Source: an uncultured Gemmatimonadota bacterium
GTDB taxonomy: Bacteria > JAAXHH01
Length of the DNA stretch: 64,000 nucleotides
Assembly (NCBI GenBank): GCA_951812955.1
Contig: OX638340.1
Coordinates: forward strand, 1,856,001 to 1,920,000
Direction: 5' to 3'
Part shown: piece by piece, positions 1-64,000 of the stretch
Numbering within the stretch: position 1 is the first letter of the stretch
How the letters are laid out: each line of letters opens with the position of its first letter
Program-made: the position numbers and the translations under genes
Notes under the pieces: generated by a model
What the model saw: the letters and a program-made list of their open reading frames with translations, nothing else
The model's database searches: none
Told to the model about the DNA's origin: nothing

Positions 1-2142
1 CCCGAGATCGAGCTCGTTGTCCGGTTGAGAGGTACAGAATCCGCGTGGCTGGTCGATCTCGGCAACACAATCTACTATGAACGCAAAGTCATCTGGGCGG
101 GATCGGACCTGTTCAGGATGTTCAGTTTTCCACTGGTCGCGGGCGACCCGGGCACCGCGCTGGCAGAACCGTATTCGATGGTGATCACCGAGGAATTGGC
201 AGACAAGTATTTCGGCGCCGAAGAAGCCATTGGCAAAGCAGTCAATCTCGACAATCGCTGGGACTTCACGGTGACGGGCGTCATGAAGAACATTCCTACC
301 AATTCTCACATGCGTCCAGACATGTTCGTATCCTATAGCACAATGATTGCGATACAGGCCTCCTGGGACCTGGAAGACTGGGAGTACCACCGAAACCTGT
401 ACACCTACATCCGGCTCCGCGAGCATGTGTCACCGGATGATCTGGAAGCGAAATTGCCGGCATTTCTGGAACGTCACGCGGGTGACCAGTACCGGGAGGC
501 GGGCATCAGCCTGCGGCCGTCGCTCCAGCCCCTGGTGGACATCCACCTCTATTCTAACCGGGAGAGTGAGCACGAACCCAACGGCGATATCCGGTACGTG
601 GCCCTCTTCATGGCCATCGCGTTCCTGATCCTTATTATCGCATGCATCAATTTCATCAACCTGGCCACGGCCCGTTCCGAGATGCGCGCCAGGGAAGTCG
701 GTGTGAGAAAGGTACTGGGCGCGAATCGGATCCAGTTGATCCGCCAGTTCCTGGGAGAATCGGTCCTCATGGCAGGTCTCGCCGCGATCGTTGCGGTAAT
801 ACTGGTCCATCTCGCCTTGCCTGCCGTGAACGATATCGCGGGGAAACAACTCGCGCTGCCGCTTGCTGACTGGACCGTGCTGGCCGCGCTGGCCCTCGGT
901 ACGACCTTGATCGGATTAACCGCCGGCAGTTATCCCGCGGCATACCTGTCGGGATTTCTTCCCGCCGTAGTAATGAAAGGCAACCCGGAGACGGGAAAGA
1001 AAGGCCTGGGGATGCGGCAGGCACTGGTGGTGATACAGTTCTCCATGTCCATCTTCCTGCTGGTCAGTACGGCCATCATCCATGATCAGCTCGATTACAT
1101 CCAGACCAAGCGGCTGGGTTTCAACAAAGAGCACGTTATGGTCGTCCCCATAACAGGTTCCCCGCAACTGCCAAATACGCCTGTCCTGAAGCAGCGCCTG
1201 TCGGAATTGCCCGGTGTCGTGGGTATCGCAACGACCACCGGCGTGCCAGGCATGCGGGTTATGCCTATCCTGGAGGTACGTCCCGAAGGAATGCGGCCTG
1301 AGGATCACCTGATGATGGCCACGCTGCACGTGGACGAGCACTTCCTGGACGTCATGAACATCGATCTCGTCGCTGGCCGGAACTTTTCATCGGACTGGGG
1401 TACGGATACGACCAGGGGGATCCTGATGAACGAGACGGCCGTCCGGTACCTGGACTGGGGAGCGCCCGACGACGCCATCGGCAGGCAAATCGAGCGGCTC
1501 AACTACAACAGGACGAAAGGCCGTGTGATCGGCGTGGTTCGGGATTTCCACCTGCGGACCATACACGAAGAGATCGAACCCGCATTGATCATGACCAGCA
1601 CCTATCACATTTTCGTCCTGATTCGAATCCAGCCCGAGGGAATCTCTGACACCATTGCACACATCGAGGAAATATGGAGGGATGTGGATCCCAGGTTTCC
1701 GCTGGATTATACCTTCCTGGACGAGGATTTCGACGCGCTGTACCGGACCGACCAGCAGCTTGGCGAGATCTTCGCGGTCTTCGCGTTTCTCGCGATCTTC
1801 GTGGCCTGCCTTGGACTCCTGGGTCTGGCTTCCTTTTCCATCCAGCAACGCACCCGCGAGATCGGAATCCGCAAAGTAGTCGGTTCATCGGTTTCCAGTA
1901 TCGTGTTGCTCCTGTCGAAGGATTTTATGAAGTACGTGCTCCTGGCGAACCTGATCGCCTGGCCGCTGACCTACTTCGTCATGAACAACTGGCTGCAGAA
2001 CTACGCCTACGCCGCGGAACTTCGATTCGAGTGGTTTATGGCCGGCGGTGTTTTTGCCCTGGTCATTGCCTGGTTGACGATCGGTGCGCATGCCCTCGCT
2101 GCGTCGCGTAGGAATCCGGTGAACGCGTTGCGGCAGGGGTGA
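1..2142 (+). CDS. Duplicated-FtsX ABC-type permease (MacB/ADOP-like), 5' end cut by window edge
   Basis: Frame 1 is open from base 1. PEIELVVRLRGTES aligns with PEIELFARVRGTTS about 85 aa into the 801-aa paralog at 20017-22422, so the TTG at 25 is not the start. Two FtsX modules are present: ACINFINLATARSEMRAREVGVRKVLGA and FSIQQRTREIGIRKVVG. Confidence 0.9.
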   Translation, partial: PEIELVVRLRGTESAWLVDLGNTIYYERKVIWAGSDLFRMFSFPLVAGDPGTALAEPYSMVITEELADKYFGAEEAIGKAVNLDNRWDFTVTGVMKNIPTNSHMRPDMFVSYSTMIAIQASWDLEDWEYHRNLYTYIRLREHVSPDDLEAKLPAFLERHAGDQYREAGISLRPSLQPLVDIHLYSNRESEHEPNGDIRYVALFMAIAFLILIIACINFINLATARSEMRAREVGVRKVLGANRIQLIRQFLGESVLMAGLAAIVAVILVHLALPAVNDIAGKQLALPLADWTVLAALALGTTLIGLTAGSYPAAYLSGFLPAVVMKGNPETGKKGLGMRQALVVIQFSMSIFLLVSTAIIHDQLDYIQTKRLGFNKEHVMVVPITGSPQLPNTPVLKQRLSELPGVVGIATTTGVPGMRVMPILEVRPEGMRPEDHLMMATLHVDEHFLDVMNIDLVAGRNFSSDWGTDTTRGILMNETAVRYLDWGAPDDAIGRQIERLNYNRTKGRVIGVVRDFHLRTIHEEIEPALIMTSTYHIFVLIRIQPEGISDTIAHIEEIWRDVDPRFPLDYTFLDEDFDALYRTDQQLGEIFAVFAFLAIFVACLGLLGLASFSIQQRTREIGIRKVVGSSVSSIVLLLSKDFMKYVLLANLIAWPLTYFVMNNWLQNYAYAAELRFEWFMAGGVFALVIAWLTIGAHALAASRRNPVNALRQG

Positions 2143-2184
2143 TTTCGAGGTTGGAGGATTAAACGGCTGGAGATCGATTGGGAA

Positions 2185-2535
2185 ATGTCCGATTACCAGA
2201 ACGCGAAACTGATCGTCTTATCCATCCTGGAGATTTCAAAGGACGCGATCCACATTCATATAGGATTGATCGTGTTTTTTGCAGCGGTGGTCCTATGGAA
2301 AAAAGGCTCGGTTGAAGGTCGTTGTCTGATCCCGGTCGTAATTGTTGCATCCTTGATGGAAATGCTCGATCTACGAGATCTCTATATCCAATCTGGCTCT
2401 TTACACATCGCTGCCCTTACAGCAAGTGTACACGATTTACTCAATACATTATTCTGGCCGGTGGTCATCGTAGCACTTGCCTGGATGAGTAATCTGAATG
2501 ATCACCGTACAGGCAGGAAACGCTTTGGAGCATAG
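2185..2535 (+). CDS. Hypothetical small membrane protein
   Basis: 116-aa ORF with three hydrophobic stretches (IHIGLIVFFAAVVLW, LIPVVIVASLMEML, LFWPVVIVALAWM). No family recognised. Locally AT-richer than the flanks. Confidence 0.4.
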   Translation: MSDYQNAKLIVLSILEISKDAIHIHIGLIVFFAAVVLWKKGSVEGRCLIPVVIVASLMEMLDLRDLYIQSGSLHIAALTASVHDLLNTLFWPVVIVALAWMSNLNDHRTGRKRFGA

Positions 2536-2700
2536 TTGTGGATTGGGTACGTGATTTCTATTCCAGGCAACACATCGCGCTTGCTCATGCGTAGTTCGTC
2601 TCAAAAAGGGCACGCAATCCAGTCATTGAGCATGTAGTGCATCCGCTCAGTATCCAAAGTAAGTCCTTCCCACCACGATTACCCCCAATCAAAGGCGCAA

Positions 2701-5106
2701 ATGGTTTTCCATTACCTCAGAATCGCCCTACGTAACATGATCCGGCAGCCTGGCTACGCCGGCATCAACATCCTCGGACTGGCGATCGGCATCACCTGCT
2801 GTATGCTGATTTTGCTGTATATCCGGAACGAACTGAGCTACGACCGTTTCCATGATCATGCCGATCGGATCTACCGTGTAGTAAACGGCAATTCCGCCCG
2901 CACGCCACCCGCAGTGGGACCGGCGTTCAAAGAACTGTTCCTGGAGGTAGAGGAATATGCCCGGATGCGGGGCACAGCCAATATCTGGATGATGGCCTAT
3001 GGGGACAATGCCTTCTTTGAAAGCGATGTCTTCAGGGCAAGCAGAGGCGTTTTCAAGGTCTTTTCTTTTCCGCTTGTACGGGGAAATCCACAAACCGCAC
3101 TGGACGACTATGCGCATCCGGAACAAACTGTCGTCATCAGCGAAACTATGGCGACTAAACTCTTCGGTGACGAAAATCCCATGGGCAAGCTGATCCGCGC
3201 GGACGATGAGGAAGACCTTCGTGTGACCGGTGTGATGAAAGCTGTGCCGTCCAATTCCCACTTCGCCGTCGAATATCTGGTTTGTGAGCGTCTCGATGTT
3301 GGAAATCTCAGCGAGCGTTACGCAACGAACTGGTTTGCTGCGGTGCATTTCACCTACGTTCTGCTGTCAGAGGGAACAGACCCCAGTGAATTGGAGAATA
3401 AAATCGCCAGATGGGCAGATACCTTTGAACCGCTGATGCGGCTCAAGGCGCGAGGCCTGCCCTTCACTCCCCGGCTACAGCCAATGACCGACATCCATCT
3501 GCGGTCGCACCTGGAAGAGGATATGGCAAGCAACAGCGATATCAGCTACATCTACATCTTTTCGGTCGTAGCGTTTTTTGTCGTTCTGATCGCCTGTATC
3601 AACTTCATGAATCTGGCCACGGCGCGGGCTACCATCCGGGCTAGAGAAGTGGCCATTCGGAAAACAACAGGCGCTTCGCGGACCGAGTTGATCATACAAT
3701 ACATGGGCGAGTCCATGATGTCGGCCGGGTTGGCCTTTGTAGTTGCCATGGCCCTCTTTATCGCCATCCTGCCCTGGTTCAATACGCTGGTGGGAAAGGC
3801 GTTTCAGATCAGTTACCTTGACAGTCCGGAGATGTTGCTCTGGATGATGGGCATAACGTTGTTTGTGGGACTGTTGTCCGGCAGTTATCCTGCGCTGTTT
3901 ATATCCAGGATTCATCCGGCAGGGATTTTCAGGGGTGAATTGACAAGCGGAACCACGGGTTCCACACTGCGCAAGAGCCTTGTGGTGGCGCAGTTCACGC
4001 TATCGATTCTGCTGATTATCAGTACGGCTATTGTGTATCAACAGCTGGATCACATGCAAAGTAAACAACTGGGATTCGATAAGGACCAGGTCGTGGTAAT
4101 CCCACTTATCGGAGGTGTGGAGCGGGATTTCAATGCCTTCAAGGCCCGGCTTTCCCAGAGTCCACATATTCAGCGTGTTACTCGATCTGTATTGATGCCG
4201 GGACGTATGGCCAGTTCCGTTCAAATGCCCGCCTTTGCAACACGTCTGGCAGATCAGCCTGAAGAGAAAATGGTCAGGATTCCCGCCCTGTTTGTTTCTG
4301 CCGATTTCGAAGAAACCCTTGGTCTCAGATTGCTTTCCGGACGTCCATTTTCCAGCGAACTGAACGATGATTCGAACAACGCGGTGATCCTTAACCGGGC
4401 CGCGGTTGAACGATTGGGGCTGACCACACCGGAGGAAGTCGCAGGACTTCATATACGTTACATAGGGAGCTCTCCAATCAGGATCATAGGCGTCGTAGAG
4501 GATTTCCATATGCAGAGCGTTCATAGTGCGGCAGGGCCGGTACAGCTGAGGTTCATGAACCGCGGTGGCGGCGGCCAGGCGGCGATACGATTACAGGCGC
4601 AGAATATACCGGATGGGATTGATGCGATTGAAGACACATGGGCTTCGATATTCCCCGACTACCCGTTAGCGTATTCGTTTCTGGATGAAGATTTCGAGCG
4701 ATTGTACGTGTCGGAACGACAGACCGGCAATCTGCTCGGGGCATTCAGCTTTCTAGCCATCTTCATTGCGTGTCTGGGCCTGTTCGGCCTTGCTGCGTTC
4801 ACCACCCGTCAGCAAACCAAAGAGGTCGGTATTCACAAAGTAATGGGGGCTTCGGTGACTCGTATCGTCTTTATGCTTTCAAAGGATTTTCTCAAGCTGG
4901 TAGCGATTGCCGTACCGGTCGCCTGGGTCCTGGCTTACTGGGCCATGAGCAACTGGCTGCAGAACTTCGCGTATCGGGTCGATATCGGCCCCGCGTGGTT
5001 CCTGATCGCCGCTTTCCTGGCACTGGCCATCGCACTGGCTACAGTCAGTTTCAAGGCGGTAACGACTGCGTTGACGAACCCGGTGGAGAGCCTGCGGTCA
5101 GAATAG
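2701..5106 (+). CDS. Duplicated-FtsX ABC-type permease (MacB/ADOP-like)
   Basis: 801 aa. N-terminal TM (INILGLAIGITCCMLILLYI), two periplasmic domains and two FtsX modules (ACINFMNLATARATIRAREVAIRKTTGA; FTTRQQTKEVGIHKVMGA). Same architecture as 1-2142 and 20017-22422 but more divergent. Confidence 0.9.
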   Translation: MVFHYLRIALRNMIRQPGYAGINILGLAIGITCCMLILLYIRNELSYDRFHDHADRIYRVVNGNSARTPPAVGPAFKELFLEVEEYARMRGTANIWMMAYGDNAFFESDVFRASRGVFKVFSFPLVRGNPQTALDDYAHPEQTVVISETMATKLFGDENPMGKLIRADDEEDLRVTGVMKAVPSNSHFAVEYLVCERLDVGNLSERYATNWFAAVHFTYVLLSEGTDPSELENKIARWADTFEPLMRLKARGLPFTPRLQPMTDIHLRSHLEEDMASNSDISYIYIFSVVAFFVVLIACINFMNLATARATIRAREVAIRKTTGASRTELIIQYMGESMMSAGLAFVVAMALFIAILPWFNTLVGKAFQISYLDSPEMLLWMMGITLFVGLLSGSYPALFISRIHPAGIFRGELTSGTTGSTLRKSLVVAQFTLSILLIISTAIVYQQLDHMQSKQLGFDKDQVVVIPLIGGVERDFNAFKARLSQSPHIQRVTRSVLMPGRMASSVQMPAFATRLADQPEEKMVRIPALFVSADFEETLGLRLLSGRPFSSELNDDSNNAVILNRAAVERLGLTTPEEVAGLHIRYIGSSPIRIIGVVEDFHMQSVHSAAGPVQLRFMNRGGGGQAAIRLQAQNIPDGIDAIEDTWASIFPDYPLAYSFLDEDFERLYVSERQTGNLLGAFSFLAIFIACLGLFGLAAFTTRQQTKEVGIHKVMGASVTRIVFMLSKDFLKLVAIAVPVAWVLAYWAMSNWLQNFAYRVDIGPAWFLIAAFLALAIALATVSFKAVTTALTNPVESLRSE

Positions 5107-5136
5107 GGAAGGTAGTCTGACAAGGCGGCCTGATAG

Positions 5137-6003
5137 ATGAACATTACTTTTCTCGGAACAGCGGCCGCGCCATCGATGCCGATCCCTTTCTGCGTCTGCG
5201 AGGTCTGTTCGGAAGCCAGAAGGGTTGGCGGCAAGAACCTCCGCCGGAGATCGTCGTTGGTAATCAACGATGATCTGCTGGTGGACATCGGTCCGGACAT
5301 CGCGGCCGCGTCATTCCAACAACAAATCTCGCTCGCCGGCATCGGCATATGCCTTCAAACGCACCCGCACGCGGACCATCTGGATATAGGATTTCTCCTC
5401 TCTAGACATACCGAATACGGGACGGAAGTCTCCGGCGACCTGTTGCTTGCTGGCTCAGATGAAACACTGCGCGTGATCGATGATTTTGTGAGTAAACAAA
5501 GTGCGTACGGGAGCATTTTCGATTCGGAAACACAGTCTGCGTTGAAGTTGAAACTTCTATCCCTTACGCCTTTTGAAGCATACAGTATAGATGGATACCA
5601 CATTACCGGATTTCCCGCCAGTCACGGCAACGATCAGGGGTTTCTACTATATTCAATTGTGCAGGGAGACCACGCCGTGTTCTATGGCACCGACACGTCG
5701 GTGCTGTCCGAAGAGGTCTGGGAACACCTTCAGCAGGAACGCACCATGTTTGACGTGGTCATACTCGATCACACCTACGGAATCGGTTTTGAATCCAGGC
5801 CGGCGGACCATCTGGCGTCGAAGGATGTTGCCGCCCACACGGATCGATTCCGCGAATGCGGATTGCTTAAGGACAACGGCTTGGTGTACGCGACTCACCT
5901 GTCTCATGAAGGGAACCTGGTGCACGATGAGTTGGATGAATACGCCAGGAATTTCGGCTATCGAGTGGCCTATGACGGGTTAAGTTTGAAGCTGGATGAC
6001 TGA
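5137..6003 (+). CDS. MBL-fold metallo-hydrolase, PhnP/PqqB-like
   Basis: HxHxDH motif (THPHADHLD). N-terminal CxCxxC (PFCVCEVCSEARR) resembles the PhnP-type structural Zn site. Lies 30 nt after the upstream permease. Confidence 0.8.
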   Translation: MNITFLGTAAAPSMPIPFCVCEVCSEARRVGGKNLRRRSSLVINDDLLVDIGPDIAAASFQQQISLAGIGICLQTHPHADHLDIGFLLSRHTEYGTEVSGDLLLAGSDETLRVIDDFVSKQSAYGSIFDSETQSALKLKLLSLTPFEAYSIDGYHITGFPASHGNDQGFLLYSIVQGDHAVFYGTDTSVLSEEVWEHLQQERTMFDVVILDHTYGIGFESRPADHLASKDVAAHTDRFRECGLLKDNGLVYATHLSHEGNLVHDELDEYARNFGYRVAYDGLSLKLDD

Positions 6004-6078
6004 GTATCGCGCATCTGCGTTGTTCGCGTAACAACCCGGATAACAAATCGTTACTACCTATGGAAAAGACGATTTGAC

Positions 6079-7086
6079 GTGGAATTGGATATGGTATTCG
6101 AGTTGCCGAACCCCGAGTGGCTAAACCGCCAGTATGGTATCTGCTGGGACGGGCAGTACTGCGACATGAGCGGCAACTTTGCCCGTGTAGCCCGGATCGA
6201 GTCGAAGGATGACGGCAAATCGCTCGTCCTACGGATCTCCGACCCCGGTCGCATATCAAAAGAACGGCTGAAACGGGTACACTTGTACCAGACCCACGTG
6301 AATACGCAGGGTGTACGGACGGTCCTTCCGCTGAAGACCCTGGAAGGTGACACCGTTTCCACGACGGTACAGGGAATGACTATGGAGGTCTTTCCATTCA
6401 TCAAGGGGAGATCGCCCCAAAGAGGCAATTCCACGGACATTCGTCGGGTCGGTTGCGAATTAGGCAGACTGCACAGTGCCGGAACCGATTTCTCGCAACT
6501 GTACGACGAGGAAAGTCTGTTTCAAAACCATCTCGCAGTCAACCAGTTGATGGAAGAAGTCCGGGAGAAACGAGAGTCAACCAAGGATAAGATTTTTCAT
6601 GAACAGTTCATCGAGTACGTTGAGGAGACGGAACGCTGGATTGAAGCGATCGAAAGCCGGCGCAGCGGACTGGTTGAAACGGGTCTTCATATGGACACCG
6701 GCCCACAGAACATGATCATCGACAGTGAAGATGAACTCTGGTTTATTGACTGTGCCCATATGGTTAGAGGAAGGCGTGTGTTCGAGATATGCGTTACCCT
6801 GTACTACCTCGACCCCAGTTCTGGTAAACAGTTAGGTGAACCGGCCAGGTATCAACTCGCTGTTGAAAGCGTGGAAGCCGCCTTTCTGGATGGATACACG
6901 GATAACTGCGAACCTCCGTGGAGCGACCAGGAATCGGTGGCACTTGGGATCGAACGCATGCTTATGTTCATCCACGGAGTTACCTACTGGACGGAACGGT
7001 GGGATGAAGATACGGTCCTGAAAGAGTATGGCCGATGGAAAGAGTACCATACCGCCATGAGAGCAGAACTCAATCACATCGTGTAA
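6079..7086 (+). CDS. Phosphotransferase-family kinase (APH/choline-kinase fold)
   Basis: Brenner-type catalytic loop HMDTGPQNMII followed by a metal-binding FIDCAHM segment. About 330 aa, typical of APH/ChoK enzymes. The start could be the ATG at 6091. Confidence 0.7.
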   Translation: MELDMVFELPNPEWLNRQYGICWDGQYCDMSGNFARVARIESKDDGKSLVLRISDPGRISKERLKRVHLYQTHVNTQGVRTVLPLKTLEGDTVSTTVQGMTMEVFPFIKGRSPQRGNSTDIRRVGCELGRLHSAGTDFSQLYDEESLFQNHLAVNQLMEEVREKRESTKDKIFHEQFIEYVEETERWIEAIESRRSGLVETGLHMDTGPQNMIIDSEDELWFIDCAHMVRGRRVFEICVTLYYLDPSSGKQLGEPARYQLAVESVEAAFLDGYTDNCEPPWSDQESVALGIERMLMFIHGVTYWTERWDEDTVLKEYGRWKEYHTAMRAELNHIV

Positions 7087-7148
7087 TACGATTGGAAGAT
7101 CGATACGATGCAGGCAGGATTCACGCCGTGCGATAGAGAAACAACATT

Positions 7149-8054
7149 ATGACACCCATCAATCCAGACTACGTCCGACTGGTGACATCCGATATCGGCA
7201 ACTTCTGGCGGGCATACGACCTGTCGGAAGGCAAAACTACAGAAGAAAAGATCGAAATCTACAATACGGAATACCTGGCTAGAGGTAGCATTGGTCTCCG
7301 GGATTTTGTAGATGCCAGAATCAAGAGCGCCGAAGAGTTGGTCAAGGCTGTTGAGACTATGCCGAAGTTCTATGCTTCTATCAGAGAAAGTTCGAATCGG
7401 GTTCTGGAGATGACAGATCGAATTCGAAGCTATATGCACAACTTCAAGGCCCTTTATGACGATGCGATATTCCCGGACGTGTACTTTCTGATTGGTAGAA
7501 TGAACAGTGGCGGAACAACCTCGCAGAACGGTCTGCTCATAGGGACTGAGATACTATGTCGAACAGACGATACACCCGAAGACGAACTTCCACAGGTGTA
7601 TCGGAAACTTATCAAACCAATAAACTACCTGCCCTATGTGGTTATTCACGAACTCATACATCCCCAGCAGAAGTACAATTTCGAAGGCAACAAGCTCCTG
7701 GGGGGTTCCATAATGGAAGGAGCGGCCGATTTTCTCGGAGAACTTGCCAGCGGAGGACTATTGAACGAGCATCAGCACGAATATGGACGAGTTCACGAAA
7801 CCGAGCTATGGGAAGCGTTTTCTGAAGATATGCTTCAGGATGATTGGAGAAAATGGTTCTATAACTACTCTGATAATACAGGCGATAGGCCTCCCGATAT
7901 GGGATATTACATAGGCTACAAAATATGTGAATCATACTACGAGAAGATGGACGACAAACGGCAGGCCATACGAGACATCCTGGCTGTCAAGGATGCAACA
8001 GACGCACTTCGATTCCTGACAGAAAGTGGATACGGTAAATCGGGCCATCCATGA
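7149..8054 (+). CDS. Putative Zn-dependent protease (DUF2268-like)
   Basis: HExxH motif (VVIHELIHPQQ). About 300 aa and the overall pattern resembles DUF2268 predicted metalloproteases. Confidence 0.6.
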   Translation: MTPINPDYVRLVTSDIGNFWRAYDLSEGKTTEEKIEIYNTEYLARGSIGLRDFVDARIKSAEELVKAVETMPKFYASIRESSNRVLEMTDRIRSYMHNFKALYDDAIFPDVYFLIGRMNSGGTTSQNGLLIGTEILCRTDDTPEDELPQVYRKLIKPINYLPYVVIHELIHPQQKYNFEGNKLLGGSIMEGAADFLGELASGGLLNEHQHEYGRVHETELWEAFSEDMLQDDWRKWFYNYSDNTGDRPPDMGYYIGYKICESYYEKMDDKRQAIRDILAVKDATDALRFLTESGYGKSGHP

Positions 8055-8072
8055 CTTCGACTTGCTCCTTGT

Positions 8073-9215
8073 TTGGCAATGAACGTGCTGCGGAATTGGA
8101 AAGGCAACATGAAATTAAAGTCCAATGAGTCTCTCGATCACCTGGTTCTGCAGCTGGAAGAACAGATCCCTCAGATTATGAGGGAAGCCAACGTTCCTGG
8201 TCTCTCGATCGCGTTGATACAGAATGTGGAAGCGGTTTGGACACATGGCTTCGGCGTAATGAACACGGAAACGCGTCAACCCGTGAAACCGGAAACCATA
8301 TTCGAAGGCTGTTCATTGAGCAAACCGATTTTCGCATATGCCGTGCTTAACCTCTGCGAGACGGGGATTCTGGACTTGGACAAGCCATTGTCCCATTACA
8401 GTCCTGATCCTTATGCGGCCGATGACCCCAGAGTTCAGATGATTACCATGCGACAAGCTCTTGCCCATACTTCCGGTTTACCAAACTGGCGCCCTGACTG
8501 CTGGGATTCAGAAGGATGGAATCCTGAAGGCAAACCTTTGCAAACCTATTTTGAACCCGGCGAACGTTTCAGCTATTCCGGTGAAGGATACATGTACGTG
8601 CAGCATGTGGTTGAGCATATTGCGGGTCAATCCGGCGAGTCTTATATGCAAAACGAGTTGTTCAATCCGGCGGGAATGGAGTTCAGCACGTATCTATGTA
8701 CATCGGATCAAGCCCCTGGTATGGCAACCGGGCATGATGAACACGGGCAACCGGTTAAAAAACAGATGTACAGGTCCATGTGTTCGGCCGCTAGCCTCCA
8801 TTCGACACCTTCGGACGTAGCTAAGATCTTGTGCGCCTGTATGCGACCCCGAACTGGTGCTTCCTGGCACATCAATGCCGAATTGGCGAAGGAAATGGCC
8901 ACCGCCCAGGTCCCGGTAAACGATTCTGCTTCGTGGCATGACAATTGGCCGGATGTCCCGGTAAAGGATGATCCCTTTGTTTCGTGGGGACTCGGTTGGG
9001 CTACTCAATACCATAATGGGCTAAAAGCTATCTGGCATTGGGGAGACAACGGTCCCTTCAAGGCATTTGCATTAGGGTATCCTGAAGAGGGAACAGGTTT
9101 AGTGGCCATGGCCAACGGATCAAATGGTTACAAGCTCTGGTCCGCGTTGTGCAGCATGGCATTGGGCGGAGAGTATCCCTGTATCGACTGGTTGGACCGG
9201 GTGGTGTATAGCTGA
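8073..9215 (+). CDS. Serine hydrolase, beta-lactamase/transpeptidase fold (class C-like/esterase)
   Basis: SxxK nucleophile motif (CSLSKPIF), YSG(E) second motif and WHWGDNG third motif. 380 aa. Start uncertain (alternatives at 8079 and 8109). Confidence 0.8.
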   Translation: MAMNVLRNWKGNMKLKSNESLDHLVLQLEEQIPQIMREANVPGLSIALIQNVEAVWTHGFGVMNTETRQPVKPETIFEGCSLSKPIFAYAVLNLCETGILDLDKPLSHYSPDPYAADDPRVQMITMRQALAHTSGLPNWRPDCWDSEGWNPEGKPLQTYFEPGERFSYSGEGYMYVQHVVEHIAGQSGESYMQNELFNPAGMEFSTYLCTSDQAPGMATGHDEHGQPVKKQMYRSMCSAASLHSTPSDVAKILCACMRPRTGASWHINAELAKEMATAQVPVNDSASWHDNWPDVPVKDDPFVSWGLGWATQYHNGLKAIWHWGDNGPFKAFALGYPEEGTGLVAMANGSNGYKLWSALCSMALGGEYPCIDWLDRVVYS

Positions 9216-9322
9216 TTGCGGGATACTAGTTCGAGACATTGAAGCCTCCGTTTTTGAGCGTAGTGAATTATGCCGTGCTGTAAAGTGGTCTCCAAATACT
9301 GCCTAAATTCAAAGTTGAAACA

Positions 9323-10087
9323 ATGGAAGAATCCCCTGATCGTCCAGTCGCGCTGGTTACAGGCGTGAGCCGAAAAATAGGCATCGGTGCAGCAATCTCT
9401 CTGGCCTTAGCCAAAACAGGTTGGGACGTGGCCACTTCTTACTGGCAACCGTACGATGCTTCCATGCCATGGGGTAGCGACGATACCGAAGCCGGAAAAA
9501 TCACTGATCAGATCCGTGGCTTCTCCGCAAGGACGGTTTCCATTGAAGCCGACCTTTCAGACACCGCGTCACCGAAGCGTATTTTTGATCGTATCGAAAG
9601 TTCACTTGGATCAGTAACCGCTCTAGTTATGGCTCATTGTCATTCGGTAGACAGCAGCATTAAGTCCACCACAATCGAGAGTTTCGATTTGCATTTTACT
9701 GTAAACGCTCGAGCTACATGGCTGCTGATCCGGGAGTTCGGGAGACGTTACCGAAATGAATATGGGCGGGGCCGTGTTATCTCGATAACCAGCGATCATA
9801 CTACGCACAACTTGCCTTACGGGGCCAGCAAAGGAGCCATGGATCGGATCGTCCTCGCGGCAGCGCAGGAATTCAGGGAACTGGGAGTCACGGCAAATGT
9901 TATCAATCCGGGTGGAACAGACACGGGTTGGATGTCGGATGATCTGAAGGAACGCGTACAAAGTGAGACACCGTTGGGCCGAATCGGCTTGCCTGCAGAC
10001 TGTGCCTGTCTTGTCAGTTTCCTCTGTTCCGAAGAGGGTGAATGGATCAACGGCCAGTTAATTTACAGCAATGGCGGTGTTCGGTAA
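9323..10087 (+). CDS. SDR-family oxidoreductase
   Basis: Rossmann motif TGVSRKIGIGAAI and catalytic YGASKGA (YxxxK). 254 aa. Confidence 0.85.
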   Translation: MEESPDRPVALVTGVSRKIGIGAAISLALAKTGWDVATSYWQPYDASMPWGSDDTEAGKITDQIRGFSARTVSIEADLSDTASPKRIFDRIESSLGSVTALVMAHCHSVDSSIKSTTIESFDLHFTVNARATWLLIREFGRRYRNEYGRGRVISITSDHTTHNLPYGASKGAMDRIVLAAAQEFRELGVTANVINPGGTDTGWMSDDLKERVQSETPLGRIGLPADCACLVSFLCSEEGEWINGQLIYSNGGVR

Positions 10088-10216
10088 GGATATGGTCGTT
10101 GAAACAAGCGGCACATGCATTCCGCTTAACAGAAGGGTTTGCGTGGCGGAGATTCACTCTGGGCTCGCAATGCACGAGTTTCCGTAAGAATAAGATCAGT
10201 CCGAGAGGCCCAATGT

Positions 10217-10744
10217 ATGAAATGGGACTATTACCGTCCTCATATAGACCGAAGAGTCCCGGGAAACAAAGTTGACCTGACTCCCTTGTGTAACGAATCC
10301 GAAGTTCGCAGGAACCTGATCCTGGATCTCGCCCGTCCCTTCCGCAACGTCGATCTGGACAAGGTAGCGAGTCCGGAATCGTTGGGATTCATCCTGGGCA
10401 GTGCGGTAGCCCAAAAGCTGAACAGGGGCTTCATTCCATTTCGTAAAGGGGGAGAACTACCCATCCATCGTCAGCACAGGTCGAGGGTCTCTTTTGTAGA
10501 CTATACCAGTGAGCGGAAATCCCTGGAGGTAAACAAAGACCTTATTCAACCTGAGGAACGCATTCTGATCGTGGATGATGTGATAGATACAGGTGCCCAG
10601 GTAACGGCCATGATTAAGTTGATCGAACGTCTACGTGGCGAAGTCGTTGGTGCTTCGGTACTTGTCGCCGACAGGAGCCCGAGAACAGCTCGTCTCATAG
10701 ACAAGTACAACGTACATGCTATCTATATGCCCATCATCGATTAA
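10217..10744 (+). CDS. Type I phosphoribosyltransferase (adenine PRTase-like)
   Basis: PRPP-binding loop ILIVDDVIDTGAQV and APRT-like GFIPFRKGGELP. The ORF opens at 10139, but the ATG at 10217 (MKWDYY) gives a typical length. Confidence 0.75.
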   Translation: MKWDYYRPHIDRRVPGNKVDLTPLCNESEVRRNLILDLARPFRNVDLDKVASPESLGFILGSAVAQKLNRGFIPFRKGGELPIHRQHRSRVSFVDYTSERKSLEVNKDLIQPEERILIVDDVIDTGAQVTAMIKLIERLRGEVVGASVLVADRSPRTARLIDKYNVHAIYMPIID

Positions 10745-10917
10745 ATGGGCACTGCGGAGACGGAGACAAGCCCTTCCGGAAAACCATCTGGTCAAAGGCT
10801 CGGATGAGATTCAGATTGTTAACGTCGTTTCACTTGCATCAACGCAGAGCAGCATCGAAGGCGTAAAACGGATGTCGCAGGCATCTTTAAACAAAAACAT
10901 TCCGCAGGTATCTGAAA

Positions 10918-11367
10918 ATGTCCACCGAATCTGATAAACAGCGCGTATACAACGGTGCGTATGGTTTGTGTCGTGACCCATCAGACCGCTTGCTCCTGGT
11001 TCGTGTAACAAGCGGATTGGCGGATGCCGGACTATGGACATTGCCTGGCGGTGGTATCGAATGGGGAGAGCACCCGGAAGACGCTTTACTTCGGGAATTG
11101 GAAGAAGAGACAGGCATTGTGGATATTGAAAGGTATCGGTTGGCTGCGGTTTATTCCCAGGTGTATGATAATCCGGCATATCGGGCGGACGACTCGGTAC
11201 ATCACATTGGATTGGTCTACGATGTTACGCTCGTAGCGTTCAGCCTCAGGGACGAAAAAGACGGTTCGACTGATCACTGCGAGTGGTTTACCGAAAGTCA
11301 GGCTCGACTATTGCCGCTTGGGCAACTGGGTGAATTTGGCGTCGAACTGGCTTGGCCAAAATCATGA
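10918..11367 (+). CDS. NUDIX hydrolase
   Basis: Canonical Nudix box GGGIEWGEHPEDALLRELEEETG. Confidence 0.85.
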   Translation: MSTESDKQRVYNGAYGLCRDPSDRLLLVRVTSGLADAGLWTLPGGGIEWGEHPEDALLRELEEETGIVDIERYRLAAVYSQVYDNPAYRADDSVHHIGLVYDVTLVAFSLRDEKDGSTDHCEWFTESQARLLPLGQLGEFGVELAWPKS

Positions 11368-11390
11368 TACGCTCACAAAACTAGAATGGC

Positions 11391-11765
11391 GTGAAACAAA
11401 CAGGTGCGCTAATGACACGAGCTCCGATTAAAGAACCCATCGCATTCGAAGACTTCGAAAAACTCGACATTCGGGCCGGTACGATCACTTCGGTCCGGGA
11501 AGTGGCCAATTCGAACAAGCTCATGAAGCTGGTTGTCGACTTCGGTGATCACACCCGTTCAATTCTGGCCGGAATAAAGAAGGAACGTGCAAACCCTCAG
11601 GAAATCGAAGGTAAGCAAGCACTCTTTTTGCTGAACCTGGCCGACAGGAAAATGGCAGGCGAGATTTCGCAGGGAATGCTCTTCGATATCGGCTATGCGG
11701 ACGGACTTACCCCGTGCCTCCTGGTACCCGAAATGCCTGTGCCAGATGGCGCGCGGGCTGGATGA
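11391..11765 (+). CDS. tRNA-binding domain protein (CsaA/EMAP-like)
   Basis: About 120 aa. FEKLDIRAGTITSVREV...KLMKLVVDFGD...ILAGIKK...GEISQGMLF matches the OB-fold tRNA-binding domain pattern. Alternative ATG at 11412. Confidence 0.75.
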   Translation: MKQTGALMTRAPIKEPIAFEDFEKLDIRAGTITSVREVANSNKLMKLVVDFGDHTRSILAGIKKERANPQEIEGKQALFLLNLADRKMAGEISQGMLFDIGYADGLTPCLLVPEMPVPDGARAG

Positions 11766-11846
11766 AAAGTGCCTTCTTGGGATGGTAGGTAGTAAAGATT
11801 GAGATTAGGGTTGTGCCAGTCTGGTCTGGCACCAAGGACGGGCATC

Positions 11847-12650
11847 ATGAATCAACCATTCGATGAAGCGGTAGAGGCCATTATAACCGGGGACGCAGCC
11901 ACCCTGACGAAGCTGTTGGTGGCACATCCCGATCTCATCAAGGCCCGGTCCCGGTCCGATCACAAGGCGACCCTGCTGCACTATGTGGCTGCCAATGGCG
12001 TCAAGGACGAGCTGCAAAAATCGCCGGAGAATGCCGCGGAAATCGCCCGGATACTGCTCGAGGCCGGGGCGGAGGTCGACACCCTCGCCGAAACATACGG
12101 TGGGGGCACGAACCAGACGACGCTATGCCTGCTGGTTTCCAGTATACATCCGGCGGCAGCGGGTGTGCAGCCGGCGCTGGTGCAGGTTTTATGTGATGCG
12201 GGCGCGGCTGTTAACGGAGTCGCTGATGACGGGGCGCCACTGGGAACCGCGTTGCTGTTCAGCTATAGGAAGTCGGTCGATATGCTGGCGAGGTGCGGCG
12301 CGCGCATCGATAATCTGCTTTTCGCCGCCGGCGTGGGCGACCTCGCGAGGGTGAAGTCCTTTCTCCACACAGACGGCCGGCTAAGACCCGAGGGGATGTA
12401 CCATGGGTCCCATCTCCCATCCCCTGCCGATGAGAAGTCACAGGTCGACCTGGCATTCGGCCTGGCCTGCTATCACTTGAGGATCGAAGTGATCCGGTTC
12501 CTCCTTGAAATGGGCGTGGATGTCAATGTTCGTTCGAACATTTTCGGTAGCATGCAAACCGGTCTATACTGGGCAACCCACGGTTTCCATACGGAGGAAG
12601 AGGAGCGCCCTGTCGTTGCGTTTCTGCAGTCACAGGGTGCTACCTCGTAA
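11847..12650 (+). CDS. Ankyrin-repeat protein
   Basis: Repeated ankyrin-like units (ATLLHYVAANGV...IARILLEAGAEVD; ...LVQVLCDAGAAVN; ...VIRFLLEMGVDVN). ATG at 11847 preferred over the TTG at 11799. Confidence 0.65.
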   Translation: MNQPFDEAVEAIITGDAATLTKLLVAHPDLIKARSRSDHKATLLHYVAANGVKDELQKSPENAAEIARILLEAGAEVDTLAETYGGGTNQTTLCLLVSSIHPAAAGVQPALVQVLCDAGAAVNGVADDGAPLGTALLFSYRKSVDMLARCGARIDNLLFAAGVGDLARVKSFLHTDGRLRPEGMYHGSHLPSPADEKSQVDLAFGLACYHLRIEVIRFLLEMGVDVNVRSNIFGSMQTGLYWATHGFHTEEEERPVVAFLQSQGATS

Positions 12651-12748
12651 CTCGGTGGAGTGCTATATCGCAGCACGGCGAAGCAATGTTTTTAGCATGG
12701 CGAGGCTGGTCGATATAAAAACAGCGATTCAGCTTGAATGGAGGCTGT

Positions 12749-14017
12749 ATGACATCCGATACCGTTACCGGCCGCCGCCAGCGTGAGCATGCGCGCTTCG
12801 GGGCCGCAACCCGGCTGGAATCCGATGGCCCGCTGCCACAGCCCTTTCCCCGGGAGATCGGTCCGCGGGCCATGGAGTACCTGGCCGAAGTCGTCGATTC
12901 CGGACTTACCTGCGACATGGTGGGCCGGTTCGAGCGCGCATTTGCCGATGCCAACGGCGTAGCGCACTGCATCGCAACGCCAGGCTGCACGCCGGCCCTG
13001 GCCGTGCTGGCCGCCGCTTTCGACTTTGAGCCGGGTGACGAGATCATTGTCAGCTCGGTCAGCGACTTCGGTACCGTGCAGGGCCTGATCAGCGCCGGTT
13101 TCATTCCCGTGTTCGCCGATACCGCTCCGGGCACGATCAACGTCAGCGCCGAAACGATCGAGTCATGCATTTCCGACCGCACACGCGCGATCCTTGTCGT
13201 ACACCTGAGTGGACTGATCTGCGACATGGACGCCATCAATGAAGTCGCCGCACGCCACGGCCTGGTCGTCTACGAGGACGCCTGCCAGGCAGTATTCGGT
13301 CGGTACAAGGGCCGCTTGGCCGGTACCCTGGCGACGGCTGGAGGCTTTTCTTTTGACGCCGAGAAGACCATGGGTTCCGACGTGGGCGGTTGCATCCTCA
13401 CCGACGACGACGCGTTGGCCGAGCGGGCGCGCTTCATCGGCCATGCCCGCGCCGGTGAGATGGTAGAGCACTTCGGGCGCGTTCACACGGCCAACGGCTT
13501 CGCTCATCGCATGACCCAGTCGACCGCGGCGATCAGCCTGGCCCAGCTTGAAATCATCCAGCCGCAGGTGAAGAAGCGCGATCGCATGATCCGCCTGCTG
13601 AGCTCCCTACTCGACGAGATCCCAGGCGTGTCGGCGTTGCCTATTCCGCAGGAGACCGAGGTGTACTCTTGCTGGATGGCGGGATTCACCATCGACCCGG
13701 AACAGTTCCGATGCGACGTGGAAGAGTTCGGCGCCCAGGTAGCAGCCGGAGGCATCCCCGGAGCCAGCCCGATGCGCTACTATTTGCTGCCCGTAGCCCT
13801 TCCCTTCCTAAACGAAGCAGCCGAGCAGCAGCGCTTCCCCTACTCGCAACCTCCGGCGTCACGCACCTACCGCTACGACGCGGAAAGCTGTCCGAACGCC
13901 CACGGGATACTTGAGCGTTTCATCCGCTGGAGTTCGTTCTGCGACAAGTACGAGCCCCACCACTGCGAGCAGGCAGCCGCCATAGTGCGCCGCGTAGCCG
14001 ACGAGAACCGCAGATGA
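12749..14017 (+). CDS. DegT/DnrJ/EryC1/StrS-family PLP aminotransferase
   Basis: Family pattern includes the PLP-lysine region GGFSFDAEKTMGS. GGAGG lies 4 nt (12745-12748) upstream of the ATG at 12749; the ORF opens at 12734. Confidence 0.8.
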   Translation: MTSDTVTGRRQREHARFGAATRLESDGPLPQPFPREIGPRAMEYLAEVVDSGLTCDMVGRFERAFADANGVAHCIATPGCTPALAVLAAAFDFEPGDEIIVSSVSDFGTVQGLISAGFIPVFADTAPGTINVSAETIESCISDRTRAILVVHLSGLICDMDAINEVAARHGLVVYEDACQAVFGRYKGRLAGTLATAGGFSFDAEKTMGSDVGGCILTDDDALAERARFIGHARAGEMVEHFGRVHTANGFAHRMTQSTAAISLAQLEIIQPQVKKRDRMIRLLSSLLDEIPGVSALPIPQETEVYSCWMAGFTIDPEQFRCDVEEFGAQVAAGGIPGASPMRYYLLPVALPFLNEAAEQQRFPYSQPPASRTYRYDAESCPNAHGILERFIRWSSFCDKYEPHHCEQAAAIVRRVADENRR

Positions 14018-14808
14018 CCAAGAACAGTGGAGAACATTCGGTGGAGAAAGCGCTACAACTGCCCGCCCGCTACTACAGGGCCCTGCCGACTGATCGACCA
14101 GGATTCGAAGAGGTCATTCTTTCGCTCCCATTGAAGAAAACGGCCCTGGTAGGCATGCACTGCTGGAACATCGGCTGCCCGGACGGCCCGTCCGTGGACA
14201 CCGATTTCTGCGTCGGCATGGGCTGGCCCCAGGCATCCCAGGAGGCCGCCCGAATCATGGCCGAGGTCATCCGCCCTGCCATGGACCTTGCCCGTTCGAT
14301 AGGTATGCCCGTCTGCCACGTAGAGACGGATTGGATGGACCGACAGTATCCCCACGTCGAGTCCCGGCGCTCTCGCGACTCGGCACCGATACACCCCAGG
14401 CAGCGCGAGATGCTCGAACGGGCTCACGGCAAAGACTACATGGAGCGTTCCCCACTGGCACAGATGCGGCGGGCCGAAATCGTTTCACCGGTCGGAGACG
14501 AGCCCCTCATGTTCTACTCCGATGTGCTGGACGAGTATCTGAGCGAACGCGGCGTGGATACGCTCATCTATATGGGGTTCGCGGCCGATATGTGCCTGCT
14601 CGGCGCCGAGGGAGGCGCCCGTCCCATGTTGGCTCGCGGATATCGCTGCATCGTGATACGCGACGCGACCGTTGGCGTGGAGTCGCCGGACACCTTCCCG
14701 CAGCGGTTGGCAACCAACTATGGTCTCCACATCTTCGAGTGGACGCTGGGATACGGCTGTACTTTCGCCCAGTTTCAGCACGCTGTCGACGTAATGAGAG
14801 GTGCATAG
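14014..14808 (+). CDS. Isochorismatase-family cysteine hydrolase
   Basis: ATGA start/stop overlap with the upstream aminotransferase. Has ALVGMHCWN and the catalytic-Cys region LIYMGFAADMCLLG typical of isochorismatase-like hydrolases. Confidence 0.7.
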   Translation: MTKNSGEHSVEKALQLPARYYRALPTDRPGFEEVILSLPLKKTALVGMHCWNIGCPDGPSVDTDFCVGMGWPQASQEAARIMAEVIRPAMDLARSIGMPVCHVETDWMDRQYPHVESRRSRDSAPIHPRQREMLERAHGKDYMERSPLAQMRRAEIVSPVGDEPLMFYSDVLDEYLSERGVDTLIYMGFAADMCLLGAEGGARPMLARGYRCIVIRDATVGVESPDTFPQRLATNYGLHIFEWTLGYGCTFAQFQHAVDVMRGA

Positions 14809-14905
14809 CGTCGAGCAGTAAGGCCGAAACATCGAGGTGAAATGTAATCGGTGATGAGATGAACAGCAACGAACCGACGGGCGAAATGGCAAGAGGCGAT
14901 CACCC

Positions 14906-15970
14906 ATGAGTCTGAGCATATGCCCCTGGAAGTACGGCAAGCGCTGGGTTTACTCGATCACCTACGACGAGGCCCTCGCTGACCTGCACCGATTCGCCAT
15001 CCCGATGCACAAGGAATACAGGATTCCTGGCCACGTCGAAGTCGTCGTCGGCCAGTTGGGCGAGATCCGCAAGATCGGAAACTCCAGCTTCAACGGCTTC
15101 CGCCACATGAACGCGGACGAGTTGCGCGACCTGCTCGCTAGAGGCTGGGGCGTGGGCAACCACTCATGGAGCCACGAGATCATCACGCCGGAGACGGTGG
15201 ACCGGGAGATCGGCCAAGCCAAGATGGTGCTGGAAGAAGCACTCGGAGAAGCAATCATCCTGTACTGCTCGCCTGGCGACAACACGAACATGGCGGACCA
15301 TGTCCTCGAGGCCTGCCGCCGCTACGGTTACCTGGGCGCCATGAGCCTGACGGATGCGCTGAATCTGCCTGTGGACGAGCTATTTTGGATCAACCGCACG
15401 GCCCTGCACGACCACTACTACCCACCCTTCTACAGCGCCTTTGACCCGTACCGGAACATCCGCCAGGCCCAGGAGCTGCAGGGCTGGCTCATCGATTACT
15501 GTCACTGCCCTTTGGAGAGGGCCATCCATCCCAACAAGGACTGCTCCGAAGCCCAGCTACGGCAGCGACTGGAGACTGTACTTACCGAGGGGGGTGACGC
15601 GGTCTGGTGCGCGATGCCCGAAGAAGCGCTCAGTTATCACCTGATGCGGCGACATGCCAGGATCGAGATAGTGGCTCTGGGTAATGGAAAAGTGGGTGAT
15701 GATAATGACGAAATGGAAAGTGGCGCGTCTGGAGATGACGACGATGATGCGCGGCGCTATCGCATCGCCCTACCTGAATTGCCCGTGCAGGTACCCTACC
15801 GAAGCCTGACGCTGGAAGTCGGCGTGCCTGCCGCCTGGTGTCGCGACCCCCGTGTGACGGTGGATGGACAGGAACAATCGGCGGAAGCCCTGCGGCCGGG
15901 TGTGCTTCGGGTGACTACGCTCGTGAAGGACGGGACCGAAGTCGAGGTTCGGGAATCTCCACGTCCTTGA
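14906..15970 (+). CDS. Polysaccharide deacetylase (NodB/CE4 family)
   Basis: NodB motifs SITYDEA (TFDD-like) and GNHSWSHE (HSxxH). Contains an acidic low-complexity insert, GDDNDEMESGASGDDDDD. Confidence 0.7.
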   Translation: MSLSICPWKYGKRWVYSITYDEALADLHRFAIPMHKEYRIPGHVEVVVGQLGEIRKIGNSSFNGFRHMNADELRDLLARGWGVGNHSWSHEIITPETVDREIGQAKMVLEEALGEAIILYCSPGDNTNMADHVLEACRRYGYLGAMSLTDALNLPVDELFWINRTALHDHYYPPFYSAFDPYRNIRQAQELQGWLIDYCHCPLERAIHPNKDCSEAQLRQRLETVLTEGGDAVWCAMPEEALSYHLMRRHARIEIVALGNGKVGDDNDEMESGASGDDDDDARRYRIALPELPVQVPYRSLTLEVGVPAAWCRDPRVTVDGQEQSAEALRPGVLRVTTLVKDGTEVEVRESPRP

Positions 15971-16080
15971 CCCTTTAATCCCCAATCCGCAGTTTGGCTC
16001 CTGGCGACGGAACCCGACCCGAGTGGGTCGCATGAATATCTGGCGTTCACACATGAAATCGACCGATATGGGAGGGAAAG

Positions 16081-16470
16081 TTGTCGCGTACGTCATTGGG
16101 TAAAATCTCACCGTTTTGGGTCGTGGACAAATTAGCCCCTTCGGTCGCTTTTTACATAAAATTGGGATTCGAAGTCCGCCACCAGTCACCAGAAGAAGAC
16201 CCGTTCTTTGCAATTGTTGGTCGAGACGACACGCAGATTCTCCTGAAGGAAATCACCGAAGACATCAATCCGCAGCCGAACAGGACACGTCACCCCTGGG
16301 CACGATGGGATGCATTTATCAGCGTCGAGAATCCCGATGCACTGGCGGCGGAGTTTGCCGAGGCCAATGTAAGGTTTGCCAGGGAGCTCGAGGATACCGA
16401 GGAAGGGTTAAGAGGTTTTGAGTTGCGCGACAACGATGGATACATCCTTTTCTTTGGTCGGCCGCGGTAA
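16081..16470 (+). CDS. VOC/glyoxalase/bleomycin-resistance-fold protein
   Basis: 129 aa. C-terminal GFELRDNDGYILFFG is typical of the VOC fold. The TTG start is preceded by GGGAGGG. Confidence 0.75.
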   Translation: MSRTSLGKISPFWVVDKLAPSVAFYIKLGFEVRHQSPEEDPFFAIVGRDDTQILLKEITEDINPQPNRTRHPWARWDAFISVENPDALAAEFAEANVRFARELEDTEEGLRGFELRDNDGYILFFGRPR

Positions 16471-16554
16471 TTTGCCATGACCAACACTGATACTGGTTTT
16501 TCAATAAGGCTATTAGTACTTTCACAAATTCCACTTCCATAGACGAGGATACCA

Positions 16555-17292
16555 ATGGCAATTATGAGGAGTCTCTGCCTGTCGGTCGTGATGTGCTGCC
16601 TACTGTGGAACGTCCAACCATGCGATGCCCAGTCCGCTGAGCGACAGGTCGCACAACGTCTGTTGCTTGAGAACGGAGAGCTAACCGAGATGAAATACCT
16701 GAAATACCTCCCGCCTTCATATGACAGTAACGAAGAGGAATGGCCGCTGCTTTTGTTCCTCCACGGCGCAGGTGAACGTGGAGACGACCTGGAGATGGTT
16801 AAGGTCCACGGTCCGCCGAAAATGATCGCCCAGGGGAGGGATTTCCCTTACGTCGTCATTTCGCCGCAATGCCCGGAGGATGTCTGGTGGTCCATAGAAA
16901 CGCTGCATGCGCTGGTAAACGAAGTCCTCGAGACCCATCGCATCGATAAGTCCAGGATCTATGTGACCGGTCTGAGCATGGGTGGATACGGTTCGTGGGA
17001 GCTGGCGTATACCTATCCTGAAATGTTTACCGCGGTCGCGCCCATTTGCGGGATGGGGGATCCGGAAAAAGCGCATTTGATGAAGGGCATACCGACCTGG
17101 GTCTTCCACGGCGCGAAAGATGAGATCGTGCCACTGGTGCGATCCCAGGAGATGGTTGATGCGCTCGAGGAGGTCGGAGGCAATGTTCGCTTTACAGTTT
17201 ATCCGGAAGCAGGCCATGTTGGGGCCTGGGAAAATGCGTACGACGATCCTGAGTTTTGGGAGTGGCTTTCGGCGCAGAGGCGTGCGGAGTAA
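16555..17292 (+). CDS. Secreted alpha/beta-hydrolase (phospholipase/carboxylesterase family)
   Basis: Signal peptide MAIMRSLCLSVVMCCLLWNVQPCDAQS, nucleophile elbow GLSMGG, FLHGAGERG oxyanion region and a C-terminal His (EAGH). Confidence 0.8.
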   Translation: MAIMRSLCLSVVMCCLLWNVQPCDAQSAERQVAQRLLLENGELTEMKYLKYLPPSYDSNEEEWPLLLFLHGAGERGDDLEMVKVHGPPKMIAQGRDFPYVVISPQCPEDVWWSIETLHALVNEVLETHRIDKSRIYVTGLSMGGYGSWELAYTYPEMFTAVAPICGMGDPEKAHLMKGIPTWVFHGAKDEIVPLVRSQEMVDALEEVGGNVRFTVYPEAGHVGAWENAYDDPEFWEWLSAQRRAE

Positions 17293-17325
17293 CAATAACC
17301 AGGTGTTGAATAGTTCGATTAGCTC

Positions 17326-19845
17326 TCAGCACGACCTCAGAATCGCACCACCCCTCCGCAAAACATCAAATGAATGTTCCCGGCCGCCCACTCTCAACCT
17401 GAACCCACCGTCCTCCCGGCCAACCCGACCCTTCGCAGAACCGCTGCAAAATGCAAGGACCATGACGTCGTCGTCCGTACCCGCCACCAGCCTTGTCGAG
17501 GCCTCGGTTGCATCCGGTAGGAAGCTGACGAGGCTGCCGGCGGCGAGCCCGGAGGGTGCGTAGGGCACCTCCTCTGTCCGCCACTGAAGCCCTTTTCCAA
17601 GCACCGAAATAACCTCCACCAGACTTGATCCCGAGCCTAACCGGGCGCGGTCTCCCTCCAAGCCGCGCAGGTCCACGGGGTTCAGCTTGTAGGACAACTC
17701 GCCACTGCCCGTTTCCGGTCCCAATCCATCTGCCGGATCCACGATGAGCCGGCGTCGGCCCGGGCAGCGGAGGTTGATCAGCGCGATATCGCAGTCCGCG
17801 GAGACTCCGGGCGTCTGGATTGAACCGCCGAAGGCCAATGCGGTATTGGGCTTGACGTAGAACGTGCGCGGTTCTTCCCGAGAAGCGAGTCCCTGCGTGT
17901 CCCGGCCCATCTCGCCGAAGATAACCGGGTCGTCCAGACGACTCGACCTGTCATCAAGAACAATCTCCATCCATGGCTTGCCGCCGCGCCGGTTGAAGCC
18001 GCCCCAAGCGATTTGCACGTCGTGCCACGTGCCTACTTCCACAGTACCCGGCGCTTGTACGGAAACCAGGTTGTTGTTCTGGCTCTGCACATTGAATTGC
18101 AGTTTGCCGTCCGTATCAGCAACCAGGGCGAATGTGTTGACCCCAGTCCCAAGATGCCCGCCGACCCCGTTCCCGGCGTTGAACAGCACCCTGAGGCCGC
18201 TCGCGTGTCCCCGCAACCGGAAACGAAGACGCAGGCGTCCGTCGTTGGCGTTAAACCATGGTTTGGCGTCGTATTGCAGGGCGTCGCCGCCACTTACCCG
18301 AATAAGCGGACTAACGTCCTTTACTACCCTAACGCCGCGTGGGCGACGCCGCAGGGCCACGAGCAGGATAGGATCGTCCCCGCGTGACAGCCAGTATTCG
18401 TGCTCGGTTCGCCGGGAGGAGACGCACAGCCGCTGCCAGTGCTTCATGCGTTTCAGGCCGCCCGGCAAGGCGACGGTCTCGTTCTGGCCGCCCACGCAGG
18501 GCAGGCTGCCGCAAGTCACCGGCTGGGCCTCGAAGGCACTTATGGTACGCAGCAGCGGACTGCCCGCCCACTGAACGTGCAGGCTCATGAAGTTGGCGGC
18601 CAGGCCGCCGGCGTATCCGCTGACGCTTAAAATCGCCGCGTTGGGTTCGTGACCGCTGCGCATCACGACGAATCGGCCCGTGTACATGTCGTAACTACCC
18701 GCCAGCGAAGTCACTTGCCGCGACCTGGTCGAGCGGAAAGCGGGATCGTAATAGCAGTAGGCGTACGGTCCGTAGGAAATCATGCACTCCGCGGTCGAAC
18801 CCTTGACGCCCATTCCGAATCGATACAGCCGACCCAGGCGCGGATCGGAAAGGGCGACATCGCGCAGCCTACCGTCTCCGGCCTCCTGGGCCAGCCTCAG
18901 GAGCACCGGCGAACAATTATCCAGCTGACCGCCTAGTACGACGTTGGAATTGATGGGATAGTACAGCTCGTCGGGGATTTCCCGAGGCGCCGTCCAGTGA
19001 GCGCGGAACCACGCAAGCGGACGACGAAACCGGTCAGGAACCTCGCTCATCAGATCGATACCGGTAACATTGCGCAGCGCATCGGCGAAATGCAGGAGCC
19101 ACAGGTTTTCAAAACCCCAGAAGGTGGGTCCGTCTACGGGCTCGCCACCGGGACCGCAGCCGTGGGGCAGGACGCCGATCCGAAAGCGATCGATAACCGC
19201 CTGCACCCATGCTTCCGCGCGGGGATGCTCACCCAGCAGATGAACCGCGGCTACCCCGAAGTGCCCATAGTCGACGACGGTGTGGTGCCCGCCTGCCTTG
19301 AAGTGCCGTCGTTCGTCCACATACAACCACCAGCGATCCATCAACTCCACGAGACTGTCACGGACCTGACGCTTTTCGGCCTCGAGCAATACTTCGTCCA
19401 TCAGGTCGAGGGCAAGCGCGAAAGCGTGCATGTAGCGGTTGGCAGTGTAGAAGTGCTCCTCCACGTGATCGCCGTGGTCCCAGCCCGCCGCGGCCCGCAG
19501 CCAGGCGCGGGCCCGTCCAAGCCAGCGCGGGTCGTCCGTGAGTCGCCAGGCGAAGGCGTAATTTTCGATCAGGGCCGTGGCCTGCATGGCGGTGTAAAAG
19601 GTAAGGTAGAGTTGGTGATTTGGGTGGGGGCTGTGCATTCGGCGCGGGACCCGTCGCCAAGGCCGCTGACCTGCATACAGCTCGCAGTCGTCCAGAAGTC
19701 TGGAGAGGATGCGGCGGCGAACCGGATCGGCCGGTGGCTTGAACTCGAAACCGGGATCGTCGACTGGCCTGAACAACCGGGGTCTTTCGTGGCGGATAAC
19801 CGAGACACGAGAATGATCCGGCGAGTTGGATTGTATGGCGGTCAT
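17326..19845 (-). CDS. Heparinase II/III-like (polysaccharide lyase-like) protein with C-terminal LamG/concanavalin-like domain
   Basis: 839 aa. The N-terminal alpha/alpha-toroid-like region (YLTFYTAMQATALIENYAFAWRLTDDPRWLGRARAWL...EEHFYTANRYMHAFALALD) resembles DUF4962/heparinase II/III. The C-terminal segment (LRVLFNAGNG...FALVADTDGKLQFNV...GTWHDVQIAWGG) resembles a LamG jelly-roll. Confidence 0.6.
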   Translation of the reverse strand: MTAIQSNSPDHSRVSVIRHERPRLFRPVDDPGFEFKPPADPVRRRILSRLLDDCELYAGQRPWRRVPRRMHSPHPNHQLYLTFYTAMQATALIENYAFAWRLTDDPRWLGRARAWLRAAAGWDHGDHVEEHFYTANRYMHAFALALDLMDEVLLEAEKRQVRDSLVELMDRWWLYVDERRHFKAGGHHTVVDYGHFGVAAVHLLGEHPRAEAWVQAVIDRFRIGVLPHGCGPGGEPVDGPTFWGFENLWLLHFADALRNVTGIDLMSEVPDRFRRPLAWFRAHWTAPREIPDELYYPINSNVVLGGQLDNCSPVLLRLAQEAGDGRLRDVALSDPRLGRLYRFGMGVKGSTAECMISYGPYAYCYYDPAFRSTRSRQVTSLAGSYDMYTGRFVVMRSGHEPNAAILSVSGYAGGLAANFMSLHVQWAGSPLLRTISAFEAQPVTCGSLPCVGGQNETVALPGGLKRMKHWQRLCVSSRRTEHEYWLSRGDDPILLVALRRRPRGVRVVKDVSPLIRVSGGDALQYDAKPWFNANDGRLRLRFRLRGHASGLRVLFNAGNGVGGHLGTGVNTFALVADTDGKLQFNVQSQNNNLVSVQAPGTVEVGTWHDVQIAWGGFNRRGGKPWMEIVLDDRSSRLDDPVIFGEMGRDTQGLASREEPRTFYVKPNTALAFGGSIQTPGVSADCDIALINLRCPGRRRLIVDPADGLGPETGSGELSYKLNPVDLRGLEGDRARLGSGSSLVEVISVLGKGLQWRTEEVPYAPSGLAAGSLVSFLPDATEASTRLVAGTDDDVMVLAFCSGSAKGRVGREDGGFRLRVGGREHSFDVLRRGGAILRSC

Positions 19846-20016
19846 CAGTAGAGATCACGCTCCCGGGGATAGACTTCGTGTACCTGCATTCGAGTTTGTA
19901 ACATGCATTGTGTAACCGTCGACGGCGTGTATCTTGCTTATTATGTACTGCATTCTCCACGACTGAGCAACACCAGCGTGAGATATACGGACGGAACCCT
20001 GTCTGCTTGATGTATC

Positions 20017-22422
20017 ATGCTCCAAAACTACCTCACCATAGCCATTCGCAACCTGCTCAGGTATCCCGCCTACACGCTCATCAACATCGTGGGGCTCGCG
20101 ATCGGCCTGGCGGCCTGCATGCTGATCCTGCGCTACGTCTGGGACGAGATGAGCTACGATCGGTATCATCCACACGCAGATCGGGTTTACCGGGTAGTCG
20201 ATGACATAGAAAGCGCGGGGCAGACAGTCCAGACGGCGGGATCTCCTTTGGGGTGGGGGCCCGCTCTGAAGCGTGATTTTCCCGAAATCGAGCTTTTCGC
20301 CCGGGTGCGGGGCACGACATCCGTCTGGTTTATCATGCATGAAGAGAAACGTTACTATGAGAAAAAGGTCATCTGGGCGGATGCGGCTCTGCTCGACATG
20401 TTTTCCATCCCCTTTGTCGCCGGCAATCCCCGTACCGCGCTGACCGAACCGTATTCGATCGTGATCTCGGAGGATATGGCCTTCAAGTATTTCGGTGGCG
20501 AGGACCCCATGGGGAAAGTCCTCAGGGGGGACAATGTCTGGGATTTCACGGTGACCGGCGTCATGCGCAACATACCGGCCAATTCCCATCTGCGTCCTGA
20601 TATGATCATGTCCCTTGTGACACGGAATGCCATTTTTGCAAATGACCTCGATGAATGGGAGATGCACGAGAATCGTTATACTTACATCAGGCTGCATGAA
20701 AACGCCTCTCCGGATGCCCTGGAAGCTCAGCTGCCCGCCTTCGTGGAACGAAATAAAACCGGGCGGTTCCGTGATTCGAGCAAAGTGTTGAGACCGTCTC
20801 TGCAGCCCCTGGTGGACATTCACCTCCATTCGCACAGGGACAGCGAGCTCGAGCCCAACGGAGACATCCGCTACGTAACGCTCTTCATGATTATCGCCTT
20901 CCTGATTCCTATCATCGCCTGCATCAACTTCGTGAACCTGGCCACGGCACGATCGGCCATGCGCGCCAGGGAGGTGGGCGTACGCAAGGTTATGGGGGCC
21001 AATCGCCCGCAGCTACTGGGGCAGTTCCTGGGCGAAGCCGTCGTCATGGCGGGACTTGCCATGATCGTCGCGGTCGCGCTTGTACATCTAGCCCTGCCCG
21101 GCGTAAACGTGCTGGCCGGCAAGCAACTGGATTTTGCTCTTTCGGACGGCTGGGTGTTGGGAGCGCTGATCGCTGGAACCATCGTTATCGCAATGGCTGC
21201 CGGTAGCTATCCCGCAACCTACCTATCTGGTTTCCTGCCCACCGATGTACTGAAAGGGAATCTGAAGTCAGGAACGCAAGGCATGGGATTGCGGCGGACC
21301 CTGGTGGTGATCCAGTTCGTCATGTCCATCTTTCTGCTGGTCAGCACCGCCGTCATCTACGACCAGCTCGAGTACATCCAGGACATGAGGCTCGGTTTCA
21401 ATAAAGAGCATGTAATGGTGATCCCGATTACCGGCCAGGCTCAGCGCGAAAACACCCCGGTGCTGAGACAACGCGTCGCGCAGTTGCCCGGCGTGGTAGG
21501 GATAGCGACGACCGATGGCGTCCCGGGCGAACTCTCACCGCGGATTATGGCCGTCCGTTCCGATGAGATGAGCCCCGAGGACAACCTGATTGTGTCTGTG
21601 TTCTCCTCAGATGATCAGTTCCTGGAGGTCATGGAAATCGGCCTGGTGGCAGGCCGGAACTTTCAGGCCGAGTGGGGCAGGGATACAACCATGGTAGTCC
21701 TGCTGAACGAGACCGCTGCCCGTAAGCTGGGTTGGGATGCGCCGCCCGACGCAATAGGTATGCTTGTGGAATGGATCGAGTACCGCGGTACGAAGGGACG
21801 CGTCCGGGGTGTTGTGGAGGATTTTCATCTGCAATCGATTCATGAGGAAATCGAACCGATCGTATACATACACTATCCCATCGACTTCAGCGACATACTC
21901 ATCCGAATCAGGCCGGAAAACGTACCGGATACCATCACACGGATCCAGGAAGTGTGGCGGGAAGTCGAACCCCTGTATCCTCTGGCATATACGTTTCTCG
22001 ACGAAGATTTCGACAGCCTCTACCGTGCCGAACGCCAACTGGGTACGGTATTCGCGGTCTTCGCCTTTCTCGCGATCTTCGTGGCGTGCCTGGGCCTGCT
22101 TGGACTGGCTTCCTTCTCCATCCAGCAGCGGACCAGGGAGATTGGAATCCGCAAGGTACTCGGCGCTACCGTTTCGGACATCGTCCTGCTGCTCTCAAAG
22201 GATTTCATGAAGTATGTACTACTGGCCAATGTGATCGCCTGGCCCCTGGCATACCTTGCCATGGCACAATGGCTGCAGAACTATGCCTATGCGGCGGAAA
22301 TCAACTTTGCGTGGTTTATCGCGGGAGGCCTCGTTGCGGTCGCCATCGCCTGGCTTACGATCGGGGCGCACGCGCTGGCCGCCGCGGGCAGAAACCCGGT
22401 TAACGCACTAAGGCAGGGGTGA
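20017..22422 (+). CDS. Duplicated-FtsX ABC-type permease (MacB/ADOP-like), close paralog of 1-2142
   Basis: 801 aa with two FtsX modules (ACINFVNLATARSAMRAREVGVRKVMGA; FSIQQRTREIGIRKVLGA). The C-terminus AWLTIGAHALAAAGRNPVNALRQG is nearly identical to that of 1-2142. Confidence 0.9.
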   Translation: MLQNYLTIAIRNLLRYPAYTLINIVGLAIGLAACMLILRYVWDEMSYDRYHPHADRVYRVVDDIESAGQTVQTAGSPLGWGPALKRDFPEIELFARVRGTTSVWFIMHEEKRYYEKKVIWADAALLDMFSIPFVAGNPRTALTEPYSIVISEDMAFKYFGGEDPMGKVLRGDNVWDFTVTGVMRNIPANSHLRPDMIMSLVTRNAIFANDLDEWEMHENRYTYIRLHENASPDALEAQLPAFVERNKTGRFRDSSKVLRPSLQPLVDIHLHSHRDSELEPNGDIRYVTLFMIIAFLIPIIACINFVNLATARSAMRAREVGVRKVMGANRPQLLGQFLGEAVVMAGLAMIVAVALVHLALPGVNVLAGKQLDFALSDGWVLGALIAGTIVIAMAAGSYPATYLSGFLPTDVLKGNLKSGTQGMGLRRTLVVIQFVMSIFLLVSTAVIYDQLEYIQDMRLGFNKEHVMVIPITGQAQRENTPVLRQRVAQLPGVVGIATTDGVPGELSPRIMAVRSDEMSPEDNLIVSVFSSDDQFLEVMEIGLVAGRNFQAEWGRDTTMVVLLNETAARKLGWDAPPDAIGMLVEWIEYRGTKGRVRGVVEDFHLQSIHEEIEPIVYIHYPIDFSDILIRIRPENVPDTITRIQEVWREVEPLYPLAYTFLDEDFDSLYRAERQLGTVFAVFAFLAIFVACLGLLGLASFSIQQRTREIGIRKVLGATVSDIVLLLSKDFMKYVLLANVIAWPLAYLAMAQWLQNYAYAAEINFAWFIAGGLVAVAIAWLTIGAHALAAAGRNPVNALRQG

Positions 22423-22433
22423 TTTCGCGGAAA

Positions 22434-23024
22434 TTACACGACGTTCCGAGACTGGGTATCCGAGGCGTTCCAGCAAGTCTCGATCACATTAAAATCAGGT
22501 CGGGACAGGACAACGTAGGAAGGGAGTCCCAACTGTTTCCACATCGCGAATGGGTCCTGGCGAGTAATGCGGCTCACATACAGGCTCAGAACGGTCCCAT
22601 GGGTAATGAGCGCCAGGTCTTCTTGCGGAAATCGTTCTAACAGTCCGTCGACGGACTTTGAGAATCTTCTGTACGCTGTATCCGCGGTCTCCTCGCCAAA
22701 AACCAGCTCCGCAGGTTGAGCGTAGAAACGGCTGATCGACTGCTCAAAGCACTCCTTCTCCAGGAAACCGACACTCCTACGCTCATGTTCCTGCAATCCC
22801 TCGATGACTTCTACCGGAACATTCAGTCTGTGCGCTGAAATATTGGCTGTTTCTATGGCTTTAGGTTCGTTGCTACTGAATATCATATCCAGATTATACG
22901 GTCCCAGTTTCTCAGCCAAGATCCGGGAGCGGACTTGACCTTCTTCAGACAAACGCCATTCCCTGGAAGGAACCGCAGGATCGATCTCAGGCAACGAATG
23001 CTTCACCAGAACCAGTACCGGCAT
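22434..23024 (-). CDS. Histidine phosphatase-family protein (PGAM/SixA-like)
   Basis: N-terminal LVLVKHSLPE (RHG-like with the catalytic His kept), SSNEPKAIETA and a distal LITHGTV. AAGGAGG lies 10 nt upstream of the ATG. Confidence 0.65.
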   Translation of the reverse strand: MPVLVLVKHSLPEIDPAVPSREWRLSEEGQVRSRILAEKLGPYNLDMIFSSNEPKAIETANISAHRLNVPVEVIEGLQEHERRSVGFLEKECFEQSISRFYAQPAELVFGEETADTAYRRFSKSVDGLLERFPQEDLALITHGTVLSLYVSRITRQDPFAMWKQLGLPSYVVLSRPDFNVIETCWNASDTQSRNVV

Positions 23025-23046
23025 CCTTTCGGTACCTCCTTCTATA

Positions 23047-24153
23047 CTACGGCGTATTCACCGGAAAGTGCTTGATCATTCTGATGATCTTCAACTCTGT
23101 TCCCGACGGCATCTCCGAACTACCATGGTGCAGTTGTCGAAAGCCGTTTTTCTCGTAGAACTCCACGGCTGCAAGCGAAGAATTGAGTACGATACGCTCC
23201 GCGCCTGCGCGCATGGCCTGGCATTCCGCTGTTCTGTAAAGTGCCGAACCGACTCCTTTTTTACTCGCCCTGCCGGAAACGAAAACCGCGGCATTGTACT
23301 CAGTACCCTTTGCCCGATGCACCTCGGAGAATCCCAGTAATCCCGTGGCATCTTCGGCCACATAGATTGTCGCTCCCTGCGCAACGGCACCAAGGTACTT
23401 CTCTCGAGATATCGGAGCGATCCACTCCTCGAGAACCTCCATGGCGTAGTAAGGTCCGCAATGGGATCTTATCGATTCTTCGTGTATGATTGCTAGTTCG
23501 TCAAAGTCGGCCTCAGTCGCGCGGCGGACACAGTAGGAGCGTTTAGCCATTTCGACCATCTGCGTGAGTGCGCGGGGATGCTGGTGGTTTTCGAGCGCTT
23601 TTAAAACCCGTGCGGAAGCGTCCTCCGGTGCTTCGGCGGAAGTATCCACCTCGACGTCATAGACCGCGTACCTGTGCACCTGTTCGTACTGGTTTCTCGC
23701 CAGGCCTATAGTCCGATCTCCCCTCGCGACTTCCCTTCGTTCCAATTCATCGAGCGGACAGAAAACCTTCACAAACAGCACATCGAAAGGGCTGAGAATT
23801 TTCACACGATGACGTAACAGATCCAGGACATCGAACTCTTGCCCTGCCGGCAGATGCTGAGGTGGAGCGATAACATCGTCGACGATCACATTGTTACCGC
23901 TGCGGGCCAAGGCCGCGATGCACTCCGCAAACCCCATCTCGAAGTAACGGATGTCGGGGACCAACCCGCGCTTGATCTGTTTGCGCGAAGGAATCTCGTC
24001 GAACAGGTTGATGGAAAAATAGAGGAACGGTTCCTGCAGCACGTCGAGCAACGCCTCAGCCAGCGTCGTCTTCCCAGCGCTCGACGATCCATTGAGATAA
24101 ATCACACTGCCGCTGCGACTAGGGGTTTTCAAGTGCTCAACGTGGGATTTCAT
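23047..24153 (-). CDS. Fusion protein: chloramphenicol-phosphotransferase-like P-loop kinase + GNAT acetyltransferase
   Basis: The N-terminal half matches the CPT family (IYLNGSSSAGKTTLAEAL...VIVDDV...). The C-terminal ~160 aa is GNAT (AAVFVSGRASKKGVGSALY...FYEKNGF). The ORF opens at 24177 (TTG), but the ATG at 24153 forms an ATGA overlap with the upstream stop. Confidence 0.75.
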   Translation of the reverse strand: MKSHVEHLKTPSRSGSVIYLNGSSSAGKTTLAEALLDVLQEPFLYFSINLFDEIPSRKQIKRGLVPDIRYFEMGFAECIAALARSGNNVIVDDVIAPPQHLPAGQEFDVLDLLRHRVKILSPFDVLFVKVFCPLDELERREVARGDRTIGLARNQYEQVHRYAVYDVEVDTSAEAPEDASARVLKALENHQHPRALTQMVEMAKRSYCVRRATEADFDELAIIHEESIRSHCGPYYAMEVLEEWIAPISREKYLGAVAQGATIYVAEDATGLLGFSEVHRAKGTEYNAAVFVSGRASKKGVGSALYRTAECQAMRAGAERIVLNSSLAAVEFYEKNGFRQLHHGSSEMPSGTELKIIRMIKHFPVNTP

Positions 24154-24761
24154 TCTGAAGTCCATTCGCTGGGCCAACTTCCGAGTCGTCGTTCAAAGTA
24201 CAGTTCTAAACCGTCCTCTTCATCAATATGTGAGCCGATTTCCCGAAATCCCATCGACCGAGCCATGCCCAGGGATGGGATGTTACCTGGGTTGATAGAC
24301 AGGACGAAACAACGTTGACCATGTTCTTCATACGCCCATTTCATCAACGCAAGCGCCGCTTCGTTGGCGATGCCCCGTCTGCGGAAGGGTTCTCCAATTT
24401 CGTAGCCGAGTTCTACCCCATCTGCCGCTACATTTCGCAGATCCTCGGGACCGGGCTCGGAGTGGAAGCCGATCCGACCACACATAGTCTGTGACTGTTG
24501 AATGACTATGGCCCGCAACAACCAGGGCTGTACCTCTGGACTGGCATTGAGTTGTCTTAGCCGATTTCGTAAAGTACGGGTGTTGAGAACAAGGTCTATC
24601 GGAATCTTAAAGCCGGCGATCTTCTCTGCCAGCAGTTGATTCCGGGCTATCAACGCTTCCAGCAGTCGCGGGGCCATCGGAACCAATTCCAGCCGACGTG
24701 AGGTAATGATGTGGATTATTGGCTGTTCTCCGTTCGTCACCAGTGTTACAGAGAGGAACAA
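24150..24761 (-). CDS. GNAT N-acetyltransferase (RimJ/RimL-like)
   Basis: ITSRRLELVPMAP N-terminus typical of the RimL-like subfamily, plus GYEIGEPFRRRGIANEAALALMKWAYE. The exact start is uncertain (TTG at 24761). Confidence 0.75.
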   Translation of the reverse strand: MFLSVTLVTNGEQPIIHIITSRRLELVPMAPRLLEALIARNQLLAEKIAGFKIPIDLVLNTRTLRNRLRQLNASPEVQPWLLRAIVIQQSQTMCGRIGFHSEPGPEDLRNVAADGVELGYEIGEPFRRRGIANEAALALMKWAYEEHGQRCFVLSINPGNIPSLGMARSMGFREIGSHIDEEDGLELYFERRLGSWPSEWTSE

Positions 24762-24826
24762 TTAGACCGATGCCGTAAGTATAATGGCAGCACGCGTCCG
24801 TTACCAACCATTCCCTGCCGATCCGC

Positions 24827-26245
24827 CTACTCCCTGATTCCACACGCCTCGTCCGTCAGCACGTCGTAGTGATGTATGTACTTGACGCCGTCGATCACGA
24901 GCCGATCGGTTTGTGGTAGATCCTCCTCCCACGTCATTTCGACTCCCTGCAAATGGGGTGGCTTCTCCCGCTTGCCCCAGTGATTGCCGTTGTAGCGCCG
25001 GAACAGCAGCGTGCGGCCAGCGCGGGTGACGTACGCCATGACCAACACCGCTCGTTCGGACGTATCTTCGTCGATATCGAAAACCCGCATGCATTCGAAT
25101 GTCCGATCGCCGATGCACACCGTGTAGAGGCCCTGTGAAAACACCAGCGGCGCATCCGATTTCTTAATGAACGTTCCATCCGGTTGTTCCGTCAGGTAAT
25201 CCCGGTCTTCGACCAGACGGGGCGTCATCCCGAAATCCCATCCAAAGTCCTCGTCCAGGCAGGTCAGAAGTTCCCTGGTTCCATCGGATTTCATGCTCTC
25301 GACGGCCAGCCAATGCACCTCCGTCTCTTCCAGGCGGCCCCAGACCCGGGTATGGCGATCCCTCGTTTCCGGATCATGGTTGAGCGTTAGGAGACCCTCC
25401 CGGTCTGGACGGCGTTGTTCATCCATCTCGATCTCTACGCATGGTCTTCCGTGTATGATGGCGCGCCGCGTTGCAACCATGTCCTTGACCTCGGTTAACT
25501 TCCAGGCCGAACCATCCCGCGTAGGCTCGTAATCCGCCCATCGGACCTGATCACCGATTTCGGGTACGATGAACCACCAGGACAGCTCCCGAAGATCTAT
25601 GGAAAATGGAGTTGCCGTACTTATCTCGATGGATATATCGGGCCGGTAATTGGGAAAGGGTACAGTCGTAGCTTTTGTGTCGTCGCTCATGGCCATGCTC
25701 CTTCTATTGGTGGTTACACCCAGTTCGATTCGAACCATGTCCCGTCCGTGAGACAGCCGCCGCTCGATGGTTCCCGGTGGGCAGCGATGACGGGCCGCAA
25801 TTTCCGCTATGCTCAATCCATCCAGGTAGAACGACCTCAGGGCCGCTTGTTCCTTATCGGGCACGTGATCGAAGGCTTCGACCACATCCTTCGCTGCCCG
25901 CCGTTGACGGGCCGTCGGCACACCGAATCGATTAATCATCGTTGCCAGTTCCTCGGAATCGACGAAGCGCTCTCGCCGTTGTGTAGAGCGCATGAAGTCG
26001 ACGCAGCGGTTGCGCGCAACCTGGTACAGCCAGGCGCGCACGTTTCTCGGTGATCGAACACGCAACCCCAACCAGGCATGAACGAGCGTCTCCTGTAGCA
26101 CGTCCTCTACCGCCTCCACCGACCCGATACGATCCCGGATCAATGCGGCCAGAGATCGCTCGTAGCGCCGGATCAGGGCCACGAAGGCCCGTTCGTCGCC
26201 GGTCCGGATCTGTTGAACAAGTACCTGGTCACTGAGGAACCCCAT
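24827..26245 (-). CDS. ECF-type sigma-70 factor with ~280-aa C-terminal extension of unknown function
   Basis: Region 2 (FVALIRRYERSL...DVLQETLVHAWL...WLYQVARNRCVDFMR) and region 4 (FYLDGLSIAEIAARHRCPPGTIERRLSHGR) lie within the first ~185 aa. The remaining ~285 aa are soluble with no TM segment and no family I recognise. Confidence 0.8.
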   Translation of the reverse strand: MGFLSDQVLVQQIRTGDERAFVALIRRYERSLAALIRDRIGSVEAVEDVLQETLVHAWLGLRVRSPRNVRAWLYQVARNRCVDFMRSTQRRERFVDSEELATMINRFGVPTARQRRAAKDVVEAFDHVPDKEQAALRSFYLDGLSIAEIAARHRCPPGTIERRLSHGRDMVRIELGVTTNRRSMAMSDDTKATTVPFPNYRPDISIEISTATPFSIDLRELSWWFIVPEIGDQVRWADYEPTRDGSAWKLTEVKDMVATRRAIIHGRPCVEIEMDEQRRPDREGLLTLNHDPETRDRHTRVWGRLEETEVHWLAVESMKSDGTRELLTCLDEDFGWDFGMTPRLVEDRDYLTEQPDGTFIKKSDAPLVFSQGLYTVCIGDRTFECMRVFDIDEDTSERAVLVMAYVTRAGRTLLFRRYNGNHWGKREKPPHLQGVEMTWEEDLPQTDRLVIDGVKYIHHYDVLTDEACGIRE

Positions 26246-26425
26246 TAGATCGTTCTCCCTTCATCTAACAGGGCGATGTTGGCGGGGGAAAGGTTCACGG
26301 AGTTTGGAAAAGGTGACTACGTGGAGTATTGGAATGAAGCCATGAGGTACGGTCAGTTTGGCTTCTTCTGACTGAGGTGGAATAGGCTTCGTATCAGCTT
26401 ACCCCAGGATGAAAGACCAGCGAAC

Positions 26426-26785
26426 TCACCCAGATCCTGCTACAGGCCAATCAGCACCAGCCCCTGGTCCGATAACATGCCAATGCATGTGTGGCGTAAC
26501 TCCTGGCGCCGCCGCATTGGCACGCACATAGAATCCCCTGCCATCCAGCAGACCGGTGGACTTTGCAGTCTGCTGGACAGCACGCACCATGGAAGAGAGC
26601 AGATCCCCATCCAGGGCGGCCTCATCCATAAGCCCAGCAACGTGGGTTTTAGGTACCACTACCACATGGACCTGGGCTACGGGTCGCGGGTGGCGGAACG
26701 CCAATACCAGATTGTCCTCATAAATCCGTTTCACGTCGAGCTTTCCTGAGAATACATCCTCGCAATACCAATCTCGTCGCGCCAT
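26426..26785 (-). CDS. HIT-family protein
   Basis: Histidine-triad motif HMHWHVI. 119 aa. Confidence 0.85.
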   Translation of the reverse strand: MARRDWYCEDVFSGKLDVKRIYEDNLVLAFRHPRPVAQVHVVVVPKTHVAGLMDEAALDGDLLSSMVRAVQQTAKSTGLLDGRGFYVRANAAAPGVTPHMHWHVIGPGAGADWPVAGSG

Positions 26786-26832
26786 ATACTTCCCACTTTC
26801 CCGAACCTAAGGTGCAGACACTTGGATCGCCT

Positions 26833-26871
26833 TAATCATAATCATTAGATGTAACACTGATTAGATGTTAA
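26833..26871. promoter_or_regulatory. AT-rich repeat cluster in the HIT/GNAT divergent intergenic region
   Basis: (TAATCA)x2 at 26833-26844, then ATTAGATGT exact at 26844-26852 and 26860-26868 (16-nt period). Confidence 0.3.
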
Positions 26872-26947
26872 TTTACATTAAAACCAGGAATCCCGTTTAA
26901 GGTTTTATATAGCAATATTCCAGACTAGCCATATTGGATTCAACACC

Positions 26948-27427
26948 ATGCGGAACAAACAGGAATTGATTCGAATCGAACCCCTTGAGACGAAACATCA
27001 TTGCGGGATCCTCGAAATCGTAGAGCGTCTCCCCGAGTGGTTTGACGAAACCGCACGAACAAAGTCTGTCCCCACCGACTTGCGGCATCAGCTCGGTTAT
27101 GTAGCCGTCTCAAATCATAGGGTGGTCGGATTTGTCACCCTATACGTTACAGAGGGTCGGTTGCATATCGGCTGGCTTGGGGTCGAAAAGGAGTTACAGC
27201 GGCAGGGACTGGGCAGTCGGCTTTTGGGAGCGGCGGAATCGAAAGCTCTACAGATGGATATAGACCAACTCGCAACATATACGCTGGGTGACAGCGTCAC
27301 GTACCAACCCTACGAGGTGACGCGGAATTTCTACTGGAAGCACGGATTCAAGGTCTACAAGCGATCCAGGACAGACAACCCCGGATGCCCTGAAGAAATC
27401 TGGATCTCGAAGCAGGTCAAACCATGA
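26948..27427 (+). CDS. GNAT N-acetyltransferase
   Basis: Acetyl-CoA-binding motif VEKELQRQGLGSRLL and C-terminal FYWKHGF. 159 aa. Confidence 0.75.
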   Translation: MRNKQELIRIEPLETKHHCGILEIVERLPEWFDETARTKSVPTDLRHQLGYVAVSNHRVVGFVTLYVTEGRLHIGWLGVEKELQRQGLGSRLLGAAESKALQMDIDQLATYTLGDSVTYQPYEVTRNFYWKHGFKVYKRSRTDNPGCPEEIWISKQVKP

Positions 27428-27539
27428 AATGCATCCACCAAAGCGTTCATTGGTAGAAACGAAAAGACGAAACTCGGCATTTCGGAAGCCTGCGTCTCGC
27501 GAAGAATGTAATTGAACAGGTGTTTTCCCGGAGTTCAGC

Positions 27540-28346
27540 GTGGACCGTGACGTAATCCAATACTACGAAGAGCTTGAGAACGAATCCGATCGCCTGGATA
27601 GGGGTACCGCCCGGTTGGAAAGCGAAAAGACCAGGGAGATCCTTCGGGAATACCTCCCCGCACCGCCGGGTCGCATCCTCGACGTGGGCGGCGGTCCGGG
27701 CGCTTACGCCTTCTGGCTGGCAGAGCAGTCCTATGAAGTCCATTTGGTGGACATTGTCCCGCTCCACATCGAGCAGGCAAAGGAACGCGATAAAGACGGA
27801 ATCTTGAAAAGCGCGGAAATCGGCGATGCCAGAAACCTGGACTTCGAGACTGATTCCATGGACGCGGTCCTTCTATTGGGACCGCTGTACCACCTTCCCG
27901 AGCGGCCGGACAGGCTCGCGGCGCTTGAGGAATCCCTTCGCGTGCTGAAACCGGAGGGAGTCCTTTTCTGTGTAGCCATTTCCAGGTTCGCTTCGCTCCT
28001 GGACGGTATGAGAAAGGGATACCTGTTCGATCCGGTGTTTTCCAGGATAGTCCTGAAAGACCTGGTCGAAGGGCGCCACGAAAACCCGGACATGGATCCA
28101 CGCTACTTCACCACGGCCTGCTTCCATCGGCCTGAAGAACTCGAAGAAGAGATCACGGACGCGGGGTTCGAACTGTTAAAGACGTCAGGCCTGGAAGGGC
28201 CGGCGTGGCTTCTCGGCGATTTCGACGACCTGTGGGCAGACGAGACCAAGCGCAAGGAATTGCTCACTTTCCTGAAGCTGGTCGAGACGGAAACCTCGCT
28301 CATCGGCGTGAGCGCGCACATCCTTTCAGTAGCGAAAGCGCCTTGA
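27540..28346 (+). CDS. Class I SAM-dependent methyltransferase
   Basis: Motif I ILDVGGGPGAYA, followed by VDIVP and LKPEGVL motifs. Confidence 0.8.
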   Translation: MDRDVIQYYEELENESDRLDRGTARLESEKTREILREYLPAPPGRILDVGGGPGAYAFWLAEQSYEVHLVDIVPLHIEQAKERDKDGILKSAEIGDARNLDFETDSMDAVLLLGPLYHLPERPDRLAALEESLRVLKPEGVLFCVAISRFASLLDGMRKGYLFDPVFSRIVLKDLVEGRHENPDMDPRYFTTACFHRPEELEEEITDAGFELLKTSGLEGPAWLLGDFDDLWADETKRKELLTFLKLVETETSLIGVSAHILSVAKAP

Positions 28347-28415
28347 ATGTGCTGGCATCCCGTGAAGTGTTCTAAACTACCTTAACGTGCCGTCCGTTTC
28401 TTAGAGACCAAAACC

Positions 28416-29108
28416 TTGTCCATCTCAGCAATCTCATTCGATGGCGACATGACACTTTGGGACTTTCAGAAGGTCATGCGCCATTCATTAAAAAAAGCTC
28501 TGGCAGCACTTCGCGGGCTGGTTCCGACCCAACGCGCTGTGGACCTTTCCGTGGAGGAAATGATTGCGATTCGCGGTGAGGTCGAAGAAGAAGTGAAGGG
28601 CAGGATCTGGAACCACGAGGAAATCAGGCGGCTCTCCTTCGAGCGGACACTCGAAATCATCGGCCGCCCGGATCGTGAAATCGCTGCCTATCTCAATAAG
28701 GTATACCTGAAACACCGTTTCGAAGACATCGAATTGTATCCCGACGTCATCCCTACTTTCGATGAACTGGCACCTCATTACAAGCTGGGTCTGCTGTCAA
28801 ACGGAAACAGTTATCCGGAACGCTGTGGGTTGGAGGCACGTTTTGCCTTTGTCATCTTCTCGCAGGATGTACAAATTAGGAAACCAGACCGGAGAATCTT
28901 CGAGATAACCGCGCAGAAAGCGGGCTGCCCATTGGAGGAGCTGTTGCACGTAGGGGATTCTCTGAAAAACGACGTCGCTGGGGCGAATGCAGCAGGCGCA
29001 CGATCGGTCTGGTTGAATCGCGACAGTCAGGCAAGTCACTCTGGGTTCGCGGCGGAATTTGAAATCGCTACATTGGCCGACCTTCCAGCAGTTCTGGAAA
29101 ATGACTGA
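28416..29108 (+). CDS. HAD-superfamily hydrolase
   Basis: DxD motif FDGDMTLWD, a LLSNG motif and C-terminal GDSLKNDV. Confidence 0.8.
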   Translation: MSISAISFDGDMTLWDFQKVMRHSLKKALAALRGLVPTQRAVDLSVEEMIAIRGEVEEEVKGRIWNHEEIRRLSFERTLEIIGRPDREIAAYLNKVYLKHRFEDIELYPDVIPTFDELAPHYKLGLLSNGNSYPERCGLEARFAFVIFSQDVQIRKPDRRIFEITAQKAGCPLEELLHVGDSLKNDVAGANAAGARSVWLNRDSQASHSGFAAEFEIATLADLPAVLEND

Positions 29109-29180
29109 TTTGGGGCAGATTGTTCAAATCACGCTTGGAAGTACAGATATGCACAATTGGGTATCGGAAAGGAGCTTCAT

Positions 29181-29972
29181 ATGATCATCCACAAACTGGT
29201 CGCAGCCACTTGCATGATCGGTCTGGGAATGTACGGCTGTTCCTCTTCAGAGATTCCTGAGGACCCGCCGGTCCAGACCGAGCAGGTCGCATGGGGATAC
29301 GGTGACGAGAACGGACCGGACGTCTGGGGCCAGTTAAGCCCGGATTTCGCCTTATGTGCCGAGGGATCGCTGCAATCTCCGATCGACCTTGCGAATGCCA
29401 CGTCGTCGGAACTTCCCGAAATCGTCTTCAACTATAGTCCGTCGGCGGTGAATATCCACCATAACGGCCACACGATTGAAGTGGCGCCCACCGGGGAAAA
29501 CTCGATTGAGATCGATGGTGTACGTTACGCGCTTCTGCAGTTCCATTTCCACGCTCCGAGCGAGCACTCGGTGGACGGCCGGTTATTCGACATGGAAATG
29601 CACCTCGTGCACCGGAACGAAGAAGGCACCCTGGCAGTTATCGGAGTTCTGATCGAGCAGGGCGCCGACAATGCGACGTTCGGTCCCCTGTGGACGAATA
29701 TGCCGGACACGCCCGGCGTAACGAACAGCGTAGAGAACGCCACCGTTGATGCCGGCGACTTGCTGCCGGGCGACAGGCAGACCTATCGCTATGACGGCTC
29801 GTTGACTACACCGCCGTGTTCAGAAGGTGTCAAATGGAACGTGCTGACAACGCCCATTGAACTGTCCGAACCGCAGATCGCCGCTTTCAAAGCAGTTGTC
29901 CATGACAACAATCGGCCGGTACAGCCGCTGAATGAGCGTGAACTGCTTTCGGATGGTGCTGGAGAAGGCTAG
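29181..29972 (+). CDS. Alpha-class carbonic anhydrase, probable lipoprotein
   Basis: QSPIDL, zinc ligands in QFHFHAPSEH and EMHLVH, and GSLTTPPCSEGV. Lipobox-like LGMYGC. AAGGAG lies 6 nt upstream of the ATG at 29181; the ORF opens at 29157. Confidence 0.9.
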   Translation: MIIHKLVAATCMIGLGMYGCSSSEIPEDPPVQTEQVAWGYGDENGPDVWGQLSPDFALCAEGSLQSPIDLANATSSELPEIVFNYSPSAVNIHHNGHTIEVAPTGENSIEIDGVRYALLQFHFHAPSEHSVDGRLFDMEMHLVHRNEEGTLAVIGVLIEQGADNATFGPLWTNMPDTPGVTNSVENATVDAGDLLPGDRQTYRYDGSLTTPPCSEGVKWNVLTTPIELSEPQIAAFKAVVHDNNRPVQPLNERELLSDGAGEG

Positions 29973-30077
29973 GCCAGCAAGAATATCAGTCGAGGGGGAG
30001 AAACACTTTCTTTGGTTTGGAACGGGCCGAGGAAAACGGCTGTTGTCGTCGGCCCGCTTCTCCTTCAGCGTACCTTC

Positions 30078-30155
30078 TCAGCCCCGCCCCGTTGCAGCGC
30101 GGTCTCGAAATCAGCCCCGCCCCGCCAGCGGAATCCCGTACCGCTGCAGCGTGGT
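30078..30155. repeat. Degenerate echo of the MFS gene 3' end
   Basis: TCAGCCCCGCCCCG is exact at 30078-30091 and at 30111-30124, the latter containing the real stop. The flanking TTGCAGCGCGGT (30092-30103) resembles CTGCAGCGTGGT (30144-30155). Confidence 0.6.
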
Positions 30156-31415
30156 AATGAGCGTCGGGCGACCGAGGCGGATCCGGCCGTCGTTCAGCAG
30201 GTAGGAAAACAGATAGCCCGCACCGAGCATGATAATCCCTATGAGGAAACAGTACATGACTGCGCGATCGGGATAGACGTCTTTCAGGTACCCCACGTAC
30301 AGCGGACCGAAGATCCCCGCGGCGGCCCACGCGGTCAGCACCGCGCCGTAGATGGTGGACATCTTCTTCGTGCCGAACACGTCGAGGACGAAGGAAGGCA
30401 TGGTGGCGAAACCGCCGCCGAAGCAGAGCAGCACGTAGCAGACCAGCGCGGAGAAGACCCAGGGGTTCGTCTCGGTCATGAGTATGCCGAAGACTACCAT
30501 CTGGCTGCCGAGCAACACCCTGAAAACCGTAACCCTTCCGAACCGGTCGGACAGCAGTCCCCAGAACAGCCGCCCCAGTCCGTTGCAGATCGAGCTGACC
30601 GCGATGAGGGTAGCCCCGTACTCGGCCAGCATGGTGGGTTCGATTGAATCATCCGCCAGGCCCCAGATCTCCTGCAGAATTTCCGACTGGAAGCTGACGA
30701 CAGATATCCCGGCCGCAATGTTGAAGAAAAATACGATCCACATGAAGACGAACTGCGTCGTACCCAGGTAGGCGCGGGCGTACTTCGGTTCGTCGGCCTC
30801 ATCGGGATCGGTCGCGGTAGTCGACGGACCCGTGGGATCCGGCGGCGGGTCGGTCAGCGCCAGGCTGCAGGGGATGAGAATCAGGGCAAAGATGATACCG
30901 AGCCAGAAGAAGACTTCTGGCAATGCGCCCGCGGTCCGGACGATGAGGAAGGGCGCAAGGCCCTTGCTAAGCAGGAACGCCCCCACGCCGAATCCCATGA
31001 CGACGATCCCGGTAGCCAGGCCCTTGCGATCCGGAAACCACTTGGCCACGGTGGCGACCGGCGTGACGTACCCCAGCCCGATGCCCGCGCCGCCAATCAC
31101 TCCGTAGCCGAGATAGAACAACGGGATACTGTTCATCTCAAGTGCCAGGCCCGAGACCAGGTAACCGCACGCGAACAGGAAGCTGCCTATAAGGGCGAGT
31201 TTGCGCGGTCCCATCTTCGGCAGCATATTCCCGGCCCAGGCTGCCGATACGCCGAGGGTAAAGATGGCGATGCTGAAGGCCCAGGCCGTCTCGGTGTGGG
31301 TCCAACCGATCTGGCGCACCAGTATCGTCTGGAAGAAACTCCAGGCGTATACCGTGCCGAAGCAGACCTGCAGCGCCGTGCAGAAGAGCGCGATGGCGCT
31401 TCGGGGAATGCGCAT
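30111..31415 (-). CDS. MFS transporter, oxalate/formate antiporter (OFA)-like
   Basis: N-terminus ALFCTALQVCFGTVYAWSFFQ is typical of the OFA subfamily, with about 12 hydrophobic segments. AGGAGG lies 9 nt upstream of the ATG at 31415 and overlaps the upstream stop; the ORF opens at 31463. Confidence 0.8.
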   Translation of the reverse strand: MRIPRSAIALFCTALQVCFGTVYAWSFFQTILVRQIGWTHTETAWAFSIAIFTLGVSAAWAGNMLPKMGPRKLALIGSFLFACGYLVSGLALEMNSIPLFYLGYGVIGGAGIGLGYVTPVATVAKWFPDRKGLATGIVVMGFGVGAFLLSKGLAPFLIVRTAGALPEVFFWLGIIFALILIPCSLALTDPPPDPTGPSTTATDPDEADEPKYARAYLGTTQFVFMWIVFFFNIAAGISVVSFQSEILQEIWGLADDSIEPTMLAEYGATLIAVSSICNGLGRLFWGLLSDRFGRVTVFRVLLGSQMVVFGILMTETNPWVFSALVCYVLLCFGGGFATMPSFVLDVFGTKKMSTIYGAVLTAWAAAGIFGPLYVGYLKDVYPDRAVMYCFLIGIIMLGAGYLFSYLLNDGRIRLGRPTLITTLQRYGIPLAGRG

Positions 31416-31428
31416 CGCTTTTATCCTC

Positions 31429-32169
31429 CTACCGTGCCTTCTCCGGCGGCGCGCCGGGCGCACTGGAGTCGGGCGACTGATCGGAGATGTGGCGGAAGAG
31501 ACGGGCCAGATCGCCTACTTCGTCGTCCCGTCCAAGGAGATCGTCCGCCGAGGCTTCCGTTTCCTTGTTGCCCGCGATATTGACGGCGTAGGCGAGTAGC
31601 TCCGCGAGGGGTTTTGCTGCGAGATTGACGAGCCAGATCGAAGCAAGAACGCCCACGACGAGGAATATGCAAATGAGGATTACCTGCTGGCCGATGGCGC
31701 GCTGGATCTTGAGGGCGACCTCATCCTGGTCCATGCCTACGTGCACCGTGCCCGCCACGCCCGCCAGGATGGGACTGCCGACCTCCAGGAAATCACCCAG
31801 GCCGGGGATGCTTCGCTCCACGGGCTCGAGATTCGAATGATCGCTCGCGAGAATCTGCTCGGGTATGCCGGGCACGAAGGTATGGGCGAGATACTCGCCG
31901 TCCTCACTGGTGATGTAGATGTACCGGATACCCTGAATTTCTACGAACTGATCGATCATCGATTGCAGCGTCGCCAGGTTTCGGTTGAGCAGGATGTCGA
32001 CGCTGGCGTCAGCAACGCTCTTGGCGATGTTCTGACTGTTAGACTCGTATTCCGCCGTCAGTTGTGTATCTACGGTGTATATGCACAGGGCCGAGGTGGA
32101 GAGGACGATGACGCCGAAGAGCAGAAAGATCCCGAAACGGGTGCGCTGGAACAGTTTTTGTATTTTCAT
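31429..32169 (-). CDS. Membrane sensor-like protein: extracytoplasmic domain + TM + HAMP, no output domain
   Basis: TM1 (FGIFLLFGVIVLSTSALCIY), a ~140-aa periplasmic domain (IRYIYITSEDGEYLAHTF), TM2 and a HAMP-like segment (AAKPLAELLAYAVNIAGN...GRDDEVGDLARLFRHI). The protein ends about 20 aa later. Confidence 0.7.
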   Translation of the reverse strand: MKIQKLFQRTRFGIFLLFGVIVLSTSALCIYTVDTQLTAEYESNSQNIAKSVADASVDILLNRNLATLQSMIDQFVEIQGIRYIYITSEDGEYLAHTFVPGIPEQILASDHSNLEPVERSIPGLGDFLEVGSPILAGVAGTVHVGMDQDEVALKIQRAIGQQVILICIFLVVGVLASIWLVNLAAKPLAELLAYAVNIAGNKETEASADDLLGRDDEVGDLARLFRHISDQSPDSSAPGAPPEKAR

Positions 32170-32170
32170 G

Positions 32171-33550
32171 TCAGGAAAGCCAGCTTTGCCAGTCGTCCAG
32201 AGTAACGAACCGGCCCTCTTCTACGACGGTATAGTAGACGGTTTGCAGCCCCTGCCGGCGGTCAGGACCGAAGGAGACCCGCTCGCTGATCCCGAGATCG
32301 TAGTTTTCGACCGAGAACACCGCATCCTCCAACCCGTCCCTTTCTGGATTTCCTCCCAGGCGCCGCAGGATCTCGGTCATCAGCTTGGCGTCCAGAAAAC
32401 CCTCGAGACTGACGAAACTCTGCGGAAACGGGCTGTATGCCTCCTTGACGAGTTCCTCGGGAACTGCGGGATCATAGCGTTCCATCAGTTCGCGATATTC
32501 CTGCACTGCGGGAATGGACGTGTCCTCGTAGCTCGGGACCACCTGGGAGTTGACGAGATAACGTGAGTAGGTCTCCACGTCCTCTCCCAGATCGCCGAGC
32601 AATTGGAGCATGTTCTCGCTTCCCACGAATGAAAGGTTGGCGATGGGAACCCGCAGGTCGCGGTCGACGGCGTCGCGTGCGAAGGCCGCGCAGGCCGCGT
32701 ACGACCCGATGCAGATGACGGCGTCCGGAGAATTCGCCTTGAGGATTTCCACCTGTTCCCGCATGCTGCCCGTGAATCGCTGGCCCCTGCGGTAGGTCGC
32801 TTCGCCCGCGAGTCGTTCGCCGTGCCTGTCGAGTGCCGCCCGTACCCCGGCCCAGCCGCTTCTGCCGTAGGCATCCGCCTGGTAGAATACGCCGATTTTC
32901 CTTTTGCCCGCGGCGAGGAAATTGTTCACGAGTCCGGCTGTCTCCTGCCGGTAGGAAGCCCGGAGGTTGAAGGCGAAATCACCATACGGCGGTTCCCGCT
33001 GGGGCTGGGCGCCGGTGAAAGGGAAGAAAAGGTAGACCTGCTCATCCTGGAACTTCTTCAGAAGAGGAAGCACGCGCGTTACGGTCGGCGTGCCCACGTA
33101 CCCGAAGAGCAGGAACACGTTGTCCTCGAGCATGAGATTCATGGTGTTCCGTACACAGGGATCCGGCTGGTACCCGTCGTCGTATAGCTTCAGGGTGATC
33201 TTGCGACCCGCTACACCTCCGTTGTCGTTGACGTAGTTGAAATACGCCATCGCCCCGCGGTACAACTCGCTTCCAAGGCCCCTGGAAGGACCCGAAAAGG
33301 CGGCCGACATGCCCAGGACGATTTCATCGTCCGTGGCGCCTTCAAAGCCGGTTTCGATTTCCTGTGCTGAGACCATGTTCGCTCCTCCCAGTACGGTATC
33401 GGCGCCCCTCCAGCCCGCGCCGGAAACCGCCAACAATCCCGCGAGGCCTCGGCGCAGCATGGTCCTTCGCGTTAACAACGGCAAAGGAGACTCGGGTTTT
33501 TTCCCGGATTGACCGTTACCGTCACGCACATTCATACGTTTCCTCGTCAT
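32171..33550 (-). CDS. Type I periplasmic binding protein (Leu/Ile/Val-binding family), Tat-type signal
   Basis: Twin-arginine region LTRRTMLRRGLAGLLAVSGAG. The mature part has a Peripla_BP_6-like pattern (IVLGMSAAFSGPSRGLG...YDDGYQP...). Its stop lies 1 nt from the next start. Confidence 0.8.
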   Translation of the reverse strand: MTRKRMNVRDGNGQSGKKPESPLPLLTRRTMLRRGLAGLLAVSGAGWRGADTVLGGANMVSAQEIETGFEGATDDEIVLGMSAAFSGPSRGLGSELYRGAMAYFNYVNDNGGVAGRKITLKLYDDGYQPDPCVRNTMNLMLEDNVFLLFGYVGTPTVTRVLPLLKKFQDEQVYLFFPFTGAQPQREPPYGDFAFNLRASYRQETAGLVNNFLAAGKRKIGVFYQADAYGRSGWAGVRAALDRHGERLAGEATYRRGQRFTGSMREQVEILKANSPDAVICIGSYAACAAFARDAVDRDLRVPIANLSFVGSENMLQLLGDLGEDVETYSRYLVNSQVVPSYEDTSIPAVQEYRELMERYDPAVPEELVKEAYSPFPQSFVSLEGFLDAKLMTEILRRLGGNPERDGLEDAVFSVENYDLGISERVSFGPDRRQGLQTVYYTVVEEGRFVTLDDWQSWLS

Positions 33551-33566
33551 CTCATGAGCCGCAAAT

Positions 33567-33598
33567 AGTCTGCCAACCGTAAATTACGGCAGTCTGTC
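33567..33598 (-). promoter_or_regulatory. Palindrome CCGTAAATTACGG flanked by AGTCTG direct repeats upstream of the PBP gene
   Basis: Perfect 6+1+6 palindrome at 33577-33589, which is 27-39 nt upstream of the start codon at 33550. AGTCTG occurs at 33567 and 33591. Confidence 0.3.
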
Positions 33599-33732
33599 AG
33601 CCACGACCTGGCTGAAATGTTGACTAAACCGGAAACCGCTGAATTGAAGTCTGATATTCGAAATGTAGTGATTGTTACCGCGTCAGATGCAGTTGTGTTG
33701 AATCAAAATGATAAAACCGGAACAACTTCGTT

Positions 33733-33778
33733 GCAAGGTATTTTTGTGTCCTTGCTCAAGGTCCCGCGGGACTTTGAG
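33733..33778 (-). terminator. Two adjacent hairpins downstream of the aminotransferase gene
   Basis: Inverted repeat CTCAAGGTCCCG/CGGGACTTTGAG (33755-33778, one mismatch) and GCAAGG/CCTTGC (33733-33738 / 33750-33755). No clear U-tract on the minus strand. Confidence 0.3.
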
Positions 33779-33834
33779 CCGCTTCAATATCGAATAGGAT
33801 ACGCAATATCTTCTTTGAAATTCAACCGGCGAAA

Positions 33835-35289
33835 TCAATCCTCTGCAGGGCCGTATCCGCTGTAAGGTTCCGGAAGACCCTTACTCGCCACATCTTCCAT
33901 CACATCGCAGAAGTAATCCAGCTCGGGCAACGTAGTGTACAGATTCGACGAGATACGGACCCACCGCCGGCTGGAGTCCGTCCTGTCGTAACGGCCCCGG
34001 GACGTCTGGATCTGATGTTCATCCCATAGATAGTCTCGCATCCCGGTCGGATCAACCCCATCAATCCCGACCCCGGCAATACAGCAACTCATTTCAGGGG
34101 CCGTCGGCGTGTATACTTGAATCCTCGGATGCGTCTGAAGCCGTTCCGCCCAGTGGTTCTTCAGATACCGGAGCCGTTCTTCCTTGCGTTTCGATCCAAT
34201 GGCGTTGTGGAAGGCGAGGGCTTCGCCGATGGCAAGAAACGGCGCATGGGACAGGGTTCCGACGGACTCGTATTTCAGCATGCTTGTTCTGGGGTTGTAA
34301 CGGCGGCTCCTGGCCGGACCGTACAACGGCTCTATCTTCTCAACGTGATCGCGTTTCATGTAAAGCATCCCGGTCCCTTTCGGCGCGCTGAGCCACTTGT
34401 GCAGACTCGTACCGTAATAATCGCAACCCAGTTCCGAGACCTTGAAGTCTAGTTGGCCGACCGCATGGGCGCCGTCCACGACGACTTCGATACCGTACCG
34501 GTGCGCCAGGTCGCAGATACGCCGGACCGGGAACACCTGTCCGGTGGTATAGGTGATGTGGGACACGAGGATCAATCGCGTCTTCGGTGTGATGGCGCGC
34601 TCGAAGATCCCCACCAGGTCGTCCAGCGACTGTGCGGGCAGCGGCACCGGCGCCTGAACCAGCTTGATCCCCTCCTGCTTTTCCCGGTTCCTCAAGGCGC
34701 TCACCATGGAAGAGTAATCATGCGTCGTGGTAAGTACCTCGTCTCCCGGGTTCAGGGGAATGCCGTACAGGACCGTCTTGAGCGCCTCGGTCGTATTGCG
34801 TACGAGGGCGATTTCATCGGGACTGCTCCCGAAGAGGCGCGCCAGGGACCTCTTCACGGTACTCTCCTGGTCTCTGGCCTTTTGAACGTACAGGCCGTAC
34901 GGTCCCTGTTCCTGTTCCCATATGTACCGCACAACCGCTTCCGTGACGACGCGGGGCGACGGGCAGGTATAGCCGTTGTCCAGGTTGATCAGGCTTCGGT
35001 TCACGGTAAAGGCCTGCTTGACTTCGCTCCAGAGCCCTTCGTCACGGGCGGCCTGCTGCGGCGTCAGGTCCGAGATTTCGCTTACCGCCGCCTCGACTCC
35101 CCGGAACGAAGCGGGACCGAGGAACGTTGCCAGCCCTGCGGTCATGCCGGCGGTTTTCAGGAAGTGACGCCGTTCCATGGCATTCGGGCGTTCCACGGGA
35201 CGGTCGTTTTCTTCGAGACGGTCGTTTTCTTCGTTTTGCGGTCTCATCGTGCTTCTCCTTTTCCGGGCCGTTTCTGCCATCCCGGTCAT
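33835..35289 (-). CDS. Class V aminotransferase/cysteine-desulfurase-like PLP enzyme with Tat signal
   Basis: Tat motif ERRHFLKTAGMTAGLATFLG. PLP-lysine region YGTSLHKWLSAPKGTG and DGAHAVG. Start ambiguous (M1, M15 or M38). Confidence 0.8.
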   Translation of the reverse strand: MTGMAETARKRRSTMRPQNEENDRLEENDRPVERPNAMERRHFLKTAGMTAGLATFLGPASFRGVEAAVSEISDLTPQQAARDEGLWSEVKQAFTVNRSLINLDNGYTCPSPRVVTEAVVRYIWEQEQGPYGLYVQKARDQESTVKRSLARLFGSSPDEIALVRNTTEALKTVLYGIPLNPGDEVLTTTHDYSSMVSALRNREKQEGIKLVQAPVPLPAQSLDDLVGIFERAITPKTRLILVSHITYTTGQVFPVRRICDLAHRYGIEVVVDGAHAVGQLDFKVSELGCDYYGTSLHKWLSAPKGTGMLYMKRDHVEKIEPLYGPARSRRYNPRTSMLKYESVGTLSHAPFLAIGEALAFHNAIGSKRKEERLRYLKNHWAERLQTHPRIQVYTPTAPEMSCCIAGVGIDGVDPTGMRDYLWDEHQIQTSRGRYDRTDSSRRWVRISSNLYTTLPELDYFCDVMEDVASKGLPEPYSGYGPAED

Positions 35290-35340
35290 CCAATGAGGTA
35301 TTCAGCGAAATGAGTGCTACTGACTCAATGAAAAGTGTCC

Positions 35341-35368
35341 TTGACTCGCATCCTACTGTTTTTAAACT
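35341..35368 (+). promoter_or_regulatory. Candidate sigma-70-type promoter TTGACT-N16-TAAACT
   Basis: Hexamers at 35341-35346 and 35363-35368, about 200 nt upstream of the methyltransferase gene at 35571. Confidence 0.3.
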
Positions 35369-35570
35369 GATGACATCGGACCCGCTCGACGGATAGAAGA
35401 ACCGGGAAACCCGCTTCCCCTTACCTTTTTACACCGTGACCCCATATAAACTTGTGAAAAACATGGCTTCAAGCGCAGCATCCCGTCAGGTCAACGTTTA
35501 CACCGATTTCATTAACGACGAATCGAAGTGATCTGCCCGTCCAGATGTTAACCAGGAAAGAGAATCATCC

Positions 35571-36254
35571 ATGAACCCAAGCCTGCGACAGAGCATGAAC
35601 GAGTATTACGATGAACGAGCGGCCGAGTTCGACGAGATCTACACACTGGGCAAGCCGCCTGGTACGGTCACAGATCCGGAGCTATACAAAAAAGAGGCCC
35701 GGTCGCTGGCGCATCTCGTCCGGGTACACTGTCGCGGCAGCATCCTCGATATTCCCTGCGGAACGGGCTACTGGCTTCAGTTCTACGCCGCAAACTGTTC
35801 GGCGATCACGCTCGTGGACCAGTCGGAGAACATGCTGCGGGAAGGAAGAGAAAAAGCGCGCAAGCATGGCGTCGAGCCAATCACCACGTTCGTGGAGGCC
35901 GATGCCCTTGAAGTGCCGTTGGAAGACCGGTCATTCGATACCGTCCTGGTGGGCTTCTTCCTCAGTCACGTCACGGATAGCCAGATTGCGCTGTTTTTCA
36001 ATACACTGCGAAACCTGCTGAAACCGGACGGCCGCATGCTCATCCTGGACTCCAACTGGACCCGCTACCGCGGATCACGGCCCAAGGAAGGGACCACGTT
36101 GCGTACGCTCAATGACGGACGTAAATTCGAGATCTACAAGCGGTACTTTGAAGGGACCGATTTCGACCGGATGTCGGAGACCTGCGGAATGGATTTCACC
36201 GTGCGGCACGACGGCAAGCTTTACCTCGGCGTCACAGGCACGCTGCGTGATTGA
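35571..36254 (+). CDS. Class I SAM-dependent methyltransferase
   Basis: Motif I ILDIPCGTGYW, followed by LVDQSENML and LKPDGRMLILD. Confidence 0.8.
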   Translation: MNPSLRQSMNEYYDERAAEFDEIYTLGKPPGTVTDPELYKKEARSLAHLVRVHCRGSILDIPCGTGYWLQFYAANCSAITLVDQSENMLREGREKARKHGVEPITTFVEADALEVPLEDRSFDTVLVGFFLSHVTDSQIALFFNTLRNLLKPDGRMLILDSNWTRYRGSRPKEGTTLRTLNDGRKFEIYKRYFEGTDFDRMSETCGMDFTVRHDGKLYLGVTGTLRD

Positions 36255-36262
36255 ATCAGATT

Positions 36263-36973
36263 ATGCGAATCAAGCCAGTACCTGAAAAGCTGAAACCGGA
36301 GAACCTGAATCGGGCAACCATCGCCTATTACAACCTGCGGCAGGTTCATGGCGACATGCCTCACAGGATCCCAAGGGGGCCCTCGCCTGATCTGCCTGAC
36401 GAACAAGCCAGGATGATCCGGGAATCTCGGGAGGCCATGCGGGGCCGAAGGGTACTCGAGGTAGCGAGCGGTACGGGATCGGCGTCCAGGGAAATCGCGG
36501 TGACCGCAGTGTCTGTCACGGGCGTGGAGATCGCTTCCAATATGTTGAGCATCGCTAAAGAAAGCGATAACCCGTCCAACGTAAGTTACCTGGCTGGCGA
36601 CGCATTCGACCTTGAATCCATAGCGTCAGGTGAGCGCTTCGACGGTGGATTCGCATCTGGGTTTATGCACACCTGTCCTTCCTCGAGGTATTTGGAATTC
36701 CTGGATGGTTTTCACGGGCGGCTCGAGAAGGGCTCTACCGTATTCATGCGGTCGTCCAGACCGACAAGTCCTGATGCGGTAAGCAGGCTTTTCCGGGTTG
36801 AAGGTCACGCGGACCAGTTCATGACACGGCAGTTGTCCGATGGCTCCGAATATGTCATGGTCGAGAACGATCCGACCGAAGACGAACTCAGGCGCATATT
36901 CGAACCCCTGTCGAAGAACCTCATGGTGCATATCGGAAACTACTGGTGGTGGATCAGGTACGAACTGCCCTGA
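36263..36973 (+). CDS. Class I SAM-dependent methyltransferase
   Basis: Motif I VLEVASGTGSAS, followed by GVEIASNML. The ORF opens at a TTG at 36251 that overlaps the upstream stop; the ATG at 36263 is preferred. Confidence 0.7.
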   Translation: MRIKPVPEKLKPENLNRATIAYYNLRQVHGDMPHRIPRGPSPDLPDEQARMIRESREAMRGRRVLEVASGTGSASREIAVTAVSVTGVEIASNMLSIAKESDNPSNVSYLAGDAFDLESIASGERFDGGFASGFMHTCPSSRYLEFLDGFHGRLEKGSTVFMRSSRPTSPDAVSRLFRVEGHADQFMTRQLSDGSEYVMVENDPTEDELRRIFEPLSKNLMVHIGNYWWWIRYELP

Positions 36974-36982
36974 GGCGGCTTC

Positions 36983-37864
36983 ATGCATGAGATCGTGCAA
37001 CATGATCACGCGCAAGATCTCCTCACGCTTTCCGGACCCTGCCTGGAATCACGCGAGAGCGAGAACAACCTGCCTCTGGGCCTTGCGCATACGCTGGCCA
37101 GGGATCCCCGGTACTTCGGCGATGATCCACCACTGCTCCTGAGCATACTGGAAAACGGCATTCCCGTCGGCGTAGCGGTCAGGACGCCGCCGCGTAAAAT
37201 CGTCCTGAGCCGATTCGATGCCGAAATCGAAGCGGCCGTGAACCGGCTAGTCAAACACCTGCGCAGCAATCCAATGATGGTTCCCGGCATCGTCGGACCG
37301 GAACGGGAATCACAGTGTTTCGCGGACCGCTGGTCGGAAGCCATTCCCGGACTTGCCGCAACGATTTCCACTCGGTTGCGGGTATTCGAGGCGCGCAGAA
37401 TTGTCGACGTGCCTCTTGCGCCGGGCTGCCTGCGCCGGGCCGGGATGGAGGACCTTCCGTTAATGTCCGAGTGGATCGAGGGCTTCGCCCGGGAAGCGTT
37501 AGGAGAAAAATCCGATCCCGGCAAGGCGCTGGACAAAGCGGAGAAATACATTGAAGAAAGGAATCTGTTCGTCTGGGACCATGGGGGACCGGTATCGATT
37601 GCCAGGGAATCCCGGCCCATGAAGCACGGCACGGTGATCTCGCTGGTGTACACGCCACCGGAACGCCGCGATCGGGGCTACGCGACTTCGTGCGTATACC
37701 GGTTGACGAAGAAACTGCTTGCGGGACGGTATCAGTTCTGTAGCCTGTTTACCGATCTGGCGAATCCGACCTCCAACCACATCTATCCGAGGGTCGGTTA
37801 CGTACCCTTAGGCGATACTTTGGAATTCGATTTTGATCACGCGGCAGGACCTACCGAACGCTGA
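36983..37864 (+). CDS. GNAT-family acetyltransferase (two-lobed, COG3393-like)
   Basis: C-terminal GNAT core (LVYTPPERRDRGYATSCVYRLTKKLL...IYPRVGY) preceded by a ~150-aa N-terminal lobe. Confidence 0.6.
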   Translation: MHEIVQHDHAQDLLTLSGPCLESRESENNLPLGLAHTLARDPRYFGDDPPLLLSILENGIPVGVAVRTPPRKIVLSRFDAEIEAAVNRLVKHLRSNPMMVPGIVGPERESQCFADRWSEAIPGLAATISTRLRVFEARRIVDVPLAPGCLRRAGMEDLPLMSEWIEGFAREALGEKSDPGKALDKAEKYIEERNLFVWDHGGPVSIARESRPMKHGTVISLVYTPPERRDRGYATSCVYRLTKKLLAGRYQFCSLFTDLANPTSNHIYPRVGYVPLGDTLEFDFDHAAGPTER

Positions 37865-37950
37865 CCCTGTGCCTGCATCGCGCCATTTAGCGCCACAAAA
37901 CGAGCGTCTACCGCACGGCGAAGATCACTGAGTTCATAGGAGTACTGGTT

Positions 37951-38787
37951 ATGGGATATCAACTAAATGAGCAGCAACTCGCTTTCTTTGACACCTTCGG
38001 ATACCTGGGGTTTCCAGGTCTGCTTGATGATCGTATCGACGAGATCATCAACGACTTCGAGGAGGTCTGGGCAAGTCGCGGGGGCGGCCATCACGGGCGG
38101 CCCCATGACGGTAAGGAGCGCTCCTGTATTGTACCGTTCATTGACCAGCAAGAACGGCTTTCCAGCCTGCTGGACGACGACCGGATCAGGGGCATCGCGA
38201 CCAGTCTGTTGGGCGATGACTTCAACTATATGGGCAGCGATGGCAACTACTACGCTGGAGATACCCGGTGGCACTCCGATGGATGGCACCCTGAAACACT
38301 GCACATAAAGATCGCCTTTTACCTGGACGAATTAACACGGGACACCGGCTGTCTGCGGGTCATTCCCGGCAGCCACAAGCGGGATGACGCCTATGCGGAT
38401 TCACTGCAGCAGCATGTCGGAGAGAGTTCGTCCGTGTGGGATACGGACCCGCGGGATGTGCCTGCGATGGCGCTGGAGACCCGTCCGGGCGACATCGTCT
38501 GTTTCAATCACAATACCAAGCACGCCTCATTCGGCGGCGGCGGGCACCGGCGCATGTTTACCATGAACCTGTGTCAGCGCTATCCCGAGCATCGCCTCCA
38601 GGAACTGCGCGATTACATCAGCGGCGGAGCCCGTTTCTGGTTGGACGAAGCATACGGTGAGGCGATGATCCGCACCGCTACTCCGGATCGCAAGCGTCAC
38701 CTGGAGCAGGTCATGGCCAACGACGATCACTTGCCGGAGTTGAGCCGCCAGGCCAGGGAAAGCATGAGCGAACCGTCAAGGGGCTGA
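37951..38787 (+). CDS. Phytanoyl-CoA dioxygenase (PhyH)-family Fe(II)/2-oxoglutarate oxygenase
   Basis: HxD facial-triad motif (RWHSDGW), a distal His (NHNTKHAS) and LRVIPGSHK. Confidence 0.75.
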   Translation: MGYQLNEQQLAFFDTFGYLGFPGLLDDRIDEIINDFEEVWASRGGGHHGRPHDGKERSCIVPFIDQQERLSSLLDDDRIRGIATSLLGDDFNYMGSDGNYYAGDTRWHSDGWHPETLHIKIAFYLDELTRDTGCLRVIPGSHKRDDAYADSLQQHVGESSSVWDTDPRDVPAMALETRPGDIVCFNHNTKHASFGGGGHRRMFTMNLCQRYPEHRLQELRDYISGGARFWLDEAYGEAMIRTATPDRKRHLEQVMANDDHLPELSRQARESMSEPSRG

Positions 38788-38877
38788 TCTCGCAGCTCGT
38801 TCGTCGACTAACCAGTTAGAATGAACGGCCAGTATACGTGGCGGTACACTGGGTATTCGTTGCGCGCACGCCTCAGT

Positions 38878-39732
38878 TCAGGTCATCTTCCATTTCGTGT
38901 CGGGAATATCGCCGTGCTGGACGCGCCGCTCCAGTATGGGCGTCTGACGCAACTCGCGAATCAGTTCGATCAGGCCGTTGATGGCGGCCTCCAGGAACTT
39001 TTCTCCCTTCTCTTTCGTCGCTTTGGTGGCATCCCCCATGACCCCGCTGGGCGATATCGAACTCCAGTAGGGCACCATGCGGGCGTCGGATCCCTCGGGA
39101 TGCCCGCTGGCCAGGAGATCGGTCTTAAAACTGTTTGGCAGGGGACTCCTGTTGTCCACAGCCTTGTCCATTTCAACCAGATCGGGCTTGAGGGCAAGGT
39201 ATAGAGACGTCTCGTATTCCCCTCCATGAGACGTGCCGCCATAGTCCGAGTCGCGTAACGCCTTGCCCACCTCCCTTGCCTGCCTCAGTCCCCAGTGGTT
39301 GGCGCTGGCGCACAGTATCTTCCCTTCGAAATCGATGACGGTAAGGCGGGCGGCCAGGTCGAGGGGCGAGGTGTTGCTTCCGTGGCCGTTGATGATCAGG
39401 ATGCGCTTGAAGCCGTGATAGGCCAAACTGCTGCACACGTCCCGGACGTAGTTGATGAAGGTGTCCCACCGAATGGTGATCGTCCCGTGGAAATCCATGT
39501 GATGGGGACTGTAACCGTGGGTCACCGGAGGGGCGAGCACGACCTCCTCCGGTATGCGTGCCGCGGCCCGCCGGCAGATCTCCGTCGCCAGGACCACGTC
39601 CACGTCCACGGGCAGATGGGGACCGTGGTCCTCGTAGGTCGCCACCGGGAGGAGTGCGACCCGGTCCTGGGCGGCCGCGTCCCTTATCTCGTTCCAGATC
39701 ATCTCCGAGTAGTCGTACTTGACCGACGCCAT
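38878..39732 (-). CDS. Creatininase-fold amidohydrolase
   Basis: Motifs YEDHGPHLPVDVD, ILIINGHGSN and SHGGEYETS. AGGAGG lies 5 nt upstream of the ATG at 39732. Confidence 0.8.
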   Translation of the reverse strand: MASVKYDYSEMIWNEIRDAAAQDRVALLPVATYEDHGPHLPVDVDVVLATEICRRAAARIPEEVVLAPPVTHGYSPHHMDFHGTITIRWDTFINYVRDVCSSLAYHGFKRILIINGHGSNTSPLDLAARLTVIDFEGKILCASANHWGLRQAREVGKALRDSDYGGTSHGGEYETSLYLALKPDLVEMDKAVDNRSPLPNSFKTDLLASGHPEGSDARMVPYWSSISPSGVMGDATKATKEKGEKFLEAAINGLIELIRELRQTPILERRVQHGDIPDTKWKMT

Positions 39733-39815
39733 CAAGGCCTCCTTTTCACTGGTTCTTTCACCTTTACGGGTTCAGGTTATACTACCGTTACGCTTGCTTG
39801 TACATGCTTTTCATA

Positions 39816-41063
39816 TCAGATCAACTCCATGTATTTCAGCGACTTGCGGTATAGATCCAACGTCTCGTCGTATTGGGCGTGACGACCCTCGGCAACGATC
39901 TGTTTTCCCGCGACCGAGACGGATCTCACCGCCCGCGGCGTGGCGCCGAAGAGGATGGCGTCAGGAGCGTGATCGGGATCCATGGCAGCAATGGATGGAT
40001 CGTCGGGATCCAGGTGGACATGATCATCCCGCCAGGATTCATCCAGACCGCAGGCCGCGTATCCCAGTCTCGTAGCCGCGTCAAGCAGCACCTGCGCCTC
40101 AGCCACTGTATGCCGCTTCTCCAGCCGTGACCGCTCGTCCAGCTCCACGGCCCGGATTTCCTCGAAGGCGTTCTCGCATGAGTGGCTGTCCACGCCCACG
40201 CAGAGGTGGGTTCCGGCCCTGAGCAGCTCGGCCGCGGGCGGGAGCCCATCGCCGAGATCTCTTTCCGTGGTACGACAGATGCACACCATGCACTTGTAGT
40301 CTCCCAGCGCTTCGATTTCACCTTCATCGAGATGCGTGGCGTGCACGGCCACGAACCGCGGGGACAAGACACCTTCATTGGTAAGTAACGCGACGGGCGT
40401 GGTCCCGTATTCAGACCTGCATGCTGCAAGCTCGGCCCGTTGTTCGCAGACGTGCATGTGGTATGGAAGTTCATGTTCTTCGGCGTAGGCCGACAGAATG
40501 CGGATATCGGGGAGGGGCACGGCCCGAATGCTGTGGGCGGCCACGGCCACGGAGACGTCGGAATCATCCGCGTAGCGCGATCTCAGCACATCGAGATCCC
40601 TTAACACGTCATCGATCGACGGGTCGATGAACCGTTTCTGCGCCGGTACCGCGGACCGCCGGTAACCTGCTCTCAGGTAGGCGGTACGGATCAGGCAGAT
40701 ACGCAGGCCGACATCCCTGGCAGCACGCACGACTGCATCCGCCAGTTCGGTGCGGTCTGCATAGGGACGCCCCCCGGGACCATGATGCACGTAATGGAAC
40801 TCACCGACGGCCGTAACCCCGGACATCGCAAGTTCGGTATAGGCGAACCGCGCGATCGCGTACAGGTCATCCGGTCGGAGCCTTTCGACCAACCGGTACA
40901 TCTCGTCCCGCCAGCCCCAGAACGTGCCCGCGCGGGTCGCGCGGCGCTGGGTCCGCCCACGAAGCGCACGCTGGAAAGCGTGGGAATGGGCCGTAGCGAG
41001 ACCGGGCATGACCCAGTGGCCTTCTTCGTATTGAACGGAAGGCAGGTTATTCCCGGAATTCAT
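39816..41063 (-). CDS. hutF: Formimidoylglutamate deiminase
   Basis: HutF-specific blocks: HSHAFQRALRG, FWGWRDEMYR, GEFHYVHH, AAHSIRAV, HMHVCEQ, AVHATH, ERDLGDG and GVDSH. ATGA overlap with hutI. The N-terminus looks about 30-40 aa shorter than the Pseudomonas HutF I recall. Confidence 0.8.
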   Translation of the reverse strand: MNSGNNLPSVQYEEGHWVMPGLATAHSHAFQRALRGRTQRRATRAGTFWGWRDEMYRLVERLRPDDLYAIARFAYTELAMSGVTAVGEFHYVHHGPGGRPYADRTELADAVVRAARDVGLRICLIRTAYLRAGYRRSAVPAQKRFIDPSIDDVLRDLDVLRSRYADDSDVSVAVAAHSIRAVPLPDIRILSAYAEEHELPYHMHVCEQRAELAACRSEYGTTPVALLTNEGVLSPRFVAVHATHLDEGEIEALGDYKCMVCICRTTERDLGDGLPPAAELLRAGTHLCVGVDSHSCENAFEEIRAVELDERSRLEKRHTVAEAQVLLDAATRLGYAACGLDESWRDDHVHLDPDDPSIAAMDPDHAPDAILFGATPRAVRSVSVAGKQIVAEGRHAQYDETLDLYRKSLKYMELI

Positions 41064-42343
41064 GGGTTCAACACCTGCCCGTTCTTGATCACGGTATGCA
41101 CCGGGTTTCCGCCAAAGAAATAGGGTATGTGGCGGTAATCGGCCTCGTTCAGAATCAGTATATCGGCCCGCTTGCCGACTTCAATGGAACCGGTCCGGTC
41201 CCCCTGGCCGATGGCGAAAGCCGCGTTGATGGTGGATGCGTTCAGCGCTTCCGCGGGGGTGAACCGCTGGTACCTGCAGGCTATGGCCATGACCGTGGGC
41301 ATGGATGGACAGGGTGCCGAACCGGGATTGAGGTCGGTGGCGAGGGCTACGACGGCGCCGGCTTCCATCATTGCCCGCCCATCGGCGTAATCTGCCATAC
41401 CTAGGTTGAAGTTCACCGCCGGTAGCAGGACGGCGATCGTGTCCGAGCGGGCCAGCGATTCGATCGCCTCCCGGCCCGTCACATCGAGGTGGTCCACCGA
41501 GGCGGCGCCGAGTTCCATGGCCATGGCGACTCCGCCGAAATCGTTGAACTGGTCCACGTGCATCTTCGCTTTCAAACCGGCATCAATCCCGGCCTCCAGC
41601 ACCCGCCGGGACTGGGCGAGATCGAATGCGTGGTCTTCGCAGAACACGTCGACGTGCAAGGGAACTTCGCGATCCGAGAAGCGCGAGGACTGGTACCAGG
41701 CCGCCGCTTCCGGCAGGATCTTCTCGATCACGCACCGTGTATACGCTTCGGAATCTCCCTCGAATTCCGGTGGCACCGCGTGAGCGCCCAAAAAAGTGGG
41801 CACGATGTCGCAGGGATGGTCCCGGTCTAGCTGTTCGATGACACGCAGCATCTTCAGTTCGTCGGGAGCGCTCAGACCGTAACCGGTCTTGATCTCCACG
41901 GTCGTTGTGCCCAGTGCGAGCATCTCGTCGAGACGGGTGGAAGCGGACGATACGAGTTCGTCCACGGTTGCGGCCCGCGTGTACCGGACCGTATTCACAA
42001 TTCCCCCGCCTGCAGCCATGATCTCCAGGTAGGAAGCCCCCTTGATCCGCATCTCGAATTCCGCGGCGCGGGCTCCGCCGAAGACCGTGTGGGTGTGGGC
42101 GTCTACGAAACCGGGACAGAGGGATCTCCCACGGCAATCTATCGTGCGCTTGCCCGCGTACCTGCCATCCAGGTCCTCGGCCGGTCCGACCGCCGCGATC
42201 ACCCCGGCCTCTACCGCCACCGACCCGTGCTCGATCATGTGCACCGAGGCCATGTCCGAACCGCGCCGAGGTGTCCCGGGCGACCGTGGCGTGCAGGTCA
42301 CGACCTGATCCGCGTTGTGGAGGTAAAGATCGACGGGTTTCAT
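41060..42343 (-). CDS. hutI: Imidazolonepropionase
   Basis: PGFVDAHTHTVFGG and GGGI motifs, and the overall amidohydrolase pattern of HutI. Sits in hut context. Confidence 0.9.
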   Translation of the reverse strand: MKPVDLYLHNADQVVTCTPRSPGTPRRGSDMASVHMIEHGSVAVEAGVIAAVGPAEDLDGRYAGKRTIDCRGRSLCPGFVDAHTHTVFGGARAAEFEMRIKGASYLEIMAAGGGIVNTVRYTRAATVDELVSSASTRLDEMLALGTTTVEIKTGYGLSAPDELKMLRVIEQLDRDHPCDIVPTFLGAHAVPPEFEGDSEAYTRCVIEKILPEAAAWYQSSRFSDREVPLHVDVFCEDHAFDLAQSRRVLEAGIDAGLKAKMHVDQFNDFGGVAMAMELGAASVDHLDVTGREAIESLARSDTIAVLLPAVNFNLGMADYADGRAMMEAGAVVALATDLNPGSAPCPSMPTVMAIACRYQRFTPAEALNASTINAAFAIGQGDRTGSIEVGKRADILILNEADYRHIPYFFGGNPVHTVIKNGQVLNP

Positions 42344-42408
42344 ATGCCCGCTCGATGAAAGATGGGTGGTCTTGTCGGTCTCGGAGGTTTCATTGCGGCG
42401 CCGGCGTT

Positions 42409-42444
42409 AAAATGTCAAAAGAAAGGGCCCGAAGCTCGTTGCCC
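42409..42444 (-). terminator. Hairpin plus U-rich tract between hutH and hutI (possible attenuator or partial terminator)
   Basis: Minus strand reads GGGCAACGAGCUUCGGGCCC, with GGGC/GCCC and CGA/UCG pairings, followed by UUUCUUUUGACAUUUU. Starts 15 nt after the hutH stop. Confidence 0.3.
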
Positions 42445-42459
42445 AACTTGCGGTACGTC

Positions 42460-44049
42460 TCAGTCCAGCGTCGGACCCGGAATCTCCAACTTCTCCCCGA
42501 CCGCACCGACCACGTCCCCCCGTGCGACCAGACCACGCATGATTTCGATCAGCGGCGCAAGCGGTACGTCGCGGTCCAGGAAGGGCACGTGCCGGCGGAT
42601 CATTCGGTACGCCGCGCCGGTCCCCCGTCCCATTCCATCCGGCGTGACGCCCGGTTCCCGGCACCTGAAATCGATGGCCTGTGCCGCGTCAATCAGTTCT
42701 ATGGCAACGATGGTCTCTACGTTTTCCAGGACCTGTTGCGTATGATGCACCGACGCCGCACCCATGCTCACGTGATCTTCCGTATTCGCGCCGCTCGGTA
42801 TCGAGTCCGCGCTGGCCGGGTGGGCCAGCACCTTGTTCTCCGACGCAAGGGCCGCCGCCGTGTACTGGGTGAGCATCAACCCGCTTTCCAGTCCGCCATG
42901 GTCCGTGAGGAACATGGGCAGGATGCCGCCGTTGGAGTCGGCGTCTACGAGCCGGGCCGTACGCCGCTCGCTCATGTTGCCCATGTCTACGATCGACAGC
43001 TTCATGCTGTCCATCGCCACGGCGATGGGTTCGCCGTGGAAGTTGCCCGCGCTGATGATCTCCGTGTCTTCGGGATCATCCCCGGCGAAGACCAGGGGAT
43101 TGTCGTTCGCGGAGTTCAGCTCGATGTTGATCATCCAGCGGGCGTAATCGATCGTGTCCCGGACCGCTCCGTGCACCTGGGGGACGCAGCGCAACGTGTA
43201 GGGATCCTGTACGTTGCCGGGATCGTCGGAACGGAGCAAACGGCTGCCGTGCAGCATGTCCCTCAGGAAGGCCGCGCAGGCGACCTGCCTGGGATGGGGA
43301 CGGATGGCGTGCACGCGGGCGTCGTACGCACGGTCGGTGCCGATCAGCGCTTCCAGGGTCATGGCGGCCGCGATGTCCGCCGTAAGCGCGAGATTTGTGG
43401 CCCGGTGTACCAGCAGGGCGCCGAGTCCCGCCATGAGGGTCGTGCCGTTTGTGAGGGCCAACCCCTCCTTCGCCCCCAGGATAACCGGTTCAAGCCCCGC
43501 CTTCCGGAGGGCCGTTGCGCCGTCGAGACGGCGGGAACGGTACATGGCCTCACCTTCTCCGATCAGCACCAGGGACATGTGCGCCAGGGTCGCCAGGTCT
43601 CCACTTGCGCCAAGGGAACCCCGGCCGGGGATGCAGGGGTGCACGCCCTCGTTGAGCATGTCCACCATCAGCTGGACGACTTCGGGCCGGATGCCCGAAT
43701 AGCCCATGGCGAGCGTATTGGCCCGGACGATCAGCATGGCGCGTACGGTCTCCTCGTCCAGTTCGGGCCCTGCACCGGCCGCGTGGCTTCTTATCAGATT
43801 GAGTTGCAATTCGGCGACCTGTTCGGAAGAGATCAGCTTGTCCTTGAATCGGCCGAAACCGGTGGTGATCCCGTAGGCGATCCGGCCCTCCGAGACCAAT
43901 CGATCCACCACTTCCCGGGAGCGTTTCATGCCGGGGAGGGCATCGGGGTGTATTGCGACGGGGCGGCCCTTCGAGACGGCGACCACCTCGTCGATGGTGA
44001 GATTGTAACCCGTGAGAGGCAGGACATCCTGGGAACGATCCATATCCAA
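42460..44049 (-). CDS. hutH: Histidine ammonia-lyase
   Basis: MIO-forming GSLGASGDLA motif, about 530 aa, hut context. Confidence 0.95.
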   Translation of the reverse strand: MDMDRSQDVLPLTGYNLTIDEVVAVSKGRPVAIHPDALPGMKRSREVVDRLVSEGRIAYGITTGFGRFKDKLISSEQVAELQLNLIRSHAAGAGPELDEETVRAMLIVRANTLAMGYSGIRPEVVQLMVDMLNEGVHPCIPGRGSLGASGDLATLAHMSLVLIGEGEAMYRSRRLDGATALRKAGLEPVILGAKEGLALTNGTTLMAGLGALLVHRATNLALTADIAAAMTLEALIGTDRAYDARVHAIRPHPRQVACAAFLRDMLHGSRLLRSDDPGNVQDPYTLRCVPQVHGAVRDTIDYARWMINIELNSANDNPLVFAGDDPEDTEIISAGNFHGEPIAVAMDSMKLSIVDMGNMSERRTARLVDADSNGGILPMFLTDHGGLESGLMLTQYTAAALASENKVLAHPASADSIPSGANTEDHVSMGAASVHHTQQVLENVETIVAIELIDAAQAIDFRCREPGVTPDGMGRGTGAAYRMIRRHVPFLDRDVPLAPLIEIMRGLVARGDVVGAVGEKLEIPGPTLD

Positions 44050-44065
44050 CCGATTCCTTCCGGGT

Positions 44066-45715
44066 TCAGTCCATCATGGGGATCTTCACGCCACGGGCTT
44101 TCGCAACTGCCTCGGCCTCTTCGTAACCGGCGTCGACGTGCCGGGCCACGCCCATGCCCGGATCGTTGGTGAGCACACGCTCCAGGCGCGCGGCCGCCTC
44201 CGGTGTGCCGTCGGCGACGATGACCTGTCCGGCGTGCAGGCTGTATCCGATGCCCACGCCGCCGCCGTGATGGTAACTCACCCAGGTGGCTCCGCTGGCC
44301 GTATTGATGAGCGCGTTCAGCACGGGCCAGTCCGCGATGGCGTCCGACCCGTCTTTCATGGCCTCGGTTTCGCGGTTCGGGCTGGCGACGGACCCGCTGT
44401 CCAGGTGATCCCGGCCGATGACGATGGGCACACTGATCTCGCCCGAGGCAACCAGTTCGTTGAATTTGAGCCCGGCCCTGGCCCGCTCCCCGTAACCCAG
44501 CCAGCAGATTCGGGCCGGCAGCCCCTGGAATTCCACGTGCCGCCGGGCCATCGTGATCCAGCGGAACAGGTGGTCGTCCTCGGGAAACAGTTCGAGGACG
44601 GCCTGGTCCGTCCGGTAGATATCCTCGGGATCCCCCGAGAGGGCGACCCAGCGAAAGGGCCCCCTGCCTTCGCAGAACAGGGGCCGGATGTAGGCCGGCA
44701 CGAAACCGGGATAGTCGAAGGCCTCTTTCAGCCCGTTGTCGTATGCGCGTTGCCGGAGGTTGTTGCCGTAGTCGAAAACCACGGCCCCTCGCTTCTGCCA
44801 TTCGAGCAGGGTCCGTACGTGCACAGTCATGGATGCGATCGAGCGTTCCTGGTATGCGTCCGGATCGCGGTCGCGCAGCATTGCCGCCTCGTCAGGCGAC
44901 AGACCTGCGGGTATATAACCGTATAGCGGATCGTGGGCCGCGGTCTGATCGGTAACTACGTCGGGCGCCAATCCCCGGTCCAGCAGTTCGGGAAGTACCT
45001 CCGCGGCGTTACCGATCAGGGCGATCGACCGGGCTTCACCCGCGCTGAGTGCCTCGTTCACCCAGGTCAGCGCCAGGTCGAGGTTTTCCGCCACGGTATC
45101 CACCTGGCGCAGTTCGAGGCGCCGCCGCGCCCGCCGGGGATCCACCTCCACCAGCAGGCCCACGCCGCCGTTCATGGTGATGGCCAGCGCCTGGGCGCCG
45201 CCCATCTCTCCCAGGCCGGCCGTGACTACGAGCTTTCCCGCCAGGCTGCCCCATCCTTGCTTGCGGGCCAGCGCGCCGAAGGTCTCGTAGGTGCCCTGCA
45301 GGATGCCCTGCGTTCCGATGTATATCCAGCTTCCGGCCGTCATCTGGCCGTACATGATCAGGCCTTCGCGCTCCCAGGTATCGAAGTGCTCCTGTGTGGC
45401 CCAGGCCGGTACCATGTTGGAGTTTGCGATCAGAACGCGCGGCGCGTCTGCATGGGTGCGAAAAACCGCCACGGGTTTGCCCGACTGCACCATGAGGGTT
45501 TCGTCGGGTTCCAGGTCGCGCAGGGCGCGCAGTATGGCGTCGAAGGCTTCCCAGTTCCGGGCGGCCTTTCCCCTGCCGCCATACACGACAAGGTTGTCAG
45601 GATCGAAAGCGACCAGGGGGTCCAGGTTGTTCTGGATCATGCGGTAGGCCGCTTCGATGAGCCAGTTCTTACAACTCAGCTTCGTCCCCGTGGGGGCTTT
45701 CACGTTTCGTTTCAC
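44066..45715 (-). CDS. hutU: Urocanate hydratase
   Basis: Near-full-length match to HutU as I recall it: [66 protein letters not shown] start at 45715. Confidence 0.95.
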
Positions 45716-45808
45716 ACCTGAACTTACGCGTTCCTTTCACGGTTCTTCCACTCTTCGTGGGCTAAACCTGAACTTACGCGTTCCTTTCACGGTTCTTCCA
45801 CTCTTCGT
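45716..45808. repeat. Exact 43-bp direct duplication (45716-45758 and 45766-45808) separated by 7 nt
   Basis: The two copies are identical base for base when read from the sequence. The right copy holds the last 32 nt of coding sequence, the stop codon and 8 downstream nt of the RraA-like gene. The left copy abuts the hutU GTG start. Confidence 0.95.
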
Positions 45809-46448
45809 AGATGAAATCTGGGCTGGTGATCATGTCGAAATGGGACCGCTCCCAGGTCCTGATTTCCCCCGCCTTTCTCAGCGTGTCTGCCGCGATGTCG
45901 AGGGGGATCTTCACCACGCCGTCGACGTCGGCGAGCAACAGGTCGCCGGTCTGAACCAGCAACTGGCCGGCGACGAGGGGACGGCCGACTGCCCGCACGT
46001 TGAAGGGACCGTGGCCCGATACCGTGCCGATGCCCCATATGGGCAGTCCCGCCCCCCGGATTCCCTCGAGATCGCGCACGCAGCCTTCGACAACGGCGCC
46101 CACCACGCCGAGCTTTCGGTGGATATGCGCCATGCCGTCACCGAAAAGGGCGGCACGCTTTGGGCGGGTGTCGACGTCCTTCATCACCGCGATCTTGGGA
46201 CCCGGTGTCTCGTTGAGCACGTCGTAGTAGTCGGACCAGTTCATGTTGGGGGGAGTGGGGTCCAGCGGCGTGACCTCGGAAGTCACGGCATACCCGACCA
46301 CGGTGCCGAATTCGGGCGTCAGGTACTGTATCTCCGGTCCGGTGTAATCGTCATTGGAAACGCCCTGTACTTTTTCTACGGCGTTGTATACCGTGGCCGA
46401 GTCGAATTCGGCCAGTCCGGTCAATACGGCGTTGTCCACGCGGGTCAT
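45774..46448 (-). CDS. RraA-family protein (HMG/CHA aldolase / oxaloacetate decarboxylase-like)
   Basis: 224 aa. FDSATVYNAVEKV, GAVVEGCVRDLEGI and the VSGHGP region fit the longer class II aldolase-type RraA family. Confidence 0.8.
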   Translation of the reverse strand: MTRVDNAVLTGLAEFDSATVYNAVEKVQGVSNDDYTGPEIQYLTPEFGTVVGYAVTSEVTPLDPTPPNMNWSDYYDVLNETPGPKIAVMKDVDTRPKRAALFGDGMAHIHRKLGVVGAVVEGCVRDLEGIRGAGLPIWGIGTVSGHGPFNVRAVGRPLVAGQLLVQTGDLLLADVDGVVKIPLDIAADTLRKAGEIRTWERSHFDMITSPDFIYEEWKNRERNA

Positions 46449-46769
46449 TCAGGTAACTCCTTTAATTGAAGAAAGAACAGATATTTGACGTATATAAAAC
46501 CGTCGCTGAGGGGAAGGTGAGTCGAGCGCTGTGCCTCGTAGGCTATAATCGATACGGGATGATCAAAAATCAAGGGAATTACGGAACTTACACCGCGTAA
46601 TCCACGGCCACCCGCGTCAGCAATTTGACCTGGTCCTCTCACCAAGTCGAATGAATCAATCGTTCGACGTAAATGCGTTGACACAGGCACGTACTTGTGT
46701 CATTTTCTCCTGGCAAAGCCAACTTCAATGGCGTGTCAGAACAAGAACCGTATTCAGGAGGTTTTTTTT

Positions 46770-47330
46770 ATGCTTCGCATTACCCGTTTATTCAGTGTAC
46801 TGGCGCTTTCCGCGGCTTTCGTGGCCATGGGTAGCGGCGCCGTCGACGCTCAGACGACCATGCCTTCGGGCGAAGACAGTGCGGACATGGGCCGTGGCAT
46901 GGTGGAAGTATCGTTGATGGGCGGCAAGGTGTCCATCGACTACGGCCGTCCGGAAATGAAGGGCCGGGATATGCTGGCCATGGCGCCTGATGGATTCGTC
47001 TGGCGCTTCGGCAGCAACAAATCCACCACCTTCACTACGGAAGCCGATCTTATGTTCGGCGACCAGTCGCTGGCCAAGGGTTCCTACAGCGCGTGGATCA
47101 AGCACGTCGAAGGCGATTCCTGGACGCTCATTTTCAATAGCGAAGTGGGGATCTGGGGCGCACCCGGCGCCAGTCGGGAGAACGACGTGCTGGAAGTACC
47201 GCTGACCTACACCGTGGAAGATGAGATGGTCGAACGGCTCACCGTGAGACTCATGGTCATGGAAGACAAGGGTTTCGTGGGAGTCGGGTGGGGTACCCAC
47301 CGCCTGATTGTCAGTTTCTCGGCCAAGTAG
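46770..47330 (+). CDS. Secreted DUF2911-family protein
   Basis: AGGAGG lies 8 nt upstream of the ATG at 46770. Signal peptide LFSVLALSAAFVAMGSGAVDAQ. Has GGKVSIDYGRPEMKGRDM..VWRFGSNKSTTFT...GSYSAWIKHVEGDSWTLIFN. Confidence 0.75.
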   Translation: MLRITRLFSVLALSAAFVAMGSGAVDAQTTMPSGEDSADMGRGMVEVSLMGGKVSIDYGRPEMKGRDMLAMAPDGFVWRFGSNKSTTFTTEADLMFGDQSLAKGSYSAWIKHVEGDSWTLIFNSEVGIWGAPGASRENDVLEVPLTYTVEDEMVERLTVRLMVMEDKGFVGVGWGTHRLIVSFSAK

Positions 47331-47359
47331 CTGCCGCGGCAAACGCGCGATGTAATCGT

Positions 47360-47396
47360 AAAAGGGACAGGTGCAATTCGCCTGTCCCTTTTCTTT
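47360..47396. terminator. Bidirectional rho-independent terminator between convergent genes
   Basis: Perfect 8-bp stem GGGACAGG (47364-47371) / CCTGTCCC (47381-47388) with a 9-nt loop. Flanked by AAAA on the left and TTTTCTTT on the right. The T-tract overlaps the stop codon of the minus-strand gene. Confidence 0.75.
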
Positions 47397-48453
47397 ACCA
47401 GTTTTCAGGATTCAAGCCGACGCGGATTCCCGCTTCTTCGATCTGCCGCCAGGTGGTATCGTCGATGCTGATCCCTTCACGGCGCCGTTCCTCCGCCAGC
47501 CTGAATTCCGGTTCTCCCGGAACGAGAATCTCTTCGAATCCCGGCGCGGTCCGGCTGGATTTCACGTGCCGGATCAATCCCTCGATCTCCTGGTAGTACC
47601 AGTCCAGGTCCGAGAAGAACGAAATATCGAAGACGGTGAAGAGCACGCCGTTGCTTTCCACGATCTGTTCGCCCTGCGCGCAACCCTGTCCGCTCAGCGC
47701 ACCGCCCAGGACCTCCACCATCAAACCCAGGCTGTAACCCTTATGGGCGACGATTCCGCCCATGGGCAGGATGGCGCCGTTGGGGGGCGGTCCCTTGATG
47801 ACCGTGGGATCCGTGGTGGAGTTGCCTTCGTGGTCGATCAACCATCCTTCCGGAACCCGCACCCCCTTGTTCGCGGCGACCCGGACCTTCCCTTCGGCGA
47901 CGACGGAGGTAGTCAGGTCCACCATGATGGGATCGGCGTCTCGACGGGGCGCCGAAAAGGCGATTGGGTTGGTGCTGATTCGTCCGTCGATACCGCCAAA
48001 AGGCGGAATCTGGCGTCCGAAGCGGCCCGCGTTGACGAAGGCCAGCCCGATCAGACCTTCCCGGGCCGCCATGAGGGGATAGGCGCCTACGCGGCCCACG
48101 TGGCTCGTACGCCGGAGCGTAACCGTGGCCGTGCCGTGCTTACGTGCTTTCTTCATGGCGAGCCGCATGGCGATGGTGCCGCCAACCTGGCCGAGGGCGC
48201 CGCCGTTGTCCACCAGGGCCGTGCAGGGACTTTCTCTCACGATGCCCACGTCGGCCCGGGCCTTGAATCGTCCCTCGTCCATAATGGCCTTGACGTACTC
48301 CGGTATCCGAATGGCGCCGTGGGAATCATGGCCGAAGAGATTCGAGTCCACGAGGTGGTCCACGACGCTGCGGGCATCGTCCTCGGTACAGCCGGCCGCT
48401 TCCAGCACCTCGCAACCGATGCGATGGAGTTTATCGGGGGTAATTACGGGCAT
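47395..48453 (-). CDS. Ldh2-family (malate/L-lactate/sulfolactate dehydrogenase type 2) oxidoreductase
   Basis: FGHDSHGAIRIPEYV, ALGQVGG and RRTSHVGRVGAY are typical of the Ldh_2 family. Confidence 0.8.
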   Translation of the reverse strand: MPVITPDKLHRIGCEVLEAAGCTEDDARSVVDHLVDSNLFGHDSHGAIRIPEYVKAIMDEGRFKARADVGIVRESPCTALVDNGGALGQVGGTIAMRLAMKKARKHGTATVTLRRTSHVGRVGAYPLMAAREGLIGLAFVNAGRFGRQIPPFGGIDGRISTNPIAFSAPRRDADPIMVDLTTSVVAEGKVRVAANKGVRVPEGWLIDHEGNSTTDPTVIKGPPPNGAILPMGGIVAHKGYSLGLMVEVLGGALSGQGCAQGEQIVESNGVLFTVFDISFFSDLDWYYQEIEGLIRHVKSSRTAPGFEEILVPGEPEFRLAEERRREGISIDDTTWRQIEEAGIRVGLNPENW

Positions 48454-48535
48454 TGTCTTCCTTTCCAGGTCTTACGTGTGTACCGACTCTTCAAACGCGC
48501 GATCTGCAACCCGCGGGCGAATGAAACCGGTCGGG

Positions 48536-49570
48536 TCAGGTTCTGTATTTCTCCAGTTTCTTCTGTAATCCCGGCCGTTCGAGCACAGCCCTGTTCACCA
48601 CGTAGGGCGGCTCTTCGCCCCTGGAGACGGCCAGGGCCGCCTTGACGCAGTCGTGGCCGATATCACGAAACAGCTCATGGGTCCAGCACGACGCGTGGGG
48701 CGCCAGGATGACATTCGGGAGCGTGAGCAGCTCATCATCGGGATCGGGCGGCTCCCGTTCGAAGACATCGATGGCCGCGCCCTTGATCCAACCGTCCCGC
48801 AGGGCCCGGGTCAGCGCTTCCTGGTCGACGATCGCGCCACGGGCCGTGTTGACCAGGAAGGCGTCCTCCCTCATGAGGCGCAGTTCCCGCGCGCCGATCA
48901 GGTGCCGGGTGTGTTCGTTCAACGGGCAGTGGATGGTCACGAACGTGCTGCGCCGCAACAGGGTCTCACGGTCCACCAGTACAACGCCCAGTTGCGCGGC
49001 CTCTTCCGCGGACACCGCCGGATCGCTGATGAGGACTTCGGACGGCTCGAAGGGCGCCAGCATGCGCACCACCTCGCGGCCGATCATGCCCATGCCAATC
49101 AGGCCGACCACGCGGCCGCGGATCTCGCATCCCATGTGATCGAACCGGACACCCCAGTCGTCATTCCGTACGATGGCGTCCTTAATCGTCACCCGGTGGC
49201 AGAGTCCGAGCATCAGGGCCATCGTGGCGCTGGCCACGGGCCTCCGGGTGGCCTCCGGAGTGATGGTAATCATGACGTCCGCGTCTGTCGCCGCAGCGAG
49301 ATCGATCATGTCGTAGCCCACGCCGGTTCGCGCGATGAGCGCCAGGCGTTCGACGCCCGCGAAGCTTTCACGCGTGTAGGCCTGTCCCATGGATACGACC
49401 ACGTCGAAGTCTGAAAGCTGATCCGGGGTGACGGGACTCCGGTCTTCGGCAAGGTACGCGTGAGAGACTCCGGCCTTGTCCAGCAGGTCGACTCCGAAAT
49501 CGTCGAACACGACCCCGCCGTCTGGACCCAGCAGGTCGGCGACCAGGGCTACGCGGAATTCATCGGTCAT
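48536..49570 (-). CDS. D-isomer-specific 2-hydroxyacid dehydrogenase, NAD-binding
   Basis: GLIGMGMIGREV Rossmann motif and the catalytic triad context NTARG, DVFEREP, APHAS. Confidence 0.85.
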   Translation of the reverse strand: MTDEFRVALVADLLGPDGGVVFDDFGVDLLDKAGVSHAYLAEDRSPVTPDQLSDFDVVVSMGQAYTRESFAGVERLALIARTGVGYDMIDLAAATDADVMITITPEATRRPVASATMALMLGLCHRVTIKDAIVRNDDWGVRFDHMGCEIRGRVVGLIGMGMIGREVVRMLAPFEPSEVLISDPAVSAEEAAQLGVVLVDRETLLRRSTFVTIHCPLNEHTRHLIGARELRLMREDAFLVNTARGAIVDQEALTRALRDGWIKGAAIDVFEREPPDPDDELLTLPNVILAPHASCWTHELFRDIGHDCVKAALAVSRGEEPPYVVNRAVLERPGLQKKLEKYRT

Positions 49571-49598
49571 ATAATGTGTTCCAGGATTGCGGTGCGTG

Positions 49599-51656
49599 TC
49601 AGAACAGGATCTGGGACGTCGACTTGGCGATCAAGACCAGGGAGACGGCCGCCATGCCGATCAGCCCAAGGCCGCACCCGTACCCGGCGAGGATCACCGG
49701 CGCGTAGGCGCGCCATCGTTTCTCTCCGTAGCGCCGTCCGAAATAGAACCTTCCCAGCATGGCGCCGATGAACGTGGGCAGCGTGTAGTGAATCCACGCG
49801 CCCGTGCCCAGTCCGGCCACCAGGCCGTAGAAAAGCAGCGGCGGCGCTTTGAGCAGGCTCAGCACCCCGTACAGCGCGAACGTGAACCCCATTCCGGCGC
49901 CGATATACTCCCAGCGGATCAGTTGCCCGATCACGTCTGAGCCGCCCGGCAGGGTAGACTTGATCCAGATCGTCTCCATCGTGGCCTGCAGCGGCCACAT
50001 CTTCTCGACGAAAGGATAGGCCGCGGACGGTATGGGCGCCAGTTTCCAGATCAGGGCGTAGAACACGAAACTGAATACGATAAGCAGTATCAGGCTCAAT
50101 ATATAGAGTTTGACCAGGCTTGGAAATCGCGTTCGGGTGAGTTCCAGCTGCCGGAAAGTCGCCACGACGCCGCTGTGATCGAAGAGGGGAACCGGGGCGA
50201 ACCAGATCGCCACCCCCTTGTAGCCCGACAGGTAGAAGGACCCCTCTCTGGCGTAGGGGAAGGATGACCCGTAGGGAGAGCCCGTCAAACCTATCATGCG
50301 GGCGCCGATGTAGGAGAAAAAAGGCGTCCACAGAAACCCGAACACCACGGAGATCCACACGGGAAACGCCGGTTCAAGGTAGTAGACCAGGGCAATAAAG
50401 CACAGGGTCGAAACCACCCAGAGCGCGATGGGGATGGGCAGCCTGAAATCACCCCTTTCCGGCGGCGGTTTGCGGGGGCCCTGCCCGCCGGACGCCCCAT
50501 CCGGGTCTCTCCTCAACGCGCGGGCGAAGGCGACCAGGCCGATCAGGCCGATGACCAGCGAAGTGCCGATGGAAGAAAAACTCAGCCAGAAGTCGATGGT
50601 GTTGTTGATGGAGGTGGGTATGGTGCTCATCCCCGGCGTCCAACTGTGCAACAGGCCGAAGTGGTAGAGGAGCGGATTGGCAATAAAGGTGATGACGAAG
50701 GAACTGATGAAGGTGCCGACCACGATCCAGAAGGGCAGGACGAATCCCACCAGGAGGGTGGCCATGTCCGTTCCGATGCCGATGGGCGACGCGGGCAGCA
50801 CGTCCCGGAACCGCGGCGTGAAGTCCGCGAAGGGAATGGGGAAGACCTCCACACCCTTGGTCAGCACCACGCCGGAAATGGTGGGGACGACGACATATAA
50901 TATGCCCCAGCCCAGTCCGATCATGGCGCCGACGGTGAACATTCGCCATCGCCAGGTCTCTTCCCCCGCCGACGATTCGGCCAGGGCGGTAGCGCCGGCC
51001 GCCTGCACGGGCGCCAGGGGGAAGGGCAGGCGTTCGGTGTCGGCCGTAATCCGGAAGAGCACGTATCCCAGGGAGAGCGCGTTGACCAGGCCGAGGATGG
51101 ACACGAGGACGGCCAGGAGAATGGGCTCCAGCCACTCCATGGAGAAGAGGGTCCGGGTGATCAACGAATCGGCACCCCGGGGCGGGGAAACCCACTGTGG
51201 AAGAAGCTGGGCCAGGCCGTCCGCCTGGGGAGACTGGATCAGGTACTGGAACCAGATCATCTTGGCGAAGGGCGCGCCGTGCACCGACGACCCGGCCGCC
51301 ATACCGCTGGCGCCCAGTCCCGTGGCCGCAAGCCCGGCGGCAAGCCAGTAGAGGATGATGGCTTCCTGAGGCTTGAGCTTTATAAACAGGCGCTTGCCGA
51401 TCTCGATGAACATGATGATGGTGACCCATTCCGCGGCGCCCGCGAAACTCTTGCCCGTCACCAGTTCCAGGTAGATCGCGCCGGGGAGCATGACCAGCCC
51501 CACGAAGAAGGCGGCCCAGATGATGCGGCTGCTGAACCCGTCCTCGTAGGGCAGGTTGTCCGGAACGATCTGCCACCGGTCATCCTGTTCGGCTCCGGTG
51601 GGAATCGCTTCCCGATCCCGCTGTTCGTGCTGCTCGCGTCTGTTTTCGTCGCTCAT
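49599..51656 (-). CDS. Polytopic membrane protein of unknown function (putative transporter, possibly OPT-superfamily-like)
   Basis: 685 aa with at least 14 hydrophobic segments and an acidic N-terminal tail. The LPFPLAPVQAAGATA segment loosely recalls the OPT LxFPSGxAxA motif. Architecture is similar to 57513-59507. Confidence 0.75.
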   Translation of the reverse strand: MSDENRREQHEQRDREAIPTGAEQDDRWQIVPDNLPYEDGFSSRIIWAAFFVGLVMLPGAIYLELVTGKSFAGAAEWVTIIMFIEIGKRLFIKLKPQEAIILYWLAAGLAATGLGASGMAAGSSVHGAPFAKMIWFQYLIQSPQADGLAQLLPQWVSPPRGADSLITRTLFSMEWLEPILLAVLVSILGLVNALSLGYVLFRITADTERLPFPLAPVQAAGATALAESSAGEETWRWRMFTVGAMIGLGWGILYVVVPTISGVVLTKGVEVFPIPFADFTPRFRDVLPASPIGIGTDMATLLVGFVLPFWIVVGTFISSFVITFIANPLLYHFGLLHSWTPGMSTIPTSINNTIDFWLSFSSIGTSLVIGLIGLVAFARALRRDPDGASGGQGPRKPPPERGDFRLPIPIALWVVSTLCFIALVYYLEPAFPVWISVVFGFLWTPFFSYIGARMIGLTGSPYGSSFPYAREGSFYLSGYKGVAIWFAPVPLFDHSGVVATFRQLELTRTRFPSLVKLYILSLILLIVFSFVFYALIWKLAPIPSAAYPFVEKMWPLQATMETIWIKSTLPGGSDVIGQLIRWEYIGAGMGFTFALYGVLSLLKAPPLLFYGLVAGLGTGAWIHYTLPTFIGAMLGRFYFGRRYGEKRWRAYAPVILAGYGCGLGLIGMAAVSLVLIAKSTSQILF

Positions 51657-51756
51657 GGATTACACTCGGCCCCGGCCCGGTACCTACCTATTCGCTCTTC
51701 CAATCTTCACTCCCCGATCACTGCTTATAATGCGCCATACGCGCCCATTCTCCCGC

Positions 51757-52914
51757 CTACTCCGCCCTGATATAGTTGCCCGCCTTGTCCCAGTCCGGCC
51801 GCGTCAGGCCGTTCAGGTCCCATACCACCTGTCCGGCGCGCACGGTCAGCAGGCATCGCAGCCGCCGGTCGCCGCGCATGCGGGCGAGGCCCGAATCGAC
51901 GAAGCCGAATTCCCCGTATTCCAGTTCCAGCACGGCGACGTCCGCCTCCGCGCCGATGCTCAGGGTACCCAGTTCCGGCCGCCGTATGGTCCGGGCGGGA
52001 TTGCGCGTGGAGCGCATGACCACGTCCTCCAGGGTCATCCCCATGTTCAGGCATTTCGACATGGTCGTGATCATGCTCGCGTTCGGCATAAGGGCACTGT
52101 ACTTGTGGAAATCCGTGCTGACCGTATCCGGCAGGAAGCCCTGCTCGATGGCCGGCACGGCGATGCGGAACCAGAAGCTGCCGCCGCCGTGGCCCAGATC
52201 GAACAGGATGCCCTTGTCCCGCGCCTCCCGGACGTAGTCGTTCACCCTGCCGCGATGGTCCAGCAAGGGGATGTGCTGTGCGTACAGGTGGGTGTGTATG
52301 TCGCCCGGACTCAGTTTCTTCAGCAGCAGGTCCCGGTAGCTGCGGTTCGGCTTCGGTGCGAAATCGATCATGGCAATGGCGCCGCTCCGCCGGGCCGCCT
52401 CGACGGCGCCGTCGACCGCCTCCCACCCCGGTCCGTTGAAATGGGCGGTCTTGGATCCCACGACGTGTTCCGGATACCTGCTGATCATGTCCGCGCAGGG
52501 CACGGGGTCCATCTCCGACACGTCCTGTTCCACGGCGCCTTCCATACCGGCGCCCACGATGTTGATCAGGGCCAGCACCCGGGTTATGGACTCGGCGATG
52601 ACCGTGTCCTTGAAGTCTTCGAATTTCTTCCACCCGGCGCCCCCTGTATCGAGCACCGTGGTCACGCCGTTGGGGAGCACGTGGGCATCGGGGAACACCC
52701 ATCCCCGGTAGCCGCCATAGGCGTGCATGTGGATGTCGATCAGGCCAGGCGTGACGTAATGGCCGTGGACGCGGGCGACCTGTCTCCCGTGCTCCGCCGG
52801 GATGTCGTGTCCAACCGCCGCAATCAGTCCGTCGTTGACGGCGACGTCCCGGCTATCGTTGATGCCGTTTTGGGGATCGATGACCTGTCCGCCCTTGATT
52901 ATGAGATCGTACAT
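51757..52914 (-). CDS. Amidohydrolase-superfamily metallohydrolase (dihydroorotase-like, COG3964/PRK09237-like)
   Basis: PGLIDIHMHAY metal motif, DLGHGGGSFWF, VSTDFH and MSKCLNMGMTLEDVV blocks. AGGAG lies between the upstream stop and the ATG. Confidence 0.8.
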   Translation of the reverse strand: MYDLIIKGGQVIDPQNGINDSRDVAVNDGLIAAVGHDIPAEHGRQVARVHGHYVTPGLIDIHMHAYGGYRGWVFPDAHVLPNGVTTVLDTGGAGWKKFEDFKDTVIAESITRVLALINIVGAGMEGAVEQDVSEMDPVPCADMISRYPEHVVGSKTAHFNGPGWEAVDGAVEAARRSGAIAMIDFAPKPNRSYRDLLLKKLSPGDIHTHLYAQHIPLLDHRGRVNDYVREARDKGILFDLGHGGGSFWFRIAVPAIEQGFLPDTVSTDFHKYSALMPNASMITTMSKCLNMGMTLEDVVMRSTRNPARTIRRPELGTLSIGAEADVAVLELEYGEFGFVDSGLARMRGDRRLRCLLTVRAGQVVWDLNGLTRPDWDKAGNYIRAE

Positions 52915-52924
52915 CGCTGCTCCT

Positions 52925-55900
52925 TCAGGTCAATTGCGGCGCTTCCGCGGGCGCTCGTTCCTCGACTTTCCGGTACTGGTCCTTGATGGACTCGGAAAGG
53001 GTACGCCACACGAGGAAACGTTTCCGCAGCACGGTGAAGAACCGGCGGTTGATGGTCTGCCACTGCGCAAGGTCCCCGCTGCGCCGGCGGATTGCGATCA
53101 TGATCCGGTACAGGCTTTCACCCGGTACGGGCTCCAGTTCCAGCGCCACGTCCTGGCTGATGGCGAGATCGTAGGGCGCGAGCCATACCGTCGCAGATAC
53201 ACGGTAGCCTTCTATAGGCCGGGCCGGTACCACGTCATGCGCCGTTCCCTCCGCGACGAAATCCTCGGCCGAACTGTCCTCGTGGGTCTGGAAAATGTGT
53301 GCCAGGTATCCCGCCAGCGGATAGGCCTCCGGGATGGTGACGGTAAAGGGAAACTCGAAGCGCCAGTCGTCGCCGTCGGGCGTTGGTGGCGCCCAGCGCC
53401 GGGTCACGTCCTCCACCGTCATGTCCGCGGCCTTTTTGGCCGGGTAGAGGGTGGACAGGAACACGACGACCATGACGACCACCGTCGCGTATACGGTCGA
53501 CAACGAGGAATAGTTCAGCGACAGGCCGCCCAGCAGGTCCCACTGCGACAGGCCCATGGTGATGATCTGGCCGGTGAGGTACCCGAACACAGCGCCTAGG
53601 GTGGCGAATACGGCCGCTTCGGCGATGAACAGCGCGGCAACGTGGTTCGGCGCCAGGCCCACGGCGCTGTATACGCCGATCTCCCGGAACCGTTCGAACA
53701 CGGCGCCCATCATGGTGTTCAGAACCAGGAACGCCGCGATGAGCACCGGGATGATCAGGTTGGCCAGGCCCGAGACCGAAGTGGCGCCAAGGGAGCTGTA
53801 GACCTTCACCTCGTCTTCCGTTCCGACAAACACGGCCAGGAGGACCCGTGACATGAAGGCCTCCACGGAATCGCGGAGTTGATCGCCATCCGCGAACCCC
53901 GTGATCGCCACGGACCGCGTGGATCCGTTCAGGTCGAGGGTCTGGCGGTAGGGCAGGACCAGCACGTTGCGGGATGGCAGGTGTTCGGAGGCCTGGATCG
54001 TTGACATGAATACCTCCACGTCCATTTCGGTCAACGAACGGGTCATGGAAAAACTGGCGGGCATGATGCTTTCGTCGTCCATGTCCCGGTAGGCGTCCAG
54101 GCCATCGGATTCGAGCAGTCCGATCACGGTATAGCGGCCGCCCAGGATCTCCACGACCGCCGTACCTACGTCCTCGGGCTCCACGTCCAGCCTTTCGGCC
54201 AGTTCCGTGGGCAGCAGACACACCGCCCTTTCGTCAGGACCGAACCATCGCCCGCCCGGTACCAGGTAGCGGTCCAGCCCGGAAATGGCCGGTTCGTCGG
54301 CGTGAAGTCCGAGCAGGGACTGTACCGTGGTGGAGGTTCCCCGGCCCGGCGCCCGCAGGTCTATGTAGGGGCTGGTGAGATCCTCGGGCTCGTACCACGA
54401 CCTGGGCACGACCTCGGCCTGCGCTTTGAAGGCGTTTTCCACGTAGGGCAGGAAAGAAGAGGGCAGCGAGTGCCACGACAGGTTGCGCATGAGGACGCCG
54501 TCGTACGGGGGGGCGTTCTCGCGGTCCAGCGTATAGAACTGGATGCCGGTCCTGAAGGAGGTGAAGGAAAGCACGGTAAAGGTCAGCAGGGTCAGCGTCA
54601 CCGCCGTCAGAGCCGTGCGCAGCTTCCGCTTGCGAAGGTTCGAAATCCCGAGCGATATGGCCACCGCCGTGGCGCTCAGCCGGCCGATGTCCGCCTCGTG
54701 AAGGCCGGCCGCCGACCGGGTCAGGTTCTTCATCTCCGTGTCGAACCGCGTGACGATCATGGTAATGATAATCAGCGCCATGGCCAGGATGATGAAGGCG
54801 AGGAAAACCATGTAGGGCGTCAGGCTGAGTTGAAAGGCCGGATGCACGTTCTGCAGCAACAAAAAGACCGCCGCGAAGATCACGCCCACCGCGAGCAGCC
54901 GCTTGCGAATGTCCGGGAACCCGAAGAACAGTCGCTCGAGGAAGAAGCAGAAGGGTACCAGCAGCATGAAGTAGAAAACGATGCCGTCCACCGTGTCGTC
55001 CGCGGCGTACCGTACATCGGGATAGGCGCGGGCCTCGTAGCCCCACGCTTCCCTCGACCGGGCCACGAAGGCATCGTAGCGGCGGTCTTCCAGGGCTTCC
55101 CGCGCCGCCCGAAGCGCCTGCGTGCTTTCTTCATGCAACTCGGCTGCCCGGGCGTTCGTCACGCCGTGGTCCTCCAGTTTCATCAGCCGCGCCCTGTTGA
55201 GCGACCACAGGTCCAGGGCGCTCTGGTAGAAGGGATAGAGAATCGGCCCCCGGTCCGCCGTGAAGCCTTGTCCCTGTGCCAGGGCCATGACGTCGTCGGA
55301 GATGCTTTCCGGCGGATCGTCGAGCCAGGACTCCGGCGTATTGGTCAGCAGGTACTTGACGCCCCGGGGACCCGCGCTCATGAACATCTTGACGCGGTCC
55401 TCGGGCTTTGCGAAGACCACCGCGGCGTTGGTCATCCAGTTGCCGAAGAAACTCTGGTCTTCCACGAAGGCCGCCCCGTACTTTCGCAGTGGGCTGTTGT
55501 CCCGTCCGAGCACGGTCAGGTTGTCGAGAGCGACGAAGACGCCGGGATCGACGATATCGAAGAGGTTGATCTCCTCGCACGGAAAGAGGACCTGTATGGT
55601 ATTGTTCACCTTGGACGAATTCGGCACCGCGAGAGGGAAGGTGGCGTCGCCCTCCTCCCCCAGGTCCGGCGCGTACACGACCCTGCCTGTGTCGTCCAGG
55701 CCATAGCTGCGAACCTCGGTCGGGCCCTTGGAGTCGCGGACCATGGAAAAACGGAAGTAACCCATCGAATCCGCGTGGGTGACCATGAACCCCCGCACGC
55801 CGCTGTGGCTCTGGTAGCCCGGCTCGTAGACGACCAGGGCATCGGATACCGGGGTGTTGGGCTTGAAGAAATCCACGGTGCGGTCGAACTCGAGGACCCG

Positions 55901-57511
55901 GCCCTCGATGTCGCGGCCGTCGTCTTTCAGCCGAATGGACTCGTCCACGTCGAAGGCCTCGGGGTCCGACAGCATGGCCGGCAGCAAGGTGCCGATGGTC
56001 CTGATCTGCCGGACCAGGTTGGGGAAATCGACGTGCTCGACCCGGTCGACAGGCGTATCGATCAGCAGCCTGTTGTCGTTCACCGTGGAGAAGGTCATGC
56101 CATGCAGCCCCGCGAGCGTGACCATCTCATGATCGAAGGCTGGACCCGCGGGCATGTAGCTTTCCTGGGACCTGAGCGAAGGCGTCAGCGTATTGAGGTA
56201 GGCCGTCCGGCTGTCCTCCCGATCGTACACGCCGGCCTTGCGTGCGTAATTCATGTACCGGTCCGCATAGGGTTCGTACAGTATATCCAGATTCGAGGCG
56301 AAGAAGATGTAATCGCCGTAGCTGAACAGCCCGACCTGGTCCATCCGGCTGGTCAGGTCCAGACCCAGGAAAAGCGTGAAGGGGATCCGGTCCGCCTCAG
56401 GTATGCGTTCCAGGAAAAAATCGTCCGTCCGATAGTGGCGGTCCAAGAAGTCGTTTATGCCCTGCATGCCGTGGAAATGGGCGGACGTGGCCAGAAACAG
56501 CACGGTGTATCCGGGAGGATGGGCGCGGAACACGTCCAGCAGTTCCAGCATCGCCGCGATGCCGCCCGCGCTCTCGGCGCCCGGGGCCTGTCCGGGTACG
56601 ACCGACATGGCGTCATAGAATGCCGACAACACGACGACGCGGTCCTTCCACTTTTCTGTCCCGTCGCCGCCGGGAATCGGTTCGTCCCGACCCTGTATCC
56701 ACCCCATGACGTTCCAGGTTTCAGCCCGTTCCCACGACATGCGACCCCGGATCGTCACGTCGATGTTGCCGGGTCCTTCGGACCGGGCGGCCTGCAGCAC
56801 CTTCGCCGCGTGGGGATCGGGAATCCAGAACCGCGGGACGTCTGCGGGCACGTCCAGGATCTTGCGCTGGGCCTGGTTGTTGGTCACCGCGCCCGGACCG
56901 CTGTCGTAGAACAGGATAGCCTGCGCGCCCAGCATCCGCGCGTTGAGATACTGGTCTCGCCCGTCGAAATCGATCAGGACGATGCTTCCCTCGATCTCTT
57001 TCCCGTTGAAGGCCTGGAATTCGCCCCGGCGTCCATAGTGCAGTGGGCCTTTGATGCCGTTGGGAAAGGAATTCAGCCGGACCAGATTGGGCCAGAACTG
57101 GTACACCGGGATTTCGGTTTCAACTGAATCGTGCAGGGTAAGCGTGAACCCGTGGTCGACCGGCGAGGAAACGGTGAAGGTATCGATGGTTACTTCGGAC
57201 AGTCCCCCTGCATGGAACGCGTCGACCACGTACTCCATGGCCGCGCGGTTCCCCGGGTAGCCCACGACGCGCGACGGATGTGCGCTCATCGACCGGACGT
57301 GGGCCTCGACGCCCTCCACGGTCACGATTTCGGAGACTTCTTCCCAGGTCACTGGAGCTTCTTCGAGGGGCCTGGGAGTCACGTCATCGGGAAGCGAGAC
57401 GAACCTCAGGATCACGTGCTCCGTGACCCAGGCCGGACCGGCCACGGCCACGGCGAGGAAGAGCAGGACGCCCACGACAAGAAAGAAAGTTCCGAAAATC
57501 CGAGAATACAC
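52925..57511 (-). CDS. Giant membrane protein: N-terminal TM + PA/M28-peptidase-like ectodomain (degenerate active site) + beta-sandwich region + 3 TM + FtsX/MacB-type permease module + C-terminal cytoplasmic domain
   Basis: 1528 aa with a GTG start 1 nt after the upstream stop. PA-like segment GKEIEGSIVLIDFDGR..ARMLGAQAILFY. M28-like blocks VVVLSAFYDAM, PGAESAGGIAAMLEL and VLFLATSAHFHGMQG. FtsX TM RKRKLRTALTAVTLTLLTF and FtsX core NTMMGAVFERFREIGVYSAVGLAPNHVAALFIAEA. Confidence 0.8.
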   Translation of the reverse strand: MYSRIFGTFFLVVGVLLFLAVAVAGPAWVTEHVILRFVSLPDDVTPRPLEEAPVTWEEVSEIVTVEGVEAHVRSMSAHPSRVVGYPGNRAAMEYVVDAFHAGGLSEVTIDTFTVSSPVDHGFTLTLHDSVETEIPVYQFWPNLVRLNSFPNGIKGPLHYGRRGEFQAFNGKEIEGSIVLIDFDGRDQYLNARMLGAQAILFYDSGPGAVTNNQAQRKILDVPADVPRFWIPDPHAAKVLQAARSEGPGNIDVTIRGRMSWERAETWNVMGWIQGRDEPIPGGDGTEKWKDRVVVLSAFYDAMSVVPGQAPGAESAGGIAAMLELLDVFRAHPPGYTVLFLATSAHFHGMQGINDFLDRHYRTDDFFLERIPEADRIPFTLFLGLDLTSRMDQVGLFSYGDYIFFASNLDILYEPYADRYMNYARKAGVYDREDSRTAYLNTLTPSLRSQESYMPAGPAFDHEMVTLAGLHGMTFSTVNDNRLLIDTPVDRVEHVDFPNLVRQIRTIGTLLPAMLSDPEAFDVDESIRLKDDGRDIEGRVLEFDRTVDFFKPNTPVSDALVVYEPGYQSHSGVRGFMVTHADSMGYFRFSMVRDSKGPTEVRSYGLDDTGRVVYAPDLGEEGDATFPLAVPNSSKVNNTIQVLFPCEEINLFDIVDPGVFVALDNLTVLGRDNSPLRKYGAAFVEDQSFFGNWMTNAAVVFAKPEDRVKMFMSAGPRGVKYLLTNTPESWLDDPPESISDDVMALAQGQGFTADRGPILYPFYQSALDLWSLNRARLMKLEDHGVTNARAAELHEESTQALRAAREALEDRRYDAFVARSREAWGYEARAYPDVRYAADDTVDGIVFYFMLLVPFCFFLERLFFGFPDIRKRLLAVGVIFAAVFLLLQNVHPAFQLSLTPYMVFLAFIILAMALIIITMIVTRFDTEMKNLTRSAAGLHEADIGRLSATAVAISLGISNLRKRKLRTALTAVTLTLLTFTVLSFTSFRTGIQFYTLDRENAPPYDGVLMRNLSWHSLPSSFLPYVENAFKAQAEVVPRSWYEPEDLTSPYIDLRAPGRGTSTTVQSLLGLHADEPAISGLDRYLVPGGRWFGPDERAVCLLPTELAERLDVEPEDVGTAVVEILGGRYTVIGLLESDGLDAYRDMDDESIMPASFSMTRSLTEMDVEVFMSTIQASEHLPSRNVLVLPYRQTLDLNGSTRSVAITGFADGDQLRDSVEAFMSRVLLAVFVGTEDEVKVYSSLGATSVSGLANLIIPVLIAAFLVLNTMMGAVFERFREIGVYSAVGLAPNHVAALFIAEAAVFATLGAVFGYLTGQIITMGLSQWDLLGGLSLNYSSLSTVYATVVVMVVVFLSTLYPAKKAADMTVEDVTRRWAPPTPDGDDWRFEFPFTVTIPEAYPLAGYLAHIFQTHEDSSAEDFVAEGTAHDVVPARPIEGYRVSATVWLAPYDLAISQDVALELEPVPGESLYRIMIAIRRRSGDLAQWQTINRRFFTVLRKRFLVWRTLSESIKDQYRKVEERAPAEAPQLT

Positions 57512-57512
57512 G

Positions 57513-59507
57513 TCAGTCTATCCCGTAGATATGATGCCCCGCGTGGGGGAACCATATGTAATCAACGAACATGGAGATGACCACGCCGGTAGCCACACCG
57601 AAGATAAGGCCCAGGAAGAAGGGCTGACCCTTTCGGTACAGCTCGATACCGCCGACCCACATCATGATGCTCTTGATGACCCAGCAAACGAACATGGACG
57701 ACACGATAGCGCGTGCGGGCCACGAGTAGGAAAGGAAGAAACCGAGGGGATGCAGCGGCCAGCCGGGCAGCCGGGCCCTCAGGGTCATGAGCAGGAACAT
57801 GAGCCAGCCGCCCACCATGAAGAACATGAGGCGGGCCGTGTCCGGTCCGAAGGGATCCCGCATCTTGGTGAGCGTTTCGTTGTAGGGGATGGTCGATCCG
57901 ATCCTTCCGAACCACCATCCGTTGGTGAACTGCCGCGTGCCCTGGTCGAATCCCAGGTAGATCGTCCAGATCAGCGCGATCACCACGCCGATCACCGCGG
58001 CGGACAGGACTGTCCAGCCCAGTCCACGGTGCCAGCGCGCACCGATCTCTGAAAGCTTGGCCACCTGCATGAAGGCGGGCATGAAGGTCGATTTGATCTC
58101 GCTGACGGGTCCATAGGTCTGGGCCATCGCCGTCATGGTGGACATGGACAGGTTCGCCGACCCGACCGAGTAGAATACGAGCACCTGGGCGATCATGGGC
58201 GAACGCACGTAGGGCAGCCCGGCTTCGGCGATGATGCGGGAGACGCCGATATAGATGACGAAGACGCCCGCGAGGAGGAACACGGCAATGGGCACGCTCA
58301 TGCCCAGCTGGTTCAGCCACACGATCCCGTAGACGAACCCGCCGAGAAAGCCGAAGACGGCGACCCGGTAGGGCAGCATCTCATCGGAGTCGTCCAGGTC
58401 CGATCTGCGGCCGAACGCATGGGAGAACACCGCGCGGATGTGAAACCTGGCCCGCCACAGCCCCCAGGCTACGAACACGATGAAGGCGCCCATGTTCTGC
58501 CAGTCCAGCATGGGGTGGATTGACGTGTAGTTGTCCCTGCCAGGTATGTCGTAACCGATCCGTTGTGCGATGCCTACCTGGATGATCCCGATCATGTAGA
58601 ACACCCAGAACCCGGCCAGCACGTCCAGGTTGACGAAGTAGGAAATACCGAGGATGGCTGGCCGGAAGTTGATCTCCAGCGGAGGGAATCCTTCGCCGAA
58701 GACAATGGGCGGCGCCGACCCGAAATAGGGAAACTGGGGCACGACCGGTGTGAAGTATCCGATAATGTTGTACATCATCACGCAGAAAGGGATGGAAAAG
58801 CCGATCCAGAAACGTTTCTCGGTCATAAATTCCGGGATGCGTCCCGACGATTCCATGCCTCGCGTCAAGGCGAGGGGGATCTGCATCATGGGGAATACCA
58901 GTTTCTCGTGTTCGACCCACTGTCTTCTGAGGATCACCACGAGACACAGCCCCATGAAGATGATCGGTACGATGAAGGTCAGCCACCAGAACAGGGGAAT
59001 GCCCCACACGCTCCAGGGTATGGACTCACCGGGCGGGATACCGTCGACGAACCAGGTCAGCGCATTGCCCTGGTTGGTGACGTTCGCCCAGGGTTTCAAA
59101 TAGGGATAAAAGTATTCTGCCCACTGGTTCTCGGGCGTCGCCAGGAGATTCGGCGCCATGAGCGTGGAGATAAACGGGGCGCCCATGCCGTTGGTCGACA
59201 GCCCGGAAGCCGCCATGCCCATGGCCAGGGGGATGACGAACTCGTGGGACGTCAGGGCCCAGTCTTTCTTCCACCGGGCCAGTATCACGTTGAACAGGAT
59301 GAGATACGCAAAGGCCAGGAACAACGCACCGATGTGAAGATGGTCCGCGCCGAGTTGAGACGAGGCCATGGTGTACTGAAAATAGGGGACGATCAGGGAA
59401 ATCAGGACGACGCTCGTCAGGCCCAGGAGGATGGATCTCGGCGTAATGATCCGGGTCGCGGTCGTCGGGCCGGCGGAAGAGGATACACTTTGCTGGGCTG
59501 AGGCCAT
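57513..59507 (-). CDS. Polytopic membrane protein of unknown function (putative transporter)
   Basis: About 664 aa from the ATG at 59507; the ORF opens at a TTG at 59615 inside the likely promoter. At least 14 hydrophobic segments. The C-terminal WPLHPLGFFLSYSW...GGIELYRKGQPFFLGLIFG parallels the C-terminus of 49599-51656. Confidence 0.75.
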   Translation of the reverse strand: MASAQQSVSSSAGPTTATRIITPRSILLGLTSVVLISLIVPYFQYTMASSQLGADHLHIGALFLAFAYLILFNVILARWKKDWALTSHEFVIPLAMGMAASGLSTNGMGAPFISTLMAPNLLATPENQWAEYFYPYLKPWANVTNQGNALTWFVDGIPPGESIPWSVWGIPLFWWLTFIVPIIFMGLCLVVILRRQWVEHEKLVFPMMQIPLALTRGMESSGRIPEFMTEKRFWIGFSIPFCVMMYNIIGYFTPVVPQFPYFGSAPPIVFGEGFPPLEINFRPAILGISYFVNLDVLAGFWVFYMIGIIQVGIAQRIGYDIPGRDNYTSIHPMLDWQNMGAFIVFVAWGLWRARFHIRAVFSHAFGRRSDLDDSDEMLPYRVAVFGFLGGFVYGIVWLNQLGMSVPIAVFLLAGVFVIYIGVSRIIAEAGLPYVRSPMIAQVLVFYSVGSANLSMSTMTAMAQTYGPVSEIKSTFMPAFMQVAKLSEIGARWHRGLGWTVLSAAVIGVVIALIWTIYLGFDQGTRQFTNGWWFGRIGSTIPYNETLTKMRDPFGPDTARLMFFMVGGWLMFLLMTLRARLPGWPLHPLGFFLSYSWPARAIVSSMFVCWVIKSIMMWVGGIELYRKGQPFFLGLIFGVATGVVISMFVDYIWFPHAGHHIYGID

Positions 59508-59576
59508 GGAAAGGGCCGGATTGTGATACTTGCGGTGACTGAAATACGGTAATGAATCTAGTCTGCGGGTCCAGAA

Positions 59577-59605
59577 TATGTAAAATGGCAGACGGTATAA
59601 GTCAA
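59577..59605 (-). promoter_or_regulatory. Candidate promoter TTGACT-N17-TACATA for the large minus-strand operon
   Basis: Read on the minus strand: -35 at 59605-59600 and -10-like at 59582-59577, about 70 nt upstream of the ATG at 59507. Back to back with the plus-strand promoter. Confidence 0.25.
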
Positions 59606-59660
59606 AGAAAAACAAAGTTCCATGAGGTCCTGAGCCACCATCGGCCAGACCTTTTCGTTG

Positions 59661-59689
59661 TTGACACGATTCCGGTTTGCGGGGATATT
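59661..59689 (+). promoter_or_regulatory. Candidate sigma-70-type promoter TTGACA-N17-GATATT for the RND exporter gene
   Basis: Perfect -35 hexamer at 59661-59666 and -10-like GATATT at 59684-59689, about 40 nt upstream of the GTG at 59730. Confidence 0.4.
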
Positions 59690-59729
59690 TCCATACCTTG
59701 ATGTACCCGTTTCATACGAGGGATTTACA

Positions 59730-62270
59730 GTGAAGGCCGAAACGAGAGCCGCCATAGACCGCTTGCTGAACAGGTACATCGCCTTCATCTGCCGCCATCC
59801 GGCGAAGATCCTCCTGGGTGCGCTGCTGACCGCATTGCTCTCCGCGCATTTCGCATCCAGGCTTCAGCTTAAAACCGACTTCGTGGAACTGCTCCCGGAA
59901 GGCTACCGGAGCGTCGACGACATTCACCGGATCACGGAGCGCGTCGGCGGCATCGGCAACCTGACCGTCGTCATTGAAACGGAAGACCTGACTTCGGCAC
60001 AGCGGTTCGCCGACGACCTCGCCGGCAGGATCCATTCCGATCTTCCCGAGGGGTATATCCGGTATATCGAGTACCGGGTGGACGAGGAGAAGCGCTTCTA
60101 CGAAGACCACAAATATCTGTATGCGGATCTGGAGGACCTGGAAGAGATCCAGAACCGCCTGAGCCGACAGATCCTGAAGACGAAACTGGAGCAGAACCCC
60201 CTCTTCGTTTCCGAGGAAGACCTCGGGCTGGAAACGGAAGACGAACCGTTTACCTTGAGCGATCTGGAAGAGAAGTACGAAAAGAAAGCGGGGGAGAAGC
60301 TGGACAAGTGGGTCGACGGCTATTTCACGGGGCACGACGAGCAGGGGCAGTTTCTCGTCATGGTCCTGAAACCCTTCGGTTCGTCGACCGGCGTTTCCTT
60401 TTCGCGGGACCTGTGCGAACGGGTACTCGCCATCGTAGAAGGGCTTGACCCCCCGTCATACCATCCATCGCTGAAAGTGGGCCTCACCGGCAAGTACCGC
60501 CTGATCCTGGACCAGTACTCTTCCGTCCAGCGGGAGATCTTCTCGTCCGCCGCCTTCACACTGACCCTGGTGGCCCTGGTCATCTTCCTCTACTTCCGCA
60601 CCATCGTCCCGGTCATCAACATCACGCTGGTCGTGGTCGTCGGCATACTCTGGACGTTCTGCCTGACCTATTTCCGCATTGGCTACCTCAACATGCAGAC
60701 CGCCTTCCTGGGCGCCATCATCATTGGGAACGGCATCAACTACGGCCTGATCCTCATGGCCAGGTACAAGGAAGAAAGGCTGCAGGGAGCGGACGCCCTT
60801 GAAGGCGTGCAGATCGCCTTTCGGAATACGATTACCGCGACGGTCACAAGCGCGGCGTCCACGGGCCTCGCATACGGCACGCTCATGATCACTGATTTTC
60901 GCGGCTTCAATCACTTCGGGTTCATCGGCGGCCTCGGCATGCTGCTGTGTTGGATTTCCACCTTTTCTATCATGCCGGCGCTGCTGATGCTGTGGGACCG
61001 CACCCGTTTCGGGCGGAAGACCTGGACGCGGAAGGTCTCGCGGGGCGGGTCGCTGACCCATCTCGCCAACCTGGTGCAAAAGGCGCCGCAGGCCGTGGTG
61101 GGCACGAGTATCTCCCTGGTCGTGCTGGGTACCGCCCTCCTGGTGTGGTGGCTTCCGAATTCCTTCGAATACGACTTCTCGAAACTGCGAAACGAACCGC
61201 GGGGCGATACTTACGAGCGGATCCTCAACCACCGCGTAAACGCCCTGTTCGGTATATCGCAGTCTCCCGCGGTTATCCTCGCGGACCGCCTGGACCAGGT
61301 CCCGGGCATCCGGCGCGCCGTGCTGGACAAGAAAGAAGCGGAGAAAGAGGGTCCCAAACCGACCATCGACCGGGTGCGAACCATCTTCGATCTGCTGCCG
61401 GAGGACCAGGAAGACAAGATCGACGTGCTCTGGGACATAGATTACATGCTGGACACCAATCCGCCCGACGAACTTGGCATACCGCCCGACCAGCTCGAAA
61501 GGATCAACGCGTTCCGAGAGAACCTGAGCCTGGATGAAATCACCGTTGATGACCTGCCCCAGGCGCTCACGCGTCCCTTCGAGGAGCGGGACGGGACAGT
61601 GGGCAGGCTCGTCTACGTCTACCCGAGGTCGGACGCCGGACTCTGGAACGGCAGGAACCTGATCCGGTTCGCGGAAGTCGTCCGTTCCAACCGCCTGCCA
61701 GACGATGAAGTCATCTATTCCTCCGGTGAGGCCGTGGTATTCGCCGACATGCTGAAGGCCGTGGACCGCGACGGCCCCATTGCCACGGTCGCCTGCTTCG
61801 TGGGCGTTATCGCGCTACTCTTACTGGCATTCCGCAGCGTCCACGCGTCGGTCGTGATCCTGGCTTCCCTGCTGGGCGGCATGCTGGTCATGGGCGGCGT
61901 CATCGCCGTCTTCGACATCAAGGTGAATTTCTTCAACTTCATCGTCATACCCACTACGCTGGGGATCGGCGTGGACTACAGCGTGAACCTGTATCAACGC
62001 TACCGCCTTGACGGACGCGGTTCCATACGTAATATGGTACAGCATACAGGCGCGGCCCTGGTCATGTGTTCGTCCACGACGCTGATCGGTTACACTTCTC
62101 TCATGCTCACGTCCAACCGGGGCCTGCATTCCTTCGGCATCATGGCCAACGTGGGAGAGATCGCCACGCTGGCAACGGCCCTGGTCGCGCTGCCCGCCTA
62201 TCTGCTTATTATGGAAAAGCGGATGAGGAACAAGGCGCCTGGAACGCGGAGTCCGGTTCACGCCGCTTGA
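59730..62270 (+). CDS. RND-superfamily exporter, MMPL/COG1033-type (HpnN-like architecture)
   Basis: Two 6-TM bundles, each preceded by a large loop, with SSD-like blocks (FLGAIIIGNGINYGLILMARYKEE; TTLGIGVDYSVNLYQRY). GTG at 59730 is preceded by GAGGGA and lies downstream of a TTGACA-N17-GATATT promoter. The ORF opens at 59658. Confidence 0.8.
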   Translation: MKAETRAAIDRLLNRYIAFICRHPAKILLGALLTALLSAHFASRLQLKTDFVELLPEGYRSVDDIHRITERVGGIGNLTVVIETEDLTSAQRFADDLAGRIHSDLPEGYIRYIEYRVDEEKRFYEDHKYLYADLEDLEEIQNRLSRQILKTKLEQNPLFVSEEDLGLETEDEPFTLSDLEEKYEKKAGEKLDKWVDGYFTGHDEQGQFLVMVLKPFGSSTGVSFSRDLCERVLAIVEGLDPPSYHPSLKVGLTGKYRLILDQYSSVQREIFSSAAFTLTLVALVIFLYFRTIVPVINITLVVVVGILWTFCLTYFRIGYLNMQTAFLGAIIIGNGINYGLILMARYKEERLQGADALEGVQIAFRNTITATVTSAASTGLAYGTLMITDFRGFNHFGFIGGLGMLLCWISTFSIMPALLMLWDRTRFGRKTWTRKVSRGGSLTHLANLVQKAPQAVVGTSISLVVLGTALLVWWLPNSFEYDFSKLRNEPRGDTYERILNHRVNALFGISQSPAVILADRLDQVPGIRRAVLDKKEAEKEGPKPTIDRVRTIFDLLPEDQEDKIDVLWDIDYMLDTNPPDELGIPPDQLERINAFRENLSLDEITVDDLPQALTRPFEERDGTVGRLVYVYPRSDAGLWNGRNLIRFAEVVRSNRLPDDEVIYSSGEAVVFADMLKAVDRDGPIATVACFVGVIALLLLAFRSVHASVVILASLLGGMLVMGGVIAVFDIKVNFFNFIVIPTTLGIGVDYSVNLYQRYRLDGRGSIRNMVQHTGAALVMCSSTTLIGYTSLMLTSNRGLHSFGIMANVGEIATLATALVALPAYLLIMEKRMRNKAPGTRSPVHAA

Positions 62271-62323
62271 GACCGACTTCTACAGCCCTGCCGTTCGGAA
62301 ATGAGTCGAACAAGGCCGGTTAC

Positions 62324-63958
62324 ATGAACCTTCATGCAGTGGACTACCGCCAGGTGTTGCCGGATCACCTGCTGCATACCTTTCTCGACGATTTCGAGTC
62401 ACTGCGGCACTTCTATACTTACGATCCCCGCGACCCGGACGTCTGGCCGCGCGCGATCGATGCAGTAAGATCCCGGTCAAATCCCCCACCGAGAAAGGCC
62501 GTATCCCGGACGCTCGAGGCGCAGAACGGCCGCTACGGGGCGGACGAAAGCGTCCTCGAAAACGCCCGTGCCCTTGGCGGCGAGGATACCTTCGTGATCT
62601 CCACGGGTCAGCAGACCGGACTATTCACCGGTCCGCTCTATACGATTTACAAGGCCATCACGGCCGTCAAGCTGGCGAAGCGGGTATCGGAAGAAACGGG
62701 CGTGCGGGCCGTACCGGTTTTCTGGATGGCCTCCGACGACCACGACTACGCCGAGATCAACCATGTCCACGTCTGCCGAGCGGACGGGGACGCCTTGCGC
62801 TTTGAACTGAGTCCCGACGACCCCAATGACCGCCGTTCCGCGAGCGACCGCCTGCTTGGACCCGAAATCGCGGCGCTGCTCGAGCAGTTTGCCGATGCCC
62901 TGCCCGATTCGGAATACAGCTCCTCCGCCATCTGCGCGCTTCGGCAGCACTGTACCGCCGGAACTTCGCTTTCCGAAGCCTTTGCCCGGCTGATGACACT
63001 GCTATTTCAGGGACAGGGCCTGGTTCTCGTAGACCCCACCGACCCGGCACTGAAACCCCTTATGAGCCCCGTGTTCGAACAGGAAATCCGCGATCCGCTC
63101 GCATCCACGCGCTCGGTCCTGTCTACTTCAGAAAAACTGTCCGACGCCGGGTTCGATTCCCAGGTCTCCCGTCTCCCCGAGGCGGTAAACCTGTTTCTCT
63201 ACCAGGACGGACAGCGGAACGCCCTGAGCTACGGGAATGGACGGTTCAGCAACCGGGACGGCAGCCTGTCCTTTACGGAACGGGACCTGCTGCGCGTGCT
63301 CGAGGATTCGCCCGAGCGATTCACCCACAACGTCATCACGCGTCCCCTGGTGCAGGACAGCCTGTTTCCGACGCTGACCTATATCGGCGGTCCGGCGGAA
63401 ATCGCCTACTACGGTCAGCTTGGCGGAGTCTATCGCCAGTTCGGTCTGCCTTTCCCCGTGGTCTATCCCCGCGCTTCCCACACGCTGGTGGGCGCCAGGA
63501 CCGCCCGGATACTGGAGAAGCACGGCCTCACGATCTCCCATTTCGTCCAGGGGATAGAGTCCGTGGTCGACCGGAAACTGCGGGACGACATGCCGGTACA
63601 TATCACCGAGGGACTTCGTGCCGCCCGTGGCGACGCGGAAGCCCATTACCGGAACCTGAAGGGACACGTGACGGCGCTCGACCCCGGGTTGAGCCGGATC
63701 GTGGACGCTTCGGAAAGAAAGACCAACTTCGCCCTGGGCAAGCTGGAGGAAAAGACCCTCCGGGCCATGAAGAGAGCGGACGGAGTCATGCGCGGCCAGA
63801 TCATGCGGGCGGACCGCATGATCTATCCCAACGGTCATCTCCAGGAACGGGTGGCCAACATCTGGCAGTACGTCGCCCTCTACGGAGTCGATGTCATGAA
63901 GACACTCTTCGAAGCCACGGATGAAACGGACTTCAGGCACAGGATAACCCCGCTATGA
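62324..63958 (+). CDS. bshC: Bacillithiol biosynthesis cysteine-adding enzyme
   Basis: STGQQTGLFTGPLYTIYK and PVFWMASDDHDYAEINHVH closely match the B. subtilis BshC blocks I recall. The 630-aa ORF from 62066 overlaps the upstream gene, so the ATG at 62324 is preferred. Confidence 0.85.
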   Translation: MNLHAVDYRQVLPDHLLHTFLDDFESLRHFYTYDPRDPDVWPRAIDAVRSRSNPPPRKAVSRTLEAQNGRYGADESVLENARALGGEDTFVISTGQQTGLFTGPLYTIYKAITAVKLAKRVSEETGVRAVPVFWMASDDHDYAEINHVHVCRADGDALRFELSPDDPNDRRSASDRLLGPEIAALLEQFADALPDSEYSSSAICALRQHCTAGTSLSEAFARLMTLLFQGQGLVLVDPTDPALKPLMSPVFEQEIRDPLASTRSVLSTSEKLSDAGFDSQVSRLPEAVNLFLYQDGQRNALSYGNGRFSNRDGSLSFTERDLLRVLEDSPERFTHNVITRPLVQDSLFPTLTYIGGPAEIAYYGQLGGVYRQFGLPFPVVYPRASHTLVGARTARILEKHGLTISHFVQGIESVVDRKLRDDMPVHITEGLRAARGDAEAHYRNLKGHVTALDPGLSRIVDASERKTNFALGKLEEKTLRAMKRADGVMRGQIMRADRMIYPNGHLQERVANIWQYVALYGVDVMKTLFEATDETDFRHRITPL

Positions 63959-64000
63959 AACTCGACGTCCTGGCCGTATCCCCGCATCCGGATGACGTGG
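63955..64000 (+). CDS. bshB: PIG-L/LmbE-family deacetylase, 3' end beyond window (probable bacillithiol deacetylase)
   Basis: Only 15 codons are visible (MKLDVLAVSPHPDDV), and they carry the LmbE PHPDD motif. ATGA overlap with the bshC stop. Confidence 0.55.
   Translation, partial: MKLDVLAVSPHPDDV

What the first reader, a model, noticed from the sequence alone, without database searches (positions are those of the whole stretch)
30111..33550. Tightly coupled Tat-exported type-I binding protein + HAMP-only membrane protein + MFS transporter: a possible binding-protein-dependent secondary transporter or sensor
The PBP stop and the HAMP-protein start are 1 nt apart. The HAMP-protein stop overlaps the AGGAGG of the MFS gene (13-nt gap). 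Leu/Ile/Val-type PBPs normally serve LivHMGF ABC importers or sensor kinases, and neither is in the window. The binding-protein-dependent secondary transporters I know of are the TRAP and TTT families; a PBP working with an MFS carrier through a HAMP-containing adaptor would be a new arrangement. The alternative is a ligand-sensing module that gates the OFA-type transporter.
Basis: inference. Interest (0 to 1): 0.55.

Follow-up and report, generated by a model that had tools for sequence, protein, structure and literature searches.

The report
Binding-protein sensor wired to MFS transporter
A periplasmic binding protein, a membrane sensor that has lost its signalling output, and a lactate-transporter-like carrier form a three-gene unit kept intact in about 150 genomes and metagenome contigs, which suggests an undescribed way of coupling a binding protein to a simple secondary transporter.

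Summary
On the minus strand lie a Peripla_BP_6 binding protein (33550-32171), a 246-aa membrane protein (32169-31429) and an MFS carrier (31415-30111), with gaps of 1 and 13 nt. The middle protein is not HAMP-only. It is TM1, a periplasmic sCache_3_2 domain, TM2 and HAMP, which is the input half of a sensor kinase with no output domain.

The trio is present, in this order except for one rearranged locus (L110), wherever the contig reaches far enough. That covers about 150 loci, down to 36% identity of the middle protein. The loci come from sponge-symbiont MAGs labelled as at least five phyla, and from contigs from other metagenome projects. Flanking genes are not conserved, and ABC genes are almost absent (2 of 104 loci).

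The same binding protein (56-61% identical) precedes longer homologues of the sensor in 4 of 4 cases examined. Those longer proteins carry kinase, chemoreceptor or SpoIIE outputs. The pair is therefore a ligand-sensing cassette whose output is replaced here by a separate carrier gene.

All 122 carriers keep the carboxylate-binding residues of the lactate transporter SfMCT.

Best reading: a binding-protein-controlled, or binding-protein-dependent, monocarboxylate MFS carrier. The ligand and any physical contacts are untested. I found no prior description.

The parts
32171..33550 (-). Periplasmic binding protein, type I / Peripla_BP_6, 459 aa. A possible alternative start is Met29.
   Evidence: Pfam PF13458, 133 bits. 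Closest solved structures are 4kv7 (E 1e-45) and 3lop. AF2 model has pLDDT 80.7 and pTM 0.85. Foldseek gives 4kv7 at TM 0.80. The protein is 41-100% identical across trios, and 56-61% identical to the PBPs that precede kinase, MCP and SpoIIE sensors.
33410..33475 (-). Tat-like signal peptide of the PBP (LTRRTMLRRGLAGLLAVSGAGW, residues 26-47)
   Evidence: Read directly from the sequence. The alignment consensus is TRRSLxRxGLAALL. The motif [STAGN]RRx[FLIVMA][LIVMA] occurs in 79 of 120 homologues. It is not significant against Pfam TAT_signal.
31429..32169 (-). 246-aa output-less transducer. Layout: TM1 (about aa 12-33), periplasmic sCache_3_2 (aa 34-157), TM2 (about aa 160-182), HAMP (aa 179-230), disordered tail (aa 232-246).
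   Evidence: Pfam sCache_3_2, 49 bits. AF2 pLDDT 78, with the secondary structure listed. Foldseek matches a full-length WalK model (E 3e-9, TMq 0.64) and the sensor domains of CitA, DcuS and WalK. There are 812 or more homologues of about 245 aa. Residues 1-230 are 35-45% identical to the N-termini of HK, MCP and SpoIIE proteins.
31699..32070 (-). Periplasmic sCache_3_2 domain of the transducer (aa 34-157). Family-wide conserved motifs are AHTFVP and PILAGxAGxVHVGMD.
   Evidence: Invariant across short and long family members: Q69, Y83, H96, T97, F98, P103, G140.
31480..31635 (-). HAMP domain (aa 179-230): AS1 AAKPLAELLAYAV, a long connector, AS2 DDEVGDLARLF
   Evidence: Pfam HAMP E 0.028, 15.2 bits, below the cut-off of 25. 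Homologues aligned over this region pass the HAMP threshold. P187, L191, D216, E217, G219 and L221 are conserved. AF2 predicts helices 148-199 and 217-230.
30111..31415 (-). 12-TM MFS carrier of the OFA / bacterial MCT type, 434 aa, with a predicted carboxylate site Y116, F142, N278, R282, F332, F336
   Evidence: MFS_1, 122 bits. NCBIfam SfMCT, 334 bits against a cut-off of 320. PDB: SfMCT 6g9x at 2e-35 and OxlT 8hpj at 4e-24. The site residues are invariant in 122 unique trio carriers. Their roles are taken from PMC6573034.
31425..31430 (-). AGGAGG ribosome-binding site of the MFS gene, overlapping the transducer's TAG stop
   Evidence: Read directly from the sequence.
33700..33745 (-). Conserved intergenic block holding a promoter-like site (TTGCAA, 17 nt, TATCAT; 33736-33708). 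It is probably the trio's own promoter.
   Evidence: The consensus scan found one site, which is no more than chance by count. The two hexamers fall in the best-conserved block of a 16-locus alignment of the upstream region.

Best explanation
The three genes encode one functional unit, a binding-protein-controlled monocarboxylate carrier.

Proposed sequence of events:
1. The exported PBP captures a small ligand in the periplasm. The ligand is probably an anion that carries a carboxylate group.
2. The loaded PBP docks on the periplasmic sCache domain of the dimeric 2-TM transducer.
3. The conformational change passes through TM2 into the HAMP bundle, as in the kinase, chemoreceptor and phosphatase relatives of this sensor.
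4. The transducer has no cytoplasmic output domain, so the signal is delivered laterally to the co-translated MFS carrier. The route would be its TM helices and/or the HAMP bundle. The effect would be to switch or tune transport of a monocarboxylate.

What is shown: gene order, the tight junctions, the domain architectures, homology to PBP and sensor pairs that have outputs, and conservation of the carboxylate site.

What is inferred: PBP-to-sCache docking, transducer-to-MFS contact, the direction of control, and the identity of the ligand.
For: 1. The trio is present wherever the contig reaches far enough. That holds for 71 of 71 genome loci, for all metagenome loci with enough flank, and for 4 of 4 distant short homologues at 36-48% identity. 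One locus (L110) has the genes rearranged. No other gene cluster is shared by more than 16 loci.
2. The three proteins evolve together. Pairwise identities correlate at r = 0.89-0.94 over 99 loci.
3. The junctions suggest translational coupling, with PBP-to-sensor gaps of 1 or -4 nt in 102 of 135 loci.
4. In 4 of 4 long homologues with usable flank (an MCP, a SpoIIE phosphatase, an HK and a hybrid HK), a PBP_6 gene precedes the sensor with a 4-nt overlap. Those PBPs are 56-61% identical to this one. The PBP and sensor pair is therefore a signalling cassette with swappable outputs.
5. HAMP helices AS1 and AS2 stay conserved in the short form, while the tail after AS2 is variable and predicted to be disordered.
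6. At matched divergence, the TM helices of short sensors are more conserved than those of long ones (TM1 0.43 against 0.30, TM2 0.35 against 0.26), while the sCache domains are equal (0.46 against 0.45). This fits an added contact inside the membrane. It rests on few independent contrasts.
7. All 122 carriers keep the SfMCT residues that bind carboxylate.
8. SBP-stimulated receptors are an established mechanism (PMC8050422).
Against: - No interaction between any two of the proteins was tested or predicted, because no multimer modelling was available.
- No natural fusion of transducer and MFS was found. The two apparent fusions are frameshifted assemblies.
- The sensor-to-MFS junction is looser than the PBP-to-sensor junction, reaching a few hundred nt in some lineages.
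- One locus (L110) has the MFS and PBP genes on the opposite strand.
- Pfam does not recognise the HAMP at threshold.
- The ligand is unknown. The PBP's nearest ligand-bound structural neighbours are only 16-20% identical and bind a mix of ligands: aromatic acids, fatty acid, leucine, urea.
- The TM-conservation contrast rests on few independent lineages.
Confidence: 0.45

Rival explanations
1. True binding-protein-dependent secondary transport. The PBP delivers its substrate to the outward-open MFS, and the sCache-HAMP protein is a structural docking adaptor, comparable to DctQ or TctB, rather than a signal relay. This would be a further class alongside TRAP, TTT and TAXI-GltS.
For: The conservation and coupling evidence is the same as for the best explanation. 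The PBP is very highly conserved, and PBP and carrier would share a ligand class, since Peripla_BP_6 members are known to bind monocarboxylates (PMC10443332). New SBP-dependent secondary transporter classes are still being found (PMC12344293).
Against: A pure docking adaptor would not need a conserved cytoplasmic HAMP. The same PBP and sensor pair works with no adjacent transporter when an output domain is present. No SBP-dependent MFS is known to me, which is my own knowledge and not a test.
Confidence: 0.2
2. The genes are co-expressed but mechanistically separate. The MFS simply imports the compound. The PBP with the output-less sensor modulates a full-length paralogous kinase or receptor encoded elsewhere, by heterodimerisation or as a decoy, or it buffers the PBP.
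For: Long paralogues with the same sensor module and very similar PBPs exist widely. HAMP and TM dimerisation would allow mixed dimers, which is an inference. The sensor-to-MFS junction is looser than the PBP-to-sensor junction.
Against: The MFS gene accompanies the short sensor in every locus with enough flank, and was never seen beside the long sensors. No paralogue occurs in the 64-kb window. The cassette moves between phyla as a self-contained unit with unrelated flanks. That is hard to reconcile with dependence on a host-encoded kinase.
Confidence: 0.15
3. Reverse direction. The MFS acts as a co-sensor or transceptor that reports substrate flux to the transducer, as DctA or DcuB does for DcuS and UhpC does for UhpB. 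The HAMP then passes the signal to an unidentified soluble partner.
For: The sCache_3_2 domain is of the DcuS/CitA type. Transporter and sensor co-sensing complexes are established, from my own knowledge of the DcuS-DctA and UhpABC literature.
Against: There is no output domain and no conserved neighbouring signalling gene in about 150 loci. The tail after the HAMP is variable and disordered.
Confidence: 0.1
4. An orphan LivJ-type ABC binding protein that happens to lie beside unrelated genes. The adjacency has no functional meaning.
For: The family assignment is Peripla_BP_6, and automatic annotations read 'branched-chain amino acid ABC substrate-binding protein'.
Against: The trio is conserved in about 150 loci across phyla with unrelated flanks. 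ABC ATPase-like ORFs occur in only 2 of 104 loci and in none of the window.
Confidence: 0.02

Closest known systems
SBP-stimulated transmembrane receptors (LuxP/LuxQ, TorT/TorS, BasB/BasT with a Peripla_BP_6 SBP, AioX/AioS with an sCache-like sensor domain)
   Same: A periplasmic binding-protein gene lies next to a gene for a 2-TM receptor with an extracytoplasmic sensor domain and a HAMP. Longer homologues of this very sensor carry HK, MCP or SpoIIE outputs and have the same PBP upstream (review PMC8050422).
   Different: The receptor here ends right after the HAMP, with no kinase, MCP, GGDEF or phosphatase domain. A separate MFS carrier gene follows in every locus with enough flank.
SBP-dependent secondary transporters: TRAP (DctPQM), TTT (TctABC), TAXI-GltS
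   Same: A binding protein and a small accessory membrane protein are encoded together with an ion-gradient-driven carrier, with no ATPase.
   Different: The SBP family differs (Peripla_BP_6, not DctP, TAXI or TctC). The carrier fold differs (MFS, not DctM, TctA or GltS). The accessory protein is a Cache-HAMP signalling module, not DctQ or TctB.
Transporter and sensor co-sensing complexes (DcuS with DctA or DcuB, CitA, UhpC with UhpB, BceS with BceAB)
   Same: A DcuS/CitA-type periplasmic PAS/Cache sensor is functionally tied to a carboxylate carrier, with signalling by contact between membrane proteins. This comparison is from my own knowledge.
   Different: Those sensors are full kinases and the transporter is the input. 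Here there is no kinase, and an extra PBP supplies the input.
SfMCT / OxlT (bacterial SLC16-like and oxalate:formate antiporter MFS carriers)
   Same: Both are 12-TM MFS proteins. The window carrier scores above the NCBIfam SfMCT cut-off. Residues matching Y119, N276, R280 and F335 are identical, and Y331 is F as in human MCT1.
   Different: Similarity to SfMCT is distant (phmmer E 2e-35) and L145 is F. The solved carriers were characterised as stand-alone carriers (SfMCT: PMC6573034); their gene neighbourhoods were not examined here. The substrate of this carrier is untested.
Sensory rhodopsin II with its HtrII transducer
   Same: A 2-TM protein carrying a HAMP packs laterally against a polytopic membrane protein and exchanges a conformational signal within the membrane. 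This is from my own knowledge and is an analogy only.
   Different: The proteins are unrelated. There the signal runs from the polytopic protein to the transducer and on to CheA. Here the transducer has no downstream domain.

Membership tests
LIV-I type ABC importer (LivJ/K with LivHMGF) | Binding protein of the Peripla_BP_6 / type I fold | tested here: met
   PF13458, 133 bits. Foldseek matches many LivJ-like SBPs.
LIV-I type ABC importer (LivJ/K with LivHMGF) | Genetic linkage to ABC permease and ATPase genes | tested here: not met
   ORFs with Walker A plus LSGGQ motifs occur in 2 of 104 loci of at least 8 kb, and in none of the 64-kb window. No conserved neighbour exists outside the trio.
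SBP-stimulated transmembrane receptor | SBP gene adjacent to, and coupled with, a receptor gene that has an extracytoplasmic sensor domain, two TM helices and a HAMP | tested here: met
   Gaps are 1 or -4 nt in 102 of 135 loci. sCache_3_2. Fold. Long homologues show the same arrangement.
SBP-stimulated transmembrane receptor | Cytoplasmic transmitter or output domain (HisKA/HATPase, MCPsignal, GGDEF, SpoIIE and similar) | tested here: not met
   The protein ends 16 aa after HAMP AS2, and that tail is disordered and variable. More than 800 homologues have the same length of about 245 aa.
SBP-stimulated transmembrane receptor | Direct binding of the loaded SBP to the sensor domain | not testable with these tools
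   This needs multimer modelling or biochemistry.
HAMP domain (PF00672) | Score above Pfam's gathering threshold | tested here: inconclusive
   15.2 bits against a cut-off of 25, E 0.028, covering model positions 1-49 of 53. Homologues 35-45% identical over this region pass the threshold. AF2 predicts helix, connector, helix.
TRAP / TTT / TAXI SBP-dependent secondary transporters | SBP of the DctP, TAXI or TctC family, with DctQM, TctAB or GltS-type membrane subunits | tested here: not met
   The SBP is Peripla_BP_6, the carrier is MFS_1, and the accessory protein is sCache-HAMP.
OFA / bacterial MCT-like MFS (NCBIfam NF049980, SfMCT) | Whole-protein score above the curated cut-off | tested here: met
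   334 bits against 320.
OFA / bacterial MCT-like MFS (NCBIfam NF049980, SfMCT) | Carboxylate-binding Arg in TM8 positioned by Asn, plus Tyr in TM4 | tested here: met
   R282, N278 and Y116 are invariant in 122 sequences. Their roles are taken from PMC6573034.
OFA / bacterial MCT-like MFS (NCBIfam NF049980, SfMCT) | L-lactate transport activity | not testable with these tools
   Only about 30% identical to SfMCT, with L145 replaced by F and Y331 by F. A transport assay is needed.
Tat-exported protein | Twin-arginine motif S/T-R-R-x-F-L-K followed by a hydrophobic region | tested here: inconclusive
   TRRTML plus GLAGLLAVSGAGW. The motif occurs in 79 of 120 homologues. There was no significant Pfam TAT_signal hit, and no dedicated predictor was available.

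The most novel reading that the evidence does not exclude
This is the first MFS carrier whose activity depends on, or is switched by, a periplasmic binding protein. The coupling runs through a Cache-HAMP transducer that has given up its kinase, so a membrane transporter becomes the direct output of a receptor. [quoted passage not shown] It would also be a new type of output for bacterial transmembrane signalling. The module is widespread in uncultured bacteria and appears to be exchanged across phyla among sponge symbionts.
Probability: 0.4. Interest if true: 0.85.

Novelty: new variant of a known kind. Interest (0 to 1): 0.7.

Why it matters
Only a few ways are known for binding proteins to work with transporters: ABC, TRAP, TTT and, since 2025, TAXI-GltS. 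MFS carriers are treated as stand-alone machines. A conserved unit of PBP, output-less Cache-HAMP protein and MFS carrier would show two things. A receptor input module can be wired directly to a carrier, and MFS transport can be placed under the control of a high-affinity periplasmic sensor.

The module is abundant and carries no functional annotation. Public names are 'hypothetical protein' or an automatic kinase name. It is so conserved across sponge-symbiont MAGs labelled as at least five phyla that horizontal spread of a useful uptake or exchange function in the sponge holobiont is likely.

The system is small, three genes with their own promoter, and it is directly testable in a heterologous host.

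Tried and rejected
- Riboswitch or other known RNA upstream: Rfam at gathering thresholds on the window plus 7 loci found only a tRNA. That included L084, where the trio sits inside a thiamine biosynthesis cluster.
- Natural fusions of transducer and MFS: P0265 (638 aa) and P0129 (344 aa) looked like fusions but are frameshifted assemblies.
- Solved structure for the middle protein by sequence: none, only chance hits to ribosomal protein S2.
- Substrate from gene context: neighbours are lineage-specific. They include a Tat class-V aminotransferase, an alpha-carbonic anhydrase, a HAD hydrolase, class-III aminotransferase with enoyl-CoA hydratase and amidohydrolase in Binatia, alcohol dehydrogenase in Acidobacteriota, and thiamine genes in L084. 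No common pathway emerged.
- Ligand from the PBP fold: the nearest ligand-bound neighbours are only 16-20% identical and bind mixed ligands. I found no literature on 4kv7 or 3lop.
- A 30-sequence alignment was too diverse for the search for related loci. An 8-sequence alignment worked.
- The afdb50 fold library was not available.
- Literature searches for a PBP, HAMP and MFS system found nothing relevant.
- Multimer prediction could not be run. The genes are in different reading frames, and fused sequences are not accepted by the tool.
- Coevolution analysis between the proteins was not attempted. There are about 100 unique, closely related trios, which is too few.

Full report
**1. The observation**

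Three ORFs lie head to tail on the minus strand:
- a 459-aa protein, 33550-32171;
- a 246-aa protein, 32169-31429;
- an MFS protein whose likely start is the ATG at 31415, ending at 30111 (434 aa).

The first stop (TGA, 32173-32171) is one base from the second start. The second stop (TAG, 31431-31429) overlaps AGGAGG at 31430-31425, which lies 13 nt upstream of the third start.

Pfam and NCBIfam give these assignments:
- Peripla_BP_6 at 133 bits for the first protein.
- sCache_3_2 at 49 bits for the second, with weak matches to the N-terminal parts of ChvG and DcuS-type kinases.
- MFS_1 for the third, with NCBIfam 'SfMCT L-lactate MFS transporter' at 334 bits, above its cut-off of 320, and OFA-family models below their cut-offs.

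**2. The middle protein**

It is not HAMP-only. AlphaFold2 (mean pLDDT 78) predicts the following:
- an N-terminal helix running through TM1 into the periplasm (residues 3-62);
- a five-stranded PAS/Cache sheet (81-147);
- one long helix (148-199) that returns through TM2 into the first HAMP helix;
- a connector, a second HAMP helix (217-230), and a disordered tail (232-246).

Foldseek against the PDB gives a full-length WalK model as the best match (E 3e-9, TMq 0.64 over all 246 residues). It is followed by the extracytoplasmic domains of WalK/YycG, CitA, DcuS and LapD.

Pfam sees the HAMP only weakly (15.2 bits, cut-off 25). Homologues that are 35-45% identical over the same stretch pass the threshold. 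The typical HAMP positions P187, L191, D216, E217, G219 and L221 are conserved.

The protein is therefore the input half of a sensor kinase (TM1, sCache, TM2, HAMP) with nothing after it.

**3. Conservation of the trio**

- The middle protein has more than 800 homologues of about 245 aa at 63-95% identity.
- In 74 loci from one-genome-per-species contigs, tblastn finds all three proteins in the same order and spacing in 71 of 71 informative loci.
- A metagenome scan with the motif [ILV][AS]HTFVPG[IV] returned 80 more loci at 53-99% identity. Every one with enough flank has all three genes. One of them (L110) has the MFS and PBP genes on the opposite strand.
- Four distant short homologues (36-48% identity: P0126, P0136, P0152, P0125) also sit between a PBP_6 gene upstream and a large downstream ORF, mostly with 4-nt overlaps. 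The downstream ORF is a confirmed MFS_1 gene in three cases. For P0136 the flanking ORFs could not be typed.
- Pairwise identities of the three proteins correlate at r = 0.89-0.94 over 99 loci.
- Over 135 loci the PBP-to-sensor gap is 1 nt in 62 and -4 nt in 40. The median sensor-to-MFS gap is 14 nt.
- Outside the trio nothing is conserved. The most frequent neighbour clusters occur in at most 16 loci and follow lineage.
- ORFs resembling ABC ATPases occur in 2 of 104 loci of at least 8 kb, and nowhere in the window.

The trio is a self-contained module.

**4. Where it is found**

The closest relative (L089, 98-99% identical for all three proteins) is in MKWU01. Many others are in LXNI01 and LXNJ01. 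These accessions are cited in two studies of Mediterranean sponge metagenomes covering Aplysina aerophoba, Petrosia ficiformis and Sarcotragus foetidus (PMC5099237, PMC5649159). One contig carrying P0001 comes from a sample coded ROBB21, which I take to be the Robbins et al. reef-sponge MAG survey (the attribution is from my own knowledge).

The genome hits are MAGs labelled Latescibacterota, Gemmatimonadota, Acidobacteriota, Binatia, Thermodesulfobacteriota, Alphaproteobacteria and Gammaproteobacteria, including Poriferihabitaceae. All three proteins nevertheless stay 63-95% identical, and the flanks are unrelated. Many of these are complete chromosomes, so mis-binning does not explain the pattern.

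The most economical reading is horizontal spread of the cassette among sponge symbionts. This is an inference, since I built no species-tree comparison. One chromosome (OZ241920.1) carries two copies, L005 and L033.

More distant trios (53-61%) come from JGI metagenome contigs outside the sponge assemblies. Their environments were not checked. I read some identifiers as soil, rhizosphere and freshwater samples, from my own knowledge. One related cluster includes a Pseudolabrys MAG. On that reading the module is not restricted to sponges.

**5. The key comparison**

An exhaustive search of 1.84 billion representatives found 1591 relatives. Residues 1-230 of the middle protein align at 35-45% identity with the N-termini of proteins of 400-1200 aa. 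Pfam shows these to be histidine kinases, hybrid kinases, a methyl-accepting chemotaxis protein and SpoIIE phosphatases. Most have sCache_3_2, HAMP and an output domain.

Four of these long homologues had usable flanks: MCP P0143, SpoIIE P0151, HK P0144 and hybrid HK P0146. In all four a Peripla_BP_6 gene ends 4 nt inside the sensor gene. Those PBPs are 56-61% identical to the window PBP, which is more conserved than the sensor modules themselves at 36-41%. None of the four has an OFA-type MFS gene nearby.

The PBP and sCache-HAMP pair is therefore a general two-gene sensing cassette with exchangeable outputs. SBP-stimulated receptors of this logic are established, for example LuxP/LuxQ, TorT/TorS, BasB/BasT and AioX/AioS (PMC8050422). 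In the trio the output domain is missing and a carrier gene takes its place in the operon.

**6. The carrier and the binding protein**

The carrier's nearest solved relatives are SfMCT (6g9x, E 2e-35) and OxlT (8hpj). The SfMCT residues that bind and orient the substrate carboxylate are Y119, N276 and R280, confined by L145 and F335 and gated by Y331 (PMC6573034). They correspond here to Y116, N278, R282, F142, F336 and F332. These are invariant, or differ in only 1 of 122, across 122 unique trio carriers. F at the Y331 position is also the human MCT1 state. A monocarboxylate-type substrate follows by homology, but the compound is unknown.

The PBP model (pTM 0.85) matches 4kv7, 3lop and 4m88 best, for which no ligand is named. 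Next come binders of 3-hydroxybenzoate, fatty acid, other aromatic acids, leucine and urea, at 16-20% identity. Peripla_BP_6 members bind amino acids and also monocarboxylates (PMC10443332).

A TRRxxL motif with a hydrophobic stretch is conserved in 79 of 120 PBP homologues, so Tat export is plausible.

**7. Mechanism**

These points are shown: the architecture, the coupling, the co-inheritance, the descent of the middle protein from PBP-driven receptors, and the intact carboxylate site.

This is what I infer. The loaded PBP docks on the sCache dimer. The signal crosses the membrane to the HAMP. With no output domain present, it acts on the co-translated carrier through contact in or near the membrane.

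Two observations fit that model:
- The HAMP helices remain conserved while the tail is free to vary.
- At matched overall divergence (30-50%), TM1 and TM2 are more conserved in short sensors (0.43 and 0.35) than in long ones (0.30 and 0.26), while the sCache domains are equally conserved at 0.46 and 0.45. This contrast rests on few independent lineages and is only suggestive.

The main rival is true substrate hand-off, with the sensor acting as a docking adaptor. It is physically close to the best explanation and can be separated from it only by transport assays. Two further rivals are a decoy or heterodimer role towards a kinase encoded elsewhere, and a reverse co-sensor role of the carrier. 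Both are disfavoured by the strict linkage to the carrier, the absence of any conserved signalling neighbour, and the mobility of the cassette.

**8. Comparison with known systems, and novelty**

The module resembles SBP-stimulated receptors in its input, and TRAP, TTT and TAXI systems in having an SBP and a small membrane protein with a secondary carrier. It also resembles the DcuS-DctA or UhpC-UhpB pairs in coupling a sensor to a carrier. It fails a defining feature of each:
- no output domain;
- a different SBP family and a different carrier fold;
- no kinase.

Public records call the middle protein 'hypothetical' or give it an automatic kinase name. Four literature searches found no description. 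[quoted passage not shown]

**9. Operon boundaries**

The 285-nt gap upstream of the PBP holds a promoter-like site, TTGCAA, 17 nt, TATCAT (33736-33708). It is not significant by count. Its two hexamers nevertheless sit in the best-conserved block of a 16-locus alignment of this region. The trio probably has its own promoter, separate from the upstream aminotransferase gene.

Noticed in passing
window 33835-35289 (-): This is a class-V aminotransferase with a Tat-type signal. Its best NCBIfam match is the periplasmic pyoverdine-tailoring enzyme PvdN, at 161 bits and far below the cut-off. It lies directly upstream of the trio on the same strand. It is present only in the window's own lineage, about 12 loci.
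   Followed up: partly
window 29157-29972 (+): This is a eukaryotic-type (alpha) carbonic anhydrase, convergent with the MFS gene. The same arrangement recurs in about 14 loci of two sublineages, for example L010 and L016. A carbonic anhydrase beside an MCT-like carrier recalls the mammalian MCT and carbonic anhydrase 'transport metabolon'. It may equally be coincidence.
   Followed up: partly
window 35571-37864 (+); L075 169-3921: A cluster divergent from the aminotransferase holds two SAM methyltransferases and an FR47/GNAT-like acetyltransferase. In the relative L075 it continues with a cupin and a PhyH-family dioxygenase. It looks like a small-molecule tailoring cluster.
   Followed up: no
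L001-L071: The same cassette, 63-95% identical, occurs in sponge-associated MAGs labelled as at least five phyla, with unrelated flanks. This suggests cross-phylum horizontal transfer within sponge microbiomes. Chromosome OZ241920.1 carries two copies (L005, L033).
   Followed up: partly
L084 2450-12155: A distant trio (middle protein 48% identical) sits inside a thiamine biosynthesis cluster: ThiD-like and two ThiE-like genes before it, and ThiC, ThiO, ThiS and ThiG after it. No TPP riboswitch was detected.
   Followed up: partly
L169 1-11181: The kinase-type PBP and sensor pair lies between NiFe-hydrogenase genes (FlpD-like, small and large subunits) and the HycI maturation protease. A response regulator with a guanylate-cyclase domain and a second hybrid kinase are also there.
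   Followed up: no
L038 2264-10147 (13-15 Binatia loci): An apparent operon reads enoyl-CoA hydratase, class-III aminotransferase, the trio, then an Amidohydro_3 enzyme, all on one strand. It is the most catabolic-looking context found.
   Followed up: partly
L110 697-4178: This is a rearranged variant. The MFS and PBP genes are on the opposite strand, divergent from the middle gene. It is the only exception to the gene order.
   Followed up: no
window 30114-30212 (MFS residues about 402-434): The carrier has a cytoplasmic C-terminal extension beyond TM12 (LLNDGRIRLGRPTLITTLQRYGIP...). The 401-420 block is about 77% conserved across trios. It is a candidate contact site for the HAMP bundle.
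   Followed up: no
window 1-12000 versus the rest: G+C is 0.50-0.53 between roughly 2 and 12 kb, against 0.55-0.65 elsewhere in the window. This may be a compositional island.
   Followed up: no

What the first reader, a model, noticed from the sequence alone, without database searches (positions are those of the whole stretch)
47395..59615. Candidate undescribed envelope system: ~12-kb operon of two ~700-aa polytopic proteins, a PA/M28-like::FtsX giant, an amidohydrolase and two 2-hydroxyacid dehydrogenases
Six minus-strand genes run from a promoter-like region (59577-59605) to a strong bidirectional terminator (47360-47396). The junctions are 1 nt (polytopic protein to giant), 10 nt with AGGAG (giant to amidohydrolase), then 100, 28 and 82 nt. 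I cannot assign the three membrane components (about 664, 1528 and 685 aa; roughly 2900 residues in total) to any characterised transporter or machine. The giant combines an extracytoplasmic peptidase-like receptor domain with an FtsX mechanotransmission module but has no ATPase. A COG1033/MMPL RND exporter is transcribed divergently from a back-to-back promoter. The set could be an uptake-and-processing or envelope-remodelling system for a peptide or depsipeptide-like substrate.
Basis: partly seen in the sequence, partly recalled or inferred. Interest (0 to 1): 0.8.

Follow-up and report, generated by a model that had tools for sequence, protein, structure and literature searches.

The report
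Orphan FtsX giant paired with OPT-like transporters
The six-gene operon is real, and its conserved core is an undescribed membrane module (a 1,528-residue protein with an apparently inactive peptidase-like outer domain and an ATPase-less MacB/FtsX membrane domain, always encoded beside oligopeptide/metal-chelate-type transporters) that recurs many times in poorly studied bacterial phyla.

Summary
Six minus-strand genes, their spacings and the terminator are as described.

The interpretation needs correcting:
- Both ~670-aa polytopic proteins belong to the OPT/YSL transporter superfamily. The upstream one is Pfam DUF6785+DUF6784. Its AlphaFold model (pLDDT 91) matches only barley Yellow Stripe 1 (TM 0.64-0.70).
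- The 685-aa protein is its full-length remote paralogue (hhalign 94%).
- The giant has eight parts: TM anchor, PA/M28-like ectodomain lacking canonical zinc ligands, about 300 unassigned residues, helical region, three TMs, MacB/FtsX module, START-like cytoplasmic domain.
- No ABC ATPase lies in the 64-kb window or within 4.3 kb of any related giant.

In 68 related loci with adequate flanks, 65 giants have an OPT-superfamily gene within 3 kb, and all 68 within 10 kb. The amidohydrolase and the two dehydrogenases accompany only the window's clade. The MMPL gene belongs to a bacillithiol operon.

Best reading: a proton-driven OPT-type uptake system. The giant serves as periplasmic receptor or gate. 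Here the module is coupled to cytoplasmic hydrolysis and oxidation of an acylated or peptide-like substrate. The mechanism is inferred. I found no literature on it.

The parts
59555..59605 (-). Promoter-like sigma-70 hexamers upstream of the first gene, in a divergent intergenic region shared with the MMPL gene
   Evidence: This is a consensus match only, and such sites are barely enriched in the region (6 found against 3.3 expected).
57513..59510 (-). 665-aa polytopic protein (DUF6785 + DUF6784), an OPT/YSL-superfamily secondary transporter
   Evidence: Pfam DUF6785 369 bits and DUF6784 78.6 bits. AlphaFold model pLDDT 90.9, pTM 0.91. Foldseek against PDB: HvYS1 7wst/7wsr, E 8e-9, TM 0.64/0.70, and no other credible hit.
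52925..57511 (-). 1,528-aa giant with 8 predicted TM helices. Both termini are inferred to be cytoplasmic.
   Evidence: Pfam PA, M28, MacB_PCD and FtsX. Hydropathy profile. More than 360 homologues and 1,473 50%-identity clusters at E<=1e-30.
55007..57430 (-). Giant residues 28-835: periplasmic ectodomain. It consists of a PA-inserted M28-like domain (about residues 60-520), about 300 unassigned residues, and a helical region (about 755-835).
   Evidence: Profile against PDB sequences: PA-containing aminopeptidase 2ek8 at E 1.8e-16, then YwaD, AAP, nicalin and transferrin receptor. The canonical Zn ligands are replaced.
54737..55006 (-). Giant residues 836-925: three extra TM helices, with an invariant HPAF motif in the inferred periplasmic loop
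   Evidence: This stretch is shared with the PADLOC 'CARF_m8 LolE_TM' profile.
53417..54664 (-). Giant residues 950-1365: MacB/FtsX-type module, made of an elbow helix, TM1, the periplasmic core domain, and TM2-4 with an invariant ER-x-x-EIG coupling-loop motif
52928..53416 (-). Giant residues 1366-1528: a conserved cytoplasmic alpha/beta domain with a helix-grip (Bet v 1/START/AHA1-like) predicted fold
51757..52914 (-). 385-aa cog3964-type amidohydrolase (metallohydrolase), clade-specific cargo
   Evidence: NCBIfam NF006689 scores 367 bits against a cutoff of 371. PDB relatives are 8je0 'Amidase', 2ogj (Atu3266), 8wzy and 2ics. It is present only where the giant is >=66% identical.
49599..51656 (-). 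685-aa polytopic protein, a divergent OPT-family transporter and sister family to DUF6785/6784
   Evidence: No Pfam hit itself, but a 55%-identical relative (P0235) passes the Pfam OPT model nearly full length. NCBI names its homologues 'peptide transporter'. hhalign to the DUF6785 family: 94% probability, E 1.2e-7, 561 columns.
48536..49570 (-). 344-aa D-isomer-specific 2-hydroxyacid dehydrogenase, clade-specific cargo
   Evidence: Pfam 2-Hacid_dh_C 185 bits. It falls below every NCBIfam equivalog cutoff.
47395..48453 (-). 352-aa Ldh_2-family (malate/L-lactate/ureidoglycolate-type) dehydrogenase
   Evidence: Pfam Ldh_2 353 bits. An Ldh_2 gene also recurs next to giant modules of a distant Latescibacterota group.
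47360..47396 (.). Bidirectional intrinsic terminator that closes the operon
   Evidence: -25.8 kcal/mol, z = -4.1.

Best explanation
The locus encodes a proton-motive-force-driven uptake-and-catabolism system built around a previously undescribed, widely conserved membrane module.

Shown:
- Two OPT/YSL-superfamily secondary transporters are present: the DUF6785/6784 protein and a 685-aa sister-family protein.
- They flank a giant protein. Its periplasmic half is a PA/M28-like domain that has lost the canonical di-zinc site.
- Its membrane half is a MacB/FtsX-type four-helix module with a periplasmic core domain.
- No ATPase is encoded nearby.
- Its cytoplasmic tail has a START-like predicted fold.

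Inferred:
- The OPT-like proteins are the translocators. They may act as a homo- or heterodimer, as Yellow Stripe 1 is dimeric.
- They import a small peptide-like, acylated or chelate-type solute.
- The giant, probably itself dimeric, acts as a membrane-tethered periplasmic receptor or gate. It would capture or present the substrate with its pseudo-peptidase and MacB-type periplasmic domains. It may couple this to a cytoplasmic ligand sensed by its C-terminal domain, instead of to ATP hydrolysis.
- In the window's clade, a cog3964 amidohydrolase is inserted between the giant and the second transporter gene, and two dehydrogenases follow it. Together they would hydrolyse the imported compound and oxidise the released 2-hydroxy acid.
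For: Transporter identity:
- The DUF6785 model (pLDDT 90.9) matches only HvYS1, at TM 0.64/0.70 and E 8e-9.
- The 685-aa family aligns full length with the DUF6785 family (hhalign 94%, E 1.2e-7).
- One member of the 685-aa family passes the Pfam OPT model, and NCBI names the family 'peptide transporter'.
- HvYS1 is a dimeric, proton-coupled symporter (PMC9691689).

Obligate linkage:
- Of 68 giants with at least 3 kb of flank, 65 have an OPT-superfamily gene within 3 kb and all 68 have one within 10 kb.
- Sixty partners are immediately adjacent on the same strand, with a median gap of 19.5 nt.
- The linkage also holds in distant 1,737-aa and 1,853-aa variants.
- The reverse does not hold. DUF6785 genes occur without giants, which fits a role for the giant as an accessory to the transporter.

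Giant anatomy.

No ATPase: no ORF with Walker A plus an LSGGQ signature lies in the window or within 4.3 kb of any giant.

Catabolic cargo:
- The six-gene order is conserved down to 66% giant identity.
- The amidohydrolase belongs to cog3964. From memory, its characterised members (Ornelas et al. 2013, Biochemistry 52:228; title verified) hydrolyse acetyl-(R)-mandelate-type esters. That reaction yields the kind of (R)-2-hydroxy acid a D-2-hydroxyacid dehydrogenase would oxidise.
Against:
- The window's 685-aa protein and 19 of 20 family members do not reach the Pfam OPT threshold.
- The FtsX coupling loop (ER-x-x-EIG) is invariant. In MacB-type proteins this loop docks an ATPase, so an unlinked ATPase cannot be excluded.
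- A conserved D300/E313/H345/D385/E462 set remains in the M28-like site, so a remodelled catalytic or metal site is possible.
- Genes neighbouring the module in other clades are heterogeneous and often housekeeping, so they give no independent clue to the substrate.
- Co-diversification of giant and partner is not demonstrable beyond close orthologues (r = 0.15 for pairs below 60% identity).
Confidence: 0.5

Rival explanations
1. Metal-chelate (metallophore) uptake. The OPT/YSL-like proteins import a metal-nicotianamine- or siderophore-like complex. The pseudo-peptidase ectodomain acts as its receptor, as the M28-like transferrin receptor does in animals.
For: The only structural match of the DUF6785 model is the iron-phytosiderophore transporter HvYS1. 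The ectodomain profile also hits the transferrin receptor and nicalin, which are non-catalytic M28-like proteins.
Against: The operon's soluble enzymes are an amidohydrolase and two 2-hydroxy/oxo-acid dehydrogenases. These look catabolic and not like metal-handling proteins. No metallophore-synthesis or metal-regulator genes were seen in the flanks examined. The fold match reflects the superfamily and not the substrate.
Confidence: 0.15
2. Peptidoglycan-linked envelope system. The FtsX-type giant senses or organises cell-wall turnover, as FtsEX does with EnvC or PcsB, and the OPT-like proteins recycle the released wall peptides.
For: FtsX-family membership. One larger relative carries LysM and NMB0315-domain-I modules. 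The cargo enzymes could in principle act on D-configured products (inference).
Against: No FtsE or other ATPase is present, and no hydrolase partner gene is conserved next to the giant. Several paralogous modules occur per genome, which is atypical for division machinery. LysM was seen in only one variant.
Confidence: 0.13
3. ATP-driven MacB-type exporter or extractor. The ATPase is encoded elsewhere, as proposed for ADOP-type orphan permeases, and adjacency to the OPT-like genes reflects a shared pathway and not a complex.
For: The coupling-loop motif that contacts the ATPase in MacB-type proteins is invariant. The same 64-kb window holds three ADOP-type duplicated FtsX permeases, also without an ATPase gene, so unlinked ATPases may be the rule in this organism.
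Against: The near-universal, often translationally coupled adjacency to importer-type OPT genes is hard to explain for an independent exporter. The C-terminal position that would contact the cytoplasm carries its own conserved domain. No membrane-fusion or outer-membrane partner genes are conserved nearby.
Confidence: 0.12
4. Anti-phage defence or second-messenger effector related to the PADLOC 'CARF_m8 LolE_TM' candidates.
For: Giant residues 774-1414 match PADLOC model PDLC01991 (CARF_m8--CARF_LolE_TM) at 193 bits, E 2e-57.
Against: Only profile positions 9-604 of 810 are matched in every family member tested. The giant's own C-terminal domain has no PADLOC hit, so the part presumed to be CARF is absent. 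Neighbours are transporters, catabolic and housekeeping genes, not defence genes.
Confidence: 0.03

Closest known systems
OPT/YSL transporters (TC 2.A.67; Pfam PF03169), with barley Yellow Stripe 1 (PDB 7wst/7wsr) as the solved example
   Same: The DUF6785/6784 protein shares the overall fold over about 680 aligned columns (TM 0.64-0.70) and is of similar size (about 650-690 aa). The sister 685-aa family reaches the Pfam OPT model through one member. Proton-coupled import is expected by analogy.
   Different: Sequence identity to HvYS1 is only 13-14%. Neither window protein passes the Pfam OPT model. I know of no characterised OPT/YSL transporter with an obligatorily linked FtsX-type partner. 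Two diverged paralogues are often encoded together.
MacB/LolCE/FtsX type VII ABC-transporter permeases
   Different: There is no fused or neighbouring ATPase. The giant adds three TM helices, an 800-residue N-terminal ectodomain and a START-like C-terminal domain. Its constant genetic partner is a secondary transporter, not a membrane-fusion protein, a lipoprotein or a hydrolase activator.
ADOP (Acidobacterial duplicated orphan permease, TIGR03434) family
   Same: These are FtsX-type permeases that lack an adjacent ABC ATPase gene and form paralogous families within a genome. Three ADOP-like genes lie in this same window.
   Different: ADOP proteins carry two FtsX modules in about 800 aa and have no M28-like ectodomain. 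The giant has a single FtsX module and scores only 21.7 bits against the ADOP model, whose cutoff is 622.
PA-domain M28 aminopeptidases (2ek8, YwaD 6hc6) and their non-catalytic relatives (transferrin receptor, nicalin)
   Same: A PA domain is inserted in an M28 fold, with profile E 1.8e-16 to 2ek8. Like the transferrin receptor and nicalin, the giant lacks the catalytic metal ligands, and a helical region follows.
   Different: It is anchored at both ends in the membrane as part of a polytopic protein. H97 is replaced by F/Y, E151 by an invariant H, and E152 by F. About 300 additional residues have no assignment.
PADLOC 'CARF_m8--CARF_LolE_TM' candidate family (PDLC01991)
   Same: The membrane module (three TMs plus the FtsX/LolE-type domain) is homologous over about 600 profile positions, at 164-195 bits in every member tested.
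   Different: The last about 200 profile positions, presumably the CARF-like domain, are not matched. The giant has a different, START-like cytoplasmic tail and a large ectodomain.

Membership tests
OPT/YSL transporter superfamily (for the 665-aa DUF6785/6784 protein) | Fold of a solved OPT/YSL transporter across the whole polytopic core | tested here: met
   Foldseek of a pLDDT-90.9 model: 7wst_A at E 8e-9, probability 1.00, TM 0.64/0.70 over 680 columns. The next hits have TM of about 0.1.
OPT/YSL transporter superfamily (for the 665-aa DUF6785/6784 protein) | Match to Pfam OPT (PF03169) above the gathering score | tested here: not met
   Only DUF6785 and DUF6784 are hit, even at E<=10. It is therefore a superfamily relative and not a PF03169 member.
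OPT family (for the 685-aa protein) | Match to Pfam OPT (PF03169) above the gathering score | tested here: inconclusive
   The window protein has no hit. One of 20 family members (P0235, 55% identical) scores 28.7 bits against a cutoff of 25.8, over profile positions 132-619 of 623. hhalign links the family full length to DUF6785/6784.
OPT family (both polytopic proteins) | Proton-coupled import of oligopeptides or metal chelates | not testable with these tools
   This needs transport assays.
MacB/FtsX type VII ABC transporter | Four-TM FtsX domain with a periplasmic core domain between TM1 and TM2 | tested here: met
MacB/FtsX type VII ABC transporter | Cognate ABC ATPase, either fused or encoded in the same operon | tested here: not met
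   No ORF with Walker A plus LSGGQ lies in the 64-kb window, and none lies within 4.3 kb of a giant in 86 loci. An unlinked ATPase elsewhere in the genome could not be examined.
M28 metallopeptidase | M28 fold and sequence profile | tested here: met
   Pfam M28 30.2 bits against a cutoff of 21.3. Family profile against 2ek8 at E 1.8e-16.
M28 metallopeptidase | Co-catalytic zinc ligands (H, D, E, D, H) and the catalytic Glu. Numbering follows the Aeromonas aminopeptidase (H97, D117, E151, E152, D179, H256) and is taken from memory. | tested here: not met
   Alignments to 2ek8, 6hc6 and 2anp give the following replacements: H97 to F298 (F or Y, and H in only 2 of 18); E151 to H345 (invariant); E152 to F346; the D117 loop is one residue shorter and carries E313; D179 to D385 (kept). 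The H256 equivalent is not His by eye.
ADOP duplicated orphan permease (TIGR03434) | Two FtsX/MacB_PCD modules in one protein of about 800 aa | tested here: not met
   The giant has a single FtsX module and scores 21.7 bits against a cutoff of 622.
cog3964 amidohydrolase (NF006689/PRK09237) | Score above the NCBIfam equivalog cutoff | tested here: inconclusive
   It scores 367.2 bits against a cutoff of 371. The closest solved relatives are 8je0, 2ogj, 8wzy and 2ics.
CARF_m8 LolE_TM (PADLOC PDLC01991) | Presence of the CARF-like portion of the profile | tested here: not met
   Only profile positions about 9-604 of 810 are matched by the giant and four relatives. The isolated C-terminal domain has no hit.

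The most novel reading that the evidence does not exclude
The giant and its OPT-like partners form a new kind of transport machine. In it, a MacB-type mechanotransmission module runs without ATP. It would be driven or gated by ligand binding to its START-like cytoplasmic domain, or by the conformational cycle of the attached proton-coupled OPT transporter. It would move substrate between a periplasmic pseudo-peptidase receptor and the translocator. On this reading the module is a principal nutrient-acquisition system of Latescibacterota, Gemmatimonadota and related uncultured phyla, comparable in role to SusCD in Bacteroidota.
Probability: 0.25. Interest if true: 0.85.

Novelty: new variant of a known kind. 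Interest (0 to 1): 0.65.

Why it matters
Bacterial OPT-family transporters and 'orphan' FtsX permeases are both poorly understood. Here they turn out to be genetically locked together. The family is large: at least 1,473 clusters at 50% identity, and at least 597 matching loci among species-representative genomes. It is present in several copies per genome in phyla that are abundant in marine, sponge-associated, sediment and soil samples but are almost uncultured.

If the module is a transporter with a tethered receptor, three things follow:
- It defines a new architecture for secondary active uptake.
- It gives a function to two Pfam DUFs.
- It offers a testable idea of what ATPase-less MacB/FtsX proteins do.

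The clade-specific enzyme cargo gives a concrete entry point for finding substrates.

Tried and rejected
- An exact-sequence lookup of the window's giant found no record.
- Sequence profiles of both polytopic families against PDB sequences found nothing. Only the fold comparison revealed the relation to HvYS1.
- The afdb50 fold library was unavailable.
- Full-text literature searches returned nothing relevant for DUF6785, DUF6784, PF20581 and PF20580, for OPT in Latescibacteria, or for FtsX with M28. The cog3964 paper and the CARF-classification paper are not held.
- A mirror-tree test of giant against adjacent DUF6785 identities gave r = 0.94 overall but r = 0.15 among pairs below 60% identity. 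It reflects shared orthology and was set aside as inconclusive.
- I looked for a further universally conserved neighbour. The largest neighbour cluster occurs in only 23 of about 84 loci and is a TPR protein of one synteny group.
- A 616-aa FtsX protein near a giant-less DUF6785 pair (L087) is a generic duplicated FtsX permease and not a short giant.
- The MMPL gene was rejected as a component.
- Rfam and tRNA scans of the window found nothing.
Full report
**Observation.** The gaps between them are 1, 10, 100, 28 and 82 nt. The first ORF most likely starts at the ATG at 59510, giving 665 aa. That start fits the Pfam model and the homologue lengths. The operon ends in a strong hairpin flanked by A- and T-tracts (-25.8 kcal/mol, z = -4.1). 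Promoter-like hexamers exist upstream, but such matches are barely above expectation. The same six genes in the same order occur in relatives whose giant is 98% (L004), 87-92% (L007-L014), 74% (L015) and 66-67% (L005, L016) identical. The cluster is therefore real and conserved.

**The two polytopic proteins.**
- The upstream protein is Pfam DUF6785 plus DUF6784 (369 and 79 bits).
- The 685-aa protein has no Pfam or NCBIfam hit. NCBI names its homologues 'peptide transporter'.
- One 55%-identical relative passes the Pfam OPT model almost end to end (28.7 bits against a cutoff of 25.8). The other 19 members scanned do not.
- A profile-profile comparison of the two families aligns them over 561 columns, from N- to C-terminus (probability 94%, E 1.2e-7).
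- An AlphaFold model of the DUF6785/6784 protein, built on 76 homologues, is confident (pLDDT 90.9, pTM 0.91).
- Against the PDB it matches only the barley Yellow Stripe 1 iron-phytosiderophore transporter (E 8e-9, TM 0.64/0.70, 680 columns). Every other hit has TM near 0.1.
- Yellow Stripe 1 is an OPT-family, proton-coupled symporter. It forms a homodimer through an extracellular beta-sheet (PMC9691689).
- Both polytopic proteins are therefore divergent OPT/YSL-superfamily secondary transporters. That they might pair as a heterodimer is an inference.

**The giant.** Hydropathy and conservation give eight TM helices, with both termini inferred to be cytoplasmic.

*Residues about 28-835 form a periplasmic ectodomain.*
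- Its first 500 residues are a PA-inserted M28-like domain. The family profile hits the PA-containing aminopeptidase 2ek8 at E 1.8e-16, followed by YwaD, Aeromonas aminopeptidase, nicalin and transferrin receptor.
- In those alignments the first zinc-binding His is Phe or Tyr (His in 2 of 18 sequences).
- The catalytic Glu is an invariant His, and the adjacent zinc-binding Glu is Phe.
- The loop that carries the bridging Asp is one residue shorter and holds a Glu. Ligand numbering is from memory of the Aeromonas enzyme.
- The canonical di-zinc site is therefore absent, as in transferrin receptor and nicalin. An invariant D300/H345/D385/E462 set, together with the nearly invariant E313, leaves room for a remodelled site.

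*Membrane and cytoplasmic parts.*
- Residues 836-925 are three additional TM helices.
- The model of this half has low confidence in the TM helices (mean pLDDT 64) but exceeds 80 in the periplasmic and C-terminal domains.

**No ATPase.** No ORF with a Walker A and an ABC signature motif occurs anywhere in the 64-kb window. In 86 related loci none lies closer than 4.3 kb to a giant, and those found belong to ordinary ABC importers. An unlinked ATPase cannot be excluded. The coupling-loop motif ER-x-x-EIG is invariant. The window itself also contains three ADOP-type duplicated FtsX permeases without ATPase genes.

**What is conserved.** The giant has more than 360 homologues in the word-indexed search and 1,473 cluster representatives at E<=1e-30 in the exhaustive search. 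At least 597 places match among species-representative genomes. The 80 best of these come from Latescibacterota, Gemmatimonadota, Zixibacteria and Handelsmanbacteria MAGs. Several copies per genome are common. I called ORFs in all fetched loci and searched them with HMMs of the three membrane families.
- Of 68 giants with at least 3 kb of flank on both sides, 28 have a DUF6785-type gene within 3 kb, 14 have a 685-aa-type gene, and 23 have both.
- The remaining three have a DUF6785 gene within 10 kb, in one case separated by transposases.
- Sixty partners are immediately adjacent on the same strand, with a median gap of 19.5 nt.
- The commonest orders are giant-O, D-giant-O (the window's type), D-giant, giant-D-O and D-giant-D, where D is the DUF6785 type and O is the 685-aa type.
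- The linkage also holds for distant variants of 1,737 and 1,853 aa.
- The converse is not true. DUF6785 genes occur in tandem or alone without any giant. The giant therefore looks like an accessory of the transporters.
- No other gene family is conserved across synteny groups. The largest neighbour cluster covers 23 loci of one group, and the neighbours are heterogeneous.
- The amidohydrolase and the D-2-hydroxyacid dehydrogenase occur only in the window's clade. An Ldh_2 dehydrogenase recurs beside modules of an unrelated Latescibacterota group.
- The MMPL gene is adjacent only in the closest relatives. In the 98% relative it is followed by BshC, PIG-L and glycosyltransferase genes. At 66% giant identity other genes intervene. 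It is not part of the system.

**Mechanism.** These facts are shown: an OPT-fold protein, its paralogue, a MacB-type module with a degenerate M28-like ectodomain, tight and near-universal linkage, and the absence of a local ATPase. The rest is inferred. The OPT-like proteins would be proton-driven importers. The giant would be a membrane-tethered periplasmic receptor or gate, probably dimeric like MacB and the M28B proteins. Its conformational coupling would serve substrate delivery or regulation, perhaps under control of a ligand bound by the cytoplasmic START-like domain.

A related observation supports the idea that this tail is an exchangeable sensor position. The giant's membrane module (residues 774-1414) matches the PADLOC model 'CARF_m8--CARF_LolE_TM' at 193 bits, but only over profile positions 9-604 of 810. 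The giant's own tail has no match. A sister family therefore seems to carry a different cytoplasmic domain at the same place. I could not read the source paper, so the domain order in that profile is an inference.

In the window's clade the amidohydrolase gene sits between the giant and the second transporter gene. It belongs to cog3964 (NF006689, 367 bits against a cutoff of 371; PDB relatives 2ogj and 2ics). From memory of Ornelas et al. 2013 (title verified, text not held), characterised members hydrolyse acetyl-(R)-mandelate-type esters. The product of that reaction is the kind of substrate a D-2-hydroxyacid dehydrogenase oxidises.

**Rivals.**
- Metal-chelate uptake is favoured by the YS1 match and the transferrin-receptor analogy, but not by the enzyme cargo.
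- A peptidoglycan-linked role is supported by a LysM-bearing variant, but multi-copy paralogy and the lack of hydrolase partners argue against it.
- An ATP-driven exporter with an unlinked ATPase is suggested by the conserved coupling loop and the ADOP-like context, but it does not explain the constant OPT linkage.
- A defence role is very unlikely, because the presumed CARF portion is absent and the gene context is wrong.

**Novelty.** Full-text searches found no paper mentioning DUF6785, DUF6784 or an M28-FtsX protein. Each component belongs to a known superfamily. The obligate pairing of an ATPase-less MacB/FtsX giant with OPT-type transporters is, to my knowledge, undescribed. I rate it a new variant of a known kind of system (secondary OPT-type uptake with an unprecedented accessory subunit). 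There is a substantial chance (about 0.25) that it is a mechanistically new machine.

Noticed in passing
window 25-2142, 2701-5106, 20017-22422 (+ strand): Three ADOP-type duplicated FtsX/MacB_PCD permeases of about 800 aa (TIGR03434, 300-311 bits, below the cutoff of 622; the first one lacks the first ~140 positions of the ADOP model). No ABC ATPase ORF exists anywhere in the 64-kb window. Orphan FtsX permeases seem to be common in this organism.
   Followed up: partly
window 59658-62270 and 62066-63958 (+ strand); L004 1708-7782: In the 98% relative, the divergent MMPL/HpnN-like RND gene is followed on the same strand by BshC, a PIG-L deacetylase and a GT4 glycosyltransferase. This looks like a bacillithiol-biosynthesis operon and not part of the finding.
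   Followed up: partly
L004 1-1130, and the same position in L008-L011 and L013-L015 (beyond the window's right end): A second DUF6785/6784 gene lies about 7 kb beyond the MMPL gene in close relatives, next to a rhodanese gene. No giant is visible in the stretch held.
   Followed up: no
window 2000-12000: This segment has lower G+C (0.50-0.53, against 0.57-0.65 elsewhere). It carries an APH-type phosphotransferase (6079-7086) and a serine beta-lactamase-family gene (8073-9215) and may have been horizontally acquired.
   Followed up: no
window 42460-44049, 44066-45715, 45774-46448 (- strand): Histidine ammonia-lyase, urocanase and an RraA-like gene lie just past the operon's terminator and a convergent DUF2911 gene. 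This block is conserved in the 98% relative but not at 66% giant identity.
   Followed up: partly
giant residues 774-1414 (window 53270-55192): There is a strong match (193 bits) to the PADLOC candidate-defence model 'CARF_m8--CARF_LolE_TM', but only to profile positions 9-604 of 810. The giant's C-terminal domain is not covered, which suggests a sister family with a swapped cytoplasmic domain.
   Followed up: partly
L076, L077, L079, L080, L085 (for example L080 18491-19804, - strand): An Ldh_2-family dehydrogenase (360 bits in L080) lies within 0.1-7.6 kb of giant-D-O modules in a Latescibacterota group whose giant is only 43% identical to the window's. This is a second, independent association with this enzyme family.
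   Followed up: partly
P0362 (3,053 aa), P0391 (2,451 aa); P0373, P0385, P0387, P0390, P0480 (721-817 aa): Family members vary in the ectodomain. Larger ones add Big_5 Ig-like, or LysM and NMB0315-domain-I modules. Some representatives consist only of the C-terminal half. It could not be checked whether these are truncated gene calls or true ectodomain-less forms.
   Followed up: partly
L087 6511-11978: An M32 carboxypeptidase gene overlaps, by 4 nt, the start of a tandem pair of DUF6785/6784 genes with no giant, in a relative's genome. This is a peptide-related context for the transporter family on its own.
   Followed up: no
window 24827-26245 (- strand): An ECF-type sigma factor has a C-terminal extension of about 300 residues (472 aa in total).
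   Followed up: no

What the first reader, a model, noticed from the sequence alone, without database searches (positions are those of the whole stretch)
52925..57511. 1528-aa chimera: transferrin-receptor-like (PA + M28) ectodomain with degenerate catalytic residues fused to an FtsX permease
The layout by residue is as follows:
- TM1 (5-27)
- PA-like insert (~150-250)
- M28-like core (~260-500)
- a beta-sandwich with a carboxypeptidase-regulatory-like signature (EGRVLEF...ALVVYEPG...THADSMGYFRF, ~535-590)
- a helical segment (~770-830)
- three TMs (843-922)
- an FtsX TM (963-985)
- a ~260-aa periplasmic domain
- the FtsX core (1246-1358)
- a 170-aa cytoplasmic tail without a Walker motif

Aligned by eye to the M28 consensus, the metal and catalytic positions are replaced. 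AH.DS becomes AFYDAM (His to Phe). G.EE.GL.GS becomes SAHFHGMQG (Glu-Glu to His-Phe). YHT..D becomes LIDTPVD (His to Asp). The bridging Asp region reads GAESAGG. The overall topology mimics a duplicated FtsX permease whose first periplasmic domain has been swapped for a ~830-aa pseudo-peptidase. This is analogous to the non-catalytic PA/M28 receptor architecture of transferrin-receptor-type proteins. I am not aware of a described M28::FtsX fusion.
Basis: partly seen in the sequence, partly recalled or inferred. Interest (0 to 1): 0.75.

Follow-up and report, generated by a model that had tools for sequence, protein, structure and literature searches.

The report
Pseudo-peptidase fused to ATPase-less FtsX permease
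This is a real, widespread but unstudied 1528-residue inner-membrane protein in which a peptidase-like outer domain with a rewritten metal site is fused to an FtsX/MacB-type membrane module that has no ATPase gene nearby and instead travels with uncharacterised DUF6785 membrane proteins.

Summary
ORF 52925-57511 (-) encodes one 1528-aa protein: TM1, a PA-inserted M28 fold, beta-rich domains, a helical stalk, three TMs, a complete FtsX/MacB module, and a 155-aa cytoplasmic tail.

It is not an assembly artefact. Collinear homologues (38-98% identity) occur in at least 591 loci of species-representative genomes, and the tail profile finds 1557 clusters at 50% identity.

But E313, H345, D385 and D485 are nearly invariant, so the site is remodelled, not decayed.

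- No ABC ATPase lies in the operon, the 64-kb window or beside the gene in 80 related loci.
- The tail is among the most conserved regions and is probably a helix-grip-like alpha+beta domain, not an NBD.
- In 51 of 54 well-flanked loci the gene sits with one or two DUF6785-superfamily polytopic proteins. Here these are 57513-59507 and a divergent paralogue at 49599-51656.

"Duplicated FtsX" has no sequence support. The family is uncharacterised. My best reading, at low confidence, is an NBD-less FtsX-fold receptor or processing subunit of DUF6785 permeases.

The parts
52925..57511 (-). Whole gene: 1528-aa M28-like::FtsX giant membrane protein. The GTG start lies 1 nt after the TGA stop of the upstream DUF6785 gene.
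57440..57508 (-). TM1 (res 2-24). N-terminal signal-anchor; a cleavable signal peptide cannot be excluded. Poorly conserved.
57077..57334 (-). N-terminal part of the M28 fold (res 60-145), before the PA insertion.
   Evidence: Profile alignment to 2ek8 begins here; AF2.
56747..57076 (-). PA (protease-associated, 'apical') domain inserted in the M28 fold (res 146-255).
   Evidence: Pfam PA E 2e-4; aligned to the PA domain of 2ek8 and 6hc6; Foldseek.
55967..56746 (-). M28 core (res 256-515) carrying the remodelled site: F298, D300, E313, H345, F346, D385, D485, D489.
55346..55915 (-). Beta-rich region (res 533-722), probably two beta-sandwich-like domains. No family assignment.
   Evidence: AF2 strands; no Pfam hit at E<=10.
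54998..55234 (-). Helical stalk (res 760-838). Helices 760-781 and 787-808, and a long helix from 812 that continues into TM2.
54746..54997 (-). TM2-TM4 of the first membrane module (res 839-922). Well conserved (D839, E859, R860, H890, P891 invariant), not FtsX-like by sequence.
54554..54688 (-). Cytoplasmic elbow helix plus FtsX TM1 (res 942-986). 54% of the TM1 positions (res 963-986) are >=95% conserved.
53777..54553 (-). MacB-type periplasmic core domain (res 987-1245).
53420..53776 (-). FtsX TM2-TM4 with the coupling-helix motif ERFREIGVYSAVGLAPNH (res 1246-1364).
52955..53419 (-). Cytoplasmic C-terminal domain (res 1365-1519), order beta-alpha-beta4-alpha-alpha. Family-defining motifs DxWxF[DE]FPFT and RK[RQ]FL[VI]WRT. 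Not an NBD.
57513..59507 (-). Upstream partner gene: 664-aa polytopic membrane protein, DUF6785 + DUF6784. Likely translationally coupled to the giant.
49599..51656 (-). Downstream partner gene: 685-aa polytopic membrane protein with no Pfam or NCBIfam hit. A divergent DUF6785/6784 paralogue, conserved next to the giant in 46 of 80 loci.
51757..52914 (-). PRK09237-type amidohydrolase/deacetylase gene between the giant and the downstream partner. Found only in the ortholog clade; probably cargo of the same operon, not a core part.

Best explanation
SHOWN. The gene encodes one genuine 8-TM inner-membrane protein. Its large periplasmic head is a PA-inserted M28 fold that lacks the canonical co-catalytic zinc site but keeps a strictly conserved, rewritten pocket (E313, H345, D385, D485). 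The head sits on a helical stalk and a conserved 3-TM bundle. It is covalently followed by a complete type VII (MacB/FtsX-fold) permease unit: elbow helix, TM1, Porter/Sabre periplasmic domain, TM2, coupling helix, TM3-4. The protein ends in a highly conserved cytoplasmic alpha+beta domain that is not a nucleotide-binding domain. No ABC ATPase is encoded with it in any of the lineages examined. Instead it is almost always encoded next to one or two DUF6785-superfamily polytopic membrane proteins. Elsewhere those proteins stand alone in catabolic gene clusters, as solute permeases do.

INFERRED (low confidence). The giant protein is an ATPase-independent accessory subunit of DUF6785 permeases. 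The pseudo-M28/PA head captures, and perhaps trims, a periplasmic ligand that has a free amino terminus: peptides, or peptide-bearing envelope or nutrient fragments. The FtsX-fold module and its cis cytoplasmic domain take the structural place of the NBD. Together they couple ligand occupancy in the periplasm to the neighbouring permease(s), which carry the product across the membrane. In this window's clade the operon continues into an amidohydrolase, 2-hydroxyacid and Ldh_2 dehydrogenases and hut genes. That fits uptake feeding amino-acid or organic-acid catabolism.
For: - Real and single-chain. 120 listed homologue clusters are collinear over 95-100% of the length at 38-98% identity, including long-read complete chromosomes. 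At least 591 loci occur in GTDB species representatives.
- Site. F298, E313, H345, F346, D385 and D485 align to AAP H97, D117, E151, E152, D179 and H256. Among 121 homologues E313 is kept in 118, H345 in 121, D385 in 120 and D485 in 121. No canonical ligand set appears among the 93 representatives of >=1300 aa or the 58 ectodomain hits.
- No NBD. No Walker A plus LSGGQ ORF in the 64-kb window. ABC-motif ORFs occur in only 15 of 80 loci, all 4-9 kb away. In the annotated example L001 that gene precedes BPD_transp_1 importer permease genes. No ABC_tran domain appears in the precomputed Pfam lists of the 120 listed homologues, nor in the 8 tail-bearing proteins scanned.
- Partners. DUF6785/6784 gene stop and giant start are 1 nt apart. 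A DUF6785-superfamily gene is present in 51 of 54 loci with >=2.5 kb flanks, mostly <250 bp away. The downstream 685-aa protein is homologous to DUF6785/6784 (hhalign 92.9%, E 3.6e-7, 562 columns). Pairs are tandemly duplicated in L002.
- DUF6785 alone sits in SDR, AP_endonuc_2, GFO_IDH, sulfatase, MFS and glycoside-hydrolase clusters.
- Conservation is highest in FtsX TM1 (54% of positions >=95% conserved), FtsX TM2-4 (39%) and the tail (27%). The ectodomain domains score 5-16%.
- The tail is always C-terminal, in 1557 clusters.
Against: - The FtsX coupling-helix motif that normally docks an NBD is almost invariant. That is what one would also expect if a trans-encoded MacB/LolD-type ATPase is used.
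- Orphan FtsX permeases are known (NCBIfam TIGR03434, the ADOP family of duplicated permeases). Operon absence is therefore not proof of independence.
- I could not inspect model coordinates or PAE. Neither the docking of the tail under the coupling helix nor the geometry of the pocket is tested.
- No structure or homologue is available for DUF6785. 'Permease' rests on gene context only.
- Some variants carry LysM and NMB0315-like domains, which points to peptidoglycan rather than nutrient uptake.
Confidence: 0.35

Rival explanations
1. It is a conventional ATP-driven type VII ABC system whose ATPase is encoded elsewhere. Mechanotransmission from a trans NBD moves the periplasmic domain and the fused pseudo-M28 head. 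The head then does periplasmic work, or activates another enzyme, much as FtsEX drives the catalytically dead LytM domain of EnvC. The DUF6785 proteins are clients or co-factors.
For: - A complete canonical FtsX module with a near-invariant coupling helix and elbow helix.
- All characterised members of this fold are ATP-powered (PMC5985334, PMC12646458).
- Orphan FtsX permeases exist (NCBIfam TIGR03434 ADOP, named).
- LysM and NMB0315-domain variants suggest a peptidoglycan-facing role.
- FtsEX-EnvC is a precedent for an FtsX permease working through a degenerate metallopeptidase domain (PMC7668044).
Against: - No ABC ATPase is adjacent in any of 80 loci across several phyla, nor in the 64-kb window.
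- No NBD fusion appears in the precomputed Pfam lists of 120 homologues or the 8 tail-bearing proteins scanned.
- A conserved 155-aa domain follows TM4 directly, where the NBD would sit.
- Only one FtsX module per chain carries a coupling helix. The first module's TM2-TM3 loop has about 5 residues.
Confidence: 0.25
2. The head is still an enzyme: a membrane-tethered hydrolase with a mononuclear or otherwise non-canonical metal centre built from E313, D485 and H345, with D385 as helper. It trims periplasmic peptides, or another amide substrate, for uptake by the DUF6785 permeases.
For: - {E313, D485, H345} is two carboxylates plus one His, the same chemistry as canonical Zn1 {D117, E152, H256}.
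- These residues are invariant in 118-121 of 121 homologues.
- Subsets of the family add H298 (29 of 121) or H346 (24 of 121). Each completes one canonical-like metal site, and P0014 has both.
- The best-scoring AAP chain is the E151H mutant, 2anp. Its paper calls it 'functional' (Bzymek et al. 2005, title cited in PMC3426542).
Against: - In the wider family position 313 is G, S, T, N or Q, and position 485 is N, G, A, Q, E or W, in roughly a tenth of representatives each.
- Positions 298 and 346 interchange F/Y/H and F/H/Y/C/G, like aromatic packing or stacking residues rather than ligands.
- If H345 is a metal ligand, no general base is left.
- Geometry was not tested.
Confidence: 0.17
3. 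It is a transmembrane receptor (transceptor). Ligand binding to the pseudo-M28/PA head is transmitted through the FtsX helices to the cytoplasmic helix-grip-like domain. That domain regulates the adjacent permeases or a cytoplasmic target, and no transport-coupled work is done in the periplasm.
For: - BceAB-type FtsX permeases are known to act in sensing as well as detoxification (PMC5985334).
- The strongest conservation is in the TM helices and tail.
Against: - No signalling domain or regulator gene is conserved nearby.
- The multi-paralogue distribution next to permease genes looks metabolic rather than regulatory.
Confidence: 0.1
4. It is an artefact: a frameshift or assembly chimera joining a peptidase gene to an FtsX gene, or a decaying pseudogene.
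For: None found. High GC produces long spurious ORFs on other frames, but this frame is the one with homologues.
Against: - Hundreds of collinear full-length homologues from independent assemblies, including complete long-read chromosomes.
- Conservation spans every domain boundary.
- The AF2 models are confident.
Confidence: 0.01

Closest known systems
Type VII ABC transporter permeases (MacB, LolC/LolE, FtsX, YtrF, HrtB)
   Same: - The C-terminal half has the full unit: elbow helix, TM1, Porter/Sabre-type periplasmic domain, TM2, coupling helix, TM3-4.
- Pfam FtsX and MacB_PCD both pass their gathering scores.
   Different: - No fused or operon-encoded NBD.
- A conserved 155-aa non-NBD domain follows TM4.
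- An extra N-terminal module of TM1, an ~810-aa ectodomain and 3 TMs precedes it.
- Short TM1 and TM2 without the long MacB stalk, closer to YtrF, HrtB and FtsX.
FtsEX-EnvC and YbbAP-TesA (type VII systems working through a periplasmic pseudo-peptidase or hydrolase)
   Same: An FtsX-fold permease is physically coupled to a periplasmic hydrolase-fold domain. In EnvC that domain is a catalytically dead metallopeptidase (LytM) domain (PMC7668044, PMC12646458).
   Different: - There the partner is a separate protein and the system is ATP-driven by FtsE or YbbA.
- Here the pseudo-peptidase has the M28 fold, is covalently fused, and no ATPase is encoded with it.
Bacterial PA-domain M28 aminopeptidases (Aneurinibacillus AM-1 aminopeptidase 2ek8, B. 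subtilis BSAP/YwaD 6hc6, P. aeruginosa PaAP 8acg)
   Same: - Best sequence-profile and structural matches: E 1.7e-17, Foldseek 3.7e-23.
- Same M28 fold with PA inserted at the same place.
   Different: - Those are secreted, active dizinc enzymes with H/D/EE/D/H.
- Here the positions read F, E, H-F, D, D, with a one-residue deletion at the bridging-Asp loop.
- This protein is membrane-embedded.
Non-catalytic M28-like proteins: transferrin receptor, nicalin; also GCPII/NAALADase (M28B)
   Same: - N-terminal membrane anchor plus protease-like domain with a PA/apical insert.
- Loss of canonical catalysis, as in TfR and nicalin.
- The loop between the HxD-equivalent and the bridging residue has the same length as in nicalin, aligned without gaps.
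   Different: - No TFR_dimer helical domain is detected.
- These are eukaryotic, single-pass proteins.
- The substitutions are different, and here they are conserved.
ADOP family duplicated orphan permeases (TIGR03434) and fused permeases BceB/YbbP
   Same: - A large single-chain FtsX-type permease.
- The ADOP name denotes duplicated orphan permeases, that is, not paired with an ATPase gene.
   Different: - Those have two recognisable FtsX domains.
- Here there is only one. The TIGR03434 score is 21.7 bits against a cut-off of 622.
- The first TM module shows no FtsX similarity.

Membership tests
Peptidase family M28 (Pfam PF04389 / MEROPS M28) | M28 alpha/beta fold recognisable by sequence and structure | tested here: met
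   Pfam 30.2 bits against GA 21.3; profile to 2ek8 E 1.7e-17; Foldseek 3.7e-23.
Peptidase family M28 (Pfam PF04389 / MEROPS M28) | Five co-catalytic Zn ligands His, Asp (bridging), Glu, Asp, His | tested here: not met
   F298, E313, F346, D385 and D485 at the aligned positions. D385 was placed by motif only, not by the HMMER alignment.
Peptidase family M28 (Pfam PF04389 / MEROPS M28) | Catalytic general-base Glu (first E of the EE motif) | tested here: not met
   H345, invariant in 121 of 121 homologues.
Transferrin-receptor-like / M28B proteins | PA (apical) domain inserted in the protease-like domain, with an N-terminal membrane anchor | tested here: met
Transferrin-receptor-like / M28B proteins | C-terminal helical dimerisation domain (TFR_dimer) | tested here: not met
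   No such Pfam hit for the whole protein at E<=1, nor for residues 518-853 at E<=10. After the M28 core come beta-rich domains and then a helical stalk.
Type VII ABC transporter (MacB/FtsX superfamily) | 4-TM FtsX domain with a periplasmic domain between TM1 and TM2 | tested here: met
Type VII ABC transporter (MacB/FtsX superfamily) | Cytoplasmic coupling helix between TM2 and TM3 | tested here: met
   Motif ERFREIGVYSAVGLAP aligned to YtrF, MacB and LolC; AF2 helix at residues 1275-1283; near-invariant.
Type VII ABC transporter (MacB/FtsX superfamily) | Cognate ABC ATPase, fused or encoded in the same operon | tested here: not met
   None in the ORF, the operon or the 64-kb window. None adjacent in 80 loci. 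No ABC_tran in the homologues' Pfam lists.
Type VII ABC transporter (MacB/FtsX superfamily) | ATPase supplied in trans from elsewhere in the genome | not testable with these tools
It needs a genome-wide pairing census or biochemistry.
ADOP duplicated permease (TIGR03434) / fused BceB-YbbP type | Two FtsX domains in one chain | tested here: not met
   TIGR03434 scores 21.7 bits against a cut-off of 622. hhalign of TM2-4 of the first module against the FtsX core gives probability 0.05%.
DUF6785/DUF6784 (partner proteins) | Match to PF20581 and PF20580 | tested here: met
   Upstream gene: E 3.5e-110 and 4.4e-22. Downstream 685-aa protein: only by profile-profile comparison, probability 92.9%.

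The most novel reading that the evidence does not exclude
This would be the first family of MacB/FtsX-fold ('type VII ABC') membrane machines that has dispensed with the ABC ATPase altogether. A conserved cis cytoplasmic helix-grip-like domain sits in the NBD's place. The fold is re-used as a conformational coupler between a periplasmic pseudo-peptidase receptor and a new, uncharacterised permease superfamily (DUF6785). Together they would form a previously unrecognised uptake or hand-over system that is common in Latescibacterota, Gemmatimonadota, Zixibacteria and Planctomycetota, with fragments also from Armatimonadota.
Probability: 0.3. Interest if true: 0.85.

Novelty: new variant of a known kind. 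Interest (0 to 1): 0.62.

Why it matters
Every characterised FtsX/MacB-fold protein converts cytoplasmic ATP hydrolysis into periplasmic work. A large, widely distributed family keeps this fold intact but is never encoded with an ATPase. It carries its own conserved cytoplasmic domain and is genetically tied to an unknown permease family. That raises a testable question: can mechanotransmission modules run without ATP, or in reverse?

It also gives a first functional handle on DUF6785/DUF6784, which has no literature. And it adds a bacterial example of an M28 fold re-purposed with a conserved, rewritten metal-ligand set.

The host phyla are almost entirely uncultured, so this abundant, multi-paralogue system is likely to matter for how they interact with periplasmic or environmental substrates.

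Tried and rejected
- **Frameshift or assembly chimera.** Rejected: collinear homologues in independent and long-read assemblies.
- **First TM module as a degenerate FtsX repeat.** hhalign probability is 0.05% and there is no Pfam hit. This leaves topological resemblance only.
- **CarboxypepD_reg or any Pfam family for residues 518-853, and for the tail.** No hit at E<=10 for this protein's residues 518-853 or its tail. For 19 tail sequences from family members at E<=5, only scattered non-significant hits (best E 0.015) turned up.
- **Tail as an NBD.** No Walker or ABC motifs. The fold order is beta-alpha-beta4-alpha-alpha. The tail profile against PDB gave only spurious designed-repeat hits.
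- **PDB relatives of DUF6785.** None, with a single sequence or with a 45-sequence profile. No weak Pfam relatives.
- **Literature.** Searches for DUF6785/DUF6784, PF20581/PF20580, M28+FtsX, and orphan or ATPase-less FtsX found nothing relevant.
- **Free-standing canonical M28 relatives of the head.** Only fragments of the same family turned up, all with the same YDEH[FH]DDD signature.
- **Short 'FtsX+tail' proteins (450-1300 aa).** These are collinear fragments, not a separate architecture. Four start at the beta-domain boundary and may be real short forms.
- **Promoter and terminator scan of the operon.** Not above shuffled expectation.
- **Limits.** I could not obtain model coordinates or PAE, so pocket geometry and tail docking remain untested.
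Full report

The minus-strand ORF 52925..57511 starts with GTG and encodes 1528 aa. Pfam finds four domains:
- PA at 168-213: E 2e-4, just below the gathering score.
- Peptidase_M28 at 287-502: 30.2 bits against a cut-off of 21.3.
- MacB_PCD at 966-1159: 28 bits against 27.
- FtsX at 1255-1364: 51.3 bits against 25.5.

A hydropathy scan gives eight TM segments: 5-23, 840-858, 868-886, 902-920, 968-986, 1246-1264, 1291-1309 and 1332-1350. The K/R-rich loops fit an N-in topology with both large domains periplasmic and the tail cytoplasmic.

Two AlphaFold2 models were built on a 102-sequence alignment. Residues 1-940 gave pLDDT 90 and pTM 0.84. Residues 830-1528 gave pLDDT 85.5 and pTM 0.67.
- TM1.
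- The M28 fold from about residue 60, with PA inserted at about 146-255.
- A beta-rich region at 533-722.
- Helices 760-781 and 787-808, and a 51-residue helix (812-862) that runs from the periplasm into TM2.
- Two further TMs.
- An elbow helix (942-958) and FtsX TM1.
- A beta/alpha periplasmic domain, then TM2, a short coupling helix (1275-1283), TM3 and TM4.
- A tail with the order beta-alpha-beta-beta-beta-beta-alpha-alpha (about 1382-1519).

The ORF contains no Walker A or ABC signature.

Two details of the description fail. Residues 518-853 hit no Pfam family even at E<=10, so the 'carboxypeptidase-regulatory-like signature' has no support. The first TM module shows no sequence similarity to the FtsX core (hhalign probability 0.05%).

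**2. It is a gene family, not an artefact.**

The full-length query finds 360 proteins. The best 120 clusters are 1370-1889 aa and mostly cover 95-100% of the query at 38-98% identity. They come from Gemmatimonadota, Latescibacterota, Zixibacteria and Planctomycetota MAGs, including multi-megabase long-read contigs.

Sources name them 'FtsX-like permease family protein', 'M28 family peptidase' or 'hypothetical'. None carries an ABC_tran domain.

Several paralogues occur per genome.

A profile of the tail alone, searched against 1.84 billion cluster representatives, finds 1557 clusters at E<=1e-3 and 1362 at E<=1e-10. The tail is always at the C-terminus, in proteins up to 3053 aa. The larger ones add Big_5 arrays, or LysM plus an NMB0315-like domain, in front of the same M28...FtsX core. 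Shorter hits are collinear fragments.

NCBIfam has no model for the family. I found no paper on it.

**3. The M28 site.**

A 16-sequence profile of residues 60-540 hits solved structures in this order:
- PA-containing M28 aminopeptidases: 2ek8 at E 1.7e-17 and BSAP/YwaD 6hc6 at 1.5e-10.
- Nicalin at 7e-8.
- Aeromonas aminopeptidase (AAP). The best-scoring AAP chain is the E151H mutant, 2anp.
- Transferrin receptor at 5e-5, covering only the N-terminal and PA part.

Foldseek with the model gives the same order: 2ek8 at 3.7e-23, BSAP, PaAP, then NAALADase-L, GCPII and TfR1 at about 1e-19.

The printed alignments place the residues as follows.

| AAP residue | Role | This protein | Note |
|---|---|---|---|
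| H97 | Zn2 ligand | F298 | |
| D117 | bridging ligand | E313 | one-residue deletion in the loop |
| E151 | general base | H345 | |
| E152 | Zn1 ligand | F346 | |
| D179 | Zn2 ligand | D385 | placed by motif (GLDLS), not covered by HMMER |
| H256 | Zn1 ligand | D485 | DTPxD in place of HTPxD |

The replacements are not drift, however. In 121 homologues:
- E313 is kept in 118, H345 in 121, D385 in 120, D485 in 121, and D300 and D489 in 121.
- Only position 298 (Y58/F34/H29) and position 346 (F93/H24) vary.

Among the 93 representatives of at least 1300 aa from the tail search, D300, H345, D385 and D489 stay almost universal. Position 313 is sometimes G, S, T, N or Q. Position 485 is sometimes N, G, A, Q, E or W. 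Not one sequence has the canonical set.

A search with the head alone found only fragments of this same family, all carrying the YDEH[FH]DDD signature. Some now come from Armatimonadota and Fervidibacterota. There is no close free-standing canonical relative.

Chemically, {E313, D485, H345} equals the canonical Zn1 set of two carboxylates and one His. A mononuclear site therefore cannot be excluded. The F/Y/H interchange at 298 and 346, and the erosion of 313 and 485 in some lineages, argue against an obligatory metal. I could not examine coordinates, so geometry is untested.

My conclusion: canonical dizinc aminopeptidase chemistry is absent, but the pocket is functional.

**4. The FtsX half.**

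phmmer against PDB aligns residues 1250-1369 to YtrF, MacB, LolC/E, LolF and FtsX, including the ER-x-x-EIG coupling-helix motif. Structural matches agree:
- Foldseek: MacB at 3.3e-13, LolCDE, HrtB, BceB, YbbP, and isolated MacB periplasmic domains with TMt 0.56-0.63.

So the unit is a complete type VII permease module. TM1 and TM2 are short, with no long MacB stalk. The long stalk belongs instead to the first module.

The TM2-TM3 loop of the first module has only about five residues, so it has no coupling helix. The known arrangements of this fold are homodimer, heterodimer, or two fused units with two linker TMs. All have NBDs (PMC5985334). None matches this protein.

**5. No ATPase, but constant partners.**

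The 64-kb window has no ORF with Walker A plus an ABC signature. Among 80 related loci with up to 10-kb flanks, ABC-motif ORFs occur in 15, always 4-9 kb downstream. In the annotated example L001 that gene is followed by BPD_transp_1 genes, so it belongs to an unrelated importer.

Directly upstream, with TGA-C-GTG between stop and start, lies a 664-aa DUF6785+DUF6784 polytopic protein. The same family is found:
- adjacent in an 8-Mb MAG, as two tandem DUF6785-giant pairs;
- nearby in L001, separated from the giant by transposase genes;
- downstream in Planctomycetes DG_23.

Clustering all ORFs of the 80 loci gives two partner clusters, each present in 46 loci. One is DUF6785. The other is a protein of about 660 aa with no Pfam hit, usually <250 bp downstream. 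The window's 685-aa ORF 49599-51656 belongs to that second cluster. It is a distant DUF6785/6784 homologue: hhalign probability 92.9%, E 3.6e-7, over 562 columns.

Of 54 loci with the full gene and at least 2.5 kb on both sides, 51 have at least one of the two partners and 18 have both.

DUF6785 proteins also occur without the giant. They sit in clusters of SDR, AP_endonuc_2 and GFO_IDH oxidoreductases, sulfatases, an MFS transporter, or giant glycoside hydrolases and lyases. That is the usual setting of a solute permease.

They have no PDB or Pfam relatives by HMM, and no literature.

**6. The tail.**

Residues 1365-1519 contain the two motifs that were most conserved in the whole alignment: DxWxF[DE]FPFT and RK[RQ]FL[VI]WRT. 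27% of its positions are at least 95% conserved. Other regions compare as follows:
- FtsX TM1: 54%.
- FtsX TM2-4: 39%.
- The ectodomain domains (M28, PA, beta regions, helical stalk): 5-16% each.

Scanned as an isolated segment, the tail of this protein has no Pfam family. Across 19 family members only scattered non-significant hits appeared (best E 0.015).

It is not a P-loop domain.

**7. How it most likely works.**

Shown:
- A periplasmic pseudo-M28/PA head with a conserved rewritten pocket.
- A complete FtsX-fold module.
- A conserved cis cytoplasmic domain.
- No cognate ATPase gene.
- A near-obligate genetic link to DUF6785-superfamily membrane proteins.

Inferred (confidence about 0.35): the giant is an ATPase-independent accessory subunit of DUF6785 permeases. 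The head binds, and possibly trims, an amino-terminus-bearing periplasmic ligand. The FtsX module with its tail couples occupancy to the neighbouring permease(s), which do the membrane crossing. FtsX-fold proteins themselves have no transmembrane channel (PMC5985334).

In this clade the co-directional cluster runs as follows, with intergenic gaps of 1, 10, 100 and 28 nt:
- DUF6785
- the giant
- a PRK09237-type amidohydrolase
- the DUF6785-like gene
- a 2-hydroxyacid dehydrogenase

It is followed by an Ldh_2 gene, an RraA-like gene, hutU and hutH. This fits uptake feeding amino-acid or organic-acid catabolism. The context differs in paralogue clades.

Rivals:
- **(a) A conventional type VII system with a trans-encoded NBD**, acting like FtsEX on EnvC's dead LytM domain (0.25). 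In favour: the invariant coupling helix and the LysM-bearing variants. Against: the universal absence of a linked ATPase, and the cis tail.
- **(b) A still-active non-canonical metallohydrolase** (0.17).
- **(c) A transceptor** (0.1).
- **(d) An artefact** (0.01).

**8. Comparison and membership.**

It has the M28 fold but fails the ligand and catalytic-Glu criteria. It is an M28 homologue, not an M28 peptidase.

It resembles TfR and nicalin in being a membrane-anchored, PA-bearing, non-canonical M28 protein. It lacks the TFR_dimer domain, and it is closer to bacterial PA-M28 aminopeptidases.

Its C-terminal half meets every structural criterion of type VII ABC permeases, except that it has no fused or operon-encoded ATPase. 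Supply in trans is not testable here.

It is not an ADOP, BceB or YbbP-type duplicated permease.

**9. Verdict.**

The finding is real, and more interesting in its context than in the fusion alone. It is a large, uncharacterised, multi-phylum family. I rate it a new variant of known kinds (type VII permease plus pseudo-M28), with a credible chance of being the first ATPase-less use of the MacB/FtsX fold and a first functional clue to DUF6785. The mechanism remains inferred.

Interest: 0.62.

Noticed in passing
L085 8001-12060; L086 8001-9926; L088 7001-8962; L090 7001-8893: DUF6785/DUF6784 proteins also occur without the M28-FtsX giant. They sit in clusters with SDR, AP_endonuc_2, GFO_IDH_MocA, sulfatase and MFS genes, or with giant GH123/GH42/heparinase-like enzymes. 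This suggests a stand-alone solute-permease family with no literature at all.
   Followed up: partly
window 49599-51656 (-): A 685-aa polytopic protein with no Pfam or NCBIfam hit is a distant DUF6785/6784 homologue (hhalign 92.9%). Its relatives lie directly downstream of the giant in many loci. It is probably an unrecognised branch of the DUF6785 family.
   Followed up: yes
L002 1241-14545: In an 8-Mb MAG chromosome the DUF6785-giant gene pair is tandemly duplicated: DUF6785, 1505-aa giant, DUF6785, 1514-aa giant.
   Followed up: no
L001 2886-9353: In one paralogue locus two transposase genes (Transposase_mut, DDE_Tnp_1) and two small genes separate the DUF6785 gene from the giant gene.
   Followed up: no
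proteins P0241, P0242, P0246 (2769-3053 aa) and P0274 (2451 aa): Very large family members add Big_5 Ig-like arrays, or LysM plus an NMB0315-like domain I, N-terminal to the M28 head. The LysM version hints at peptidoglycan or GlcNAc-polymer binding.
   Followed up: partly
proteins P0243, P0280, P0303, P0336: Four cluster representatives of about 1035-1115 aa begin at about residue 534-592 of the giant, the boundary after the M28 core. They could be short isoforms lacking PA/M28, or split gene calls.
   Followed up: no
PDB 2anp: Among the Aeromonas aminopeptidase chains, the family profile scores best against the engineered E151H mutant, because the family has an invariant His at that position. 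The paper describing that mutant calls it 'functional'.
   Followed up: partly
window 59658-62270 (+) and beyond; L087 1-7782: Divergent from the operon lies an MMPL/RND-type transporter gene. In the 98%-identical locus L087 it is followed by bacillithiol biosynthesis genes (BshC, a PIG-L deacetylase, a GT4 glycosyltransferase), a rhodanese gene and yet another DUF6785 gene. A rhodanese gene between two DUF6785 genes recurs in L089.
   Followed up: no
window 42460-49570 (-): Downstream on the same strand are amino-acid and organic-acid catabolism genes: a 2-hydroxyacid dehydrogenase, an Ldh_2 family dehydrogenase, an RraA-like protein, urocanate hydratase (hutU, 932 bits) and histidine ammonia-lyase (hutH).
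   Followed up: partly
protein P0426 (373 aa): A public gene call combines a DUF6784 C-terminus with the start of the M28 head. It is most likely a read-through or mis-call across the 1-nt gap, and it illustrates how tightly the two genes abut.
   Followed up: no
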